A DNA stretch of 64,000 nt from Macrostomum lignano. Lineage: Eukaryota. This document shows, piece by piece, positions 1 through 64,000 of the stretch (the first letter of the stretch is position 1; each line of letters starts with the position of its first letter). Where the stretch lies: positions 26,161 through 90,160 of the forward strand of contig NIVC01003577.1 of NCBI GenBank assembly GCA_002269645.1. The letters are read 5' to 3'. The translations under genes were made by a program, and so were the position numbers. The notes under the pieces are model-generated. The model was given only the letters and a program-made list of their open reading frames with translations, ran no database searches and was not told the origin of the DNA.

Positions 1-2031
1 TCATCTTTTAGATTCTTGCTTAGTTCGTCTAGACTGGCAGCTAGAAATTGATATGAATCCTTCAGTCTTATTTTACCTGTACCCGAATTATCCTGTTTAA
101 TATCAACACACTTAAACTTCTCCTTGTTCTCTGCGATGCAATCAAGGTGTATGTCTGGAATCATGCCAATTTTTTCAACTATTAAATGCATGTCATAGTT
201 CTTTGCGTTGTGACAAAATATCGTTAGATCATGAATGTTCGATTTTAGCTTTAGATTACAGGTGTTATGCGCTGCACCTCTAAATTTCCCAGTAAAGTGG
301 CAGTGGTCCCTAACGGTGGGGTTTTTAAAATCAGTGCAAGTTAACTGTTTCCTGCAGATGTGGCAATGAGTTGCTGATAGGAAATTGCTTTCATCCTCCT
401 CAGACATACTTATTGGAATAGGTGCTAATCACTCTTTGCAACTCTAACATTCTGGCAATAAACTGCTCCACACACTGCTGTCCAAAGAAATAATTATACT
501 CAACAAGTCCTTTTGTAATAATAAAGGCATATGCTACTGAATTGGGGACATGTCTTTGAGTTTGAGTTTGTTTTCAAGTTTGAGTTTGTTTTTGTTTTTG
601 AGTTTGTTTTTGTGTTTCTGGCATGATTGAGCATTCGAAATCAGCATATACAACAAATGGGAGCTTCTCCATCTTGTGATAGTTCTTAAACCGGAGATAC
701 TTCTCTTCAGCTGAAGGAAGAGAGCAGTTGGTCGGGTGATCCTCGCATGATAATTCATGCTCTGCTAGTTTTTCAAAGCGTTCAGGTCCACTGTAATGCT
801 TAAGGCACAAGCGGCAGATGGCAACAGCCTCGTGATGATTATTCAATTGCTTGTGAATGAGTCTTGAAAGATCTTTAACCCAAACATAGTGAGCCTCCTC
901 TAGTAAATTACCAATCACTAGAAGATCCACTTCAGTCCGCCTTTTCCCCTCAGGATCTAAAACGTCTTTGCTACATCTGACCGGTTGAACTTTCTCAGTT
1001 TTTTCACTCCACTCAAAGACTGTGATTCTAATTTTGTTATTAAACACCTCTTCCAGCTTTGGGATCTGAGAAATCGCCAAGCCTCCTTTGTCAAACCTGA
1101 TTCCCTTCTTTTCGCATTCAATGAGATAGTAGTTGAAATAATTTTGATAATTTGAGGTTCTTTCAGGGTGGTGAGGGACACTATCATGAAGAAGTGCAGA
1201 AAGAACTGCCCATAGAGCACAGCAATTGTCTTTATTTTTAACATTTATGCAAGCTTTTTTGCCGGCTAGCTTGTGTGGGAGCTCTATATAAGAGGAGGCT
1301 TTAAGTGGGTCATATTTCATGACCATGACAGTCGCTCTTTGAATCCCTCCTACGACCCATCCAGAACCTCTGGATGTAAACGCTTCAATTTTCTTAGTGA
1401 CATCTTGAAGGAAAGGATCCAGTGTGTCTGTAGGGGTGAATGGCTTTGCCTTTGTTGTCATGTAATACTCGAGATGCTCAGTGGGTTTTGCAGGCATATA
1501 AAATGCAATCTTGAATGATATCTGTAGTTTAAAGCTCTTGCTTGTTTTGAGTGTGTGATCAACAACTGATTGGATGCTGTCTTTATGGTCGTAGATGTTT
1601 GCGGTGGTACCGTTGGTGTCGTTAATTGGGATTGTGTACTCGATGTAATGTTCTGTAAACTTTCTCTGTGCAAAATTAATCTCTTCAATGGCAAGCTCCG
1701 ACTCTTTTAAATGGATTAATTGCTCTAATTTCTCTTGTTCCTGCTTATTTTGTGGGTACTTTGCTTTTTCACCAGTGAGAGTTTCGTATTTGTTAACTAA
1801 GTTGCGACTCCTCTCTTGGTGTTCCTTTGCAGGATTTTGTATAGGCGCATACTGGTTGGATTCTAATTGATTGATGATTTCCAACTGTTTTTCATAGCTT
1901 CCCAGGTGACCAGGGTCGGTGTTAAACTTTTGTTTACATGCTTCTCTTAGTAAATTACTTTTGTCTTGAAATGAGACGCCTTTTGAAAAATATTTGTTGA
2001 CTAAATATTTTGCTGGATTGGCTTTTGGCAT
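1..2031 (-). pseudogene. polB: Protein-primed family B DNA polymerase (Polinton type), N-terminal half; in-frame TGA at 574-576 and a frameshift near 420 as assembled
   Basis: ORF 574-2031 has SSYIELP...INVKNKDNCCALWAV...HYVWVKDLSRL...PFVVYADFEC (ExoI). Manual translation past the stop gives QRHVPNSVAY, then after a shift CHIC...VRDHCHFTGKFRGAAHNTCNL...FCHNAKNYDMHL (ExoII)...KDSYQFL, open to the window edge. Confidence 0.9.
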
Positions 2032-2154
2032 TTTTTCTCTAAAATAAAAAAAAAATTTGAGGGTTACTACCCTGATAGAAAAGTTGAACTGTTTCTACAT
2101 CCTATAAGTAGCGCTTGGTTTATGAAGCTGGATAAAGTGGGGTTTTAAACCTCA

Positions 2155-2611
2155 TCACATGCGCATTATTGTAAACCCAGCATTGTGTAGTGTCATGATA
2201 GCTTTGACAATGTCAGACTTGCTTACAGAATTTTCATGCTCAAAATCATCACGATCGGGGCAGCCCTCAGGGCAGTCCTCTCCTGCCTTAATTGTTATAC
2301 CTTTATCTCTTGCAATCTTTTGCAATTCTAGCCGGTGGGCCTATCATTCCAGCTTTAACAGCAGTTGCTACACCTCCAGCTACACCACCTGCGGCACTTA
2401 CAGCGCCTGCAATGATCGGAATAAGAGCTGCTAATGGTAGGATTCCTCCTGACTTTTCATCTGTGATGCTGTGTCTTTGTTCATTACACTGAACTATTTG
2501 CTGCGTGGGATCGATTTTTACTTTGATACCTTTAATTGATATAAGACCTGGTTTCTTTGATTCAATGATTTTATTGAGTTTATTGATGGTTCTGGTTTCA
2601 ATCTTTGTCAT
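2155..2611 (-). pseudogene. Small Polinton protein with an amphipathic GGILPLAALIPIIAGAVSAAGGVAGG segment (candidate membrane-active/capsid-associated protein), frameshifted near 2350
   Basis: ORF 2303-2611 carries the GGILPL...AAGG.AGG segment. A second frame continues LELQKIARDKGITIKAGEDCPEGCPDRDDF...AGFTIMRM* to TGA at 2155-2157. Confidence 0.6.
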
Positions 2612-2627
2612 TTTTTATTTTAATATT

Positions 2628-3667
2628 TTAATTAATTTCTGTGTCAGCTGGTATCACTAGCAGTTCAGCTCTAGTGAATGACCGCGTGGGGGATTTAGGG
2701 TTAAAGGCCTGAGATAAAAAGTAATAGTCACCGGAGTCGGAGGTAAAATGTCTGTCTATTTTATGTACATCAAGGCTGAAGTATGGATCTGTAGCTCTTC
2801 TTTTAGTGTCCTTCTCTAGCTCTCCAGGTAGATATAAAAACCGTAGAAACTCAGAGTTTGTCAGTATGTATGGTGATTCAACTCCGGTAGCTTAGGGTAG
2901 TTAGAGGTGTGTTTTGTGTTGTGTGTGTTGTGTGGGGTTGTCGTGTTGTTGTCTGTTCTATGAGTTGCCTTAAGTTCGACAGTGTCTTGTTTAATTGCAT
3001 GGGACGGTTTCAATCCAGTCATGCGTGTGACTTCATTGTTCAGTTGCTCTATAACAGTGGGGAGGCGGTCTGTCCATTTTGAATAGTACTGACCACTTTT
3101 TAGTTTCAGCTCTTCAGCTGTCTGCTGCTTAGTGAATAGCCTCTTGGCTAGAGTTAGATTGAATCTTTCCACAAAAGCCTGGTCTCTGTGCAAGTTTGTT
3201 CTGCCATAGCGAATCTCTGTGTTTTTCTTTTCCATAAGGGATTTCACTGCACCCATGAATTCCTTACCCGGGTCGGTCATAAGGGTTTGGGGGTGTGTGA
3301 GCGGAGAGTTTTTATAAATATCTTGCAGTGCGCTGGCAACAACCTCTGACTTCTTCGTCTTGAGTGGGCGAGCTTCCTTATATCTGGAAGCAATGTCTAT
3401 TACTGTGAGAGCATACTTGTAGCCCGAGTCATTGGGGAGAAACAGAAGATCTGCTTGGTGTGCCTCATTAGGTTTATAAATACTGAAATGGGGCCTTTCA
3501 AATTTTACTGGTGGGAAATAGACTTGAAAGACAGCCTGCTTAGAGAGCCATTTTTCTACTGTAGCTTTTGGTTCCTTACTCAGCTCCATGAGTTTACTAA
3601 CGGCATTTTTACCTACAAAGAATCCTTTGTCGCTGTAGTAGAGTTTTTTAAGTTTCTGATCTGTCAT
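2628..3667 (-). pseudogene. Retroviral-like DDE integrase of Polinton type; one frameshift near 2880
   Basis: HQADLLFL...YALTVIDIASRY...LMTDPGKEF...QAFVERFNLTL (D,D,E core). The shifted frame continues FLRFLYLPGELEKDTKRRATDPYFSLDVH...FTRAELLVIPADTEIN* to 2628. Confidence 0.9.
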
Positions 3668-3697
3668 TTATTTAAAAAGAAAATTTTAAATAAAATA

Positions 3698-4181
3698 ATG
3701 CAGCGCTCTGGTGGTAAAATAGATTCACATGGACTGATAGAAAAGCTTCCTCATCCAAACAAAGGCTGGACACTTCCCGGCTATAAATATTGCGGGCCTT
3801 TGAATCCACTTGAAATACAGTTAGATAAAAACAATAATCCACATCCTGGGCATGAGCCTGTGAACGAGCTAGACTCTGTCTGCATGTGGCACGACGTTAA
3901 ATATAGAGATTTTCCTGAGGAGAAGAATCGCTGGACAAAGAAATGCTCAGGAGACTCGACAATATGGGGATTTCACGCGGTGGAAGGAATCGATCGCTCG
4001 GAAGCTAGTTAAAGCTGTTATTTTTGGTAAGAAAAAGCTGGGGTTGGGAATGGACGTCGAGGGTGAGTGTTTGGGAAGAGAGGGCGAGTGCACGGGGAGA
4101 GAGGGCGAACGCAAGGGAGCCGGGTTTATTTTGTGCGCTCCTAACAATGACTTGGGAAGGCTCTTGAAAGATATGGGGTAG
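3698..4181 (+). pseudogene. Parvovirus-type phospholipase A2 domain protein (Polinton-associated), frameshifted after about 3935
   Basis: From ATG 3698: TLPGYKYCGPLNPL (Ca-binding loop)...PVNELDSVCMWHDVKY (HD catalytic motif). Shifted frames give DKEMLRRLD and RKLVKAVIFGKKKLGLG. Confidence 0.85.
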
Positions 4182-4267
4182 AGAGAGCGCGCGTGGGGGG
4201 AGAGAGATTTTCACTTTAACTGAGCCCAGCCGAGGAAGAATTCCGTCTCGAGGGAAGGCCAGAATGC

Positions 4268-4347
4268 AAACGATTTCGGCCTCGCACGAGGCCAAAATGA
4301 AAACGATTTCGGCCTCGGGCGAGGCCAAAGTGAAAAGGATTTTGGCC
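4268..4347. repeat. Tandem 33-bp units each carrying a GGCCTCG-NN-CGAGGCC hairpin
   Basis: GGCCTCGCACGAGGCC at 4278-4293 and GGCCTCGGGCGAGGCC at 4311-4326, then a partial third unit. Confidence 0.8.
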
Positions 4348-4358
4348 TTTCTGTTTTT

Positions 4359-4601
4359 TTAACGCAATTGCTTAATGATTTCTGCAAAGTTATAATAGCT
4401 ATCGTAATCTTTTACGTAGGGTACTCCATACTTATGAAACCAGTGTCTTTGGAGAGCTAGATTAATATTAGGGACATTGATATCAACGTCGGGCCAATAT
4501 TTTCTCATGTACTCGCTGCATTCTAGTTTGCATTGGTACTTGGATTTGTACAATGGATGAGGCTGAGTATAATAGGAACCTGGAGAGACAACTGGAAACA
4601 T
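4359..4601 (-). CDS. Hypothetical 80-aa protein of the Polinton-like element
   Basis: ATG at 4601 in the same AATAAAA-ATG context as the other viral genes; aromatic-rich sequence (MFPVVSPGSYYTQPHPLYKSKY...RHWFHKYGVPY); no recognised domain. Confidence 0.45.
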   Translation of the reverse strand: MFPVVSPGSYYTQPHPLYKSKYQCKLECSEYMRKYWPDVDINVPNINLALQRHWFHKYGVPYVKDYDSYYNFAEIIKQLR

Positions 4602-4829
4602 TTTTATTGAGAATTTAATTTTTTTCAAAGGGTAAGGACCCTGGGTTAGGGGATTTAAAGTTTTAGGGATGTGGTAGCATGTTGCAAATTGAATGTGGGG
4701 AGAAGAATGCAGATTATTTTCTGATTGTTTCGAATATGCTATGGGTGGATGTCAGTGGATGATGTAGGACACTTGTTATGCTCTTATTCTGTCGTGGAGG
4801 AAGGAGGATAGGTTAGGAGGATAGGTTAG

Positions 4830-7187
4830 TGCGACAAGTGTCAGAAGACGGCTCGAGTCCCAGGCAATCACAAGGTACCACTAGTCCAAGTGCCTGGAGT
4901 GGAGGAGGCCTTCACCAAAGTTATCATCGATATCAGTGGACCGTATACGAGGACTGCGAGTGGTCACCAGTACATCCTGTCGATTATCGATGCGGCTACT
5001 CGATTCCCCGAAGGAGTCCCGCTGCGAAAGATCGACGCTGAGTCCGTAGCGAAGGCATTGGTGGACTGCTTCGTGAGGACCGGATTCCAGAGGGAGATCC
5101 AGAGCGATAAGGGTACTAACTTTTCATCAGCACTGCTGCAGGCCCTGTACCGGTGTACCGGGGTCGAGGGCATCCAGTCGACGCCGTACCATCCGCAAAG
5201 CCAGGCGTTGGTGGAGAGGTTCCACGGCACTCTCAAGAATATGTTGAGGAGACTACCAGCTCGCGAGAAAAAGAAGTGGGACCAGTACCTACCGTATCTG
5301 CTGTTCGCCATTCGGGAGGTGCCCAACGAAACAACTGGCTTCTCCCCATTCGAACTTTTGTATGGACGCACTGTGCGGGGACCGCTAGATCTACTGCGGC
5401 AGACCTGGGATGAGCAGCTCTCCGAAGAGAAGAAGGACATCATCTCGTTCGTGCTGGCCCAGAGAGACCGACTGCGGGCTGGCCAGGAAGCGGCACGGAA
5501 CAGCGAAGAGCTAGCACGGAAGCGTCAGAAACTCTGGTACGACCGGCAGTCGCGGGAACGAGAGTTGCAGCCCGGAGATCAGGTGCTGCTGCTGCTGCCA
5601 TCGTCATCCAAGAAGCTTCACGCTGAATGGCGCGGTCCCTATGAAGTACTGGAGAGGTGCAGCGATGTGAACTACCGGATTCGGATGGGCCCTGCGACAA
5701 ACACGTTTCATGTCAACCTGCTTAAGAAGTACAATTCACGAGAGGCGGTTTTGATGCAGCTTCCAGCGGCAGCTACGAGTGCTCCTGAGTTGTCCGAACA
5801 TCTGACACCGGCCGAGAGAGATCGTCTCCTGCAGCTGGTGCAGGACTTCGCGGGCGTCTTCAGCGAGATCCCGGGCAGGACTGACCTAGTGGAGCACCGT
5901 ATCCGGACGACATCTGACCGCGTAGTGCGCATCCGGCCGCGACGGGAGCCGCAGGCGCATCGGCAGGTGCTCCAAGAGGAGATTCAACGCATGCTGGACC
6001 TCGGGGTGATCGAACCATCTGACAGTGACTACTGCTCCCCGGTCTGTCTGGTGGCCAAGAAGGACGGCTCAGTCCGGTTCACTGTCAACTTCAAGGCGCT
6101 GAATGAGCTGGTGGCCTTCGACTCCTATCCGATGAAGAACATCGAGGACCTACTGGAGCGGGTCGCCAAGGCCAAGTTCATATCTAAGCTAGACTGCTGC
6201 AAGGGCTACTGGCAAATTCCACTGTACGAGGATTCAAAGCGATTGACGGCTTTCGCGGCCTGCGGCAAGCTGTATCACTTTACTGTGATGCCCATGGGCT
6301 TAAACTGCAGCAGCGCGACGTACCAGAGGCTCATGGACAAGCTGTTCCAAGGGCTGGACAACGCGGAATCCTACATCGATGACATCGCCGTGTTTAGCGC
6401 GACATTCGAGCAGCACGTCAAGGACCTGAGGGAAGTATTTGGTCGCCTTAAGGCTGCCGGTCTAACGGTGCAACCCCGAAAGTGCTACCTGGGCGGCAAC
6501 TCTGCTGACTACCTGGGTTTCAAGCTCGGCGGAGGCGAGATCGGTACAAGCGAGGACCGAGTGCGGACAATCACGGCGCTGGCTCAGCCCCGGACCAAGG
6601 CTCAGCTGCGATCTGTGCTCGGAGTGCTCAACCACTACCGTCGGTTCGTGCCCGATTACTCAGAAAAGGTGGCGGCCCTGACGGACCTCACGAAGAAGTC
6701 GGCACCCGATGACCTGACGGCGGCCTGGGGAGAGCAGCAGACGCGAGCCTTCGAGACTGTGAAATCTCTGCTGGCGAGCGAGCCGGTGCTGCGCGCGCCG
6801 GACTACAGTCGGCAGTTCACCTTGGAGACTGACAGCTCGGAGACTGGGATCGGCGCGGTGCTAACGCAAGAGTTCGAGGACGGCATCCATCCCGTGCTAT
6901 TCGTATCTCGGCGGTTGACTTCGGCGGAGCGGAGCTACGCGACGATCGAGAAGGAGTGCCTCGCCGTGCGCTGGGCGGTCGAGAAGCTGCGGCACTACCT
7001 GCTAGGCCGCCGGTTCGTCATCAAGTCCGACCATAAGCCGCTGCAGTACCTGCAGATGGACCACGCCAACCCACGACTCCAGCGGTGGGCCTTCTATCTG
7101 TCCGGCTATGACTACGAGATCCAGTACCAGCCAGGCGAAAGCAACACGGTGGCCGATGGTCTCAGCAGGATCTGGGCTAGTGACTGA
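4830..7187 (+). CDS. pol: Pol polyprotein fragment: integrase (CxxC, DDE, GPY) - reverse transcriptase - RNase H
   Basis: Open frame from CDKC (4830); IIDISGP/IQSDKGTNF/VERFHGTLK; WRGPYEV; RT KLDCCKGYWQIP...MPMGL...YIDDIAVFS; RNase H TDSS...EKECLA...SDHKPL...ADGLSR. Confidence 0.95.
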   Translation, partial: CDKCQKTARVPGNHKVPLVQVPGVEEAFTKVIIDISGPYTRTASGHQYILSIIDAATRFPEGVPLRKIDAESVAKALVDCFVRTGFQREIQSDKGTNFSSALLQALYRCTGVEGIQSTPYHPQSQALVERFHGTLKNMLRRLPAREKKKWDQYLPYLLFAIREVPNETTGFSPFELLYGRTVRGPLDLLRQTWDEQLSEEKKDIISFVLAQRDRLRAGQEAARNSEELARKRQKLWYDRQSRERELQPGDQVLLLLPSSSKKLHAEWRGPYEVLERCSDVNYRIRMGPATNTFHVNLLKKYNSREAVLMQLPAAATSAPELSEHLTPAERDRLLQLVQDFAGVFSEIPGRTDLVEHRIRTTSDRVVRIRPRREPQAHRQVLQEEIQRMLDLGVIEPSDSDYCSPVCLVAKKDGSVRFTVNFKALNELVAFDSYPMKNIEDLLERVAKAKFISKLDCCKGYWQIPLYEDSKRLTAFAACGKLYHFTVMPMGLNCSSATYQRLMDKLFQGLDNAESYIDDIAVFSATFEQHVKDLREVFGRLKAAGLTVQPRKCYLGGNSADYLGFKLGGGEIGTSEDRVRTITALAQPRTKAQLRSVLGVLNHYRRFVPDYSEKVAALTDLTKKSAPDDLTAAWGEQQTRAFETVKSLLASEPVLRAPDYSRQFTLETDSSETGIGAVLTQEFEDGIHPVLFVSRRLTSAERSYATIEKECLAVRWAVEKLRHYLLGRRFVIKSDHKPLQYLQMDHANPRLQRWAFYLSGYDYEIQYQPGESNTVADGLSRIWASD

Positions 7188-7366
7188 CTAAGTGATTTAG
7201 TGACTGACCAAGTGATTTAGAGACTGACTGAGCGATTTAACTTTTATTAAAGTCGTTAGTGGCCAAGTTTGCATTGTTTTTTTTGTAAGACATATCCGAA
7301 CTTTGCGTGACCCTGCGATTGATTTTTGGCTTGCGATTTTTCCGGCTTCGATCTTTTGGTGGAGGG

Positions 7367-7699
7367 TGTGACGGTGGACTTTTCTTTGTGCCACCCCATT
7401 TTTGATAAGTCTATAAATAGACCTGGTGCACGCCAGAGGGCGATACTTGTTTTCTTGGTTTTGGCTCAGTTAGGAGCCTTGGACAATCAATATCATTCTT
7501 ATTTATTTAAAAGAATGCAACAAAACATAAACAGCTGGGGCACATTACATTATCGTATTGTTAATTTAGTGTTCTGCTCAGACTCAACTACAAAACTCGA
7601 ACTGCTACTCAACAGTAGTCAGTGAGTGCTTTCACAAGCCCACAGCTGGAAACTCCACGAGTTCTACGAAATGAGAACGGAGATGAGAGCACTGTGACA
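7367..7699 (+). repeat. Putative 3' LTR of the Gmr1-like element
   Basis: Starts TGTGAC directly after the purine tract, contains TATAAATAG near 7411 and ends ...TGTGACA; no second copy in the window to confirm. Confidence 0.5.
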
Positions 7700-7974
7700 T
7701 GATGATTTGGGAATTTGGCAGATCCAGAAACCAGGAGGCGAATTGCGAAATGAGTAGTTTAGAAATTCACTGAATCAACCGCTGGCCAGCTGATGGATGC
7801 CTTCTGAGGTAAACGAAGCCAACATTGATGACCTGCAGGCCTTCGAGGCTTCCTTCGATGCCCCTGCAATCGCAAAACTGAAGCAGAAACGTTTAAAGTT
7901 TGTCTCAAGTTTGGTTTTAATCAGAATACCAATGCAAAAATATCTGAAGTCACAGGCAATACTCTAATGCAATC

Positions 7975-8865
7975 TCTAAATCTGCCCTCCTCCCTTTCCT
8001 ATCCCTCTCTCTTCCCTTCCCCATCTCCCCTCTCCTCCCTTCCCCATCTCCACTCTCCTCCCTTCCCTATCTCCCCTCTCCTCCCTTCCCCATCTCCCCT
8101 CTCCTCCCTTCCCCATCTCCACTCTCCTCCCTTCCCTATCTCCCCTCTCCTCCCTTCCCCATCTCCCCTCTCCTCCCTTCCCCATCTCCACTCTCCTCCC
8201 TTCCCTATCTCCCCTCTCCTCCCTTCCCCATCTCCCCTCTCCTCCCTTCCCCATCTCCACTCTCCTCCCTTCCCTATCTCCCCTCTCCTCCCTTCCCCAT
8301 CTCCCCTCTCCTCCCTTCCCCATCTACACTCTCCTCCAATCCCTATCTCCCCTCTCCTCCCTTCCCCATCTCCCCTCTCCTCCCTTCCCCATCTCCACTC
8401 TCCTCCCTTCCCTATCTCCCCTCTCCTCCCTTCCCCATCTCCCCTCTCCTCCCTTCCCCATCTACACTCTCCTCCAATCCCTATCTCCCCTCTCCTCCCT
8501 TCCCCATCTCCCCTCTCCTCCCTTCCCCATCTACACTCTCCTCCAATCCCTATCTCCCCTCTCCTCCCTTCCCCATCTACACTCTCCTCCAATCCCTATC
8601 TCCCCTCTCCTCCCTTCCCCATCTCCCCTCTCCTCCCTTCCCCATCTCCCCTCTCCTCCCTTCCCCATCTCCCCTCTCCTCCCTTCCCCATCTCCCCTCT
8701 CCTCCCTTCCCCATCTCCCCTCTCCTCCCTTCCCCATCTCCCCTCTCCTCCCTTCCCCATCTCCCCTCTCCTCCCTTCCCCATCTACACTCTCCTCCCTT
8801 CCCTATCTCCCCTCTCCTCCCTTCCCCATCTACACTCTCCTCCAATCCCTATCTCCCCTCTCCTT
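7975..8865. repeat. Pyrimidine-rich minisatellite (about 24-bp units, CCCCATCTCCCCTCTCCTCCCTTC-like)
   Basis: Direct inspection; explains the spurious low-complexity ORFs here. Confidence 0.95.
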
Positions 8866-10034
8866 CTATGCTTTCCCTCTCTCTACCGTATCTCCTTTTT
8901 CCTACAATTTCAGCAATAAGCCACTGAAATGTTGCTGATACGAAGAGATAAGAATTCAATTACGTTACTATAGTAAGTAGTATATCCATACCTTGTTACA
9001 ATGCACACTATTTTACATTGGCTAACTTCTTTTGTAAAACTGCAGATATTCTTTCAGAGAACAGTGAACCTGCATTGCGTTATGAGAAATTTAGACCAGC
9101 CGGGTGCAATATGTTTATATTGATCTGGACACTCAATTTAAAAATCAGAGTCCGTTAAATAACTTTTAATGCACAGATATCTAATTGATTTTTTGGAATG
9201 AATTTTCTCTCAGATGTTTTCACTATTTAAACTGAATAAAAATGTGGAAGACTTGGAAAAATCGTTTTTTGTAGAGGCTTAAAATGCTTTGTTGTCATGG
9301 ATACAAAAAAGACGCCTTTTGTACGTGTTTTGTTCTTAGCCGTCTCTGAGTGTGTGCTCATGCTCATGGCCAGGACTAAAGCTCACTCGCTGCTCCATCA
9401 ATTGGCTGTCTCCGCGGATGCCAAATGGATGGAGAAGCTGCAACTCAATCGGCAGCTTCAAGAGGCCTCTGATGCAGCGTGCAGTGTTGAGAGCAGTTTT
9501 TTGGTCAGCCACTCAATGCATTTTCTGCCTAATCTGCGGATGGGATTTCCGTGGGATTAGGGATAATAGGGAAATTTTTTTGCTCACGACTTGCCAGCAT
9601 CCGAAGGTGTGTTGTTGATGACGAATTGAATTTAATTTTGTTTCTGCAATGTACGTAGAGAGACTTGAAAATGCTCAAGTCCAGGTCGCTAGAAGGTCAT
9701 GTCTGCACTCAGTCTTAAGAACAACTCATTTATCGCTTTACCTCAAACAGCTGATGGCCTCTGTGTGCACTTCTGTCTCAAGACTCCGCCACTGAGCGGA
9801 ATTCAAGAGTGAGTACAGGTGCGCTGCTCAGGACTGAAGCTTTATGCTTGCACTGTTTATTCTCGCAAACAATGGTAGGCATTGCAGTTCAGACTGTCTC
9901 TGCTCTCAGGCTCATTGGCTTTTTGTCTAGTCTTCTTTCATGCAAAAGAAGAAGAAGACTTTACTTGCAGCAATTGTTGGCTTGCTGCATGCTGAAATGG
10001 CATTTCTTCTGCCTCATTTTTTGTATGATCCACG

Positions 10035-10150
10035 GGGCCAACCCCCAAGGCACAGAGGGTGTACATGCCTGATGGTTAGACAGTCAGGGCCACCGCTGTA
10101 CACCCATTCTGAGCGTGTGTGAGTGCCTGCCTGCGTGCAGTATTGGCGCG
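10035..10150 (+). mobile_element. Truncated copy of the tRNA-headed SINE family (central part)
   Basis: GGGCCAACCCCCAAGGCACAG...GTACATG...GGGCCACCGCTGTACAC matches the copies at 24449, 25578 and 18615. Confidence 0.65.
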
Positions 10151-10474
10151 TCTGTTAGCGCTCGGGAGTCAGCGGAATGGCAGAATTTTGCCCCAGAGCT
10201 GGTTGCGAGACCATGTCGCTGAAGGAGACCATGTCGCTGAAGGAGACCATGTCGCTGAAGGAGACCATGTTGTGGAAGGCGCTACGCCATTCTAAACTTC
10301 GCAATAGCAATCCGCCTCTCTCAAAGTTTGTCTCCTCTCTGCTCTCTTCTCTATAATCTCCTTTCTTTTCTCTTCTCTTCCTTCTCTCATCTCCTCTCAA
10401 CTCCATTCTCTCTTCTTCCCTCTCCTCTCTTCTCCCCTATTCCACTCTTCTCTCCTCTCTCACCTCTTCTCGCG

Positions 10475-10760
10475 TTAGATTTTCCATCTGGCCCTTGAGG
10501 TATAAAAGTGTACGAACGTACAAACTCCTAATCCCTGAAAAGCTTGCATAGGCTGGGGCGCAAGGCCTGTCAGGGAGGTCTGCTGAGCAGGCAGGAACTC
10601 GGGCAGCCAGGAATCGTGCAGGGACAGGTTGGGCCCGAGGTAGTTGAGCCGGTCTCGGTTGAAGGCCGGGCAGTGGCAGACGAAGTGCAACTTGGCATTT
10701 TCGTTTTCAAGGTTGCAGAAGGGGGCGGAGTTCGTTCCTGAGCTCTAAAACTCGTAGTTT
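10475..10760 (-). mobile_element. Non-LTR retrotransposon 3' fragment (C-terminal CCHC-type knuckle), degenerate
   Basis: HFVCHCPAFNRDRLNYLG matches the H(F/L)xxxCPxxxxxRxxxLG motif ending ORF2 of R1/LOA/I-group LINEs. Confidence 0.55.
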
Positions 10761-12175
10761 TCATAGAACCTTTCTGCTGTCTCTAAGGTAGTATTAAAGG
10801 TAAATAGGCTGTTGTTTACGGCTTAAATCAGATATATTTCTTTTTTTAAGATTCTCTTTTTTAATCTGATGAACAGTTTCATTGATAAATAAAATATATT
10901 TCCTAAAATTCTTTATACGACATGTTTTTTCAACGTACGTCATGTCGGCATTTTTATCTACCTCAGCGGTCTGGTTTTCGAATTCCGCTCTTTTGAGAGC
11001 CATTAGAGGTCTTATGTTTGTCATTAAAGATTGCGTTCTGTATGTATGAAGCAACTGCATTCCGCCTTTAACATCTGTGACGAGCGAGTCACCAATGCGA
11101 CCTGTTGCGTCGTCGGCAACTCCAGCTGGCAGGCCTCATCATCCGCAATGAGACAGAAGGAGGTGCCTGCTTGGTGACTCACGGTGCCTCAGATTTTTAT
11201 TTTCGTGCTCAGCTTTAATCGTGCCATGTCCCTGAATATCACGTGTTCCCTAAACTAACGTTTTTATTTTAGAATCTACATGCCTATGAGATATTTGTGG
11301 AGAAATAACAAAAAAACGATTTTATCGATTAGATAAATACGCAATATTTTTACAATCTAAATTTGCTCCACTAGAATATATGAAATGTTTGAGTTTAGAA
11401 CTGAGATGTAGAGAGAGCCCTGAGAAGGCCGGGGATCTCATTCCTGTCTCTGCCACTCCGAGGACAGCCTATACGGCTCGATGCTGACACAATGATATCT
11501 GAGTGGCTGTTTAAGGCTTGAACCTGGAAGTACGTGAGGGAGTGAGCTATAGGTGAGCTATAGGATTGAGTAGGATGGAGAAGAATGGGCTGTTAGCCAA
11601 CCAGAATTATTGGTTCTGCATTTTGGCTCCTAAAATAAATGCTGCATCACATAGAGGGGAAAGGGGAGGGGAGGGGAGGTTCGCCGCAAGCTCCCATTCG
11701 CCGAGGCCAGACAGACGGACAGAGACAGGCGGACAAGCGGCGAGAGGGCGATAGAAATGAGAAAGTTGCCATCGCCTGGCAACCCAGCCGGTTTCGCTGA
11801 GATGGTCCGCCACTTCATGAGAAGCTGAGCTAGGCGACCTCCTTTCCTCCATCGCCTTCTCTTCTTCAATTTTGCTGGCCGTACATCTTAGCCGTTGAAT
11901 TGTCTGGAGCAGGCTGACAAGAGACGCGCTGTGAATCTGACGTCACGCCTCTCCGGTTTCTTCCGATGCCCGTGGCCAGCGCTGCACGCCTGGACTGCCG
12001 CTGTTAACTGCAAGAGAGCCGCCTGCAATCAGTGTTCGCCTTGAAGCGATCCGTCCGTGATGTCCAATACAGGAGGACAGAACTCCACCACCAGGTCTAT
12101 GGTGGCAAAGGTGAGTGGAAGTCTGTGCATTACCGGTTTGTGTAATTGATATTTCGGCGGAAAGGCGGAAAGACA

Positions 12176-12313
<138 letters not shown>

Positions 12314-12929
12314 ATTGACTGAAAGAAACGTAAACTGAATGAAAGCAATCAGATCCAATTTATCTTAAGTAAAAGTTCAACTGCTGCTGTGCTGTGTCTT
12401 TGTTCCCCCCAAGCTATGCTTTATTCTATCTGTCAATCATTTCTCGAAAAAAAGAGAAATAAAAACTTACATCAATCGGTCTCTGTCTTTGGATTTTCAT
12501 TTTCAATATAAATATTTTCGCAATCAAAGAATAAAAAACTACATTAATATAGAGATTAAGTTTAAATATCCATCAATTGCTTTCACTTTCGAAGGCTGAA
12601 CTGCAGTGTCTCTGCAGGTGCCAATAGGGTTGACAGAAGTGTTTAAACACGCGGTCCCACTGCCGCCTCTCTCTTTCCTCTGAGACCAGAGAATGCAGTG
12701 GATGGTGCTAGTCTAGCGATTAGTCTGTCATTTGCTTATAAAGTTATACGAGTACTAACTGCGTTCTGAATATGATTGACGTAGTCGTAATATCAACGTT
12801 CGATGAGCGTTATTAACCCATGTTAATGAGTGGGTCAAAAAGGGGATGTTACTGGCAGTTGTAGAAGTGTTTTGAGTGAGTAGCTAGTGAGTGTCTGATT
12901 GAGTGACTGAGTAACTCAGCTACTGTGTT

Positions 12930-13180
12930 GCTGAGTGAGGGACTGATTGACAGAGTGAATGACTTAGTGAGTGAGTAAGAGACTAAGTGAGTTTCTGAGT
13001 TAGGTATTGAGTGGCTGAGTGAGTGATTGAGTTACCGAGCTGCCGGCTGAGTTTTTGATTTGCTGAGTGAGGGACTGATTGACAGAGTGAATGACTTAGT
13101 GAGTGAGTAAGAGACTAAGTGAGTTTCTGAGTTAGGTATTGAGTGGCTGAGTGAGTGATTGAGATACCGAGCTGCCGGCT
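12930..13180. repeat. Tandem duplication of a ~120-130-bp GAGT-rich segment
   Basis: GAGTGAGGGACTGATTGACAGAGTGAATGACTTAG...TACCGAGCTGCCGGCTGA occurs twice. Confidence 0.85.
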
Positions 13181-13921
13181 GATGGTATGTAATACCATCG
13201 CTGAGCACTTCTCTGTCGTTAACTCGTGGATTAGAAATTTTGATGACGAGTTTGCGATTGCGAGGTCCTGTGTGCGAATGCTGCATGTGCTATTTTACTT
13301 TCCCTGTGAGCTGCAGGACCTGCATGTCATCCACTTTTCCTTCTTATGAGAGTTTTGAGCTGGTAGCTGAGTCTTCAAAGTGCGTCCCGACTCTGAGTGA
13401 GACTCTGAATAATTTATTCAATTGGAGACCGGATCTCGGAGCAGCTTTTCTCTCTTCCTCGCTTCCTGCTAAAAAAACCCTGATCCCACAGCAACTCGTA
13501 TATTTGTTCTCCTGCTGTACTCATGGGTAGGTCTCGGCGGGCTAAGGTAAATTTAGATTTTCAGAGGCCTGAATTAAGAGTAGAATTACCGATAGTCGCT
13601 GGGGGAGACGGACGGACTTTTCAACGGATTCAGTGTCATTTCCTGCTGTGGCCCTAATAAAATATTTGTCAACGCATCTGGCATTGACTGACTGACGCTC
13701 TCTGTGTGTTGGCAGTAAAAACTTATTTTGATGATAACGGCCAATTGTCAATAGAAATTGGACGCGTTCTGCGTTCTGAGTTTTGCTTTCCTAATCAAGA
13801 CAGAACTGGAGTTTTATTGTCCCAGGTGTGCTGTGCCAGTGGTTTGGTGTGGCAGTCCTACTGAATGTGCTGAAGTTGTTTTTAATCAAATTGTAATGTT
13901 GTTTCAATAATGTTTTGGTAA

Positions 13922-14350
13922 CCCTGATACCTGTTCTGGTTACCATGATACCTGTTCTGGTTACCATGATACCTTTTCTGGCACCTTGATACCTGTTCTG
14001 GTTACCATGATACCTGTTCTGGTTACCATGATACCTGTTCTGGTTACCATGATACCTGTTCTGGTTCCCTGATAACTGTCCTGGTTCCCTGATACCTGTT
14101 CTGGTTCCCTGATACCTGTTCTGGTTCCCTTATACTCGTACCTGTTCTGGTTACCATGATGCCTGTTCTGGTTTCCCTGATACCTGTTCTGGCACCTTGA
14201 TACGTGTTCTGGCACCTTGATGCCTGTTCTGACACCTTGATACCTGTTCTGGCACCTTGATACCTGTTCTGGCACCTTGATACCTGTTCTGGCACCTTGA
14301 TACCTGTTCTGGCACCTTGATACCTGTTCTGGTTCTCTGATACCTGTTCT
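13922..14350. repeat. 20-21-bp minisatellite (GATACCTGTTCTGGTTACCAT / ...GGCACCTT)
   Basis: Direct inspection. Confidence 0.95.
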
Positions 14351-15519
14351 GATATTCTCAGAACATACATGTAATCTGGCTTACAGGTAACTGAATATTT
14401 GCCTAATGGCCACAAACTTTTATTTTCCCACTTGGATAGTGGCGCACCTTCTACTACACTTGATTTGATCGTCATACTAGAAGTGTATCGGGAGAAGAAT
14501 AAGAACACTTTCTTGTTTCTGAGTCGTCACAAGGTTTCATAGATGCTCTTAGCTAACTGACCGGTCTAATTAAGAAACTGGACAATTATTTTATCAAGAG
14601 AACCTGCTGTTGAAATACGCTTGTATTCACCATTTCTAGAGTGTTTTTCTCGCACCTGAGTCCAATCAATTTGCTTTTTCTTTTCTGCATGTTCCGTCTA
14701 AACAGTTCCAGCAATTGATCTGGGGACAAATGGCCAGTAAGTGATGAAGCCCTTCTGTGATTAATTCAAGTCGACTTGATGTCGCTAAAATGCAGCTGCT
14801 ACCGGATATTGCATTCAAATTTAATTGATAGTTGAATTGACATCTGCCATCTCTTTACTTGAGTGTTTTCGACGGTTGCCTGTCCGGCGGATCGGGAAGG
14901 ATTTTTAGTCAGAAGAGTGAAGTGCAAAGCTGGTTGCAAAGCTCGCCTGGACGCAGTGGGACCAGAGCTGAGAGGCAATATTCTGCCCATTCCTCTGACG
15001 AGTACAGCGGCCCTGACTTTCTAATCGTCAGAGATGTACACTTCTGTGCCTAAGGGGTTGGCCCCATGATTTTTTTGTTGAGATTTTCGTCCTTCACTTC
15101 CAGCAGCATGTGTTGATCGCAGTATAATACCAGTTCTCTTGCTACATTACTTTCTACTTTTCAATTGTCCAATGGCTAATCCATGCTTTAGCTATCAGAC
15201 CTCAGAAAAACTGATTGATTGACTGATTGATTGATTGATTGAGTTGACAGGGCATGGGAAGTCGGAAACAGCGAGGCCTGTGGGATTCAACTAGGGCAGA
15301 GTGCGTGAACGGTTCTTCTGTCCTTCCGGAAAGAAAAGCTGCTTGAGTAGGTAAACATCCTGTTAATGATAAGTTAGTAGTAGACTTAGCATTTGTTTAG
15401 TCGGAAATTTTTGTCTGGCGACAAGGTAGCTTGAAACAGAACACACCTGGGATGACATTTATCTCCTAGGATGAGATTCATTGGGTGAAGTTTTTACTCT
15501 ATCAGTAATTTTATGGGGT

Positions 15520-15920
15520 GTGATTTCAGTTCTATCAGTGATTTCAGAGGTGAGACTTCAGGGGTGAGAGTTCAGTTCCATCAATGATTTTAGGGGTGAG
15601 ACTTCAGGGGTAAGAGTTCAGTTCCATCAATGATTTCAGAGGTGAGAGTTCAGTTCTATCAATGATTTTAGGGGTGAAAGTTCAGTTCCATCAATGATTT
15701 CAGGGGTGAGAGTTCAGTTCAATCAATGATTTCAGGGTGAGAGTTCAGTTCAATCAATGATTTCAGGGTGAGAGTTCAGTTCAATCAATGATTTCAGGGG
15801 TGAGAGTTCAGTTCAATCAATGATTTCAGGGGTGAGAGTTCAGTTCAATCAATGATTTCAGGGGTGAGAGTTCAGTTCAATCAATGATTTCAGGGTGAGA
15901 GTTCAGTTCCATCAATGATT
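15520..15920. repeat. ~31-32-bp minisatellite (GGTGAGAGTTCAGTTCAATCAATGATTTCAGG)
   Basis: Direct inspection. Confidence 0.93.
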
Positions 15921-16769
15921 TCGCACCTTCTACCAACGAGAGCTCTCTTAGACTCTTCCAAGAAATAAGCCACGCTCGGAGCCTACAAGCCGGTGGACAC
16001 CAGATTTGGATGAATTAAAGAACTAGAAATCCCACCTGCATATTTCGGAAATTCTCAAATCCTCATCTGCTTTCTCGCACCAGCAACTGCACCCACAACC
16101 AGGTGTTGTCTGACAAAAAAGTATTTTTTCTCTGCTTAAAATTTTACTCCCTTTCCTTTTTCATCTCATTGTCAGTCGCAGGAAGCAGCTGAGCCCAGCA
16201 GAGTCGGTTTGGGAGAGAATCCAGCTCCATCTCTGCTCTCAGATTCTCAAAGCTCCTCTCGTTTTTCAACGCTGCCCCTCTATCCATGCCCAACCAAAGA
16301 AGGAAATCTGCATTCGTCAATGCGCTCAGATTAACAATTGAGAAAGAGCAGACCGCCTTCCCTTGAAAAAAAGCCGGAGCTGGTGCAGCATCGCATTGTG
16401 GGGGGGGGAGGCACTCTGACTCGCATTCACTCGCTCTCTGTTGCCAAGGCCTCAGCTGTGTGTGCGTTGGGCGGATGGCGCATGTAAGGCCGCACTTTTT
16501 CCACACGGCGAGGCCATCCATCTAAGGGATTTGGCCGTCGTGTCTTGGCGCCGCGGCTTCTCTCAGACCCACCCGCATTGCTCAGCGTCATCCCGCAGCC
16601 GGTGTGAGCAGTTGCTCAGGCTCGCATCAGGATAAGCGTCCTAGGCTGCATCAGCACTCTGCACTATTGTACGGAATGCTAGCGCCTGTGCTATTTAATA
16701 CGCATGGAGATTATAAGTTCATTAGGTACGTTTTCATATAAAAATGGGAATTAAGCCAGGTTAGTTCAG

Positions 16770-17365
16770 AGGTGATGGCTGCCGGGAGAGCTTGATGGCT
16801 GCCGGGAGAGCTTGATGGCTGCCGGGAGAGCTTGATGGCTGCCGGGAGAGCTTGATGGCTGCCGGGAGAGCTTGATGGCTGCCGGGAGAGCTGTGATGGC
16901 TGCCGGGAGAGCTTGATGGCTGTCGGGAGAGCTGTGATGGCTGCCGGGAGAGCTTGATGGCTGCCGGGAAAGCTGTGATGGCTGCCGGGAAAGCTGTGAT
17001 GGCTGCCGGGAGAGCTTGATGGCTGCCGGGAGAGCTGTGATGGCTGCCGGGAGAGCTTGATGGCTGTCGGGAGAGCTGTGATGGCTGCCGGGAGAGCTTG
17101 ATGGCTGCCGGGAGAGTTGTGATGGCTGCCGGGAAAGCTGTGATGGCTGCCGGGAGAGCTTGATGGCTGCCGGGAGAGCTTGATGGCTGCCGGGAGAGCT
17201 GTGATGGCTGCCGGGAGAGCTTGATGGCTGCCGGGAGAGCTTGATGGCTGCCGGGAGAGCTTGATGGCTGCCGGGAGAGCTTGATGGCTGCCGGGAGAGC
17301 TTGATGGCTGCCGGGAGAGCTTGATGGCTGCCGGGAGAGCTGTGATGGCTGCCGGGAGAGCTGTG
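16770..17365. repeat. 20/22-bp minisatellite (GATGGCTGCCGGGAGAGCTT)
   Basis: Direct inspection. Confidence 0.95.
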
Positions 17366-18614
17366 ACGCAAGTAGGTTTATAGAAATAACGTTTTTTCGT
17401 GTTGAAACTCACGGCATTTCTATGTTATCCCTTGTGCTTAATAGTGTGCACTGGTACGTATCAAGCACTCAAAATGTGCTGTAAACTTAGCATTTGGAAG
17501 CCATAAATAGAAAATTGAGACAACGGGTTTGCACCTAGAAAGCTCGTAGAGTTGAAGCCGAGTGCAGTAAGCAGAAATTCAAACGGCACTCTTGAAACCG
17601 GTTGACGGGTTTTAATATCCGCCGCCTTAAATAACGCACGGCGGGTCCCGGCTGCCTCGCCTCACCTGAGCTCCAGCCCGTCTGCTCAGGCTGAGAGAGA
17701 CGGGGAAGACTGCAACGGGCAGAGAAATTAGTTGGAGGTAAAACTGGGAAGCGGAGCAAAGAGTGGACTTTTAGCAGCTCTGCTGGCTGGGGAACAATAG
17801 GCGGAGGGAAGCTGAATGCATGTAGCTGGGCCTAAGTAGCTATTGAAGGCCTTACACGTTCTACTTTATTTACCTGGCTGCCAGCCTGAAGACTGTCTGA
17901 AATCAATTGTTTTCAGGCCAACGTGTAATGGCATAGAAAACTTTACTTTTTCCCACCCTATCGGCTATCGATGACTGCAGCGTGCCTGTGACGTGACAGG
18001 CTCCTCCAGCCTTGCAGCAGCGTGGCGTCATTACCAGCGGATTGGTGGATGAAAGTGAGGTTTGAAGAGTTGAGAAGGAGCACCTGAGTATTTAGCTGGG
18101 ATGGCTGCTGCTCCAGTTGGGTGGCCTCTGTATGGGGATTCGCGAAATTAAAATATTGATTAATTGAGGGTGAAACTGCTGGTCCAGGCTCAGAGAAGCA
18201 GGAAAATTAATAGTGCATTTCAGGTGAAAGCTTTCAAGAAAGTATCCAAAATTTTCAATAAATTTCACAATCGGTTTTTTAGAAAGTAAATCTACCAATT
18301 TATTTATAAAGTTGGCTGATCAATGGTTTATACCTGAATATAAATCCGCTGGCTTCGTGACTGCATTGGCCCAGACTTTGCAGCATGAATTATTTTGTGC
18401 CGGAAGTACTGGCAGCAACTTTGATGAGTTTAGTGGTTGTTTCTGCCTAAAAGTGCAGACAATCCAAAGCGCTTACCCACTCACCCACTGGAAAAACCAT
18501 ATAAAATGATGATGCATTAAAAAACTTGAAAAAAAAGTTTGCACTGACAAATCTCCAAAAAGCATAGAAGCTGCTCCACCGCTGGGACCCAGTTTGAAGG
18601 GTTTTTCACCAAAT

Positions 18615-18810
18615 TGACGTCCTGTGCGCACCCTGATGCACTTCTAGCGACATTGTCACACAGCCGGCGAGAGGCATTACTGAGCAAGCAGCACACAAAC
18701 GCGCGGATACGTACGGCAGTCACACGCACAGGGCGCACACTCACACAGGAGTGTACAGCGGCCCTAACTTTATTAATCATTAGACAAGTGCACTTCACTG
18801 TGCATTTGCA
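18615..18810 (-). mobile_element. 5'-truncated copy of the SINE family (3' half)
   Basis: Reverse complement matches GCACAGTGAAGTG...CAGTAATGCCTCTCGCCGG.TGTGTGACAATGTCGCT...CAGGGTGCGCA of the full copies. Confidence 0.8.
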
Positions 18811-19629
18811 CTTGTTGGAATAATTCTAATCTATGAATTTATCATCAGGAACTTCGTTTGAGCCTCACAGCTGAATACCAGAGTTCTTAGCTAACAAAAT
18901 TTAGTTTTCAAGGCTTTCTTTCTGTCAGATCTTGCAAGGCACCAGCATCCAGGCACGTTTGTCTGAGTAATATTCAGATTTTCAATCAACGTGGCGCTCC
19001 CATAGGTCCTTCGTTGCTGAAGTCTTTGAATTTTGAATCGTTATTCTTGAGCACTAGATTATTAGAAGATTTTTTTATTAGCTTCGCCGTTAATTATAAA
19101 TAAAACTGCCAGACTAGTTGGCTGAAAATTTAATTTTTGCAGCTCGCAATTTAATTGGAAACCAAGCCCCAATTTCAACGGCATTTCGAGGCTGCTGGAC
19201 CGATGAAGGCACTCTAATCTGTTATTAGGAATTATTTTAAATTGCTTTTATTTTCTGGGCCAGGGGTTCAACAATAGATCTGCAGAATTGAAGGCTGTTT
19301 TTTTGCTTTTAGCCGCAGCAGCCAAGCATTGTTTTGCTGCAGAGAGTCTGACGGCGAATGGAATTGTTACCAATTTATTTATCGTCATCGGAGAGAAAGA
19401 GGGGAGTTATGGGGGAAGGTTAAGCGTCTAGGAGGGCAGCAGTGCAGAAGGAAATAAGCAGTGGATGGATACAGAATTTAAAACGCACTCAAGGCTTTTG
19501 CAAAATCACCTTGTTATCTTCTTTGATTGACAAATTTTTTATGCACTTGTCAACATCAAAATTACTGAAAAAAATATGTGTAAATGGCAGTAAGTTGTAA
19601 AACTTCAGTAGTGCTAGGTGACAAATGAA

Positions 19630-19945
19630 ACTAAGGACGCCGAAATGGCACTAAAAGTAGCTGAAATGGCACTAGAGATCACTGAAATTGCACTCATAGA
19701 CGCCGAAATGGTACTGAAGGTCGCTGAAATGACACTAATAAACGCCGAAATGGCACTAAAGTCGCTGAAATGGGCACTAAAAGTAGCTGAAATGGGCACT
19801 AAAAGCCCCCGAAATGGCACTAAAAGTCTCCGAAATGGCACTAAAAATAGCTGAAATGGCAACAAAAGTCGCTGAATTGCATTAATAGACAGCAAAATGG
19901 CACTAACAGACGCCGAACTGGCACTAATAGTAGCTAACAGTAGCT
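19630..19945. repeat. Degenerate 21-bp tandem array (GCCGAAATGGCACTAAAAGTC-like), probably MITE-internal
   Basis: Repeated GAAATGGCACT core at 21-bp spacing. Confidence 0.85.
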
Positions 19946-19979
19946 AAAAGGCTAGTCTCGAAATGAAAATCCCTGACAG

Positions 19980-21338
19980 ATGGTGATCTTTAACAGTTCA
20001 TCGCACCTGGCCACCATTCGCACCTTGCATGTGCATAATTTTACTAAGCTTCATTCTCATCCAACACTCCAGCGGCTGCTTTTCCGCCAGCCGAAGGTCA
20101 CCAAGGTGTATCCGGACTCCGAGTCTCAATCAGGTCCCAGCGGCAGCAACGGCAAATCCGGCAGCCTCGGTCCGCTGTCCACTGAAGCGGCCAAGGGCAC
20201 CAGAAAGCTGCTGGCGAGCTTTGACTCGGACGAGAGCGCCTACCAGAGCGGCAACAGCAGCCCAGCCGCCAGCGGACCGCAGCCAGCGACTGTCGGGGCA
20301 GACGAATCCGCGTCCTCGACGTCGACTGTGACCACCGTCGCCTCGGGAGTGTCGCCCAAGTCGGCCCTGGATCGCCTGACACCGCTGGACGCGGAGACTG
20401 GCGGCGCGGCTGGCAGCGAAGGTACGGCCTCGCTTGGCTGCATCGAGCTGCTGGGCGAAAATCGCGCCGTGAAGTCCACGGAGGACTCCTCTGTGCAGGA
20501 CCAGGAGCCGCAGCAGCAGCAATGCCAGAATGCTCAGAAATGCAACTGCGAGCACCCGTCCAATGGGCGACTGGGAGGCCGGTGTGTGCACTTCTCCAAC
20601 GAGAACACGGCCTCGGACGCAGTCAGCGAAGTTGATGCTGCTGTGGAAGACGGCGCAGATGAAGAGGGAGACAACGCTGCCGAGGCGGAGTTCCGCGACC
20701 GCCTCAAACGTCTTTTCGGCCTGCAGCCCCGACGAAGCGTAGACGCCTCGGCCTCGGTCGTAGCTGCCGACGCCTCTGGCTCAGCCGCATCCATCGATCC
20801 GGACTCGAACGTCGACCTTCGCCAGCTGCAACAGCAGCACCGAATGCACTCGGCGGCACCTCAGTCCCGATCTCGCCGACAAAGCCTCGCCGCTCGCATC
20901 TTCGGCCGCCTGCCAACAGCGCTTGGTGGTCGAAGACGTAGTGGCGACTCCGGCGGAGCCGGCTCGGTGACTGACCTCGGCTCGGAGGCGACCGGCTCAA
21001 CCACCGGTGGCCCGTGCAGCGTCTGCGGCGAGCCGAACTGCGAGACCCACGCCGAAATGACCGACGGGTGCTGGCCAAGGCGGCACATGCGGCTGATGGG
21101 CTGCTTCAAAACCATAGAGGAGCGAGAGCGAGCACAGATGCTTGAGAACAACCTGGTTGCCAGGGTAACCACTATAGTGGTGGTGATCATCATTCTGGGC
21201 CTGATCATCGGGCTAATCGTGTTGGCCAGTACAGCGAAATCTTCTTCGTCTGGATCTACCACAGCGACAACATGGATGACGACTGCAGCATCGACAACTG
21301 TGCAGTCGACCACTGCAAGCACGAATGCGACTGGTTAA
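19980..21338 (+). CDS. Uncharacterised 452-aa protein with one C-terminal transmembrane helix and a Ser/Thr-rich tail
   Basis: Long GC-rich ORF against AT-rich flanks; hydrophobic VTTIVVVIIILGLIIGLIVLA followed by SSSSGSTTATT...STNATG; splice-acceptor-like CCCTGACAG directly before the ATG. Confidence 0.75.
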   Translation: MVIFNSSSHLATIRTLHVHNFTKLHSHPTLQRLLFRQPKVTKVYPDSESQSGPSGSNGKSGSLGPLSTEAAKGTRKLLASFDSDESAYQSGNSSPAASGPQPATVGADESASSTSTVTTVASGVSPKSALDRLTPLDAETGGAAGSEGTASLGCIELLGENRAVKSTEDSSVQDQEPQQQQCQNAQKCNCEHPSNGRLGGRCVHFSNENTASDAVSEVDAAVEDGADEEGDNAAEAEFRDRLKRLFGLQPRRSVDASASVVAADASGSAASIDPDSNVDLRQLQQQHRMHSAAPQSRSRRQSLAARIFGRLPTALGGRRRSGDSGGAGSVTDLGSEATGSTTGGPCSVCGEPNCETHAEMTDGCWPRRHMRLMGCFKTIEERERAQMLENNLVARVTTIVVVIIILGLIIGLIVLASTAKSSSSGSTTATTWMTTAASTTVQSTTASTNATG

Positions 21339-22577
21339 AGTGCACCCACAGGCTGCACTATTCCCCTACTATTAAGTTCCGAACTCTATTTACACATGTA
21401 GATTTTATTCCCGAGAAGTTCAATATTATGTCGTCATTAGTCTTTCTGTGTCTGTTTGTCTGTTTCTTCGATTTGGTTTCAATAGCGTCTAGTCATTTTT
21501 GTTTAACTGGGTAAGGAGTTTCGTTGGAAAGAAACTGTACTTTTCCGTTGTTTACCTGTCCGTCTAGTGCAGAGTCAATAGAGCAGTATTCCCTTACGGC
21601 CCGCGAGACACTCTACTGACGCGCATTAGTCGTCAGTAGACAGATGCACATTATTTTTGCTTTGTTTTTACATCGCGTAAAAGACAATTTCGATTGGCTG
21701 TCTTGTTTGCGTGGCTTATGTCTACTATTTTTCTGCATTATCTGCGTTTAATTTTAGCACAAAGCAACCTTGTATAAGTCGTTACTTTTGTCCCAGTGAG
21801 AGCATGCTTCTATCTAGATGCTATAATACCGTGTACTGTAATGCTATGTACATACTGTAAATCAGGTTCTGCAGTTGCTATTATAGCTTTTGTCTCTCGA
21901 AAATTTGTTTATTCGATAAAGCACTTGCTATTTTTTAGGTACGAGAGTATTTCACTCATGGGATTAAAGTTTGCACACTTCAGGTACAAATCAATTTATA
22001 GGACAACAATATAACGTATTTAATGGAAAAGTTTTCTGCGTTCAAAATATCTTACAAGCAGATCCCGCGCGCTTGTTGAGGCAAATGTTGCAAAAAGACA
22101 GATTGGCCATGTCTGGGCGATATTGAAAAGCTCTTATGGAAGATCTAAGCTCCATAGGCTTAAGGTTTTTCTTTGATCAACGATGAACTTGTCAGAGTTT
22201 AAGACTGCAGCCAAGGACGCCAGAGTTGTCAAGGTGATAAGAGTGGAACTACCGCTCAACACATGGCTTTAATACACGGGCACAAGAATGTGGCAAATAT
22301 CCAGCTGCAGACCATAAGTAAGACTAAGTATCTAACCACAGAAAATGTTTGCCTGAAATCCCTCGTAAACATGGAGTGGATCCGATGTTAGACAAGCTAA
22401 TGATCTGGTGGGAGAGATCTGGCAAACGACTCGATACCCCCAGTTAGCTGCTTCTGAGGGATGCGAGAGCCTCCGCTTGGCACTGAATGGGGAAAATAAA
22501 CCTTAAGAAGTGCGGGCCAAAGGCGTGCATTCCGAAACCTCTCCTTCCGTGGCTGACTCGTGGCCGGAGGAGGGTTA

Positions 22578-22876
22578 TTTTGTTGTTTTTGCTGTTGTCG
22601 TAGTTTTTGTTGTTGTTGTTGCTGTTGTTGTTATCGTCGTCGTCGTTGTTGTTCTTGCTGTTGTTATTGTTGTTGTTGTTGTTGTTTTTGTCGTTGTCGT
22701 TGTTGTTGTTGCTGTTATTATTGCTGTTATTGTTGTTGTTGTTGTTATTGTTATTGTTGTTGTTGTTGTCGTCGTCGTCGTCGTCGTCTTTGTTGTTTTT
22801 GTTGTTGTTGCTGTTGTTGTTGTTGTTATTGTTGTTATTGTTGTTGTTCTTTTTGTTGTTATTGTTGTTTTTGTCG

Positions 22877-22914
<38 letters not shown>

Positions 22915-23005
22915 ATTGTTGTTGTTGTTGTTGTTGTTATTGTTGTTGTTGTCGTTGTTGTTGTTGCTGTTATTGTTGTTGTTGTTGTTATTGTTGTTGT
23001 TGTTG
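22578..23005. repeat. Imperfect (GTT)n trinucleotide repeat
   Basis: Direct inspection. Confidence 0.97.
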
Positions 23006-23790
23006 ATTTAGTCTGGGATTTTTCATGCCGTGGCTACTATCCTCGAATCAAAGTACTCAAGTCAACAGGTTTCAATACTCAAAAACACCATACCGCATGT
23101 GTTTCGAGAGTTTGCGCCAGAAAAATACGGACCGCAATTGAGAGTCAGCACCACCTTCTTGGAGAGAAGACTGTTACGAAGTCTGACATCAGAGCATGTA
23201 AAAAAATTTTGAACAGTTTAAAATAGATATAAAATTGCCTTGAATAATAAATTATTGTACATATTTATTTGTGTGAAGAACTAGTACTGAGACACAACAA
23301 TTGGGGTTGATCAGGTTTTAAAAAGAGATTTAAAGAACATTCAATGCTTTGCCAAGAACAAAACTTAGATTAACACTGCTTACTAATATGATGGACAAAA
23401 AGTAGTATAATGGGCATTTTCATGTATCAACAGTCAGTGCAGCTCGAGATTAAAATGACTTTGAAATGGATATTAATTTTTCTAAGAGAAACCTACTGCG
23501 GCACAAAAAATATAACAAAGCAAATGAAAAAAGTATATTTTAATGAAAAACCAAGCAGACTCGAAAATAAATTGCCATGCTCTTGCCGTCAGGTCATTCA
23601 GAAAATTGGTCGTCGAGAAACGTACACACAATAAAGGGCAGTTGAAGTTTTTACGGTAGTTCTTGGAAATGTTTTCAAAACGTTTTGTTTGTTTTTTGCC
23701 ATAAATATTTTTTTTCGACTTTCTTTAAACCTAGAAGCAATTTCCAATAGCAAACGATCGGATTTTTGTTGATGAACCAGCTGAGTCAGC

Positions 23791-24296
23791 TCACAGGTCG
23801 GTGGCGATTAGGCCGGAGGTCTGCGGTGACGTCACGGGATCGCCGGACGATGTCGTCGGCATGCCGCTGAACGAGTTCTGGCCGCCCAGCAGCGGCTCGG
23901 AGTGCTTTGAGCAGCGTCGGCCTCCTCCTCCTCCTCCGACAGCGCCGCCACCGCCTTCCCCGACGCCTCCACCGCTGCTGCTTTCCGCGCTATCGTGCCG
24001 TTGCTTCGAGCTCAGTTTGAGCCGCTTCTTCCAATAAGCCTTGCCCAGCTTCTCGGAATGATGAGCGTGAGTGGCGCCCTCGGCAACCAGTTTGCGCATC
24101 CGTTTGACCTTGCCGCCTGCGAAGCTGTTCACCTTGGCTAGCAGGGCCTTGGTGGCGTACTCCTGCACACTACTCTTGGACACGTGCACAATCTGCGAGT
24201 GGGAGTAGTATAGCATGAAGTGGTTCACCAGGATGGGCACCGTGAAAGCGATCAGCAGGAGGCCGCTGAGTGCGCAGGCTGAGCCAACGATTCGAC
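23791..24296 (-). CDS. Shaw: Shaw/Kv3-like voltage-gated K+ channel, exon 5 (S6 and C-terminus)
   Basis: Acceptor ATTACAG|GT; GRIVGSACALSGLLLIAFTVPILVNHFMLYY; phase 1 joins exon 4. Confidence 0.9.
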
Positions 24297-24448
24297 CTGT
24301 AATTGTTGAGGTGGTGCCAACACCGATGGTCAGATGGTACACAAAGTAGGTCAGGTGGGTCCAGTATATGTCAGAGACACAAAACTAAGAAAAAAAGGTT
24401 ATCGAGAATCAAAATGAGTCAAAGGTGGTGCCAAAGTGGGTCAGGAGA

Positions 24449-24750
24449 GGGCCGCAGCTCAGTGGTCTAGGGTAGCGCTCTCCTCTTGCGGTCCAGGCTC
24501 GATTCCAAGTGCAGTCGCATTAATTTGGGGCTGAATTGGAATTTCGGCTTGGCTCTGCTCGTGCAATTAACGCCCTTAAGGGCCAACCCCCAAGGCACAG
24601 TGAAGTGTACATGTCTACACTGTTCGGCGCTTGTGTGCCTGCTCAGGGGAAGTCGGCGGAATGGGCAGTAATGCCTCTCGCCGGTTGTGTGACAATGTCG
24701 CTGAAAGTGCGCCAGGGTGCGCATGGCCACTGGCTCTAATAAAAAAATAA
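24449..24750 (+). mobile_element. Full-length tRNA-derived SINE (~300 bp)
   Basis: Pol III A-box-like CAGCTCAGTGG (24455) and B-box-like GGCTCGATTCC (24496), shared body, A-rich tail (TAATAAAAAAATAA). Confidence 0.8.
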
Positions 24751-25577
24751 GTGGGTCGGGAAATTCCAACGTTCTTCATTGGAGGTCAGGGGTCAGGGGC
24801 ACGCTTTGGTGCTCACAAATGCCACACATCCAACATGCATCTTGTGGAGAGCTCGGGAAGACATTGAGTTCGATACAAAGCAGCAAATTTATCATCAACC
24901 AGGTGCACCGATTTTTACCTTAGCCATTTCACCTTGAGGTGATTATTCAAGAGATCCTTAAAGGCTTACAGATCAACTCGGTAATAATACGTATAGTATA
25001 GACGAAATTCACAGTCCGCACAAGTGCTACTGCACTAAATGAACAGTCGTGCGTTACTATTTTGTGAATTCAGCTGCGACCAAACAATAAAAGTTATGAC
25101 TGATGATGAAACATTAACACGTTCGACATTTTTCGGGATAAAGTTTTTAGCTAATCATAGATTTTTAAAGTCTAGACTTCGTATTTTATCCGTGGACATT
25201 GTTGCAGAACTGTTGCAGTAAGAGCTAACCAGCCGCCGAGACTTTTTCAGCTCTACTGCGATGCTAGCGATTAAGCCTTCCATTACTGACTGCAGCCGTA
25301 AGTGCACGATCGTAAACGCGGGCGAAGGGGTGCAGGGGAGCTTGCCGCTGCTGCCTCTAGTTCGAAGGCTTTCGAAAATTGAATTTTTATGATGGTGAAA
25401 AGCTTGTATAAGTGTCATGGAGAACTAGGTTAGAACGAATAACCTGGATTAAGCAACTCCGCATTCTATGCATTTTAGGAACGATGGCTCAACCATAACT
25501 GGAGATTCCTTTTGGCTTGTGGCAGTGTGATAGCGTAGCACAAGACCTGCCGGAAGTTACTGGCAGGTAATGATAGA

Positions 25578-25955
25578 TTTTTATCAGAGTCAGTGCCTGT
25601 TTGCACCCTGGCGCACTTTAAGCGACATTGTCACACAACCATCGAGAGGCATTACTACTGCCCATTCCGCCGACTCTCCTGCTGAGCAGGCACACAAGCG
25701 CGTGGATACGTACGCAGTCACACACACAGGCACACACTTATACAGGAGTAATGAACACACTGAGTAATAAACTTTATTTATCATTAGGCATGTGCACCTC
25801 ACTGTGCTTTGGGGTTGGCCCTCAAAGCCGTTAATTGCACGAGCAGAGCCAAGCCGAGATTCCAATTTAGCTCCAAAATTATTGCGACTGCACTTGGAAT
25901 CGAGCCTGCGCCGCCAGCACATCAGACCTCCATGCTAGACCACTGGGCGACGGCC
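25578..25955 (-). mobile_element. Full-length tRNA-derived SINE, inverted relative to the copy at 24449
   Basis: Reverse complement GGCCGTCGCCCAGTGGTCTAG...GGCTCGATTCCAAGTGCAGTCGCA...GGCTTGGCTCTGCTCGTGCAATTAACG matches the other copy. Confidence 0.8.
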
Positions 25956-26644
25956 TATAGATAAGCTGCAAATAAAGTACATGTAAATTTTGATCTTGTA
26001 CAGTTACTATTGTTAATTTCCCTAAAGAAAAGGATGTTCAAAGCAAAAAGATTCGCTATGAAAGCTGGCTATCGAGCCTAAGATATCAGATCCACTATGA
26101 GTTCTTTCTCAAAGCATCTGAGCGACCCTCCAATGAGTCACAGAATTTCAGCGACTCCCCCAATAAGCCTTGACTACTGCAGGCTCAGGTTTCTGGTTCT
26201 CCTTCGGAGAGTCAGCATTCGGAATGAAAGGTGAAAGATTTCCAACCTCAATGTTTTATTTCGTCGATGCTGCTTCAATCAGGTCTGCTATCTGCCACTA
26301 GAAGCAGTGGCGCACTTGACCCATAAGCTGGCAGCCTTCAACAATCATAGGGCATTTTCTCTCTCTACGTTTTTCCTCCTGTCTACAGGCCCCGGTTGGT
26401 GCCAAATTTCAATGGTCTTCTGTTTATCACATTTGCTGGTGGTATATACGAGATGGCGCCTGTCTGTCCGCTAGTGCATTGTGATGCTTGGCCGAATTGA
26501 TCGAAAAAGTAAGAGAGGGTAGCCTTAAAGTGCATTTCTTTGGCGATGTTTTTCTTCCGATTTTGGTAATTTTTTGGTAATTTGGTAATGTTGAAATGCA
26601 GTGGAAATTGGGTAGATGATGTATCTGTGTGCCGATGAAACTGG

Positions 26645-27425
26645 GTACCTGGTGAGGGATCTGGGTGTACCTGGTCAGGTATCTGGGTGTACCTGGTTAG
26701 GTATCTGGGTGTACCTGGTCAGGTATCTGGGTGTACCTGGTTAGGTATCTGGGTGTACCTGGTTAGGTATCTGGGTGTACCTGGTCAAGTATCTGGGTGT
26801 ACCTGGTCAGGTATCTGGGTGTACCTGGTTAGGCATCTGGGTGTACCTGGTCAAGTATCTGGGTGTACCTGGTCAGGTATCTGGGTGTACCTGGTTAGGT
26901 ATCTGGGTGTACCTGGTTAGGTATCTGTGTGTACCTGGTCAAGTATCTGGGTGTACCTGGTCAGGTATCTGGGTGTACCTGGTCAGGTATCTGGGTGTAC
27001 CTGGTCAGGTATCTGGGTGTACCTGGTCAGGTATCTGGGTGTACCTGGTCAGTTATCTGGGTGTACCTGGTCAGGTATCTGGGTGTACCTGGTTAGGTAT
27101 CTGGGTGTACCTGGTTAGGTATCTGGGTGTACCTGGTCAAGTATCTGGGTGTACCTGGTCAGGTATCTGGGTGTACCTGGTTAGGTATCTGGGTGTACCT
27201 GGTTAGGTATCTGGGTGTACCAGGTCAGGTATCTGGGTGTACCTGGTCAGGTATCTGGGTGTACCTGGTCAGGTATCTGGGTGTACCTGGTCAGGTATCT
27301 GGGTGTACCTGGTCAGGTAATCTGGGTGTACCTGGTCAGGTATCTGGGTGTACCTGGCCAAGTATCTGGGTGTACCTGGTCAAATATCTGGGTGTACCTG
27401 GTCAGGTATCTGGGTGTACCTGGGC
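26645..27425. repeat. 22-bp minisatellite (GTACCTGGTCAGGTATCTGGGT) in Kv intron 4
   Basis: Direct inspection. Confidence 0.96.
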
Positions 27426-27444
27426 AACAAAAGTTGTGTCTCAC

Positions 27445-28278
27445 CTGGCCACGTCTGCGGCACCAGATCGCCGTATCCAACCGTTGTCATGGTAACTAAT
27501 GACCACCAGAACCCGTCAAACATGGAGGTGAATCTCGAGTCGGTGCCCTGCCGATTGCACTTGGAGCAGTCGGTGGCTCCGCCCGCCGCTCCGCCCCCTG
27601 CGGCTGTCTGACTGTCGGATTTCTCGCAGAAGAAGATCAGAGTGCTGAAAAGCAGAGTCCCCAGAGCGACGAACACCCCCATGAGCATGAGGTCGCGGAA
27701 GGAGGTGCGCAGAGTGTAGATGAGCACTTGCAGACCCCGGTAGTGCCTGCCGATCCTCAGCAGCCTCATGAACAGGGTGATCTTCAGGAAGGCGATGTAC
27801 TCAGCCGGTCCAAAGTAGCTGCTGTCGGAGAATTCCACAATGCCGCAGAAGAACTTCAGCAGCTCGTTAATGTAGAAGGGTAAAATTGACAGAAAGTCAA
27901 TTATGGTGTAGTTATTCTTGAAATAGGCCAGCTTGTTCTTGCAGCAGATGAACCGGACGCAGAAATCGAACGTGAGGGTGCCGAACGCGATCCAGTCTGG
28001 AAAGGTCAGCCAGTCCACTTTGATCTTGGCGCTGGCGTCCGTTCGGTTGCCGTACCAGGCGGGGTGCTTGGCCGAGTAGAAGGCCACCTCTCCGGGCGTC
28101 ATGGGTCGCTGGAATCGTTCCGAGGTGCTGGCCACGAAGCTGAACACCGTGTACAGCACCGTGACGCTCAGGATGACGGCGTACACGGCGGCTGGGAAAC
28201 TCGACGAGGGATGATCGAGAATCTTCCAGCAGCGTTTGCGCAGAGCGATCAGGGCTTCTTTGATTCGCTTGCGCCAGC
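27445..28278 (-). CDS. Shaw: Shaw/Kv3-like K+ channel, exon 4 (S1-S5 and pore)
   Basis: CWKILDHPSSS; IIDFLSILPFY (S3); FMRLLRIGRHYRGLQVL (S4); FWWSLVTMTTVGYGDLVP (selectivity filter); acceptor TTAAG|GC, donor CCAG|GTGAGA; length 834 (multiple of 3). Confidence 0.95.
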
Positions 28279-28651
28279 CTTAATGGGATATTTTTGAGTG
28301 TATAAAATTGATATTTTTTGTATTTTTTATTATTCCATTCTATTTTTTCTTCCGGCTGCATTAATATTCTGGCATCCGTCAAATTTCAATATCTCTTGAC
28401 AATCGGCTGCGACTGCACTTTTACCCCTCTGTCCCGTTTTCTTGTCTCTCCCCTCTCGCTGCGCTGATTGGCTGTGGCTAAACTTCTGAACCCCCCCTGT
28501 TTCGATTTTCTTATCTCTTCCCTCTCTCTGCGCTGATTGGCTGTGGCAAACTTCCACCCATCTGTCCCATTTTTTCTGATCCCACGTGTTTCACTTGGAG
28601 CTATTGAACATGCATGAATTTGTAAGTTACACCAGAAAGACATCCCCCTAC

Positions 28652-28900
28652 CGTGTGCCTTTGACAAATCCTTCGACAGGTGCTCCTCAAGCTCCACGCT
28701 GTTCGGCAGCAGAAGCGGCTCGCTCTCCATCTCCTCTTTGAAGAAATTTTCAAACTTTTTCAGACTGACCAGACGACTTTTAGTGTCCATGAGGTGCGAG
28801 ACGCAGCAGTTCTGTATTTCGATGACTGACTGAATGCCCCACAGAGCCAGTTCGCGTTCGAGCAGGGGACCGCAGTAGTGATGAGGCACATGAAGCTCGC
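28652..28900 (-). CDS. Shaw: Shaw/Kv3-like K+ channel, exon 3 (T1 C-terminal part)
   Basis: GELHVPHHYCGPLLERELALWGI...QNCC resembles the Kv3 T1 motif [23 protein letters not shown]...CC; acceptor CCTAG|GC; donor G|GTAGGG is weaker. Confidence 0.85.
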
Positions 28901-29021
28901 CTAGGTTTGCGGGTGAGTTGGGTTGACTTTTCTCATTCCTCAGTCCCTAAGTTGTACGAGTTTATGACTCGAGAGTTTTACTAGAGAATCTTCAGGATTG
29001 AGTCCTTAGGTGGGAACTCAC

Positions 29022-29363
29022 CGTATCGGCAGTACCACAGCACAATCTTGAATATGGCCGGGTCCCTATCGAAGTAGTACTCTTGCTGAGCGGCCCTGTA
29101 GATTCCATCGTGCAACAGTTTGTCGTAGATGTACCTCTGGTTCAGCAGAGTTGCCCGCAGCACTTCGAAACGCGTACCGCTGATGTTCAGTCGGATCAGG
29201 CCCAGTACGTCCAGATTGTCCAAGTCAAGCGACTCGGCGCACTCCAAAGAGTTCTCGTCGATGAAGTGCAGATTCTCGAAGTCCGTCTTGGACAGCTCGA
29301 TCAGCTGCTGACGCTGCAGGTCGCTCAGCGAAGGCATCCTAGCGCGGCTGCTTCGCCTGCCGG
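29022..29363 (-). CDS. Shaw: Shaw/Kv3-like K+ channel, exon 2 (T1 domain)
   Basis: LIRLNISGTRFEV...QEYYFDRDPAIFKIVLWYCRYG; acceptor GTTGCAG|CC, donor G|GTGAGT; 342 nt, phase 1-1. Confidence 0.88.
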
Positions 29364-31295
29364 CTGCAACCAAAATGATCGCAAACTGATGAAGCAGAAA
29401 TGATACTGTAGGCAAGTATTGGTTGTTTTTGCTGTGGCAATAGTTCCACCTTTCTGCCCATGGGAGAGGGCTACATGTCGGTTTTTGAAGAGCTTGGTTG
29501 GGGGATGACGGCTGATGGCATGCAAAATATCTTGTCTAACCCCGTGAAACGGACTGTAACGATGCAAATACGGAGCGCTGGAACTTGCGGGACCTGGTAG
29601 CACCGAATCGCCTTCGAAAAATACCATTAGCCAGTTTTTTGTACTCTCCGTGAATCCCAGAATCCAAGGTTCGACTGGTCTCCCTCTCTCTCTCTCTCAG
29701 GGTATTCAAGGTGTTCACTTTCTGATCTGTTGCAGAGAGTTTTTTTTTCGCCAGCCGCCGCCACAGGAAAGAAGCTGTTGACGTTTCTGTCACAGCTGCC
29801 GCGCGACCACCCGAAAGTGAATGAAGGAGTGACTGGCAGGCATGGGCAGCGGATCCATGTCCCACGGGGTCCGTATGAACTCCTCACTGGCTGCTTTGAA
29901 CAGCTTGAACCGCTGGTGCTAAATTTTCCCTGTTGCATCTGCGATGACATGACTGATAAACCAGCAGCGATTCCGTTTTTTTCTTTAAAACGATTTATCT
30001 TAGCGTAGATTTGTGGTTCACACTCCTCGCAACGCAATTATTTTTTTACCGAACTGACCTCCGATTAACTGTTGGAATGCGCTGTACAAATGACTCCAGA
30101 TTTTTTTGGCGGAAATAAAATACCTTTAGTGACATCTTGACAGCTCTTTTGCATACACCATTTAGAAATACAGAAATTTCTTGTTAGCCATGAAGAATCG
30201 TGAAAATAGAAAAGTTGGTAACAGTTCAGTCGACAAAAGTGCAGTATTTGAAGTAAGGACCAATGTTCTCTTAACAGTTCACGGATTGAGCAGAACAGGA
30301 ACGACGTCAGTCTATTTGAGAATTCTGAACATATAGCCGGATTGACTTTTCTTTTAAGACGCTTCCGACTTCAACTGCAGAGGAAAGTTCATGACGATTG
30401 TTCAAGCATGTGGCAGTCTAATAATCTTACCGTGTCCGCGATCTCTGTTACCGATGCTCATTCCCGAGATGCCGCCGCTCTGGCAGTACATTTTGGCGCA
30501 ATTGAAAAAAGAGCTTTTATTGACAGCTACAGGCTGTGTTTTTGTTAAAAAAAGATTTACGCCGGTCAGGATTGCATTGAATAATCGAACAGTCGACTCC
30601 AAGGGCCAAATCTTTTTCTCTGGGAGGCGGCAGAAGCCACGTAGGCAATAAATAAATCCCAATCGAGCTAAATTGAATCCCAATGCGTCTTAGGCCGGGG
30701 ACAAGATCTCGTCCTATCCCAATTCATTTCTGTTTCCCCTCATTTCTAATAATATCTTCAAGCTGATGCGGATCGATTTTTGTGGCCTCAGCGCAACACG
30801 AGAGAGGGTGGGTGATGGGGGAGGGATGGAGAGGCCATGGATGCTGACTGGGGGGGGGGGCGTGGTAAACGTAGATTTTTCGGGAAGAAAGAAGGCATTT
30901 AAAAGTTGGGATTCAAGGCCAATATCGGGCAAGCTGGGGTATTTATAGGCCATTAGGCCAAATTTGAGGGACAGATTTCTTGAAAGCTTTTGCCAGGCAA
31001 TCATCAGTTTGATCCTCCCAGCAACTTGGCATGACTGAAAAGGCTCGAAAAGAATCCACGAATCGCTAATTAATTGGTCAGGCATGGTCCGAAAGCTGAT
31101 TGATGCCTGAAGTTCTGAAAGTACTTTTATTTATACTGCCTGGGTTGAAGTTCATGTACAACAAGGATAAACGGATGGTCCAGTGAAGGATAGCACAATA
31201 AGATCTGTTCGAACATTTTGGACATTTATCTGCCACAAAAATCATAAAGTGGCTACTTAACAGTAGTAGTAAAAATATACTGAACGACATTTTAC

Positions 31296-31863
31296 CTCTA
31301 CCAGAAGCGCTGCTCTCCCCAGCCACGCTGCTCCTAGCCGAAGCGTTGCCCGCTCCGTCGCCGTCAAACAGCACGCTGACGCTTTTCTTGCGCGCCCGGA
31401 AGATGTTGCCGATGCTCGGCCGAGGTGCCAGGTTAAATCCGATGCTGCCTCCGCCACCACCTCCGCCGCCGCCGCTGCCATCGCTAGCGGGCACCTCTAG
31501 GGAGCTTCGAGTTTCCCCAGTGCCACCGCCGCCGCCGGCACCGCCTCCTCCAGCTGTTGAACTGCTGCAAAAGTCGTCTTCGATCACAATGCCGGGATTG
31601 GTAGCGACCTGCGGCTGTGGTGATGCCTGCGACGAAGAGGACTCTTGTTGCTGAAGCTGCTGCTGCTGCTGTTGATACTGTTGCTGCAGCAGCTTCTTTG
31701 TAGCCGCCGCTGCGGAGGCTTGCGGAGAAGATTTCCGCGAAATAAACAACGGTCGGTGGAACTTCTTGCCAGCCGACAGGGAGAGACGCTCCTCACTACT
31801 GGCGCCTCGACTGATCGGACGATCGGGATCGGAGTTCGTTGGTGTGTGTAAAAAGTGCGCCAT
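31296..31863 (-). CDS. Shaw: Probable exon 1 of the Kv channel (low-complexity N-terminus)
   Basis: GC-rich ORF from ATG 31863 with poly-Q/G; phase-1 donor AGAG|GTAAAA matches the exon-2 acceptor, giving an 832-aa model. The linkage rests on phase and strand only. Confidence 0.6.
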
Positions 31864-32099
31864 GCTTCGGCTGATGAAGTGACGCTGTCTGGAAAGTTTT
31901 TGAGCATCTGGGCATTTCAGGATTTTAAACAGTTGAGAGGTACTTTAAGTACCTATCATATTTTGGCGTCATGATGAGTAAGCTGTGGGGTTTCAAGTTG
32001 TAGGTCTAGACGTTTAGAGTCGATTAATAAGTATCGGTAAGTATTTCCTAGTGTCTTTAGGCTTTTTGGATACACTAAAGAGTGAGCACTAAAGGTTTT

Positions 32100-33185
32100 T
32101 TCCTGCTATGTTTAGCTTGTGGGTACAGTAAGTGTCTATAAGCTTGTCCTGGTGTGTTTAGGACAAACCTTGTTGGTACAGTAAGTACCTATAAAAATGT
32201 ATAGCAATTCATAGGTTTTGGGTACAGTAAGTGCCTAGAATTTGTCCTTGTGTGTTTAGGTTGTGGGTACAGCAAGTGCCTAGAATTTGTCCTGGTGTGT
32301 TTAGGTTGTGGGTACAGCAAGTGCCTAGAATTTGTCCTGGTGCGTTTAAGTTTTGGGTACAGTAAGTGCCTAGAATTTTTCCTGTTGTGTTTAGGTTGTG
32401 GGTACAGTAAGTGCCTAGAATTTGTCCTGGTGTGTTTAGGTTGTGGGTACAGTAAGTGCCTAGAATTTTTCCTGTTGTGTTTAGGTTGTGGGTACAGTAA
32501 GTGCCTAGAATTTGTCCTGGTGTGTTTAGGTTGTGGGTACAGTAAGTGTCTAGAATTTTTCCTGTTGTGTTTAGGTTGTGGGTACAGTAAGTGCCTAGAA
32601 TTTTTCCTGGTGTGTTTAGATTGTGGGTACAGCAAGTGCCTAGAATTTTTCCTGTTGTGTTTAGGTTGTGGGTACAGTAAGTGCCTGTAGGCTTGTCCCA
32701 GTGTGCTTTGGTTGTGGATAAAGTAAGTGTCTATAAGCTTGTTCCCTGGTGTGTTTAGATTGTGGGTACAGCAAGTGCCTAGAGTTTGTCCTGGTGTGTT
32801 TAGGTTGTGGGTTCAGTAAGTGCCTAGAATTTGTCCTGGTGTGCTTAGGTTGTGGGTACAGTAAGTGCCTAGAACTTGTCCTGGTGTGTTTAGGTTGTGG
32901 GTTCAGTAAGTGCCTAGAATTTGTGCTGGTGTGTTTAGGTTGTGGGTTCAGTAAGTGCCTAGAATTTGTGCTGGTGTGTTTAGGTTGTGGGTTCAGTAAG
33001 TGCCTAGAATTTGTGCTGGTGTGCTTAGGTTGTGGGTTCAGTAAGTGCCTAGAATTTGTCCTGGTGTGTTTAGGTTGTGGGTTCAGTAAGTGCCTAGAAT
33101 TTGTCCTGGTGTGTTTAGGTTGTGGGTTCAGTAAGTGCCTAGAATTTGTCCTGGTGTGTTTAGGTTGTGGGTTCAGTAAGTGCAT
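32100..33185. repeat. 45-bp minisatellite (GGTACAGTAAGTGCCTAGAATTTGTCCTGGTGTGTTTAGGTTGTG)
   Basis: Direct inspection; gives a 15-aa periodic spurious ORF. Confidence 0.95.
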
Positions 33186-34149
33186 TTAAGTTAGTGTATT
33201 CGTTCAGTCTTTTGCTGAAAATCTATAACTAACCTGTCAGTGTAGGATCAATTTACAAAACTTTATGGGTCCATTTAGTTATTTTCTCAATGTAAGACGG
33301 AAGTAGTTTCGTACGAGTACAAAAGAATAGTTGCAACCCAGAGGCAGCAGATGGTTCCTTTCAAACCTAAAAGTTGACAAATTAGGAATTGTAGCTTTTT
33401 CTAGCTCTTATTTGCTACAGCTATAGACGACTAACAACAAATTCACTCGAGGTCGAACACACGCTAGCGATAAAACTTGAGTATACTTTTTAGCTTTCCA
33501 AGTTTGCTCAGTCAATACCAAGGCTTGTGCTGAGAGGCTTTTGCTTAGCTGAAAGATCTCAATTCGAGGTTGTAAAAATACTGCCATAGGAGTCAAATCA
33601 AGCAAGACCCTGAGACCCAGCAGTGTGGGGTTGCAATGCGGTCATGCAAGTGAGTCGGGTGATCCGCTAAGAGAAGACCAATATCGATACAGCAACAGTT
33701 TTCTTTGGAGAAGAGAATTTATGAAATAATTATACTTTACACTTGAAGGCTAGCAGGCTACACTCTGCACTCTATCCACGAATGTGGATTGATATACAGG
33801 TGTATAGGTATATACATGTACAAGTACGTGGGTACTTTTCGATGTGGAAGCATAGCATGCACAATGTATCTTTCAACAGAGTTATATCTCTCCAGAGAGT
33901 ATCCAGCGTTAGGCTTGAGCTGAGCGGGCTTAAATAATCAAACACTCTCGGAGGACCAGATTTTGGAACCGACTGGGACCGACTTCCTCAGTTTGAAATG
34001 TCTGCTAGATACAGGAAACCAGAACTTTCTGGATAAGCTTTTCTAGTCAATGTTTGCTGTGCTCAGAAAAGTTATTGATGATCCGATAGAGGGACTGAGC
34101 TAACCTTTTTTGGACAGGCTAGCTCATGAATTATTGGCTGTGTACTTTC

Positions 34150-34624
34150 AACTGACTGGCGGACTGACTGACTGACTGACTGACTGACTGACTGACTGAC
34201 TGACTGACTGACTGACTGACTGACTGACTGACTGACTGACTGACTGACTGACTCACTGACTGACTCACTGACTGACTGACTGACTGACTGACTGACTGAC
34301 TGACTGACTGACTGACTGACTGACTGACTGACTGACTGACTGACTGACTGACTGACTGACTGACTGACTGACTGACTGACTGACTGACTGACTGACTGAC
34401 TGACTGACTGACTGACTGACTGACTGACTGACTGACTGACTGACTGACTGACTGACTGACTGACTCACTGACTGATTGACTGACTCACTGACTGACTCAC
34501 TGACTGACTGACTGACTGACTGACTGACTGACTGACTGACTGACTGACTGACTGACTGACTGACTCACTGACTGACTGACTGACTGACTGACTGACTGAC
34601 TGACTGACTGACTGACTGACTGAC
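34150..34624. repeat. (GACT)n microsatellite
   Basis: Direct inspection. Confidence 0.98.
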
Positions 34625-35279
34625 CATATTACTGCCCAACCATATTATGCAGTCGTACTTACGCTCAGCAGACCAAAAAGATATGAAAATGAGATGAGAC
34701 TCCTTTGATCAGTTTCCATCACTCTCTTGCCCTACCCAATTCTTCAATTGCTACGACTTTTGCAGAGGGCTGACTGAGTCCCCAGCTTGAGCAACCTGTG
34801 CTCATCCGGTTCATGCAGGCGTGAAGTGACCCTCCCAGGCACACAAAAATATTTGCGCCATTCATATTTTTAGATGAAAGGCTACAGTGAGCTGAGGCAA
34901 GTGCGCATTCCTGCCTAAAGTACAATAATTTGTTGTCAAAAGAGAATTGAACTCTTCTCGATGGAAGCGAGTTGTCAAAAAATTACGACATTGATTCCAT
35001 CACTCGTAAAATCTAAGGATTAGTTTTTATCAGCTGTGTTTGTCTATCGAGTTCTGCTGCTGCTATCTGGGGCACGGATTTTTAGACATGTTTTTTTATT
35101 TCCCTCATCAATAAAATTCAACTCATTCGGTGTTGCTTCGCAGAGCTGCTATAAGGGCGATTCATGAGGGTTTGGGGAACGCTGCATGCGAGCTGCCTTA
35201 TTTCTGTTGTTATGCGTTTTGTGTCGAGAGTAGAATCAGTGTGGAGGGCTGGGTAACGTTGACGGGGTGACGTGGTGTC

Positions 35280-35612
35280 AGCGTGACATGGGTGACAGAG
35301 TGACAGGGTGACAGGGTGACAGTGTGACAGAGTGACAGATTGACAGAGTGACAGTGTGACAGAGTGACAGAGTGACAGTGTGACAGTGTGGCAGAGTGAC
35401 AGTGTGACAAAGTGACAGTGTGACAGTGTGACAGAGTGACAGTGTGACAGAGTGACAGTGTGACAGAGTGACAGTGTGACAGTGTGACAGAGTGACAGTG
35501 TGACAGAGTGACAGAGTGACAGAGTGACAGATTGACAGAGTGACAGAGTGATAGAGTGACAAAGTGACGGAGTGACAAAGTGACAGAGTGACAGAGTGAC
35601 AGAGTGACAGAG
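35280..35612. repeat. 8-bp (GAGTGACA/GTGTGACA) repeat
   Basis: Direct inspection. Confidence 0.93.
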
Positions 35613-36539
35613 GGAATGGATGACAGGGGGAAGGGTGACAGTGTGGCGAATTGAAGGAGTGAACAGGATGCTTGGGTCACGGATATAGCAGGGTCACTGA
35701 CAGGGTGACCGGCACCCCAGAGATAACAGTGCCTTGAATTCAAGGCCGCTCAGCAATGGCAGTCACCCAAGAGAAAAGAATTTACTCACCTCTTAACCGC
35801 AAAAGTCCCAGCAGCTAACAGTCAGTCTTACTGTTTTATAAATTTCTAAATTGGCTTAATATTTCTTCTTTAATAATTATTGACCTGTAGATTAATGACG
35901 GCGACGAAAAGGGATTTCCAAAAAAGAGAGTAGGAGAAGTAGATTAAATAATCTTCCCCAACAGAGGCATGATGATGAGGCAACAAAAAGAGGCTGGGAG
36001 GCGCTCAGACTTCAGGAAGTGCCGGTCTAAGGGGTAATCTATCTAGGATTAGACCGGTTCCAGAGACAGATCTGGGAGCACGAGACACACAGCGGGATAA
36101 ATTTCCCATAGAAGGCTAGCTTTTGGGATTTAAAATGCGGTGGTGGACGACTGCTCAGACCCAATCAGAATTGAGATCGGTCTACCCCCTCGATCCGACT
36201 CCCCCAATTCTTGAGGGAAATGAAGAATGAATCTTAATTGATAGTGGGGGATTCGCCTTTGTATCGCATTTTTTCCTTTCGCTTTGCTGAACTCCATGGG
36301 CTTTTGTTGATCTTATCTGACCAGCCGTTCGAGACGAGTCAGACAAATTTTTTTTACTAGCTTTATTATTTTCCAGAGGTTATTGTTGAGGAGATTGAAG
36401 TCAACTGGGTTTGGAGTCAGAGATTGGAAAACTGTGCAAGTTATGGAATTCAATGTACTGTGATGCTCACAATAGTATGAGACACTGAAGTGAGGCCGGG
36501 TCTGTGCAGGGATTGAAAAAATTTTCAGAAGAGAGAGGC

Positions 36540-37850
36540 AAGGGTCTGGAAAGGGAGGAAAAGGAAGGGTCCGGGAAGGGAGGAGATGGAAGGGTCTGGG
36601 AAGGGAGGAGATGGAAGGGAGGAGATGGAAGGGTCTGGGAAGGGAGGAGAGGGAAGGGAGGAGAGGGAAGGGAGAGAGGGAAGGGTCTGGGAAGGGAGGA
36701 GAGGGAAGGAAGAAGATGGAACGGAGGAGATGGAAGGGAGTAGATGGAAGGGAGGAGAGGGAAGGGAGGAGAGGGAAGGGAGGAGATGGAAGGGAGGAAA
36801 TGGAAGGGTCTGGGAAGGGAGGAGATGGAAGGGAGTAGATGGAAGGGAGGAGATGGAAGGGAGGAGAGGGAAGGAAGGAGATGGAACGGAGGAGATGGAA
36901 GGGAGTAGATGGAAGGGAGGAGATGGAAGGGAGGAGAGGGAAGGGAGGAGAGGGGAGGGAGGAGAGGGAAGGGAGGAGATGGAAGGGAGTAGATGTAAGG
37001 GAGGAGAGGGAAGGGAGTAGATGGAAGGGAGGAGAGGGTAGGGAGGAGATGGAAGGGAGAAGATGGAAGGGAGTAGATGGAAGGGAGGAGAGGGGAGGGA
37101 GGAGAGGGAAGGGAGGAGATGGAAGGGAGGAGATGGAAGGGAGGAGATGGAAGAGAGGAGATGGAAGGGAGGAGATGGAAGGGAGGAGATGGAAGGGAGG
37201 AGATGGAAGGGAGGAGATGGAAGGGAGGAGATGGAAGGGAGGAGATGGAAGGGAGGAGATGGAAGGGAGGAGAGGGAAGGGAGGAGAGGGAAGGGAGGAG
37301 ATGGAACGGAGGAGATGGAAGGGAGTAGATGTAAGGAAGGAGAGGGAAGGGAGGAGAGGGAAGGGAGGAGATGGAAGGGAGGAGATAGAAGGGAGAAGAT
37401 GGAAGGGAGTAGATGGAAGGGAGGAGAGGGGAGGGAGGAGAGGGAAGGGAGGAGATGGAAGGGAGTAGATGTAAGGGAGGAGAGGGAAGGGAGGAGAGGG
37501 AAGGGAGGAGATGGAAGGGAGGAGAGGGGAGGGAGGAGATGGAAGGGAGGAGAGGGGAGGGAGGAGATGGAAGAGAGGAGATGGAAGGGAGGAGATGGAA
37601 GGGAGGAGATGGAAGGGAGGAGATGGAAGGGAGGAGATGGAAGGGAGGAGATGGAAGGGAGGAGATGGAAGGGAGGAGATGGAAGGGAGGAGATGGAAGG
37701 GAGGAGATGGAAGGGAGGAGATGGAAGGGAGGAGATGGAAGGGAGGAGATGGAAGGGAGGAGATGGAAGGGAGGAGATGGAAGGGAGGAGATGGAAGGGA
37801 GGAGAGGGAAGGGAGGAGACGGAAGGGAGGAGAGGGAAGGGTCTCGAAGG
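36540..37850. repeat. Purine-rich 14-bp minisatellite (GGAAGGGAGGAGAT)
   Basis: Direct inspection. Confidence 0.96.
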
Positions 37851-38319
37851 GGAGGAGAACACTTCTAGAAAAAATGCAAAAATCAAATAAATTCACCAGC
37901 AAGAAAACTTATTTTTAGCTGATTTAACAGGTGTCATTGAGTAACTTTTTGACAAATTCCACTTGTTGATTGACAGCCATGAAAGCAAGGAATATTATTA
38001 GAAAATCGTACCCCTATTCTGACTTGTTGGAGCCACTGAAAATTGGAATTACTGAAGGCATGCCCATGTTACTGACAAGATGTTGCTAAATAATTTATGC
38101 TAAGCGCATAGAAAATGCGGGGAACCTGATCCTGTGTAAATCGATATTATTGTTCCAAGAATGATTTTTATAAAAGTACCTTTTTTAAAATAATGTTGTG
38201 TAAGATACGCGATCGATAAATTGAATATGCTGAAATATTGAACTGATAGGTAAGTTAGTAAATACATACATGTACATGTACATTTAAAGTAACTTGTGCC
38301 ACATCACTTTCTGACTAGA

Positions 38320-38820
38320 GAGAGAGGACAGAGTGACCAGATAGAACAGGGCAAAGTGACTAGATAGAGAGGACAGAGTGATCAGATAAAGACATGAGTG
38401 ATCAGAAAGAGAGGACGCGAGTGACCAAAAAGAGGAACAGAGTGACCCGATTGAAAAATACAGAGTGACCAGAAAGAGATGACAGGAGTGACCGGATAGA
38501 GAGGACGCGAGTTTCCAGATAAAAGAAGACAAAGTGACCAGACAGAAGAAAAGAGAGTGACCAGATAGGACAGGGCAAAGTGACCAGATAGAGAGGACAG
38601 GAGTGATTAGATAGTGAGGACAGGAGTGATTAGATAGAGAGGACAGGAGTGATTAGATAGAGAGGACAGGAGCGATTAGATAGAGAGGACAGGAGTGATT
38701 AGATAGAGAGGACAAGAGTGACAAGATAAAGATGGCATGCGTGATCAGATAGAGAGGACAGGAGTGCTCAGAAAGACAGGACAAGAGTGACAAGATAAAG
38801 ATGACAGAATGACGAAAAAG
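38320..38820. repeat. Degenerate ~22-24-bp repeat (GAGTGACCAGATAGAGAGGACA-like)
   Basis: Direct inspection. Confidence 0.8.
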
Positions 38821-40310
38821 GACAGAGTGAACAATGGATAAAGTGGCTTAAGAGCTTATATAGAGCAGCTCGCAAGCGACACAGCAAACTGCAGATTACA
38901 TAGAGAACCCCAGAATCGGCATGTCAAGGAAAGCGAAGGAGCAAGAAAACTAAAGCAAAAAGAGGAAGCCAGTGTAGCATTAATTCTTCTAGACAAAACT
39001 GGTCTAATAAAATCAAGCGGCACTACTCCTGCTCGCGTTTCCGCGCGCGTCTTTGACTCGAACGTTTTTTGCGAGTAAATTTTATTTGCAACGGAAAGAA
39101 TATCCGGGACGTTGGACGGCGAGAGAAAAACAGAGGAAAAACGTGCAGGGAAGAGGCCCTGCTACGGGAGCTTTCTGTCATTGATTGTCCCTTGAAGTGA
39201 CCAAACTCAAGGAGACCACCAAGAGCTCCGCGGGCTAATTGCATATCGGATCGAGGGGAGAATTTTCCTCACTGCCCGCGGCTAATTCAATTCCGGAAAC
39301 TGCGTTTTGCGTTGGCTTCCGAGTTTTGAGGCGCCGTGAATTGTTTGATAAACAGAGTGCTCAAAGGATGATGGACGCTGAGCTGCGTCAATCAATGTCA
39401 CGAGCCCGCGTTGATCAGCTGACGACACTTCTCACGTGATATGAGAATTTGGGGTTTATATGCGTCATAAAAATGGTTGATTAGCTAGTTGGATAAAAAG
39501 AGGAAAACTATAGGGGATCAATTTATCTCTAAGCCACTAAAGCACGGCTGGGAGTGTAGCAACGCTTTTTACATGAGTGCGTTTCGTTTATAAAATTGGG
39601 ACTCTATGTTAATTTTTTATTCTACGTACAATTGCATATGTCCTGTATCTAAATTTTTTTTAAAATGTCTCATTGGTTATATGAATCTATTTTGTCATTC
39701 TTAGCGGACTGTGTAACGATGTGTGTAACAGACATGATATAGATATAGAATAGACGTCATTGCTTAATATAGATTAAATTACAGCAAGGTTATTTTTCAA
39801 TGTCTCACACTGTCAGCTCATTATTCGACCTCCAAAACCATAGGCACAATCTGCCATTGTGGTAACTTTTGGTATTTGTTTTCATTTGCTCCTCAATGCA
39901 GCTTTGACTGGCCCATTCGACGATTCATTATTTTCTCAGTTAATTGAGTTCAATGAGAATCGAGGAAAAACAAAAATTAGATGCATAAAACGAGGCAAGC
40001 AGTGTTAGCATGCACGTTGACATCTACCAATCCAATACTGTATACTACTATTTCTATGTGTTCAAAATAATCTTAGTTGTTTATTTTACAGCAGACACAT
40101 TTCGTACGCTTGTGAATCCGCATTCACAGAATAAGCTATAATTAAAATCACTACTACTGATCTTAAGCTGAATAAAAATACGGCAGGCGTAATTTTTCAG
40201 CAAAAAAATCACTTTAAAAACCATCAGCCAAGTCGTTGGTAAAAAAGCTAGAATTGAAATCAGCAGTTTGGATATACGCTCGTATTATACATTCACTGTG
40301 CATGTGCGTC

Positions 40311-41032
40311 TTATAGCAGGACTACCCGAGCGGTGAACGAGCTCCCATCAGGCAGGTCGCGCAGCTGGTCCAGGCCGATCCCAGCCGGTGCCACAAACTC
40401 AAGCGACTCCCGTTCCTCATCTCCAACAGGCTCGGGTCTATCCAGCATCCGCAGCTGATCGGCCGGAAGTTGGTCCGGAATAAGAGTCGCTGAGATCCGT
40501 TCCGGAAGCTGCCAGCGGCTGTCAGGAGAAAAAACATCGACTCTGACAGCCGACCGGAACGGCCACCGCAGAGTTCGGTCATGCGGCGTCGGTCGCAGCC
40601 GCAGCCGGAAGCGAAACTCGGCGTCAATCGGAGACTCAGCTGTGCCAGCCGGGGTCCGCAGCCACCAGGTCCGGGATGCTCAGCTCCCACACGGACATCA
40701 CCCGCTCATTTGTAAGTCTCCTCGAGATGATGCAGCCTCTGCTTGAGTCCTTCGATTTCCAGCTGATTATGATGAATTTCTTGTCGGTATTGACGGATTT
40801 GCCGATGGTTTTGATCAATTTCCTGTTGGTTTTGCTCGCACTTCTGCTCCAAGTGAGCGACTCGGTCTTGAAGGCTGCGCAGTCTATCGTTTATCAAACG
40901 CAGGTGTTCATGTCTGACATCTGAGGACCCGTAGTGCTGCGTCTCTGACTGCCTGCTTCCGGTCACAAATGGACAGCCGACCTCGTAGAAGTCGCAACGG
41001 TACTCCCCTGCCGGCGTCTGAGCAGACGTCAT
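40311..41032 (-). CDS. TRAF-like protein (TRAF-type Zn finger, coiled coil, divergent MATH domain); two +1 indels as assembled
   Basis: CDFYEVGCPF...H...EHL Zn finger and heptad coiled coil (ORF 40706-41032). Removing one A from AAA (~40709) and one C from CCCC (~40652) restores a 239-aa frame containing SVWELSIP...FRFRLRL...HDRTLRWPF (the TRAF MATH DxxLxWPF motif). Confidence 0.7.
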
Positions 41033-41339
41033 TGAATTCGAAAACTAGATTTTAGTGCTCAGCTACGGATATTTTTTTGCTAGCAACCTTTTATGAAAAA
41101 TTTAAAAAGTTTAAAAAGACTACAACTAATAAAAGATGATGAAGGGTAAAAATATGATGAAGAGCCAGAAGATAAGCATAGTTGAAAGTGCGCATACTAT
41201 CTAGAACGCTCGTTTAAACTACTACAGAAATCTTATTCTACCGGTATTAAGAGAGTTCTTAACTCACTTAGCTCACTTAGCCCAGGGCTTACCTGCCTGC
41301 TCTCTCTCTTCTGATCTCCTTGCTTCGCTCTCTCATCTG

Positions 41340-41780
41340 AGCCCTCAAGGTGTTACCGCCATTCTTCCATGAGAACGCCGAAGCATGGTTTCAGGTGATT
41401 TAAACACATAGTTCGAGCCCCGGCACATCACCTTCGAGGTAACCCTCGGAAGCAGTCATAACGAGTATCAAACACGGAGCCCTTTTATCCAGGTCAACGA
41501 TCAGTCGTCCGCAAAGGACATCACTACTACAGTCACGCACATGCAGGCGATGGTTCCAACTCGTCAACCAGCCCCGCATTCTGGGCTCTAACGAGAGAAC
41601 TCCAGTGCAATCCCGCTCCAACTTGCCAGATCGTCAGGCCTTGGAAAACTTCCAGGCACTATACTCATGGGGCTGCAGCAAACACAGCACAAGCCTTGTC
41701 TCATGCTCGTTCTCCTCTTTGATGCGCGTCGCCTATCACCATGGGATACAGGTTTATACAATCTGGATTTATACTGAGTA
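41340..41780 (+). mobile_element. Decayed LTR-retrotransposon gag-like remnant
   Basis: ALKVLPPFFHENAEAWFQV resembles the gypsy gag LPxFWxxxPxxWF motif; downstream frames are disrupted. Confidence 0.35.
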
Positions 41781-41825
41781 GTCAACTGAGCAAATACTCA
41801 GCGTTGAAGTGGCTGAGGACAGCTG

Positions 41826-42547
41826 GGTGTCAGAGACAGAGTGTCATGCGTAGTGTCAGATACAGAGTGTCATACGTAGTGTCAGATACAGGGTGGCATG
41901 CGTAGTGTCAGAGACAGGGTGTCATACGTAGTGTCAGATACAGGGTGGCATGCGTAGTGTCAGAGACAGGGTGTCATACGTAGTGTCAGAGACAGGGTGT
42001 CATACGTAGTGTCAGAGACAGAGTGTCATACGTAGTGTCAGAGACAGGGTGTCATACGTAGTGTCAGAGACAGAGTGTCATGCGTAGTGTCAGAGACAGG
42101 GTGTCATACGTAGTGTCAGAGACAGAGTGTCATACGTAGTGTCAGAGACAGAGTGTCATACGTAGTGTCAGAGACAGGGTGTCATACGTAGTGTCAGATA
42201 CAGGGTGTCATACGTAGTCAGAGACAGGGTGTCATACGTAGTGTCAGAGACAGGGTGTCATACGTAGTGTCAGATACAGGGTGTCATACGTAGTCAGAGA
42301 CAGGGTGTCATACGTAGTGTCAGAGACAGGGTGTCATACGTAGTGTCAGATACAGGGTGTCATGCGTAGTGTCAGAGACAGGGTGTCATACGTAGTGTCA
42401 GAGACAGAGTGTCATACGTAGTGTCAGAGACAGAGTGTCATACGTAGTGTCAGAGACAGGGTGTCATACGTAGTGTCAGAGACAGGGTGTCATACGTAGT
42501 GTCAGAGACAGGGTGTCATACGTAGTGTCAGAGACAGAGTGTCATAC
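41826..42547. repeat. 26-bp minisatellite (GTGTCAGAGACAGGGTGTCATACGTA)
   Basis: Direct inspection. Confidence 0.96.
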
Positions 42548-42801
42548 TAATGTTTCTTACTTTCTACTTAATATTGCATCAGTAGTGTACCCCGACTATA
42601 TACACAATTTTCGTCTAGTTCTGCATTCTAGTTGCATTACACAGCGCAAGGAAATGTGCATGAATACTCTCGTACGCGTATGCGCTCAAAATAGAACTTT
42701 CTTCCTTCTTTATTTAATGACAGTGCAGTCTTCTGAGCACATTGGCAGACAGTAGTTGTCCCAACTGCAGCTCAGGACTGAAACATTGATTGTTGCGTGA
42801 A

Positions 42802-42810
42802 CTTCTTTTC
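42802..42810 (+). promoter_or_regulatory. TCT initiator / 5'-TOP-like tract of the RPS27 gene
   Basis: CTTCTTTTC 32 nt upstream of the ATG fits the YYC(+1)TTTYY motif typical of ribosomal protein genes. Confidence 0.5.
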
Positions 42811-42841
42811 AAGCAAAGCTCCGCTAGTGTCGCAAAGCGCC

Positions 42842-42956
42842 ATGCCCCGGGCCAAGGACCTCCTGCACCCGTCGCTCAGTCAGGAGAAGAGGCGACATAA
42901 GAAGAAGAGGCTGGTGCAGTCGCCAAACTCGAAATTCTTCGATGTCAAGTGTCCAG
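42842..42956 (+). CDS. RPS27: 40S ribosomal protein S27 (eS27), exon 1
   Basis: [38 protein letters not shown]; donor CCAG|GTGGGC, phase 1. Confidence 0.95.
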
Positions 42957-43084
42957 GTGGGCTTGGCCGACCTTGCTGTAACCATTCCCTGCTTCCTGTA
43001 ATGTATGAAAGCTATGAAGCAATACTTGAATCCTTGGAAATCCTTGGGAGTTAAGGAGAACATGAAGCCCTTAATCCGTTTCTT

Positions 43085-43741
43085 TCTCTGGGAGAGCCGA
43101 AGCATTGTCATGAGTCCCATTCTGATCCGTCACTCTGGGAGAACCGCAGAATTGTCATGAGTCCCTTTCTGATCCGTCACTCTGGGAGACCCGAAGCATT
43201 GTCATGAGTCCCTTTCTGATCCGTCACTCTGGGAGAACCGCAGAATTGTCATGAGTCCCTTTCTGATCCGTCACTCTGGGAGAGCCGCAGAATTGTCATG
43301 AGTCCCTTTCTGATCCGTCACTCTGGGAGAGCCGAAGCATTGTCATGAGTCCCTTACTAATCCGTCACTCTGGGAGAGCCGAAGCATTGTCATGAGTCCC
43401 TTTCTGATCCGTCACTCTGGGAGAGCCGAAGCATTGTCATGAGTCCCATTCTGATCCGTCACTCTGGGAGAGCCGAAGCATTGTCATGAGGCCATTTCTG
43501 ATCCGTCACTCTGGGAGAACCGCAGAATTTTCATGAGTGCCTTTCTGATCCGTCACTCTGGGAGAGCCGAAGCATTGTCATGAGTCCCTTCTGATTCGTC
43601 ACTCTGGGAGAGCCAAAGCATTGTCATGAGTCCCTTACTGATCCGTCACTCTGGGAGAGCCGAAGCATTGTCATGAGTCCCTTCTGATCTGTCACTCTGG
43701 GAGAGCCGAAGCATTGTCATGAGTCCCTTTCTGATCCGTCA
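43085..43741. repeat. 47-bp minisatellite filling the RPS27 intron
   Basis: CTGATCCGTCACTCTGGGAGAGCCGAAGCATTGTCATGAGTCCCTTT; period 47 measured at 43122 and 43169. Confidence 0.96.
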
Positions 43742-43761
43742 GCTGCTACCCCTATTCGCAG

Positions 43762-43901
43762 GCTGTCTGAAGGTGAGCACGGTGTTCTCACACGCCCAGA
43801 CGGTGGTGGTCTGCTCAGGCTGCAGCACTGTGCTGTGCCGGCCAACTGGAGGCAAGGTCTGCCTCACCGAGGGCTGCTCATTCCGAGTCAAAGCCTACTG
43901 A
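43762..43901 (+). CDS. RPS27: 40S ribosomal protein S27 (eS27), exon 2
   Basis: Acceptor TTCGCAG|GC; [46 protein letters not shown]; total 84 aa, CxxC...CxxC intact. Confidence 0.95.
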
Positions 43902-44914
43902 TTGATGACTCTGGATGCCACCTGTCAGAACCAAAGAGCAAAATTGACGGTTGACGCGAATGTTTTTCATTGTCGTCTATACGAGTAACCTTCTGCCAAA
44001 CAGCTGCTGTAATTACAACATATTTAATCGTAAAAATGTCACTTAAAATTTTGCAACGCAAATATAATCACAGAAATTTCATCAGTGCGCACTTCACCAC
44101 TTTATATATACAGCTCATATTCTTTTTTTACTGCATTGTTCATAATTTCAACTGAAGTAGAATTTTATTCTCCTGTTTAAAAAATAAACCGCCGCTACTA
44201 AATTTTTAATAATTTTGTCTGTCATATTTTGTTATTTTTTCTTTTAAAACGCAAAACGTACTAACTATACTACTCAGTTTTTATACTCAGTAATGAGACC
44301 GGTAAATACTCAACCTTGAATTGTCTGAAGCTGGTTGTGAGTGTCAAAGTCAGGGTGTCCCGGTGTTACAAGTTGGGTGTCAAGGCGTCAGACACAGGGT
44401 GCCGGAAGTGCCAGGGTCAGTGTCAGGAATTCACACAGTCACCCAAAATGCACTATTCCAGCCACTTACTACTTGCAGTAGTGCGTGCCAGCCGGGGGGC
44501 AACAGCAAAGAAAATACATTGAAAGGCTTGAACCCAAATTAACACACAACTCGCGTCAAAAAGAAGATCAGTCTGTCAGTTTTATTTTTTAATTCTCTAA
44601 GCGAATTTACTAGCTCGTCCTTGAGTTTATTATACGATTAGGTACGTTCGAATTTTGATATTATAATAAAAAAATAATAATTTTTAATATACTATTATTT
44701 TCAATATCTCGTATTTTCAACTGGAAGAAACTCGACTCCGTCGATCATTATAAAACCGGCTGGAGGAAATCTACAACTCGTTACGAAATACAAACTCCGC
44801 ACAAGGTGAATATCGAGAGAACATACAATATTGTGTTCTGTGTAGAATACTGGAAACAGAGTCAAGATTTTTGTAAGGAATATAAAAAAGTTCAAGCGGG
44901 GATTCTTTCCCTCT

Positions 44915-45075
44915 GCGTCTATCTTTCTGTCTGTCTTTCTGTTTGTCTGTCTGTCTGCCTGTCTATCTCCCTGTCTGTCTGTCTATCTGTCTATTTCCCT
45001 GTCTGTCTGTCTACCTCCCTGTCTGTCTGTCTGCCTGTCCATCTCCTTCTCTGTCTGTCTGTGTGTCTGTCTGTG

Positions 45076-45124
<49 letters not shown>
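44915..45124. repeat. (TCTG)n microsatellite
   Basis: Direct inspection. Confidence 0.95.
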
Positions 45125-45126
<2 letters not shown>

Positions 45127-45666
45127 GGTGGGTCCTCGCTAAAAGCGGTGACGGCATGTCTGTCGGGCACCATCGCCTGCTCCATGAAGATGGCCTCGCT
45201 AAAGAGGCTGCACCGCGCCGTCGGGCTGACTGGCAGCGGCTGCTGACTTACGCAGGTGCTCAGCACCTTCTCCAGGCCGCGCTTTCCCGGCTCCTCGCTG
45301 AACATCGATCTGTAGCCTCGTCTTGAAGCTTCAGTCGTTTCAGCCACCTCGGCGTAGGCATTCAACAGGCGCGTCTCCTCGGTGGCCTCCAACCGACAGC
45401 GTCGAAGGATTCCCGTATCGGAGCGGGCGTTGCCATGATCGAATCCTTCGAGTTCCTCATCGGACGTGTGAGATGCCCCAAGCAACGGCAGCATCGCCGC
45501 GTGGTCCATCGGCGACTGTGTGGCCGGGTGACCGCCGGTCTGCTGACGTCTGCGTCGTTCTGAGAGCCAGGCGTCGCACCAGTTCCAGAGTCGCCAGGCG
45601 ATCACGGCTAGTAGGAGCCCCGTGCTGGCCAGGAGGAATGTCTCGGCGAGGCTCAGAGCTGTGAAC
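45123..45666 (-). CDS. Uncharacterised protein with an N-terminal TM helix, terminal exon
   Basis: Acceptor GCACGCAG|G; [29 protein letters not shown]...; GC-rich open frame to the stop at 45123. Confidence 0.6.
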
Positions 45667-46219
45667 CTGCGTGCGCGAGATTTTTTAGAATCAGGCTAGT
45701 TCGTGTGCGTAGTGCTTAGTGCTCAAATTGTTATTGGTTGACAACTACCCTCGTATTGAGGTCAGAACGGCATCTTGCAATTATTTATCACACCATGGGT
45801 GTCCATTTTCACCATTGATTGCGACAGGAACATCATTACGCAGATATGGGCGTCTATTTTTTACATCATTATTGGACGAGAAAATCATCACCGCGATATG
45901 ACTATATTGTCCATTATAAGGACAGGAGCATCATCACACGGTGTCCAATGTTCATCATTGGAACAGGAGCATCCTAACACGGAAATTTATATCCATTGTC
46001 CACCATTTGGACATTAAAATCATCACAAGGTATGGATGTCCATTGTCTATTATAATTGGGACAGGAATTACATCATCACATGGAAATGGGGTTAATAGTC
46101 CAATTATAAAGGACCGGATCATCATCACAGGGGTGCCCAATGTCCACCATTGGGACCAAGGAACATCATCACACAAGGTATGGGGACGGGGTGTCCATTT
46201 ATCCATCATTTGTTGGGAT

Positions 46220-46616
46220 CAGGGGCGTCGCCAACGGGGGGACAGGGGGGACATGTCCCCCTAGTAAAAGATCTGGGGGCCCGTACATGCCAGTGCTTTG
46301 TCCCCCACCCCACCTTGAAATCAATAATGTTTCTGCATGGCGACAAAACATAGCGCCTACGGCGCTAAAATGAGTGCCTGCGGCGCTAAAATGAGTGCCT
46401 ACGGCGCTAAAATGAGTGCCTGCGGCGCTAAAATGAGTGCCTGCGGCGCTAAAATGAGTGCCTGCGGCGCTAAAATGAGTGCCTGCGGCGCTAAAATGAG
46501 TGCCTACGGCGCTAAAGTGAGTACTCTTGGCGCTAAAATGAGTAGGATGTAGGATTCTAAAATATAGAATTCTTGGCTTTGTCCCCCCCACCATAAAATC
46601 CATGGCGACGTCCCTG
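46220..46616. mobile_element. hAT-type MITE, 397 bp
   Basis: 14-bp TIR CAGGGGCGTCGCCA / TGGCGACGTCCCTG (1 mismatch); 8-bp TSD GTTGGGAT at 46212-46219 and 46617-46624; internal 21-bp tandem array GGCGCTAAAATGAGTGCCTGC. Confidence 0.92.
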
Positions 46617-46774
46617 GTTGGGATAGAAACATTCACATGGATAATGGGGGGTCAATTTTCTGCCATGATGTACACGATACGGATATGTACTTGCCCACAT
46701 TAGGACTTGACCCGCGAAACCTATACTACATTGGAAATTTGTAAGACACAAAGTCATTATCAACAAACACTTAC

Positions 46775-46791
46775 CATTTTTCATCAGCCAT
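46775..46791 (-). CDS. Candidate 17-nt first coding exon of the TM gene (MADEKW)
   Basis: ATGGCTGATGAAAAATG|GTAAGT is a perfect phase-2 donor, compatible with the phase-2 acceptor at 45666 (186-aa model). Confidence 0.4.
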
Positions 46792-48506
46792 AATGTAGAC
46801 AGAATGCAAATTTTTGCTGTTTTTACAGTATAATTTATATATTTACACGTACATGTACACATAAAAGTTGAATTTCAGTGACTCCTTCAATTATGAGGTG
46901 GATTCAGCGCGATATACAATATAGCTACAGGTACTTATAAGAAAAATATTGAGTTACACGTACAAGCTACATTGACCGTGCATGCGTCCGTCACATTTTT
47001 TGTACAGCATGGCGTCTTGCTAAGTCCCTCACAGCTGTGCTGCAGCAGCAGTCGGTCCGAGATCGCACCCAGCTCGCATAATATAAGAGAGGCTTATGCA
47101 CAGTCCCTGTTGAATCAATCGATTATCAAATCCTCTTGACTGCACACTCCTCCCGTGCCACTCCACAGAATGGCGCGTAACAGCTACACTCTAGTCTGTC
47201 TGTCCATTCTGGAACGGTCCACTGAAAACGATTACATGCAGTTTTTATTATATTGATTTAAAAGCGCTGTACTGTAAACTTTAGCTTAGAATTTCACGGT
47301 TATGATAGGAACTTTTCTACAGCCATTCTTTGGTCGATGTGGGACCATGATCGACCGTTGCAGAGGTTCTTGAGCTAGAAGGGACGATGTTAGCTTAAAG
47401 TGGACCGCAAAATGAATTACTATACATATATGCACCGTATATTATATGTACTCTCTTGCGTATGAGCTCTTCTCCGGCCAAGGCCATGGCGTGTGATATC
47501 ATATTATGGTCATGTACGAGTATGTACATGTACTCGTACATGGTGCATGATGCGCGCTCGTACATAAATTCGGGCAAGTCATTAAATACAAAGTATATTA
47601 GCTGTACATACAATGGTTGTTCGCATAATAAATTAATCTATTCCTTTTAGAAGACTTTTTTCAGTTGGAAATTTCCACCAATGGCGGAGGGTGGCCCAAA
47701 TAAGGCGATCTGGCCATGATGCATGCAGTAGAACAATGTTCCGATCGAGTAGATTGCAGCTTTTCCCCAGCTCCAACACACCACCTCTCCAAACTTGAAT
47801 TAAATGACGTATACTAGAAGAGAAATGGGTACCCAGCTATTTGAAGATGTACATATAGCCACGCCCCTTGCAGATTCTGTACGCAGTAGTAGTACCCATG
47901 CAAGGCCGTGATCAAATTTAATTATTGCATGTATACACTTTTTAACGCTGTTACTAAGTGGATTATTCATCTGAAGAGATTGAATACGTAATTTTCATAT
48001 TTCCTAAATAGTAGCAATATATTGTTAAATAATATTATAAATATACTAAGGGAAAGATTCACATTCACTTAACAGATCAATTTTGATTAAACATCTAAAT
48101 TGAAATATTTCTCAATTTATCGTTGTTTTTAACTAAGGTATGCATTAAAATAAACTTAATCATGTGAATAATATCGTCATTATTTTATCGCTTCATCCGA
48201 TGAGCTTTATTCGTGCATTTTGTTTATCGCTTGACTATTCTTTCAAAGAAACTTGCATTTTAAATTTACGATATCATGTGCCTGCTAGGCACGCGGGGCC
48301 TGGCTGGCTGGTGGTAGTTGTTGCAACAGTTTTATCATGTTAAGTTCGACCTAAAATAAAGTATATCTATTCATTACCGAATGATAATATTTATTGTGCC
48401 TGTCATCACTAACTTCTTTTATTTTCAAGTTTAGTGCTTCAGTTTAATTAGCAAAAACATGAGTATGCCACTGTCGATGCCAGTTTCTTATCCTAATCAT
48501 AATAAT

Positions 48507-48563
48507 ATGGTCACGCCACGTGTCATCGAAGAGGAAATGAAAGAGTTTTTTCTTTTTGTGAAG
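48507..48563 (+). CDS. MED23: Candidate first coding exon of MED23 (MVTPRVIEEEMKEFFLFVK)
   Basis: ATG plus phase-0 donor AAG|GTAGGC compatible with the acceptor at 54924; only weak similarity to the MED23 N-terminus. Confidence 0.3.
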
Positions 48564-48973
48564 GTAGGCTATCTATAGTCAGATATTATTGTTATATTCC
48601 TTGCAAGTATAATTACTACCTTTGATTTTTATTAAAATGCAAAGCCAAAACACTTATTATGGCCTATCTGCTAGGGCAGCTAGGCTACTGCTATTCCTTT
48701 TGACAAATAGATTTAAAATAATCTGTAGGTCCTAGTTATGCCAGATAGGCTTAAAATTGTCAAAAGGCAAGATCAGTTTCTAAAGGATCTTATAGATTGT
48801 AAGTCTGCATATAGTTTATATTATAGAATAGATGTAGGTACTGCAATATTTTATTTCAGTTAGGCTTTTGGCCTAACTAGGCCTAAACCAAGGCAAATAG
48901 TATTATTTTAAACTGTCTCAGGCCCTGTTTTGAAGATTGTGAAAGCCATTTTGTCAATAAACTTGAGCTGGGT

Positions 48974-49492
48974 CCATAGTCAGGAAGGTGGCAGTTTGGT
49001 CGGAAAATTCCGGCGCACACAAGCCCTTTTTGGGCACACAACGGCGCACAATGGCGCACAGCGCTGCGCCACATGCAGCGTTACCCTTGTGGCGATCCCA
49101 TGTAACGATGTAAGTCGTTACTTGTTACAGTACACTATTCACTGTTCTATCTAATGTAACACTGCATTCTACCAAAAAATAAAAAATAAAATAAAATATT
49201 TTCCTTTTCCTTTTTACCTTTGTTTTTGCCATTTGCTTACTTTTTATGTTTGTTTTGTTTAAAAAATTAGAAATTAAATTAAAAATTTTTTAAATTTCTA
49301 TTTTCGGTTTAACGATCTCAATTTCTCATAATTGTTGCTATGTTGTAAAAAAAGGTCTTTTTTTGTCGCAAGGCAGGTAGTGGTGGGCGCACAACGGCGC
49401 ACACGAGGGTTTTTGTGTCGGCGCACGGCGCACAATTTTGGGAGAGGCCAAAATTTGTTCCGGCGCACACTCTGCCACCTTCCTGACTATGG
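48974..49492. mobile_element. MITE (hAT/P-type), 519 bp
   Basis: Perfect 21-bp TIR CCATAGTCAGGAAGGTGGCAG; 8-bp TSD AGCTGGGT (48966-48973, 49493-49500); subterminal CGGCGCACA repeats at both ends. Confidence 0.93.
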
Positions 49493-49534
49493 AGCTGGGT
49501 TTAGGTTAAGCCCTTAATGTTTTAAAGCTAGGTG

Positions 49535-51110
49535 TAAAATTGGGCTTCTTTAAGTTTATCTTGATAAATTAGTTGCAATTTTAATAGGAGCATAATTTTG
49601 TCTCTATAGGGGTTTTTGATAGTGCTGATTTCAAATTTGAGCTTCATTTTTTGGTAGCTTGAACCCAACTATACATAGGCACTTAAAACCAACCATTTGG
49701 ACATAGGGAATAAGGGGTTTTAGAGGGCTTCTAGACTAGACAGTCTAGCAACAAGACAATCTGGCAACAGACAATCCAGCAATAGACAATCTGGCAGCAG
49801 ATATTAAATCAATGTATATTAGCATATACGAGCTATATAGATTAGTTGAGCTATTATTCTTAGCATTTTATTATTATTAATATTATTATTATATATTATA
49901 ATTATAAATTATAATTATTATCCATGTAGCATTTGTTACATTAAATGCGGGTTACATATACATGTTAAAAAACATGTATAAGTTGCAATGCAAATAGTAT
50001 TTTTTTGGTTTGATTGACTCTTGAATATTGTCAACGCAAATACAATATTAATATATACAACATTATTGATCATAGCCATACAAACTTGCTTTCCAAGCAG
50101 ATTAAATTGATTGATTATATTTGCAAATAACATTTTGAAAATCAACAGCCATGTACATATACAGCTATCAAAATATAACTACAAGAATTATATTTTATGT
50201 GATTTTTATTTAATTATTTTAGTATTAATAGGTAATACTTTGCAAAAAAGCTAGTTTTTTGAATATTTAATCCCTTTAGCATCTAGCAATATCTTAGCCA
50301 CAATGCATGTACCGTCATAGAAAAATTTCTGATTGAATGGTGCAAGTTTAAACAAAATCAGTTGAGCCATTCGGGAGATAATCAATTGCGCACAAGCAAA
50401 CATACAAACAACTCATTTTTAGTATATGGACTAGCTAGGGTAGGCTGTCTGCTAGCATCCAGAATTTTTATTATACCCCCCCCTTAATTGGTTACGCAAG
50501 TTAAATAGAGTAATTATCTGGGCAGTGGGGTGCAGTTTGTTTTCTTATCAGTTGGTGTCGATGCAATCATTAAAATTGGCTGTGAATTCTCTCGCTGCGC
50601 GCAGGCTGATAAAATTTGCATTAAAAAAGCCCATTTAAAACAGTTTTTCTAATATTTAATCCCTTTAGCAATGAGCTAGAGCTTAATAAAAATACATGTA
50701 CTGTCCCGGGCACATTTGACATCTTTTGGCGAAGAAACGGAGAAAATCGGTTGAGCCTTTTTGGAGATAATTGATTGCATACAAGCATTCAAGCAAACAA
50801 TTTTACCATTTTTAGAATACTAGAAGACTAGATTAAAAAGCAAAAAATAATAGCTTAACTGTTCCATATATATGCTGATATACATTGATTTAATATCTGT
50901 TGCTAGATCGTCTATTGCCAGATTGACTATTGCCAGATTGTCTGTTGCCAGATCATCTTGTCGCCGGATTGACTGGGTACCTTTTAGAGTGGGGAGATTC
51001 TTCATAGGGATTGATTTTATCAACATAAACTTGAATAGAGGCATGGAGACCTATTCAAGATAGTGTTGATAAATTCTAGACTCAGTGGAGGGGTACCCTA
51101 CTAGAAGATC
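49535..51110 (-). mobile_element. Dispersed repeat copy (same family as 53590-54360) split by an insertion at 49726-50981
   Basis: Reverse complements of 50990-51110 and 49535-49717 join into a sequence collinear with 54130-54350 (...ATGAAGATTC...CATTCCC.ATGTCC...AAAAATGAAGCTCAAATTTGAAATCAG.ACTATCAAAAAC). Confidence 0.75.
49726..50981. mobile_element. Non-autonomous TIR element (Merlin-like), 1256 bp
   Basis: 8-bp TSD TTTTAGAG (49718-49725, 50982-50989); GG termini; ~140-bp imperfect TIRs built from GCAACAGACAATCT repeats. Confidence 0.7.
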
Positions 51111-51457
51111 AATGACCAAATACTAAGGCATATGCCATTAGGAATGTTTTGGGGGTTTTTTAGGATAAAGGAACCGTAAAAAACCATAAAATTTAAAAAA
51201 GAGGAAACCATGACAAGGCAATTATTTGACATTATAACAAAACTGAATATCAAATTAGATAAAGTAATTTGTATTCACTATACATTATAATTGGAAAATG
51301 ATTAATATTACTTGTGATTGTTTAATTTTATATTAACAAAACAAGTTAACTTATTTTTTGTTTCAAAAATGGTTCCTTTTTAAATAAAAATTTCATTGAA
51401 GCAATTTTTATTGAATTCTCATTGACACCATAGTCAATTAATAAACTGAGGTTGCAC

Positions 51458-51740
51458 CATACATGTGCAACCTCCAAAATTCGGTCGGCCGTGCAACTTA
51501 GTTTTAACAAAAATGCGACGTAGTTTTTGGCCAAAAATGCAACTTACATGTAAAAAACCCTAAAGTAAAATAACCACAACTTTGGGTAAACGGCAGGAGT
51601 AACTATAACTGTATTATTAAGCCAAAATGCCTCGTCAGCTACTTAGTACTACTACTTTGGTTTTTTTCGGGTGGGCATTTTTGCAACTTCTTTGGTTGGC
51701 CGCCAAATCGGTCGACTCGGCCGACTGTTGCACATGTATG
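51458..51740. mobile_element. MITE (P/hAT-type), 283 bp
   Basis: 14-bp TIR CATACATGTGCAAC / GTTGCACATGTATG; 8-bp TSD GGTTGCAC (51450-51457, 51741-51748). Confidence 0.9.
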
Positions 51741-53589
51741 GGTTGCACCATTATAGAATGTAGTTTTTTGGTGATTATATTGCTTTTTTTATCATTTTGA
51801 GCACTCCCAAGTGTCTGGTCAAAATTTTAGAAAAATCAAAAAATTGGAAGCATTTTATCAACATAAACTTGAAGAAGCCTATAAAATTTTTGTAAAGTTA
51901 AAGTCTTGTAAAAGGAATAAAGTAAAGCTTTTTATGGTCACTATATATAAAAAGCAGAATGGCTATTTTAGCTATTTATTATTTGCATTCTATAGAATAA
52001 TCAATATATGCCAAATATATATTTGATTATATTGTATGTTAATACCTTTTCCATTGAATTTTGACAAACTTGCATTCTATTTTGCAAAGCTTATTTTCAG
52101 CTTTATAATTGGTGCATGACTAAGACAATCATGAACCAAGATCGCCGTAGCTATTACTGGTATTGAGGGGGAGCTACCAATCTTCTAGCATTGCTATTCT
52201 TCTCATAAGTCATAGGTTCTTTTCTCACAGCCTTGTCCTGCTAGCTCTCCTATCCACTCATCTCTCTAGCACCATCTAATTAACACATTGAGCCAAATTT
52301 CTCCTAGCTCCCCTAAGTGTGGCAGTCTTGGTATGTGGTGGTCTTGGTACTATACCTTATAATTCTATATGTAGCTAATTCAACTATCATTCAAATTTGA
52401 CCAAGGAGTATCAAGTTTTGGAAATATGATATTTTATTTATTTTATATTATACAAAGACAAAATTAAAAAAAACATTGCTCTTATATATAGATTTTGCAA
52501 TTAATTTTGGTATTGCATTCTATTTTAAGATGACATTTTTGGTGCTATTTATAGTGTACTGTATCAATGTTTAGCATACCTTTCTTAAGCCAATAACAAG
52601 TATTAGGACTTCTTGAACTTTAGGAATATAAAATATGTCCAATTTTCTGGTTTTTCTAAAAACTTTTACTCGAGTCTTAGAGGCTATCTAAAATGATAAT
52701 AAAGCAAAAAAAACTGCAAAAAATTACCTACAGAGTTAACAGGAGCTCAATTTGGTAATCCCCTATATAATTAGTGATAATTTGATGCAAGCAATTTCTG
52801 GGGGGATGCTTGCTATCTGGGTGGATACTTCAACAATATCTGGTGGATGCTTGCTATCTAGGTGGATGCTTGCTATCTGCCATTGCTTACTTTTGGAGGG
52901 GGTGCTTGCTATATAGAAGGATGCTTGCTTTCTTAGGAATATTTTCTATTTAGGGGGAATGTCTTTTATCTTTGTGAAAGCTATATTTTGTTGTCTGTTT
53001 GTTGATTTTGGAAAAAGAGATTCATAGCAAACATCATTGTCTGTGAAAATTTTCCATGAATAAGGTGATTTTTTAAACTGAAGATGGAATTGGTGTTTAA
53101 GAAAATGTGCTCTTTTCATTTTTCTTTCCATGAACTATTTTTGCTCCTTGCTTATTGGGTGCCCCAAAGGGGGGCCACAGCCACACTAGATTGCTAGTTC
53201 ACTCTAAAAAACATTTAGGAGGTTAGATTTTTAACTCTAATAAAAGGAGTGTCTATTCTAATTTTTCTTCACTCAGTTTGTTATAGTGCATGGAGAGTGC
53301 CACATCAAATTTGTGTTTTTAAAAAATGCTGACTCCTGGTTCACCACCACCTTCACCTCCTGCTTTTGATTTGCTGTTGTTCTCTCATGGTTGTGACTAA
53401 CTGTACATTCTTTACTTGTTTGCCTATACTTAATTTCTACTAATCTGCATTTTTTTCTCTATTCTCAATGGTAACTATAGCTGCTTATATCAATTAGTTT
53501 GATAAGATTATAATTTTTTCTTAATGGAGGTATTTGATAACTTGCTGAATGTTTTACTTAAGCTTCATTACATTTCCACCCTGGACCCC

Positions 53590-54240
53590 TCAGTCTCCAA
53601 ATTTATCTACCTAATCTACAATAGACCCCCATGCCTCTATTGAAGTTTAGGTAGGTAAAATCAATCCCCATGAAGATTCTCCTTACCCTAAACCCCCCAT
53701 TCCCTATCCCAGTAGTTGGTAGTTATCGGCCCACCCACCCCCCCCTCTGATCAGACCCCCCCCCTTGGGTTCAGAATTTACCTATCTAATCTTCAATAGA
53801 CCCCATGCCTCTATTGAAGTTTAGGTAGGTAAAATCAATCCCCATGAAGATTCTCCTTACCCTAAACCCCCCATTCCCTATCCCAGTAGTTGGTAGTTAT
53901 CGGCCCACCCCACCCCCCCCCCTCTGATCAGACCCCCCCCTTGGGTTCAGAATTTACCTATCTAATCTTCAATAGACCCCCATGCCTCTATTAAAGTTTA
54001 AGTAGGTAAAATCAATCCCCATGAAGATTCTCCTTACCCTAAACCCCCCATTCCCTATCCCAGTAGTTGGTAGTTATCGGCCCACCCCACCCCCCCCCTC
54101 TGATCAGACCCCCCCCCTTGGGTTCAGAATTTACCTATCTAATCTTCAATAGACCCCCATGCCTCTATTAAAGTTTAAGTAGGTAAAATCAATCCCCATG
54201 AAGATTCTTCCCACCCTAAAACCCCCATTCCCCATGTCCC
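53590..54240 (+). repeat. ~175-176-bp tandem repeat (about 3.5 copies) inside a dispersed element
   Basis: CAATAGACCCC recurs at about 53619, 53794, 53970 and 54146. Confidence 0.93.
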
Positions 54241-54923
54241 GGTGGTTGGCTTTAAGCTATGAAAAAATGAAGCTCAAATTTGAAATCAGTACTATCAAAA
54301 ACCTCTATAGAGACAAAATTATGATCCTATCAAAACTGCAACTATTTTATCTACCTAAAGTTCAAGAAGTCCAAGTATTGCAATTGCATATTGCTTTTAA
54401 TAGTATCCTTTAAAATTAATGCTCTTTTGGGTGCAACTACTACTTCTACTTTGTACTAAGATGCCTAGCTTACATAAAGTTAAATCAATGGAGACTGACT
54501 GATTCAGAGTAACTTTATTAACTAAATGGAATAAACTAACTTTATGTAAGTACTAAAAGTACTATAAGCTACAACTATTGATACTTGTTGTTTTTCAATA
54601 TTAAAATATGGTAATTTGGGTACCCACTGCTTGAAGTATACTCCCAAAAAGCAAGTAATTCAAAAAGCTATAGTTGTGCCTAAAGTAAACTTAACCGTAT
54701 TGTGTTAAAAACACATTTCATTTAAAAGTGTGAATGCATGAAAAAATGTACTCTTTTAAAATTGTCTAGGAAGTTTCTTCTACTATATACTACTGATGTC
54801 AGCAATTATATCCATATTAGAAATTAAAGCCATATGTATACTAATTGAATTTTAAACCTTTTTTTCTTAGCTAGATTTATGTTATTTTTATGTCAAAATT
54901 TATCTAAAAAATATCGTTGACAG

Positions 54924-55087
54924 GAGAACCATGTGTCTGACATTGCTCTGTATCGGCTGGGCTCATACCAGCGACTAAGTGGCAGTCAGTCTTCGCCAAA
55001 TTCTGCCAGCGAGAACAGCTATCTTGCTGGGATGCTGACAGCTTTTTGCCTAGCTATGTGATCGACACCTTTCGGCCTTTTAATCTG
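54924..55087 (+). CDS. MED23: MED23 exon (one-base deletion as assembled, or an alternative acceptor)
   Basis: Acceptor TTGACAG|GAG, donor CTG|GTGAGT; 164 nt. Adding one A at CGACTAAGTGG gives ENHVSDIALYRLGSYQRLKWQSVFAKF...VIDTFRPFNL. Confidence 0.55.
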
Positions 55088-55139
55088 GTGAGTTTTTATT
55101 GAGGAGGATCAAGGAAAATGGTTAGCAGTTCACGGGAGG

Positions 55140-55835
55140 TTCAGTGACAAGGTTCAGGGACGAGAGTTAGCAACCACTGGAAGCTCAGGGACAAGAGTTA
55201 ACAGACACTGAAGGTTCAGGGACAAGAGTTAGCAACCACTGGAAGCTCAGGGACAAGAGTTAACAGACACTGAAGGTTCAGGGACAAGAGTTAGCAACCA
55301 CTGGAAGCTCAGGGACAAGAGTTAACAGACCGCTGAAGGTTCAGGAACAATACTGTATAGGCCACTGAAGGTTCAAGGACAAGACTGAGTAGGCTACTAA
55401 AGGTTCAAGGACAAGACTGAGTAGGCTACTGAAGGTTCAGGGGCAAGACTGAATAGGCTACTGAAGGTTCAGGGGCAAGACTGAGTAGGCTACTGAAGGT
55501 TCAGGGACAAGACTGAGTAGGCTGCTGAAGGTTCAGGGACAAGACTGAGTAGGCTACTGAAGGTTCAGGGGCAAGACTGAATAGGCTACTGAAGGTTCAG
55601 GGACAAGACTGAGTAGGCTGCTGAAGGTTCAGGGACAAGACTGAGTAGGCTACTGAAGGTTCAGGGGCAAGACTGAATAGGCTACTGAAGGTTCAGGGAC
55701 AAGAATTAGCAGTCCACTAAAGGTTCAGCAACAAGGGTTAGCAGTCCACTAAAGGTTCAGCAACAAGGGTTAGCAGTCCACTAAAGGTTCAGGGACAAGG
55801 CTGAGCAGTCCACTAAAGGTTCAGGGACAAAGTTT
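55140..55835. repeat. 32-bp minisatellite (CTGAAGGTTCAGGGACAAGACTGAGTAGGCTA and variants)
   Basis: Direct inspection. Confidence 0.94.
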
Positions 55836-55901
55836 AGCAAACCGTTGAAGGTCCTGAAAAAAGATTTTTCGTCTTCAAAAAAGTACATTCTCAACTTTCA
55901 G

Positions 55902-56026
55902 GAGGACCGCAAACGAGCAGTGAAACTGTACATCAGCCACGTCATGGAGGAGTTCCTTGATCGCGTGTTAGTCAGCTGTCTGGAAGTATTTTATCCGCTT
56001 ATTAACAGCGGATTACTGTCTGCCAA
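55902..56026 (+). CDS. MED23: Mediator subunit 23 exon
   Basis: EDRKRAVKLYISHV...PLINSGLLSA aligns without gaps to human ESHEQCIQWIVKFI...AVETGLLPP (from memory); acceptor TTTCAG|GAG, donor AA|GTTAGT. Confidence 0.75.
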
Positions 56027-56228
56027 GTTAGTGCCTTTCAGTAATGTTTGCTTGGTTACAATAAATGGTGTACAACATCTATTATTAAGATGCTCTCTCA
56101 CACTTTCACATCATGAATGAGTTAGCTGTTCATGGATTCATTAAGGCTGAGTTATTCGGTTCGTTTTGCCCAGTTTATAAAACTCAGTTTCAAAGTGTCG
56201 CCCCGAACGAAAATCACCCCCTACTCAG

Positions 56229-56427
56229 GCACATCTGTGACGAGTTGTTGGTCTCTCACGACGATATCATGCGAAATCCGGCCTTCTTTAAAGAGGCCGT
56301 GACAGTGATGGATCGTCTGGTCAGACAGATGGACTACAAAGGCTGCAGGGATCTGTTTGGAAAAGTGTTGGGCTTGTACAAGACTTTCAGCGAAGGTGAA
56401 GACAAAGTCTTTGTTCCTGCGTTCAAG
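56229..56427 (+). CDS. MED23: Mediator subunit 23 exon
   Basis: HICDELL...VRQMDYKGCRDLFGKVL matches MED23 LVCESLI...IGGVDYKGVRDLLKVIL; acceptor CTACTCAG|G, donor AAG|GTTTGT. Confidence 0.88.
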
Positions 56428-56860
56428 GTTTGTTGCAATATTGTTTTGTTTGTTTAACAACGCTTTTAAATCTCACAAATGGCGCCTTTTAAATTCAACA
56501 AATGGCACTTTTTAAAGCCTACAAATGGCGCTTTTTAAATCCTAAAAATTTCGTTTTTTAATTCTCACAAATGGCGCTTTTAAAATTCAACAAATGGCGC
56601 CTTTGGAATCCTACAAATGACGCTTTCAACTGTACAAGTTGTTTTTTTTATCCGACAATTGAGGCTAATAAATACAAGAAATAAGTAGAGAATTTCTATG
56701 GAATTTATTGAAGCTTTAGTAAGATTTAGAAGTTTACCCGTGTGTAATAAAGTTGCTTACTGTCGATTTCTTTTAAATCAAATATTTATCTTACTTACGA
56801 GCTACAACTCGAAATTATTTATTGCTTTATAACTGTCTGTGACACCCACTGAACCCGCAG

Positions 56861-56965
56861 CTCATCACCACCCTGATGGATCGCTCGCTTTGCCTGATGC
56901 CCGCCTATTTTGCTCTGCACGAAGTGACTAAACTGCCCCCGGCTGAGCAGACCAATCTGCATCCG
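56861..56965 (+). CDS. MED23: Mediator subunit 23 exon
   Basis: LITTLMDRSLCLMPAYFALHEVTKL matches MED23 VIAYILERNACLLPAYFAVTEIRKL; acceptor CCCGCAG|CTC, donor CCG|GTGAGG. Confidence 0.88.
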
Positions 56966-57074
56966 GTGAGGCTGCTGGGCTGATTTATAGATAGATAGAT
57001 AGATAGAAAGACGAAATCAATTAAAAAACCGCACACACAGTGAGAGAAGGTACAATTTGATTTGTTTATAAACT

Positions 57075-57115
57075 AGACCAAATTTTCGGCCAAATCGTAG
57101 CTTTCGTCAGGGTCC
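57075..57115 (-). ncRNA. Minimal type I hammerhead ribozyme motif 1 (stem II base mismatch)
   Basis: GGACC-CUGACGA-A-AGCUACGAUUUGGCC-GAA-AAUU-U/GGUC. Confidence 0.6.
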
Positions 57116-57923
57116 GAAAATTTGTTTTGCGAGAAACAGTAAAGCAATGGTTTATAAAATATGAGCACTCAAAAAGAGTTTGCTGGGGACATTAAAATCA
57201 ATAAATTGTTAGAAGTGATGGGAGCGCAGCGATGAGAGATAAACTGATGAACTAACCCGGCTTGACCACGTGCAGTCAGTGCACGGGGTTTGGATGGGCA
57301 CAGAATGTCTTTTATAGAGGATTTCCAAGTTCCATTTTTTTCAAACACAATTCGTAACTTACCGTAACACCGTCGAGTCACAGTTGAACCGTCTTTCGCT
57401 GTCGACTCCCTTGAACGCTTCCCTTAATTGTGGAAGTCGTTCAAAAGATTCATTCTTCACAATGACTTTGCATTGCGTCCTGGGTGCTCACATCTCAGGT
57501 GTCTGCGTTCAATCGGACGTTCTCCTCAGTCCTCTTGGTTGGCATGGCCGGTCGAATAAAAGTCTTGAGTTGTTCTGTTTTGCTTTGCAGTTATTTTGGG
57601 ATGGTCTGACAGTTTTCATAGTGATGAACAGATCGGGAAGAGTTTCTTGACCAACCGAACCAGCCGGGCATTGTCTACTGTCATCGCACCTTTCGCACTT
57701 CGACGTTTACGAGTACGAGTACAATGATGGTGACATTCTCAGAGCCTCTGTCTTGCGACCTTGACCGGCGCCCATCCCTCCGAAGATGGTACTGGGTATC
57801 AGGTCTCCGACGGTTTGACTGCTGCTGATGCTGCGATTTGCGGGTTTCACCAGCTATCGATATCTATTCTATCGATAAATATGAATAAAGCAGAAATCAG
57901 AAGTCGTACTTTTCTTCAAAACT

Positions 57924-57960
57924 ACCAATATTTCGGCAAAATCGTGGCCTTCGTCAGGTT
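57924..57960 (-). ncRNA. Minimal type I hammerhead ribozyme motif 2 (weak stem I)
   Basis: AAC-CUGACGA-A-GGC(CACGAUUUU)GCC-GAA-AUAU-U/GGU. Confidence 0.6.
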
Positions 57961-58491
57961 AAAAGAAAATAAAATTTTGACAGTGAAGTTATTGCATCAT
58001 AACCAGGTTATTTATACACCAGCTTTGTCTGGGTGCACTAAACAGTGTTGTGTAAAAAGTGTATTAAAGCACACTGATTGGTTAGAGCTTTGCGGCTAAT
58101 GCCTCACACAAAAAATTATAGGCATTAGGAGCTATATAAAGTCACATTGAACGATTATTAAAGTGTGACTAAACAGCTTGAAAGGTATAATGAATACGTT
58201 TTAAAAAAAGTAAATTAAATTGTTATAGAGCACTGAGACCTCACTTAGGCTATCAAACTATCAGGCTATCAGTTGGCGGCGTCTGGACATACGAGTAGAC
58301 CACTTTCTGCTCAGTCCCTGGACACAGACAACTGGGCAGTGCCGTTCAGTAGTTGATGAAGTATATTTGATTCATTGATAGATAAATAGACGTTTGAAAA
58401 AGACCACTCACACATTAGCAGCTCTAACTAAGTTAGCCAAGAAATATCAAAGAGAGACGCAGAGGTCATAACTAATATAAATCAATTTAGT

Positions 58492-58532
58492 GAACCGATA
58501 CTTCGGCTGTGGATTGGCCTTCGTCAGGGTTC
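58492..58532 (-). ncRNA. Minimal type I hammerhead ribozyme motif 3 (GAAA to GAAG variant)
   Basis: GAACC-CUGACGA-A-GGC(CAAUCCACA)GCC-GAA-GUAU-C/GGUUC; perfect 5-bp stem I. Confidence 0.6.
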
Positions 58533-58749
58533 TTAGTATAATTATTAATAACAAAATGCAACGAATTTATATTGTTAGTGGGAAATAAAATATATATGTT
58601 CTTCTAAGTCACTGCATACCCGGCACCGCTGACAGGCGGTAGGAAAACGACACGCCGGGTAGAATATTTGCCGCCACGATAGTCTGATCAGACTCCTTGA
58701 TTCAATCAGGAATTGGCTCCACCGGCTCAATTGTACACTGTAAACCCCA

Positions 58750-60380
58750 GGGATCCAAAAAGGTCAAGTATTGGTCGGTATGTTAGGGTCCGCGGCGTCG
58801 CTACACCCTAAATGTCTGAATGTATGGATCCGAAAAAGGTCCAGTAGGGGTCCGTATGTTAGGGTCCGCGGCGTCGCTATATACGGACCCTAAATGTCCG
58901 AATGTATGGGTCCGAAAAAAGGTCAAGTAGGGGTCGGTATGTTAGGGTCCGCGGCGTCGCTACACCCCAAATGTCCGAATGTATGGATCCGAAGAAAGGT
59001 CAAGTAGGGGTCGGTATGTTAGGTCCGCGGCGTCGCTACACCCCAAATTTCCGAATGTATGGATCCGAAAAAAGGTCAAGTAGGGGTCGGTATGTTAGGT
59101 CCGCGGCGTCGCTCACCCCAAATGTCCGAATGTATGGATCCGAAAAAAGGTCAAGTAGGGGTCGGTATGTTAGGTCCGCGGCGTCGCTCACCCCAAATGT
59201 CCGAATGTATGGATCCGAAAAAGGTCCAGTAGGGGTCCGTATGTTAGGGTCCGCGGCGTCGCTATATACGGACCCTAAATATCCGAATGTATGGATCCGA
59301 AAAAAGGTCCAGTAGGGGTCGGTATGTTAGGTCCGCGGCGTCGCTCACCCCAAATGTCCGAATGTATGGATCCGAAAAAAGGTCAAGTAGGGGTCGGTAT
59401 GTTAGGTCCGCGGCGTCGCTCACCCCAAATATCCGAATGTATGGATCCGAAAAAAGGTCAAGTAGGGGTCGGTATGTTAGGTCCGCGGCGTCGCTCACCC
59501 CAAATGTCCGAATGTATGGATCCGAAAAAGGTCCAGTAGGGGTCCGTATGTTAGGGTCCGCGGCGTCGCTATATACGGACCCTAAATGTCCGAATGTATG
59601 GATCCGAAAAAAGGTCAAGTAGGGGTCGGTATGTTAGGTCCGCGGCGTCGCTACACCCCAAATGTCCGAATGTATGGATCCGAAAAAAGGTCCAGTAGGG
59701 TCCGTATGTTAGGGTCCGCGGCGTCGCTATATACGGACCCTAAATGTCCGAATGTATGGATCCGAAAAAAGGTCCAGTAGGGGTCAGTATGTTAGGGTCC
59801 GCGGCGTCGCTACACCCCAAATGTCCGAATGTATGGATCCGAAAAAAGGTCAAGTAGGGGTCGGTATGTTAGGTCCACGGCGTCGCTCACCCCAAATGTC
59901 CGAATGTATGGATCCGAAAAAGGTCAGTAGGGTTCCGTATGTTAGGTCCGCGGCGTCGCTATATACGGACCCTAAATGTCCGAATGTATGGATCCGAAAA
60001 AAGGTCAAGTAGGGGTCGGTATGTTAGGTCCGCGGCGTCGCTCACCCCAAATGTCCGAATGTATGGATCCGAAAAAGGTCAAGTAGGGGTCGGTATGTTA
60101 GGTCCGCGGCGTCGCTACACCCCAAATGTCCGAATGTATGGATCCGAAAAAAGGTCAAGTAGGGGTCCGTATGTTAGGGTCCGCGGCGTCGCTATATACG
60201 GACCCTAAAGTCCGAATGTATGGGTTCGAAAAAAGGTCCGGCAGGGGTCCGTATGTTAGGTCCGCGGCGTCGCTATATACGGACCCTAAAGGTCCGAATG
60301 TATGGGTTCGAAAAAAGGTCCGGCAGGGGTCCGTATGTTAGGGTCCGCGCGTCGCTATATACGGACCCTAAAGGTCGAAT
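58750..60380. repeat. GC-rich ~74-77-bp satellite with two unit types
   Basis: ATGTCCGAATGTATGGATCCGAAAAAAGGTCAAGTAGGGGTCGGTATGTTAGGTCCGCGGCGTCGCT followed by CACCCCAA (or ACACCCCAA) or ATATACGGACCCTAA; about 22 units. Confidence 0.96.
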
Positions 60381-61199
60381 GCAAGAAGGGTCCGCATGTA
60401 CGAGCGTAGTTTCGTTTGCAAGGTTGACTAGCTAAATTCAGATTTATTGGCTTTCGCACGCTTAGAAGTTAGATCAACTGATGCAAATTCTTTTTAATAA
60501 AAAGTTAATGTACACAATCGAGAACACCCATCATTTTTGTATTATAATACGAAAAAAATCACTGACAAGAAGAAAATTATACGATATGCAAGTCTTGAAT
60601 TTGTAACCATGAATTACAACACTAATATCTGTCTGCCAGATAAATGCTCCCTATCGTATTATAATTATCACATGCAGTGTATATTGACATACACTCATTA
60701 CTTGGTGTTTTATTATTTTTTCGCAACGTGAAATACTAATACAACATACATACACACGCATGAAAGTATTTCAATTATTACGTCAACGTCAAAAAGTATG
60801 CAAAAATTACATGGAACTACACGAAAATTAGATGCAAACATTATAAAAAAACATTACTTTATAAAAATATTGTTTATATTTTATAATGTCATACATGATT
60901 TTATATATAAATGAGTGATCCAGTGCTGCAGACAATACCATTTACAAGCTTCAGCTTAATATAAGAATAAACAGTATAAAAATAGCTATGCAGTATCAAT
61001 TCTGTATTAAGAAAAATTGTCATTTGTTTATTAAGGTAGCCGGTAATTGGGTTAAACTTATTAAGGTAAGTTTAAAGGGTTTTTTATTAGTGGAGACATT
61101 AATAAACCTTAAGCTTAGGTGGTGTTTAAGGGGGAACATAGACTTTCATTATACGAATAAAATGTCGAATGCTAAGTTAAAGTTTTATTAACGAAGTAT

Positions 61200-62400
61200 A
61201 GCAATCAGCGACTGGGAAGGTGCGCAGGACACAGCATCACGTCGAGGGAGTTTTCACAATACTTCTAATACGTCTCGAGGGAGGCTTCCAGATAGGGCAC
61301 ATGCTGCAGGTAAACGATACGGAACAGATTGCAATTACTTTCGCCTTCCTTCAGAATTTCAATTGGCAGCTCAGTATCAAAAAAGTTTCGCAGGGTCAAT
61401 CCTTAATCGATCAAGGTGCAGGCAAAGGCCGTTTATTAGAATGGTGTCGTCGTTATCACATTCAGCGTTCAGAAACGGCTAGCAGTACAAGTACCGCTTC
61501 ATTGCATCTCGTTCTTGCCACACATGCCGGAGTGCACCGCATACATTTTGTTCAATATCCTCAGGTGTTCGAGGAAACACATAGTCAGCCTTGCGTCTAG
61601 AGTTATACAACTGAATCATAAGAAATGCCTCTTGCAACTGAACACGTGGTAGTGATAATGGCTTATACAATTCAGCCTCCTCTTCAACAGTTCTCTCTTG
61701 GCAACGCACGACTCGCACACTAAATAGACTTTTCATATTGCTTAATACCTCTTCGATTTCCATTGTGTGGAAATTTTTGTTCAACCTAATTCGGTCAACT
61801 TCGTGACTTTCAGGAACGCATTCCACATCTCCAAAAATGACGCTTTTGACAAGCTTGCTTGTCGATGTAGTCGTACTCTCAGCATCCTCACAGTTGACTT
61901 GCAGGCGCTTTGCTTGTACTACGTTTTCGTCATCATCGGACGCATCTACGATGGTAGCAATTTTTCGGCGCTTACTTGCAAATGAAACTACGTTTTCTTC
62001 GTCACTATCCTCATCATTTTCCGCCATGCACGACGCGGAAATGCCGGAGTTGCTGAATTAGCAGCGAATCTTCGTGAATTTTCTGCCACCAAAAAATAGT
62101 CCATCGCTCGACCCGTCTCGCATTCCTGGGTACATAGAAACGATGGAGATGGTTATGTCATTTAGCTCTTTTCCATAAAGATACGGATCTTGCCGGCTTT
62201 TATAATTGTTAAAGACGTCATTGATGATGTAAGTTAAAAACTTGTTGACGAAATTCGCCTTTAACATAAGGTCCGTTCCAAACCGAGGATTGCGCTCTAG
62301 CTTATTGAGGGCGGACTCCAAATCAGCCATTTTTGGCCACGGACTCCACGTGGACCCCTGGAGTTTACAGTATAGCAACACCAGCAGGGGCGCCCTCGCA
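61200..62400 (-). pseudogene. Disrupted ORF remnants (61479-62027, 62058-62381), probably transposon-derived
   Basis: Protein-like frames with acidic/NLS-like segments and ELNDITISIVSMYPGMRDG, broken by stops; no confident family assignment. Confidence 0.35.
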
Positions 62401-62589
62401 GCAGCAGCAGCGGGAGTGCCGGAAAGCCCAGAATCAGCAGAAGCAGGGCCGCCTGGAAGCCAGAAGCAGCAGCATTAGGGCTGAGTCAGCCACCACCAAA
62501 AACTCTGTAGGCAAGACTTCTTCATCACCGGATTCTTTCAAAAAATTGGTTCCTCTTTAATAAGATGAAGTATTTTCCTGGGATTTGCC

Positions 62590-62760
62590 AACGAGACTTT
62601 GCAGACAACGCCGCCTGGTGGCCATCTTTTGCGCACTGCCTCTATATGGTTGGCGAAAGTCAGTTGGTCGTCTAGGCGAAGGCCAAGGAACGTGGGTGTC
62701 GGTCGTAGGTTAATTCCTGTCCCTCAATGCGCAGCGTTGGGAGGATCTTTCCGCGCATTC
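62590..62760 (-). mobile_element. Non-LTR retrotransposon RT C-terminal fragment
   Basis: LRIEGQELTYDRHPTFLGLRLDDQLTFANHIEAVRK matches the (Y/F)LGxxLDxxLTFxxHI motif of LINE RTs. Confidence 0.7.
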
Positions 62761-63141
62761 ACTGGTGTCTAATGTTTTTAAAGTAAATTAAATTGTTACA
62801 GAGCACTACGACCTTACTTAAACTGGTTAAAGAAGGGTAAATAATTACATACTGATGCATATGCAGTAATTTAATTGTTTATCCTGGCAAGCCACAAGTA
62901 TCAGTGGCGGCGTCTGGACACAGATCACCGTCTGCTCAGTCCCTGGACACAGACAACTGGCACTGCCGTTTAGTAGTTAATGAAGTATATTTGATCCATA
63001 GATAGATAGAAAGATAGATGGATATATAGATCGAAAGATCGATAAATAGATAAATAGAGATATCTACGAGTATAAGACAGTCTGAAACCGCAACGACACG
63101 CACACGGAAGATTGAAGTTTTCAGGTGTCAAACTTTGAAAT

Positions 63142-63180
63142 AACCGATATTTCGGCCAAATCATGGCCTTCGTCAGGGTT
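63142..63180 (-). ncRNA. Minimal type I hammerhead ribozyme motif 4 (best preserved)
   Basis: AACC-CUGACGA-A-GGCCA(UGAUU)UGGCC-GAA-AUAU-C/GGUU: intact core, 5-bp stem II, palindromic AUAU stem III, AUC cleavage triplet, AACC/GGUU stem I. Confidence 0.8.
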
Positions 63181-63639
63181 TATTTGAGGGTATATAAAGT
63201 AGCAATTATTTTGTAGTGAAGTTATTTCCTCATAACATTATTATTTATGTACCAGCTTTGGCTGGGTGCACTGAGCAGTGTTGTGTAAAAATGCACGTAC
63301 ATATAGCTAATACAAAGAGGGAATTAAAGCACTCTGACTGGTTAAGGCATTACAGCTTAGAAATGTGACTAACCAGCTTGAAAAATACTACAAATAAGTT
63401 ATTTAGAAAATAAATAATTGTTATAGAGCACTGAGAACTCTGACTAATTAACGAAGTGTAAATAATTTGATGCACATACGAGATTAAATTAGTTTGAGTA
63501 GGCCAGACCGGCCACAAGTAGCAGTTCATGGCATCTGGTCAACAGACGTAGTAGTCGTAGTCTTAGTAGAGTCGTACTGGTAGACTGTTTTAATGTAGCC
63601 AGACAAGTCACGAGTCGCAGTTGGCGGCGTCTGTTCACT

Positions 63640-63905
63640 GACTGCTGTCTGCTCAGACCCTGTTCACAGACTGCTGTCTGCTCAGACCCTGTTCACAGAC
63701 TGCTGTCTGCTCAGACCCTGTTCACAGACTGCTGTCTGCTCAAGACCCTGTTTTACAGACTGTCTGTCTGCTCAGACCATGTTTACAGACTGCTGTCTGC
63801 TCAGACCCTGTTTACAGACTGCTGTCTGCTCAGACCCTGTTTACAGACTGCTGTCTGCTCAGACCCTGTTTACAGACTACTGTCTGCTCAGACCCTGTTC
63901 ACAGG
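63640..63905. repeat. 29-bp minisatellite (ACTGCTGTCTGCTCAGACCCTGTTCACAG) amplified from a segment of the ribozyme-bounded module
   Basis: TCTGCTCAG.CCCTG..CACAG is present once at about 58305 and 62930 and in tandem here. Confidence 0.9.
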
Positions 63906-64000
63906 CAACTGGGCACTGTATTTCAGTAGTAGACTAATAGTAGAAAGTTGTAGTAGTAGTCCTAGTCGTAGTAGAGTCGTACGGGTGTCTATATTTTATA

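Follow-up and report, generated by a model that had tools for sequence, protein, structure and literature searches.

Penelope-type hammerhead motifs in non-coding repeat copies beside GATA microsatellites in an animal intron

Hammerhead ribozymes (HHRs) of Penelope-like elements (PLEs) have been reported from flatworms (Schistosoma), insects, rotifers and shrimps (Cervera & de la Pena 2014, PMC4209133), and the SINE-like hammerhead repeats of Schistosoma, Sm-alpha, are cited in PMC4209133 and PMC8490949. In retrozymes, monomers of ~170-400 bp with canonical type-I HHRs form homogeneous tandem arrays, and circRNAs are proven (Cervera & de la Pena 2020, PMC7229834; Li et al. 2026, 10.64898/2026.07.22.740005). 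In PAc, a Poseidon element of Anolis, the start of reverse transcription lies 85-92 nt beyond the HHR cut, on its downstream side (Frangieh et al. 2024, PMC11167929). Several PLE clades target microsatellites, namely Neptune and Naiad at (TA)n and Chlamys at (CA)n and (C)n (Craig et al. 2021, PMC8557442); Naiad and Chlamys are mostly without canonical HHRs (PMC8557442). The original prediction for the locus described here was that its system may be undescribed; however, published work already covers PLE hammerheads, among them those of flatworms (PMC4209133), the retrozymes of metazoans (PMC7229834) and the origin of these retrozymes in PLE pseudo-LTRs (pLTRs; bioRxiv 10.64898/2026.07.22.740005). 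The kind of element is already known, and the finding is real and fairly ordinary.

The locus is an animal (probably flatworm) intron, analysed within a 64-kb stretch of DNA (the window); the host is assigned from a single exon that is 72% identical to Macrostomum lignano. The minus strand carries four HHR motifs with cut sites at 57080, 57927, 58497 and 63146 (HHR1 to HHR4), spaced 847 nt (HHR2-HHR1), 570 nt (HHR3-HHR2) and 4649 nt (HHR4-HHR3); the first two spacings agree with those initially given. The chance expectation for the 28-nt HHR consensus with ≤3 mismatches is 0.00. A covariance model (R1) derived from 17 HHRs of other origin, from outside the window, matched only these four motifs in the 64 kb, with E-values (2e-11 to 8e-4) that overstate independence because the seed pattern came from the window's own motif and the core columns were therefore fixed by construction. 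Helices I and II covary among the 17 source HHRs, with 72% of cells paired, compared with 63% in shuffles (0 of 500 reach 72%) and 29-41% in slid controls. Rfam hammerhead models detected none of the four motifs, either at the gathering threshold or at E≤10. Of the PLE hallmarks given in PMC4209133, the window HHRs carry one additional base between A9 and G10.1, a helix III of 1 bp whose loop (AUAU or AAUU) is palindromic and, in three of the four, the G10.1-C11.1 pair; helix II of these PLE-type motifs is GGCC. Based on sequence, the interpretation of the motifs as hammerhead ribozymes, as first proposed, and specifically of the PLE type, is supported.

HHR4 (63136..63186, cut 63146/63145, then GGUUAUUU) is the best preserved of the four, matching the consensus exactly (41.1 bits, E 1.9e-11 with R1); by element, it reads AAACC, CUGACGA, A, GGCC-AUGAUUU-GGCC, GAAA, UA and UC, and a dimer cofold predicts helices I and II. 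The core of HHR2 (57917..57967, cut 57927/57926; 37.0 bits, E 5.8e-10) is also intact, with a GGC/GCC helix II and one mismatch in helix I. Normally invariant positions are altered in the other two motifs. Based on the alignment, HHR3 (58487..58537, cut 58497/58496; 33.0 bits, E 1.5e-8) has a GGC/GCC helix II with a loop of 8-9 nt, and A15.1 is changed to G (GAAG for GAAA), so that it is probably impaired as a ribozyme. HHR1 (57070..57120, cut 57080/57079; 19.6 bits, E 7.9e-4) is probably inactive, as a change of G10.1 to A leaves the base of helix II with an A.C mismatch; in its helix III loop, AAUU replaces AUAU and the palindrome is kept.

The modules associated with these motifs are non-coding, as originally described, with neither a Pfam domain nor a PLE RT/EN remnant. 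Copy A, described below, contains no ORF >50 aa and no Pfam match on the minus strand, and body Y, searched in three frames, yielded no Pfam match and no similarity to PLE RT/EN. The 64-kb window holds no RT/EN coding sequence or autonomous PLE, and any enzyme partner is therefore hypothetical. At another locus (L018), an 871-aa RVT_1 + GIY-YIG ORF is followed at a distance of ~120 nt by an HHR of the window's subtype, and at six further loci (L009, L010, L011, L026, L029 and L034) the subtype adjoins PLE-type RT ORFs. PLE RT/GIY-YIG ORFs with the same HHR type, which the original prediction proposed to look for, are thus present elsewhere, and from these neighbourhoods mobilisation by a PLE enzyme is the most reasonable interpretation.

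The copies could also be solo pLTR retrocopies or 5'-truncated 3' ends of autonomous PLEs of three families, with no independent non-autonomous lineages, an explanation that we consider doubtful. In genomes, PLE hammerheads are mostly reported singly, from PLEs that have been truncated (PMC4209133), the HHR of known PLEs is part of the pLTR and close to the 3' end, and in L018 and L009 the pLTR sequence before the HHR ranges from ~120 to ~1270 nt, with which 400-720 nt of non-coding sequence is compatible; however, an RT/EN remnant occurs upstream of none of the four HHRs. Copies A and B1 have the same starting nucleotide immediately behind (TATC)n, which is unexpected under random 5' truncation, albeit in line with the internal promoter of pLTRs, as transcripts from it would yield copies with a constant 5' end.

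The sequences upstream of the HHRs comprise three kinds of body (X, Y and Z) that are mutually unrelated; in an alignment of the four HHRs and their flanks, the ~45-nt HHR core is the only common sequence. Family X includes the non-coding body of copy A (57968..58365), whose 5' end (ATGAATCAAATATAC...) directly adjoins a TATC tract, and its homologues B1 (62780..62997) and B2 (63187..63940), which flank HHR4, one per side. The A unit (57924-58390) is homologous to B1 (62780-63014) with 85-90% identity and to B2 (63143-63933) with 76-84% identity, confirming that the X landmarks recur on both sides of HHR4. Whereas B1 is 86-90% identical to distant A, it is only 73-80% identical to adjacent B2, which indicates separate insertions. 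Within B2, a 29-nt internal repeat has grown to nine copies (63631-63904), and there is an internal duplication of ~405 nt (63548-63581 matches 63953-63986). Body Y (57121..57845), the "847-nt cargo," is GC-richer, non-coding and unrelated to X; a search for similarity elsewhere in the window found none, consistent with the earlier description of this cargo as different. Body Z (58538..58756) lies upstream of HHR3; BLAST found no similarity to A or B, and the flanks diverge in the HHR alignment.

The description of the module as repeated in tandem holds insofar as A, B1 and B2 share a body; however, A is the sole complete ribozyme-to-ribozyme X copy, B1 consists only of the 5' ~235 nt and ends abruptly at 62780, B2 runs into its internal duplication and the window end, and the 4649 nt between HHR4 and HHR3 are unrelated. 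Body Z adjoins a satellite (58757..60357) of ~20 copies of 75-77-nt units that also shows higher-order periodicity at 232 and 307, and beyond it the array is broken by unrelated sequence (60358..62779) that is outside the HHR system. This sequence consists of an AT-rich stretch and a 283-codon frame (62330-61479, minus strand) that has one in-frame stop and for which no Pfam match or homologue was found.

These repeat relationships bear on whether the locus is a metazoan non-LTR retrozyme, in which the 570-nt (and 847-nt) HHR-to-HHR units would be mobile, with self-cleavage of tandem transcripts and ligation leading to circRNA, rolling-circle reverse transcription and tandem DNA. The units are indeed ribozyme-bounded, non-coding and in one orientation, the GC content of the 570-nt unit (0.37) is comparable to the <45% of retrozymes (PMC7229834), the palindromic helix III implies that the ribozymes act on multimeric RNA, and the origin of retrozymes is now placed in PLE pLTRs. 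Nevertheless, a retrozyme is improbable here: the array is not homogeneous, its 570-, 847- and 4649-nt intervals having unrelated contents; the least similar pair are neighbouring copies; spacers 3 and 4, the would-be 5' part of the X unit, are unrelated; the unit exceeds the ~170-400 nt reported for animals; the ribozymes are a PLE-type variant, whereas retrozymes are reported to have the canonical loop-loop type; and the HHR-to-HHR RNAs have ordinary predicted stability (fold z-scores of -1.3 and -1.7). The more specific claim that a single retrozyme monomer is repeated in tandem is not supported, given the unrelated bodies and spacers, the identities among A, B1 and B2, the fold z-scores and the changes at invariant positions in HHR1 and HHR3. 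A circRNA/retrozyme life cycle at this locus is possible but unsupported.

The spacers that follow the cut sites (all on the minus strand) are mutually unrelated, even beside homologous bodies. Spacer 1 (57011..57079, 69 nt) runs from the HHR1 cut site to (TATC)n, with GUGUGUGCGGUUU 16-20 nt before the tract; spacer 3 (58391..58496, 106 nt) has GUGUGAGUGGUCU near its 3' end; and spacer 4 (63059..63145, 87 nt) contains GUGUGCGUGUCGUUGCGGUUU. Spacer 2 (57874..57926, 53 nt), after HHR2, is without this GU-rich motif, which was defined after the sequences were seen. Spacers 2 and 4 are unlike each other though both follow homologous bodies, and consequently neither ownership by the upstream element nor ownership by the downstream unit fits without extra assumptions. 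Such assumptions might be that the conserved HHR served as a site of module exchange, or that a Y insertion truncated the 3' end of A.

Every ribozyme was originally described as followed by a (TATC)-type tract, and this is clear for HHR1 and HHR4, the only two of the four with clean tracts. The (TATC)~5 tract at 56985..57010 closes the array at its 3' end, next to unique intron/exon sequence, and an imperfect (TATC)~15 tract (62998..63058; TRF period 4, 15.2 copies) separates spacer 4 from B1. At HHR3, there is merely a short degenerate TATTTATCTATCAATG tract (TATTTATCTATC; 58366..58390) between spacer 3 and copy A, and at HHR2 a degenerate, mixed-orientation, ATCGAT-rich TATC/GATA tract (57846..57873) between A and Y. 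A further minus-strand site (12148..12311) comprises (TATC)33, 22 nt and then GCCGAAAUAUC, which corresponds to the hammerhead 3' half including the cut site; this 11-mer has a chance expectation of 0.04 per window and occurs three times, the other two being HHR2 and HHR4. Based on this match, the site probably represents a fifth copy that has lost its 5' part. The window has three (GATA)≥3 tracts, and each of them adjoins HHR sequence; this upholds the proposed microsatellite association, supports a non-random link and is the sole mildly new point. An inert local duplication or satellite region, carrying HHR-like strings and GATA tracts passively without mobility, is very improbable: although the abundant tandem repeats around the locus, the age of the copies and the two defective HHRs speak for it, unrelated flanks around a conserved 45-nt core are the opposite of what segmental duplication produces, another HHR fragment lies 45 kb away beside an independent GATA microsatellite, and the motif type agrees with PLE elements elsewhere.

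We modestly favour a head-to-tail, minus-strand pile-up of RT-less PLE-derived copies that were inserted successively into (GATA)n and mobilised in trans. It would comprise at least five copies with bodies X (A, B1, B2), Y or Z, each flanked by (TATC)n and sharing a 3' module of a minimal type-I PLE hammerhead and a 53-106-nt spacer, usually with the GU-rich motif near the end. This HHR-proximal module would be recognised by a PLE RT/GIY-YIG enzyme whose gene lies at another genomic site, and the enzyme would begin reverse transcription tens of nt downstream of the cut site. Integration in or beside (GATA)n/(TATC)n would take place in one orientation, so that repeated hits on one microsatellite would build the array. 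With a 1-bp helix III and a palindromic loop, the ribozyme may be active only when two HHR copies pair on a multi-copy transcript, and such pairs would cut read-through RNA down to unit length. Given the age of the copies (73-90% identity) and the damage to two of the four ribozymes, the locus is most likely a fossil.

By description, the window copies resemble Sm-alpha, a short non-coding hammerhead repeat of flatworms that is dispersed or tandem, and differ from it in that Sm-alpha has a canonical HHR and a ~330-bp unit. With the PLE HHRs of PMC4209133 (min-HHR, "small palindromic helix III" variants), the window motifs share type-I topology, the G10.1-C11.1 pair, one nucleotide left unpaired between A9 and G10.1, a palindromic loop on a helix III of 1 bp, which implies dimeric action, high variability outside the core and a mostly solitary occurrence at a distance from intact PLEs. 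However, helix II has 3-4 bp and a loop of 7-9 nt in the window, against 7-8 bp in the Schistosoma min-HHR, the window is without a nearby PLE ORF, and a GATA association is absent from that paper. Like metazoan retrozymes, the copies are RT-less, non-coding, low-GC HHR repeats with presumed dependence on a PLE enzyme and ribozymes that favour multimeric transcripts, whereas their heterogeneous intervals, unrelated bodies and PLE-type HHRs set them apart. PAc is autonomous, with no microsatellite flank and with an AC-rich stem-loop at its start site, in contrast to the motif conserved in the window spacers, which is GU-rich on the ribozyme strand; nonetheless, the 3' module geometry matches (HHR cut to junction, 53-106 nt vs 85-92 nt), and further shared features are an HHR that is weak by itself and integration into AT-rich DNA (PMC11167929). 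Whereas the repeat in the window is the tetranucleotide GATA and the targeting enzyme is hypothetical, the locus shares with Neptune, Naiad and Chlamys a simple-repeat insertion bias and complex head-to-tail insertion clusters (PMC8557442).

The minus strand carries all four hammerhead-like motifs (HHR1-HHR4, at 57070-57120, 57917-57967, 58487-58537 and 63136-63186), based on a reading of 56500-64000 and on pattern scans. A 28-nt consensus, CCTGACGAAGGCCANNNTTTGGCCGAAA, with up to three mismatches matched three of the four motifs against a chance expectation of 0.00; the motif it missed was HHR3, in which loop 2 differs and GAAG replaces GAAA. The Rfam hammerhead families detected none of the four, either at the gathering threshold or at E≤10, and a fixed-gap hammerhead pattern, which was too rigid, had no match in the window. 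Covariance-model alignment placed the predicted minus-strand cuts between 57080 and 57079 (HHR1), 57927 and 57926 (HHR2), 58497 and 58496 (HHR3), and 63146 and 63145 (HHR4). The distance between successive cuts is 847 nt from HHR2 to HHR1, 570 nt from HHR3 to HHR2, and 4649 nt from HHR4 to HHR3; the first two agree with the motif spacings in the original prediction.

The motif layout is (helix I 5' strand)-CUGACGA-A-(GGCC, 7-9-nt loop, GGCC)-GAAA-UA-U-H, cut, GGU... When the four copies were aligned with 30-100 nt of flank, only a core of ~45 nt was conserved, including an invariant helix I base (ACC/GGU), and the flanks were unrelated. Helix II is formed by GGC(C)/(G)GCC and helix I is open-ended, which gives a type-I layout with helices I and II flanking the core. 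Every position of the type I core (C3-U-G-A-N-G-A9 ... G12-A-A14, A15.1-U16.1, H17) is present in HHR2 and HHR4. Position 15.1 is G in HHR3; in HHR1 the core is retained, but an A at 10.1 creates an A.C mismatch. Positions 10.1 and 15.1 are normally invariant in hammerheads, and HHR1 and HHR3 are therefore probably inactive, judging by their sequences.

All four copies contain an extra base (CUGACGA-A-GG). The helix III segment is AUAU in HHR2 and HHR4, GUAU (with a wobble) in HHR3, and AAUU in HHR1, the last being a double change that retains the palindrome. The 4-bp helix II is canonical-like, but in having an extra base and no closed loop 1 the motifs resemble hammerheads of Penelope-like elements (PLEs). 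As hallmarks of PLE hammerheads, Cervera and de la Pena (PMC4209133) list an extra base between A9 and G10.1, a G10.1-C11.1 pair, and a helix III of 1 bp with a palindromic dinucleotide loop; variants with a "small palindromic helix III" were noted in Drosophila, rotifers, shrimps, and mosquitoes (PMC4209133). A 64-codon frame (62970-63164, minus strand) opens at an AUG in loop 2 of HHR4 and crosses the spacer and TATC tract. An ORF start inside the hammerhead is known from the PAc Poseidon element (PMC11167929); the frame here is probably fortuitous, as the same place reads ACG in HHR1 and HHR2.

A strict hammerhead pattern had no match in metagenome and viral collections; a relaxed core pattern identified 35 loci in public metagenome contigs. 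After removal of GC-rich, bacterial-looking chance matches and duplicates, 17 distinct motifs were aligned. Helices I and II covary among these non-window motifs, with 72% paired cells compared with 63% in shuffled alignments (none of 500 shuffles was as high) and 29-41% in slid controls. We built a covariance model, R1, from these 17 motifs, excluding any window sequence. In the 64-kb window R1 identified exactly the four motifs (E = 1.9e-11, 5.8e-10, 1.5e-8, and 7.9e-4), a result in which the core columns were fixed by construction, since the scan pattern was taken from a window motif, and the helices and geometry were not. R1 had no other match below E = 1 in the window, and the same held over 55-64 kb with filters off.

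Several of the metagenome loci place this hammerhead subtype in PLE contexts. At locus L018 it lies ~120 nt downstream of an 871-aa ORF with RVT_1 and GIY-YIG domains; at L009 it adjoins a PLE-type RT ORF (E = 4e-14 against L018), and PLE-type RT ORFs also adjoin it at L010, L011, L026, L029, and L034. The ORF downstream of the L009 hammerhead could not be aligned to the L018 PLE protein. Because the same subtype recurs in these contexts, the ribozyme type of the window is, by sequence comparison, PLE-associated. The original prediction was right about the ribozymes and their link to PLEs. Loci L010, L011, L026, L034, and L009 share a ~6.0-kb unit in which this hammerhead subtype is followed by a ~700-aa ORF with no Pfam match and, after it, a ~640-aa PLE-type RT ORF; the RT ORFs are 59% identical to one another. 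L010 has two hammerheads (20-48 and 6043-6071) 6023 nt apart, reflecting either a tandem arrangement or circular assembly.

Within the window itself, no RT or EN was found. Using TBLASTN, the PLE proteins of L018 and L009 gave nothing below E = 0.2 against the whole window, and Pfam identified nothing in the ORFs of the hammerhead region. Pfam was also negative in the three minus-strand frames of the 847-nt interval (~56.9-57.85 kb) and of ~61.2-62.8 kb within the 60.4-62.8 kb stretch; this three-frame search covered the two longest gaps between ribozymes, and the rest of the hammerhead region was checked by ORFs. The original prediction had pointed to a search for RT/GIY-YIG ORFs beside the same hammerhead. 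Such a pseudo-LTR context, with RT and GIY-YIG, was found at metagenome loci L018 (RVT_1 plus GIY-YIG) and L009, and not in the window. ARAGORN found no tRNA-like sequence in 56000-64000, and a tRNA-derived SINE was rejected for want of a tRNA-like 5' head in this interval.

We compared the region with the whole window using BLAST, alignment, and block-wise identities. Three unrelated bodies, which we call X, Y, and Z, lie upstream of the hammerheads. Body X is represented by copy A (57968-58365, between HHR3 and HHR2) and by two recurrences of A: B1 (62780-62997), which holds only the 5' ~235 nt, and B2 (63187-63940), in which a 29-nt repeat has grown to nine copies and an internal duplication of ~405 nt reaches the window end. 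Identities are 86-90% for A-B1, 76-84% for A-B2, and 73-80% for B1-B2, such that similarity is lowest between the neighbors B1 and B2. A and B1 share the same first nucleotide (ATGRATCAAATATAC...), immediately after a TATC tract, and homology between A and B2 is lost no more than a few bases from the ribozyme cut. Based on BLAST, neither Y (the 847-nt interval) nor Z (upstream of HHR3) has similarity elsewhere in the window. The possibility that HHR3 and its upstream sequence are the missing 3' half of B1, split off by an insertion, was rejected, as there is no similarity.

The array is interrupted by 60358-62779, which holds a 283-codon frame (62330-61479, minus strand) with one in-frame stop. 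Neither a Pfam domain nor a homologue in a large protein collection was found for this frame, the middle part of which is acidic and serine-rich. By eye, ~62590-62750 on the minus strand resembled the C-terminal part of a non-LTR RT, a likeness for which Pfam and PDB sequences gave no support. Directly upstream of Z on the minus strand is a satellite (58757-60357) made up of ~20 units of 75-77 nt, which also shows higher-order periods of 232 and 307 nt. Two Corona_FSE matches within it (E = 6-9), the sole Rfam matches at E≤10, were attributed to chance.

Elsewhere the window is very repeat-rich, and long minisatellite or low-complexity arrays (7967-8938, 16711-17412, 22510-23226, 32189-33189, and 36313-37918) give rise to long but spurious ORFs on both strands. 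At 4890-7187 (plus strand), a 765-aa Gypsy-type pol ORF has its integrase (rve, SH3) upstream of RT-RNase H, a domain order known for Gmr1-like Ty3/gypsy elements; its best relatives, in fishes, echinoderms, and molluscs, are only 38-47% identical. A cluster of TE- or virus-like ORFs at 574-4012 comprises a 485-aa ORF without a Pfam match (574-2031, minus strand), an rve integrase (2861-3667, minus strand), and an ORF with a phospholipase A2-like domain, PF08398 (3455-4012, plus strand). Voltage-gated K+ channel exons (Ion_trans, BTB_2/T1 domain) occupy 27380-29415 on the minus strand; the best matches of the exon at 27380-28186 (minus strand) are Macrostomum lignano proteins with 72% identity, with few others. 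Tentatively, this exon points to a flatworm close to Macrostomum as the probable source of the window; the Gypsy pol matches, at ≤47% identity and spread over many phyla, did not discriminate among species.

The original prediction read the array as a retrozyme/circRNA system in which a ribozyme-bounded module of ~570 nt is repeated in tandem. This reading is possible but unlikely. The units are noncoding: the ribozyme strand within A, Y, and Z has no ORF longer than 70 aa, there is no Pfam match, and GC is low in the 570-nt unit (0.37; 0.45 in the 847-nt unit). However, the array is not homogeneous, given intervals of 570, 847, and 4649 nt, unrelated bodies, and copies of X that are 73-90% identical with neighbors least alike. 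The hammerheads are not clearly canonical, and the unit sizes exceed those reported for animals (PMC7229834). Compact folding of the viroid-like kind was not seen in either unit (fold z-scores of −1.3 for the 570-nt unit and −1.7 for the 847-nt unit). A plant LTR retrozyme, with type-III hammerheads in ~350-bp LTRs, a PBS, and a PPT, was rejected, as the hammerheads here are type I and there is no LTR pair. It is argued in a 2026 preprint that animal retrozymes derive from the pLTRs of PLEs, which makes the retrozyme and PLE readings close relatives rather than opposites.

Spacers 1-4, the stretches of 53-106 nt between the cut sites of HHR1-HHR4 and the adjoining TATC tracts, are not significantly alike in any pairing (z from −0.7 to 1.7). 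In three of the four, a shared GU-rich motif lies 11-27 nt ahead of the tract, with four matches in the window compared with 0.28 expected for a motif defined post hoc. A TATC tract had been reported after every ribozyme; this holds for HHR1 and HHR4, whereas HHR3 and HHR2 are followed by tracts that are short or mixed in orientation. Only three strict (GATA)≥3 tracts occur in the window: 56987-57006, 69 nt downstream of HHR1; 62998-63009, where an imperfect 15-unit tract has its core, 87 nt downstream of HHR4; and 12180-12311, a (TATC)33 microsatellite on the minus strand. On the same strand, 22 nt after (TATC)33, comes GCCGAAATATC, which corresponds to the 3' half of the hammerhead and contains the cut site. 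By chance this 11-mer would occur 0.04 times per window, and apart from this site it is found only in HHR2 and HHR4; from this sequence match, 12148-12311 is probably a fifth copy that is 5'-truncated. Counting this one, each of the three GATA microsatellites in the window touches hammerhead sequence, and the association is not due to chance.

Each copy has the order body, hammerhead, 53-106 nt, and junction, with TATC repeats on both sides of the copies and a single orientation. This layout, together with neighbors that are not closest relatives, fits serial target-primed insertion, by which PLE-derived RNAs lacking an RT would have entered one GATA microsatellite one after another. In known PLEs, hammerheads lie near the 3' ends, in pseudo-LTRs, and insertions cluster head-to-tail; insertion ends are marked by short "tails," and several clades insert into microsatellites (PMC8557442). 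In one reconstituted PLE, reverse transcription begins internally, 85-92 nt downstream of the hammerhead cut, and the ribozyme is weak without protein and dispensable for in vitro insertion (PMC11167929). The hammerheads here would matter only on two-copy transcripts, through pairing of their palindromic segments; if two copies pair in this way, a palindrome-keeping change such as AAUU in HHR1 is expected. The array lies in an intron, ~20 nt after a stretch that looks, by eye, like a plus-strand exon with a GT donor.

X, Y, and Z may be independent nonautonomous lineages, or they may be solo pseudo-LTR retrocopies of three autonomous PLEs. In a reading that we consider rather unlikely, a PLE lineage in a macrostomid-like flatworm is specialized on (GATA)n microsatellites, which it targets or seeds, and supports several unrelated noncoding parasites that share only a hammerhead-centered 3' module. 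Homology between copies is interrupted exactly at the cut site and the microsatellite; under this reading, bodies and 3' modules would have been exchanged at the hammerhead, through either cleavage and ligation or template switching.

The original observation is thus real and mostly accurate; tandem retrozymes and novelty were overstated, the former for lack of a homogeneous array, clearly canonical hammerheads, and a compact fold, and the latter because the hammerhead traits are those published for PLEs (PMC4209133). Only the association with GATA microsatellites and the homology breaks at cut sites merit genome-wide follow-up. If confirmed genome-wide, RT-less insertions of this kind would provide a flatworm case for the emerging view in which the hammerhead repeats of animals lack an RT and depend on PLEs, and GATA, a tetranucleotide, would join the simple repeats to which PLEs home. 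The dimer model of PLE hammerheads could likewise be tested on this small natural set of four diverged ribozymes, of which two have informative changes in the core and one a compensatory palindrome change. The finding opens no new class of element.

Among known systems, autonomous PLEs have one ORF that encodes a telomerase-like RT and, in EN+ clades, a GIY-YIG endonuclease, which the window lacks. Metazoan non-LTR retrozymes consist of head-to-tail, near-identical monomers of ~170-400 bp with one hammerhead each, unlike the units described here; they are further characterized by noncoding sequence of low GC, a canonical type-I hammerhead in which loops 1 and 2 interact, and expression as linear and circular monomeric RNA. 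The window motifs share with PLE-type hammerheads (PMC4209133) both the extra base and the minimal palindromic helix III.

What the first reader, a model, noticed from the sequence alone, without database searches (positions are those of the whole stretch)
57075..63180. Cluster of four minimal hammerhead ribozymes with covarying stems
Four minus-strand motifs share CUGACGA-A-stem II-GAAA(G) and a loopless stem III (AAUU, AUAU, AUAU palindromes; GUAU in the variant), followed by a U17/C17 cleavage residue and stem I. Stem I covaries (GACC/GGUC, GAACC/GGUUC, AACC/GGUU) and the stem II loops differ, which argues for structural selection. Established: minimal type I hammerheads with palindromic stem III occur in Penelope-like elements and animal retrozymes and can cleave as dimers. 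They lie antisense to, and downstream of or inside an intron of, MED23 and are invisible to ORF annotation.
Basis: partly seen in the sequence, partly recalled or inferred. Interest (0 to 1): 0.85.

Follow-up and report, generated by a model that had tools for sequence, protein, structure and literature searches.

The report
Penelope-type minimal hammerhead motifs in repeats
Four copies of a well-known transposon-borne mini-ribozyme motif (the loop-less "minimal hammerhead" of Penelope-like retroelements) sit antisense in an intron of the MED23 gene; one looks intact, three are mutated, and the whole thing is ordinary transposon debris rather than a new kind of RNA.

Summary
A covariance model built only from external sequences finds exactly these four in 128 kb searched (52.8, 28.9, 38.0 and 35.1 bits, in coordinate order).

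They match the minimal type-I hammerhead described for Penelope-like elements (PLEs): a CUGANGA core, an unpaired base after A9, a G10.1-C11.1 stem II, GAAA, a palindromic loop-less helix III and a short stem I.

Only HHR1 is intact. HHR2 has G15.1. HHR3 has an A×G mismatch at stem I pair 2. HHR4 has A10.1×C11.1.

HHR1-3 belong to one ~570-nt repeat inserted as partial tandems. HHR4 is from a related family. No RT or GIY-YIG coding sequence is in the window, so these are non-autonomous or solo copies.

Covariation among the four copies is thin. It is strong in 49 external relatives, two of which sit next to RT+GIY-YIG ORFs.

All four copies lie antisense in the MED23 intron that starts at 56966, so they are not part of the MED23 pre-mRNA.

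Verdict: these are new members of a known kind, of low interest. Rfam's hammerhead models miss them.

The parts
63138..63183 (-). HHR1, the intact minimal hammerhead motif: AACC|CUGACGA|A|GGCCA-UGAUU-UGGCC|GAAA|UAU|C17|GGUU. The predicted cut is 3' of C at 63146.
   Evidence: External model R1 scores it 52.8 bits, E 3.9e-13. It is the only site passing the strict descriptor. Its monomer minimum-energy fold is stems I+II at -12.5 kcal/mol.
58489..58534 (-). HHR2, a degenerate copy. Stem I is GAACC/GGUUC, stem II has only 3 bp with a 9-nt loop, and GAAG gives G15.1 (helix III GUAU). C17 is at 58497.
   Evidence: R1 scores it 28.9 bits, E 3.4e-6. See alignment A4.
57919..57964 (-). HHR3, a degenerate copy. 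Stem I is UUAAC/GGUAG with an A2.2×G1.2 mismatch, stem II has C10.4×U11.4, and helix III is AUAU. U17 is at 57927.
   Evidence: R1 scores it 38.0 bits. See A4. Its minimum-energy fold is not the hammerhead.
57072..57117 (-). HHR4, a copy from a different repeat family. Stem I is GGACC/GGUCU, A10.1×C11.1 breaks the conserved pair, and helix III is AAUU. U17 is at 57080.
   Evidence: R1 scores it 35.1 bits. Only the ~42-nt hammerhead aligns with the other copies. Its minimum-energy fold is not the hammerhead.
57927..58496 (-). Full repeat unit C, 570 nt from the HHR2 cut site to the HHR3 cut site. Together with HHR2 and the stretch after HHR3 it forms one partial-tandem insertion (about 58535-58600 down to about 57850).
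   Evidence: Self-BLAST and alignments show that the sequence downstream of HHR2 matches that downstream of HHR1, and the sequence upstream of HHR3 matches that upstream of HHR1. The unit fold has z = -1.37.
63146..63960 (-). Repeat unit A, ending in HHR1. Its 5' part is at or beyond the window end. It contains a 29-bp minisatellite expansion at 63631-63904.
   Evidence: BLAST segments 63933-63874, 63671-63618, 63440-63364 and 63291-63143 match unit C at 73-82%. TRF result; sequence.
62780..63145 (-). Repeat unit B, truncated, directly after HHR1 and therefore in tandem with unit A. It includes an (ATAG)n tract at 62998-63058.
   Evidence: BLAST segments 63014-62899 (85%) and 62820-62780 (90%) match unit C. 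See alignment A2 and TRF.
56988..57007 (.). (GATA/TCTA)n tract about 70 nt 3' of HHR4. Similar tracts follow HHR1 (62998-63058), HHR2 (about 58371-58391) and HHR3 (about 57854-57880). It is possibly the 3' terminus or the target site of these elements.
   Evidence: Read from the sequence and alignment A2. The terminus/target reading is an inference.
56861..56965 (+). MED23 exon, with acceptor cag|CTC and donor CCG|gtgagg. The intron that starts at 56966 holds all four motifs in antisense orientation.
   Evidence: Pfam Med23 (PF11573), E 2.3e-11, profile positions 88-198, for the ORFs at 56089-56454 and 56843-56980. Splice sites were read. No further Med23 match was found between 57000 and 63000.

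Best explanation
The four motifs are Penelope-like-element (PLE) type minimal type-I hammerhead motifs. They are carried by short repeats with no coding capacity, resembling a PLE pseudo-LTR (pLTR), that were inserted by retrotransposition as partial tandems, antisense, into a MED23 intron.

In the element's own minus-strand transcript, two hammerhead copies are expected to pair through their 4-nt palindromic helix III. Stem I then forms between the 5' strand of one copy and the 3' strand of the other, giving a double hammerhead. Each core cuts 3' of residue 17, probably slowly and with help from protein. This would trim the element RNA to unit length, and a PLE reverse transcriptase/GIY-YIG endonuclease supplied from elsewhere in the genome would copy it back into DNA.

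At this locus the copies are old, at 76-85% identity to each other. One (HHR1) keeps every consensus feature. The other three each carry a lesion at a conserved position and are most likely inert. The motifs have no role in MED23 pre-mRNA, because they are on the other strand.

Shown: motif identity, repeat and tandem anatomy, class-level covariation, association of the class with PLE ORFs in external contigs, and the intron and antisense position.

Inferred: cleavage, dimer use, mobilisation in trans, and present inactivity.
For: - The motif anatomy matches the published PLE minimal hammerhead point by point: an unpaired base between 9 and 10.1, G10.1-C11.1, palindromic 15.2/16.2 and a short stem I (PMC4209133; sequence).
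- A metagenome scan used a pattern that left the stem I 5' strand and 15.2/16.2 free. It returned more than 120 loci. CC lay upstream in 109 of 121 hits. In 89 unique sequences, 15.2/16.2 was Watson-Crick in 69 and pair 2.3/1.3 in 77, each with four pair types.
- In 49 representatives, 90.7% of cells are paired. The covariation score is 0.362 against 0.097 shuffled, 0 of 500 shuffles as high, and all slid registers score far lower.
- Model R1, built from those sequences, finds exactly the four window sites. HHR1's score falls within the 45-58 bit range of the external copies.
- In external loci L051 and L073, an RVT_1+GIY-YIG ORF lies on the same strand upstream of the motif. L042 has motif, RT ORF, motif. 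L016 and L053 have short tandems of 313 and 450 nt. L057, L076, L077 and L088 have inverted pairs. These are the arrangements described for PLEs (PMC8557442).
- In the window, HHR2-unit-HHR3 and unitA-HHR1-unitB are partial tandems of one ~570-nt repeat.
- There is no tRNA-like head.
Against: - No RT or GIY-YIG coding sequence is in the cluster or anywhere in the 64-kb window. The link to PLEs therefore rests on the motif type and the insertion architecture, not on a linked ORF.
- There is no nucleotide homology between the window repeat and the external loci beyond the motif.
- Rfam hammerhead models give no hit even at E<=10.
- The designed double hammerhead of HHR1 is less stable than two monomers, -20.6 against -25.0 kcal/mol.
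- The only tandem pair, HHR2/HHR3, has poor cross-complementarity in stem I: 3 bp in one combination and 2 non-contiguous pairs in the other (read from the sequence).
- Training sequences for R1 were chosen with a pattern taken from the window motif, so the core match is partly circular.
- Self-cleavage was not tested.
Confidence: 0.85

Rival explanations
1. The HHR2-unit-HHR3 segment is an active non-LTR retrozyme. Transcription, cleavage at both hammerheads and ligation would give a ~570-nt circular RNA that serves as the transposition intermediate.
For: A complete unit is bounded by two same-strand hammerhead motifs 570 nt apart. Metazoan retrozymes are tandem repeats bounded by type-I hammerheads and are proposed to derive from PLE pLTRs (PMC7229834; bioRxiv 10.64898/2026.07.22.740005).
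Against: - Both flanking motifs are damaged: G15.1 in HHR2 and A×G in stem I of HHR3.
- Their stems I are not cross-compatible for a double hammerhead.
- Described retrozymes carry canonical type-I hammerheads with loop-loop contacts in 150-450-bp units, often in many copies. Here the motif is the minimal kind, the unit is 570 nt and there are only two copies.
- The unit RNA folds no better than shuffles (z = -1.37, 9 of 100 shuffles as good).
Confidence: 0.08
2. The motifs are the pseudo-LTRs of a once-autonomous PLE whose RT/EN ORF between HHR1 and HHR2 has been destroyed or replaced by later insertions.
For: HHR1 and HHR2 are same-family, same-strand copies 4.6 kb apart, a spacing compatible with pLTR-ORF-pLTR. 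The interval is a patchwork of other repeats: a 75-bp satellite, AT-rich DNA and a LINE-like fragment.
Against: - tblastn with four PLE ORFs and Pfam scans find no trace of RT or GIY-YIG in the interval.
- The repeat unit continues directly after HHR1 and is complete between HHR2 and HHR3 without any ORF.
- The two ORFs present (62474-61479, minus strand) have no homologues and no Pfam domain.
Confidence: 0.05
3. The motifs are host-functional ribozymes that act on MED23 expression or on an antisense transcript.
For: They are clustered in one intron close to the 5' end of MED23. HHR4 lies only ~110-150 nt from the splice donor.
Against: They are antisense to MED23 and so absent from its pre-mRNA. 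Three of the four carry lesions at conserved positions. They are parts of repeated transposon units. Antisense orientation in introns is the usual survivorship pattern for transposons (general knowledge).
Confidence: 0.02

Closest known systems
Minimal hammerhead ribozymes of Penelope-like elements (min-HHR; Cervera & de la Peña 2014, PMC4209133; dimer cleavage by Lünse et al. 2017 as cited in PMC6765202)
   Same: The shared features are a type-I topology, a CUGANGA...GAAA core, one unpaired nucleotide between A9 and 10.1, G10.1-C11.1, a loop-less palindromic helix III, a 4-5 bp stem I, tandem placement and many diverged or solo copies. Low intrinsic activity is expected.
   Different: No RT/GIY-YIG ORF is linked in this window. 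The carrier is a ~570-nt ORF-less repeat, and three of the four copies are mutated at conserved positions.
Metazoan non-LTR retrozymes (de la Peña et al. 2020, PMC7229834; Li et al. 2026 bioRxiv 10.64898/2026.07.22.740005)
   Same: Both are short non-coding repeat units bounded by same-strand type-I hammerheads. Both are non-autonomous, with a proposed PLE origin.
   Different: Retrozymes carry canonical hammerheads with loop 1-loop 2 contacts, have units of 150-450 bp often in long arrays, and give abundant, stably folded circRNAs. Here the motif is minimal, the unit is 570 nt, there are only partial tandems, and the fold is not special. The preprint reports retrozymes to be depleted from introns, whereas this cluster is intronic.
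Poseidon PLE of Anolis carolinensis (PAc) hammerhead (Frangieh et al. 2024, PMC11167929)
   Same: It is a PLE hammerhead lacking a stable helix III. Its cleavage is seen only with the element's protein present, which offers a model for how weak minimal motifs could work.
   Different: In PAc the motif overlaps the start of the ORF, and cleavage was not needed for insertion in vitro. No protein partner is encoded here.
Rfam Hammerhead families (type I/III/II, HH9, HH10)
   Same: They share the same catalytic core.
   Different: None of them matches these motifs even at E<=10. The likely reason is that the models expect a closed helix III and longer stems.

Membership tests
Hammerhead ribozyme, PLE-type minimal type I | Catalytic core C3-U4-G5-A6-N7-G8-A9 and G12-A13-A14 | tested here: met
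   All four copies have CUGACGA and GAA.
Hammerhead ribozyme, PLE-type minimal type I | A15.1-U16.1 pair and a non-G residue 17 | tested here: inconclusive
   HHR1, HHR3 and HHR4 have A15.1-U16.1. HHR2 has G15.1 (a G·U pair). Residue 17 is C, C, U, U.
Hammerhead ribozyme, PLE-type minimal type I | One unpaired nucleotide between A9 and 10.1, then a G10.1-C11.1 stem II | tested here: inconclusive
   The unpaired A is present in all four. G10.1-C11.1 is present in HHR1-3 but is A×C in HHR4. Feature definition from PMC4209133.
Hammerhead ribozyme, PLE-type minimal type I | Loop-less helix III with complementary 15.2/16.2 (a palindrome that allows dimerisation) | tested here: met
   The pair is UA, UA, UA, AU in the four copies. 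In the external set it is Watson-Crick in 69 of 89 sequences, with four pair types.
Hammerhead ribozyme, PLE-type minimal type I | Stem I of about 4-5 bp flanking the core and the cleavage site, with covariation | tested here: met
   HHR1 has 4 bp, HHR2 5 bp, HHR4 5 bp (one G·U), and HHR3 has 5 positions with one A×G mismatch. Pair 2.4/1.4 shows AU, UA and GC.
Hammerhead ribozyme, PLE-type minimal type I | Match to a curated hammerhead covariance model | tested here: not met
   Rfam 15 gives no hammerhead hit at gathering score or at E<=10. A custom model built from external min-HHRs does match all four.
Hammerhead ribozyme, PLE-type minimal type I | Site-specific self-cleavage (as a dimer, or assisted) | not testable with these tools
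   This needs transcription and cleavage assays. Thermodynamic prediction does not favour the double hammerhead.
Penelope-like element (autonomous) | Single ORF with an RT and a GIY-YIG endonuclease between pseudo-LTRs | tested here: not met
   There is no RVT_1 or GIY-YIG in 56500-64000 and no PLE-like coding sequence in the whole window.
Penelope-like element (insertion architecture) | Partial tandem (a 5'-truncated copy followed by a full copy), with the hammerhead in the repeated terminal part near the 3' end | tested here: met
   HHR2 + unit + HHR3 + ~75 nt, and unitA-HHR1-unitB. The hammerhead lies ~70-150 nt before the (TCTA)n tract, where homology ends.
Penelope-like element (insertion architecture) | [quoted passage not shown] | not tested
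   The boundaries are known only to within tens of bases, and there are no other genomic copies to compare.
Non-LTR retrozyme | Tandem units of 150-450 bp, each with a canonical type-I hammerhead (loop 1-loop 2 contacts) | tested here: not met
   The unit is 570 nt. The motif is the minimal kind with an open stem I and no loop 1. Definition from PMC7229834.
Non-LTR retrozyme | Unit RNA predicted to be compact and highly self-paired, and expressed as circRNA | tested here: inconclusive
   The fold z-score is -1.37, not distinct from shuffles. Expression cannot be tested here.

The most novel reading that the evidence does not exclude
The 570-nt unit bounded by HHR2 and HHR3 represents a class of short ORF-less elements that use the minimal PLE hammerhead rather than the canonical type-I one. 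These elements would be processed into unit-length or circular RNAs and mobilised in trans by PLEs. That would make them a direct intermediate between PLE pLTRs and animal retrozymes, in an invertebrate lineage whose proteins are absent from the large protein collection searched.
Probability: 0.12. Interest if true: 0.4.

Novelty: new member of a known kind. Interest (0 to 1): 0.2.

Why it matters
It matters little on its own. Minimal hammerheads of this architecture are reported in thousands of copies per genome across metazoans. This locus adds four more copies, three of them decayed.

There are two modest points of value:
- Rfam's curated hammerhead models miss this class completely, so genome annotation pipelines overlook it. 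A small custom covariance model recovers the motifs cleanly.
- The locus shows a short ORF-less carrier of the minimal motif in partial-tandem form. This fits the recent proposal that animal retrozymes derive from PLE pseudo-LTRs.

Tried and rejected
- Rfam at gathering score on the whole window and at E<=10 on 56500-64000 gave no hammerhead hit. It gave only two chance Corona_FSE hits in the 75-bp satellite.
- A loose IUPAC pattern did not separate signal from chance.
- My first strict scan misread HHR3 as having lost one C. The ungapped alignment shows a C2.2-to-A substitution instead.
- A PDB sequence search with concatenated + strand ORFs found nothing. Pfam then confirmed the MED23 exons.
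- The search for an RT/EN partner was negative: Pfam on ORFs of both strands and tblastn with four PLE ORFs.
- Attempts to identify the organism or more copies failed. The 182-aa ORF is not on record and has no homologues. The MED23 exon query found no candidates. No nucleotide homology links the window to the 122 fetched loci. The organism therefore remains unknown. An invertebrate animal is only my inference, from the low by-eye similarity of the MED23 exon to the human protein as I recall it and from the transposon content.
- The viral-contig scan gave two hits without stem I complementarity, which are probably chance.
- A tRNA-derived SINE head is absent.
- Chance occurrence and a host function in MED23 pre-mRNA were both rejected (see the rival explanations).
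- Lünse et al. 2017 is not held in the library. It is cited only through the review PMC6765202.
Full report
**Observation**

Reading the minus strand of 57000-63300 shows four motifs of the form stem I 5' strand - CUGACGA - A - stem II hairpin - GAAA/GAAG - 4 nt - C/U - stem I 3' strand.

A loose pattern (CTGANGA...GAAR...) is not above chance, with 7 matches against 7.28 expected. A strict minimal-hammerhead descriptor required the core, an optional unpaired base, stem II of at least 3 bp, GAAA, U16.1, complementary 15.2/16.2, a non-G residue 17 and stem I of at least 3 bp. It gave no hit in 400 first-order Markov simulations of the window. In the real window it is met once, by HHR1.

**Anatomy of each copy**

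| Copy | Coordinates (minus strand) | Stem I | Stem II | Helix III / residue 17 | Lesion |
|---|---|---|---|---|---|
| HHR1 | 63183-63138 | AACC/GGUU | GGCCA/UGGCC, with G10.1-C11.1 | AUAU, C17 | none |
| HHR2 | 58534-58489 | GAACC/GGUUC | 3 bp, 9-nt loop | GUAU, C17 | G at 15.1 (GAAG) |
| HHR3 | 57964-57919 | UUAAC/GGUAG | C10.4×U11.4 | AUAU, U17 | A×G mismatch at the second stem I pair |
| HHR4 | 57117-57072 | GGACC/GGUCU | U·G at the fourth stem II pair | AAUU, U17 | A10.1×C11.1 at the conserved base of stem II |

Each of the three non-intact copies is thus hit at one position that the family conserves.

Covariation among the four copies is limited:
- Pair 2.4/1.4 takes three pair types: AU, AU, UA, GC.
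- Pair 15.2/16.2 takes two: UA three times and AU once.
- The covariation score is 0.347 against 0.145 for shuffles (5 of 500 as high). Slid registers score lower.
- The remaining differences between the same-family copies HHR1, HHR2 and HHR3 mostly break pairs.

**Context: a repeated unit, not isolated motifs**

Self-BLAST and alignments show that HHR1-3 belong to one repeat of about 570 nt.
- The stretch from the HHR2 cut to the HHR3 cut (58496-57927) is a complete unit.
- The sequence downstream of HHR2 matches the sequence downstream of HHR1 (85-90% over the alignable blocks).
- The sequence upstream of HHR3 matches the sequence upstream of HHR1 (76%).
- HHR1 sits at the junction of unit A and a truncated unit B (63145-62780). 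Unit A spans 63960-63146 and has an internal 29-bp minisatellite expanded at 63631-63904.
- Homology upstream of HHR2 is at best weak, and homology fades about 75 nt downstream of HHR3. That insertion is therefore a 5'-truncated copy followed by a full copy.
- HHR4 shares only the ~42-nt motif with the others, so it comes from a related family.
- Each motif is followed 60-140 nt later by a (TCTA)n-like tract.
- There is no tRNA-like head.
- No RT or GIY-YIG domain is encoded in 56500-64000 on either strand, and no PLE-like coding sequence is present anywhere in the window.

**External evidence for the motif class**

I scanned metagenome contigs with a pattern that fixed the core, three stem II pairs and GG at 1.1-1.2. 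It left free the stem I 5' strand, N7, 15.2/16.2 and the outer stem positions.

- The two bases upstream were CC in 109 of 121 hits (1/16 expected by chance).
- N7 took all four bases.
- In 89 unique sequences, 15.2/16.2 was Watson-Crick in 69 and pair 2.3/1.3 in 77, each with four pair types.
- On an alignment of 49 representatives, 90.7% of cells pair. The covariation score is 0.362 against 0.097 shuffled (0 of 500 as high), and every slid register is far lower.

A covariance model built from these 49 sequences finds exactly the four window motifs, all on the minus strand, and nothing else at E<=10. HHR1 scores 52.8 bits, HHR3 38.0, HHR4 35.1 and HHR2 28.9. External copies score 45-58 bits and their degenerate neighbours 24-44.

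One caveat applies. The training set was selected with a pattern derived from the window motif, so agreement in the core is partly circular. Agreement in stem I and helix III is not.

**Link to Penelope-like elements**

In loci L051 and L073 an ORF with RVT_1 and GIY-YIG domains lies on the same strand upstream of the motif. L006 and L042 have RVT_1 ORFs. The arrangements seen in the external loci are:
- L042: motif, RT ORFs, motif, over 7.6 kb.
- L016 and L053: same-strand tandems 313 and 450 nt apart.
- L057, L076, L077 and L088: inverted pairs.

These are the arrangements described for PLE insertions: partial tandems forming pseudo-LTRs, adjacent inverted truncated copies, and a hammerhead near the 3' end (PMC8557442).

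**Folding**

- For HHR1, and with two extra pairs HHR2, the monomer minimum-energy structure is stems I and II of the hammerhead.
- For HHR3 and HHR4 it is a different hairpin.
- The designed double hammerhead of two HHR1 copies has stem I and helix III formed between the copies. It evaluates at -20.6 kcal/mol, against -25.0 for two separate monomers. This fits reports of very low in vitro activity, even as dimers, and of protein-assisted cleavage (PMC4209133; PMC6765202; PMC11167929).
- In a double hammerhead, stem I forms between the 5' strand of one copy and the 3' strand of the other. For the only tandem pair this gives three contiguous pairs for GAACC with GGUAG, and two non-contiguous pairs for UUAAC with GGUUC (read from the sequence). 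The pair is poorly suited to cleave.
- The 570-nt unit RNA folds no better than shuffles (z = -1.37).

**Host gene**

ORFs on the + strand at 56089-56454 and 56843-56980 match Pfam Med23 at profile positions 88-198 of 1304 (E 2.3e-11). The second exon runs 56861-56965, with a cag|CTC acceptor and a CCG|gtgagg donor.

No further Med23 match occurs in + strand ORFs between 57000 and 63000. If the gene continues beyond the window, all four motifs lie in the intron that starts at 56966, antisense. HHR4 is about 110-150 nt from the donor. They are therefore not part of the MED23 pre-mRNA.

**Mechanism**

The best-supported reading is that these are hammerhead motifs of short, non-autonomous, PLE-related repeats. 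The proposed sequence of events is:
1. In the element's own transcript, two copies pair through helix III.
2. Each core cleaves after residue 17, probably with help from protein.
3. This gives unit-length RNA with 5'-OH and 2',3'-cyclic phosphate ends.
4. A PLE RT/EN encoded elsewhere in the genome copies the RNA into new sites as more-than-unit-length partial tandems.

The anatomy and the class membership are shown. Cleavage, dimer use and trans-mobilisation are inferred from the literature on the class. At this locus the copies differ by 15-24% and three are damaged, so present activity is unlikely except possibly for HHR1, which has no nearby intact partner.

**Comparison and novelty**

The closest known system is the PLE minimal hammerhead. 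The motif-level membership features are met by HHR1 and partly met by the other three. The element-level feature, an RT-EN ORF, is not met in this window.

Animal non-LTR retrozymes are similar in being short ORF-less units bounded by type-I hammerheads, and they are proposed to derive from PLE pseudo-LTRs. They carry canonical hammerheads in 150-450-bp units and give stable circRNAs, which is not what is seen here.

The finding is a new member of a known kind. Its interest is low.

**What led nowhere**

- Rfam models gave no hammerhead hit.
- The PDB sequence search found nothing.
- Homologue and contig look-ups for the intervening 182-aa ORF and for the MED23 exon found nothing.
- There is no nucleotide homology to the fetched loci.
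- The two viral-contig hits are probably chance.
- The source organism remains unidentified.

Noticed in passing
window 58751-60357: There is a satellite of 75-bp units (20.6 copies, 89% matches) with higher-order periods of 232 and 307 bp. It lies directly 5' (in the minus-strand sense) of the HHR2 insertion. The units contain GGGTCC...GGACCC hairpin-like inverted repeats. The only Rfam 'hits' in the region are two chance matches to Corona_FSE here.
   Followed up: partly
window 63631-63904: A 29-bp minisatellite (9.3 copies, 95% matches) has expanded from an internal segment of the hammerhead-bearing repeat unit (...cagggtctgagcagacagcagtctgt...). It is present once in units B and C.
   Followed up: partly
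window 62998-63058, ~58371-58391, ~57854-57880, 56988-57007: Every hammerhead motif is followed 60-140 nt later by a (TCTA/GATA)n-like tract, and repeat homology ends near it after HHR3 and HHR4. This may mark the 3' terminus or a microsatellite target of these elements. Some PLE clades are reported to prefer microsatellite targets (PMC8557442).
   Followed up: partly
window 61479-62474 (-): Two adjacent minus-strand ORFs (138 aa and 182 aa) lie between HHR1 and HHR2. They have no Pfam domain. The 182-aa ORF has no homologue in the 5.8-billion-cluster protein search and no exact record. Their nature is unknown.
   Followed up: yes
window 62541-62723 (-): A short ORF (GTGINLRPTPTFLGLRLDDQLTFANHIEAVRKR...) resembles, from memory, the region just C-terminal to the RT domain of LINE elements. 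It sits where repeat unit B is truncated. It has no Pfam hit.
   Followed up: no
window 4890-7187 (+) and 2861-3667 (-): A 765-aa ORF has domains in the order integrase core, Tf2-type SH3, RVT_1, RNase H. Integrase before RT is unusual for a Ty3/gypsy-type RT and recalls Gmr1-like elements (from memory). A second integrase-core ORF lies on the opposite strand.
   Followed up: no
window 27380-28186 (-): A 268-aa ORF has Ion_trans and Ion_trans_2 domains (E 5.7e-29). It is probably an exon of a voltage-gated cation channel gene.
   Followed up: no
window 56463-56626: A 23-bp tandem repeat (7 copies; also reported with periods of 46 and 69 bp) lies in the MED23 intron between the two exons detected.
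   Followed up: no
L057 812-1305; L076 1141-1256; L088 66-190; L077 16-2709; L042 42-7670; L016 18-378; L053 35-528: In the metagenome loci the same motif class occurs as inverted head-to-head pairs, as short same-strand tandems (313 and 450 nt), and flanking RT ORFs 7.6 kb apart. Many JAAUYG01 contigs begin or end within about 100 nt of the motif, which suggests that assemblies break at this repeat.
   Followed up: partly
window 12180-12326 and 44800-45250: There are long (TCTA)n and (GTCT)n-type microsatellites. The first cross-matches the tract that follows HHR1 and HHR4.
   Followed up: no
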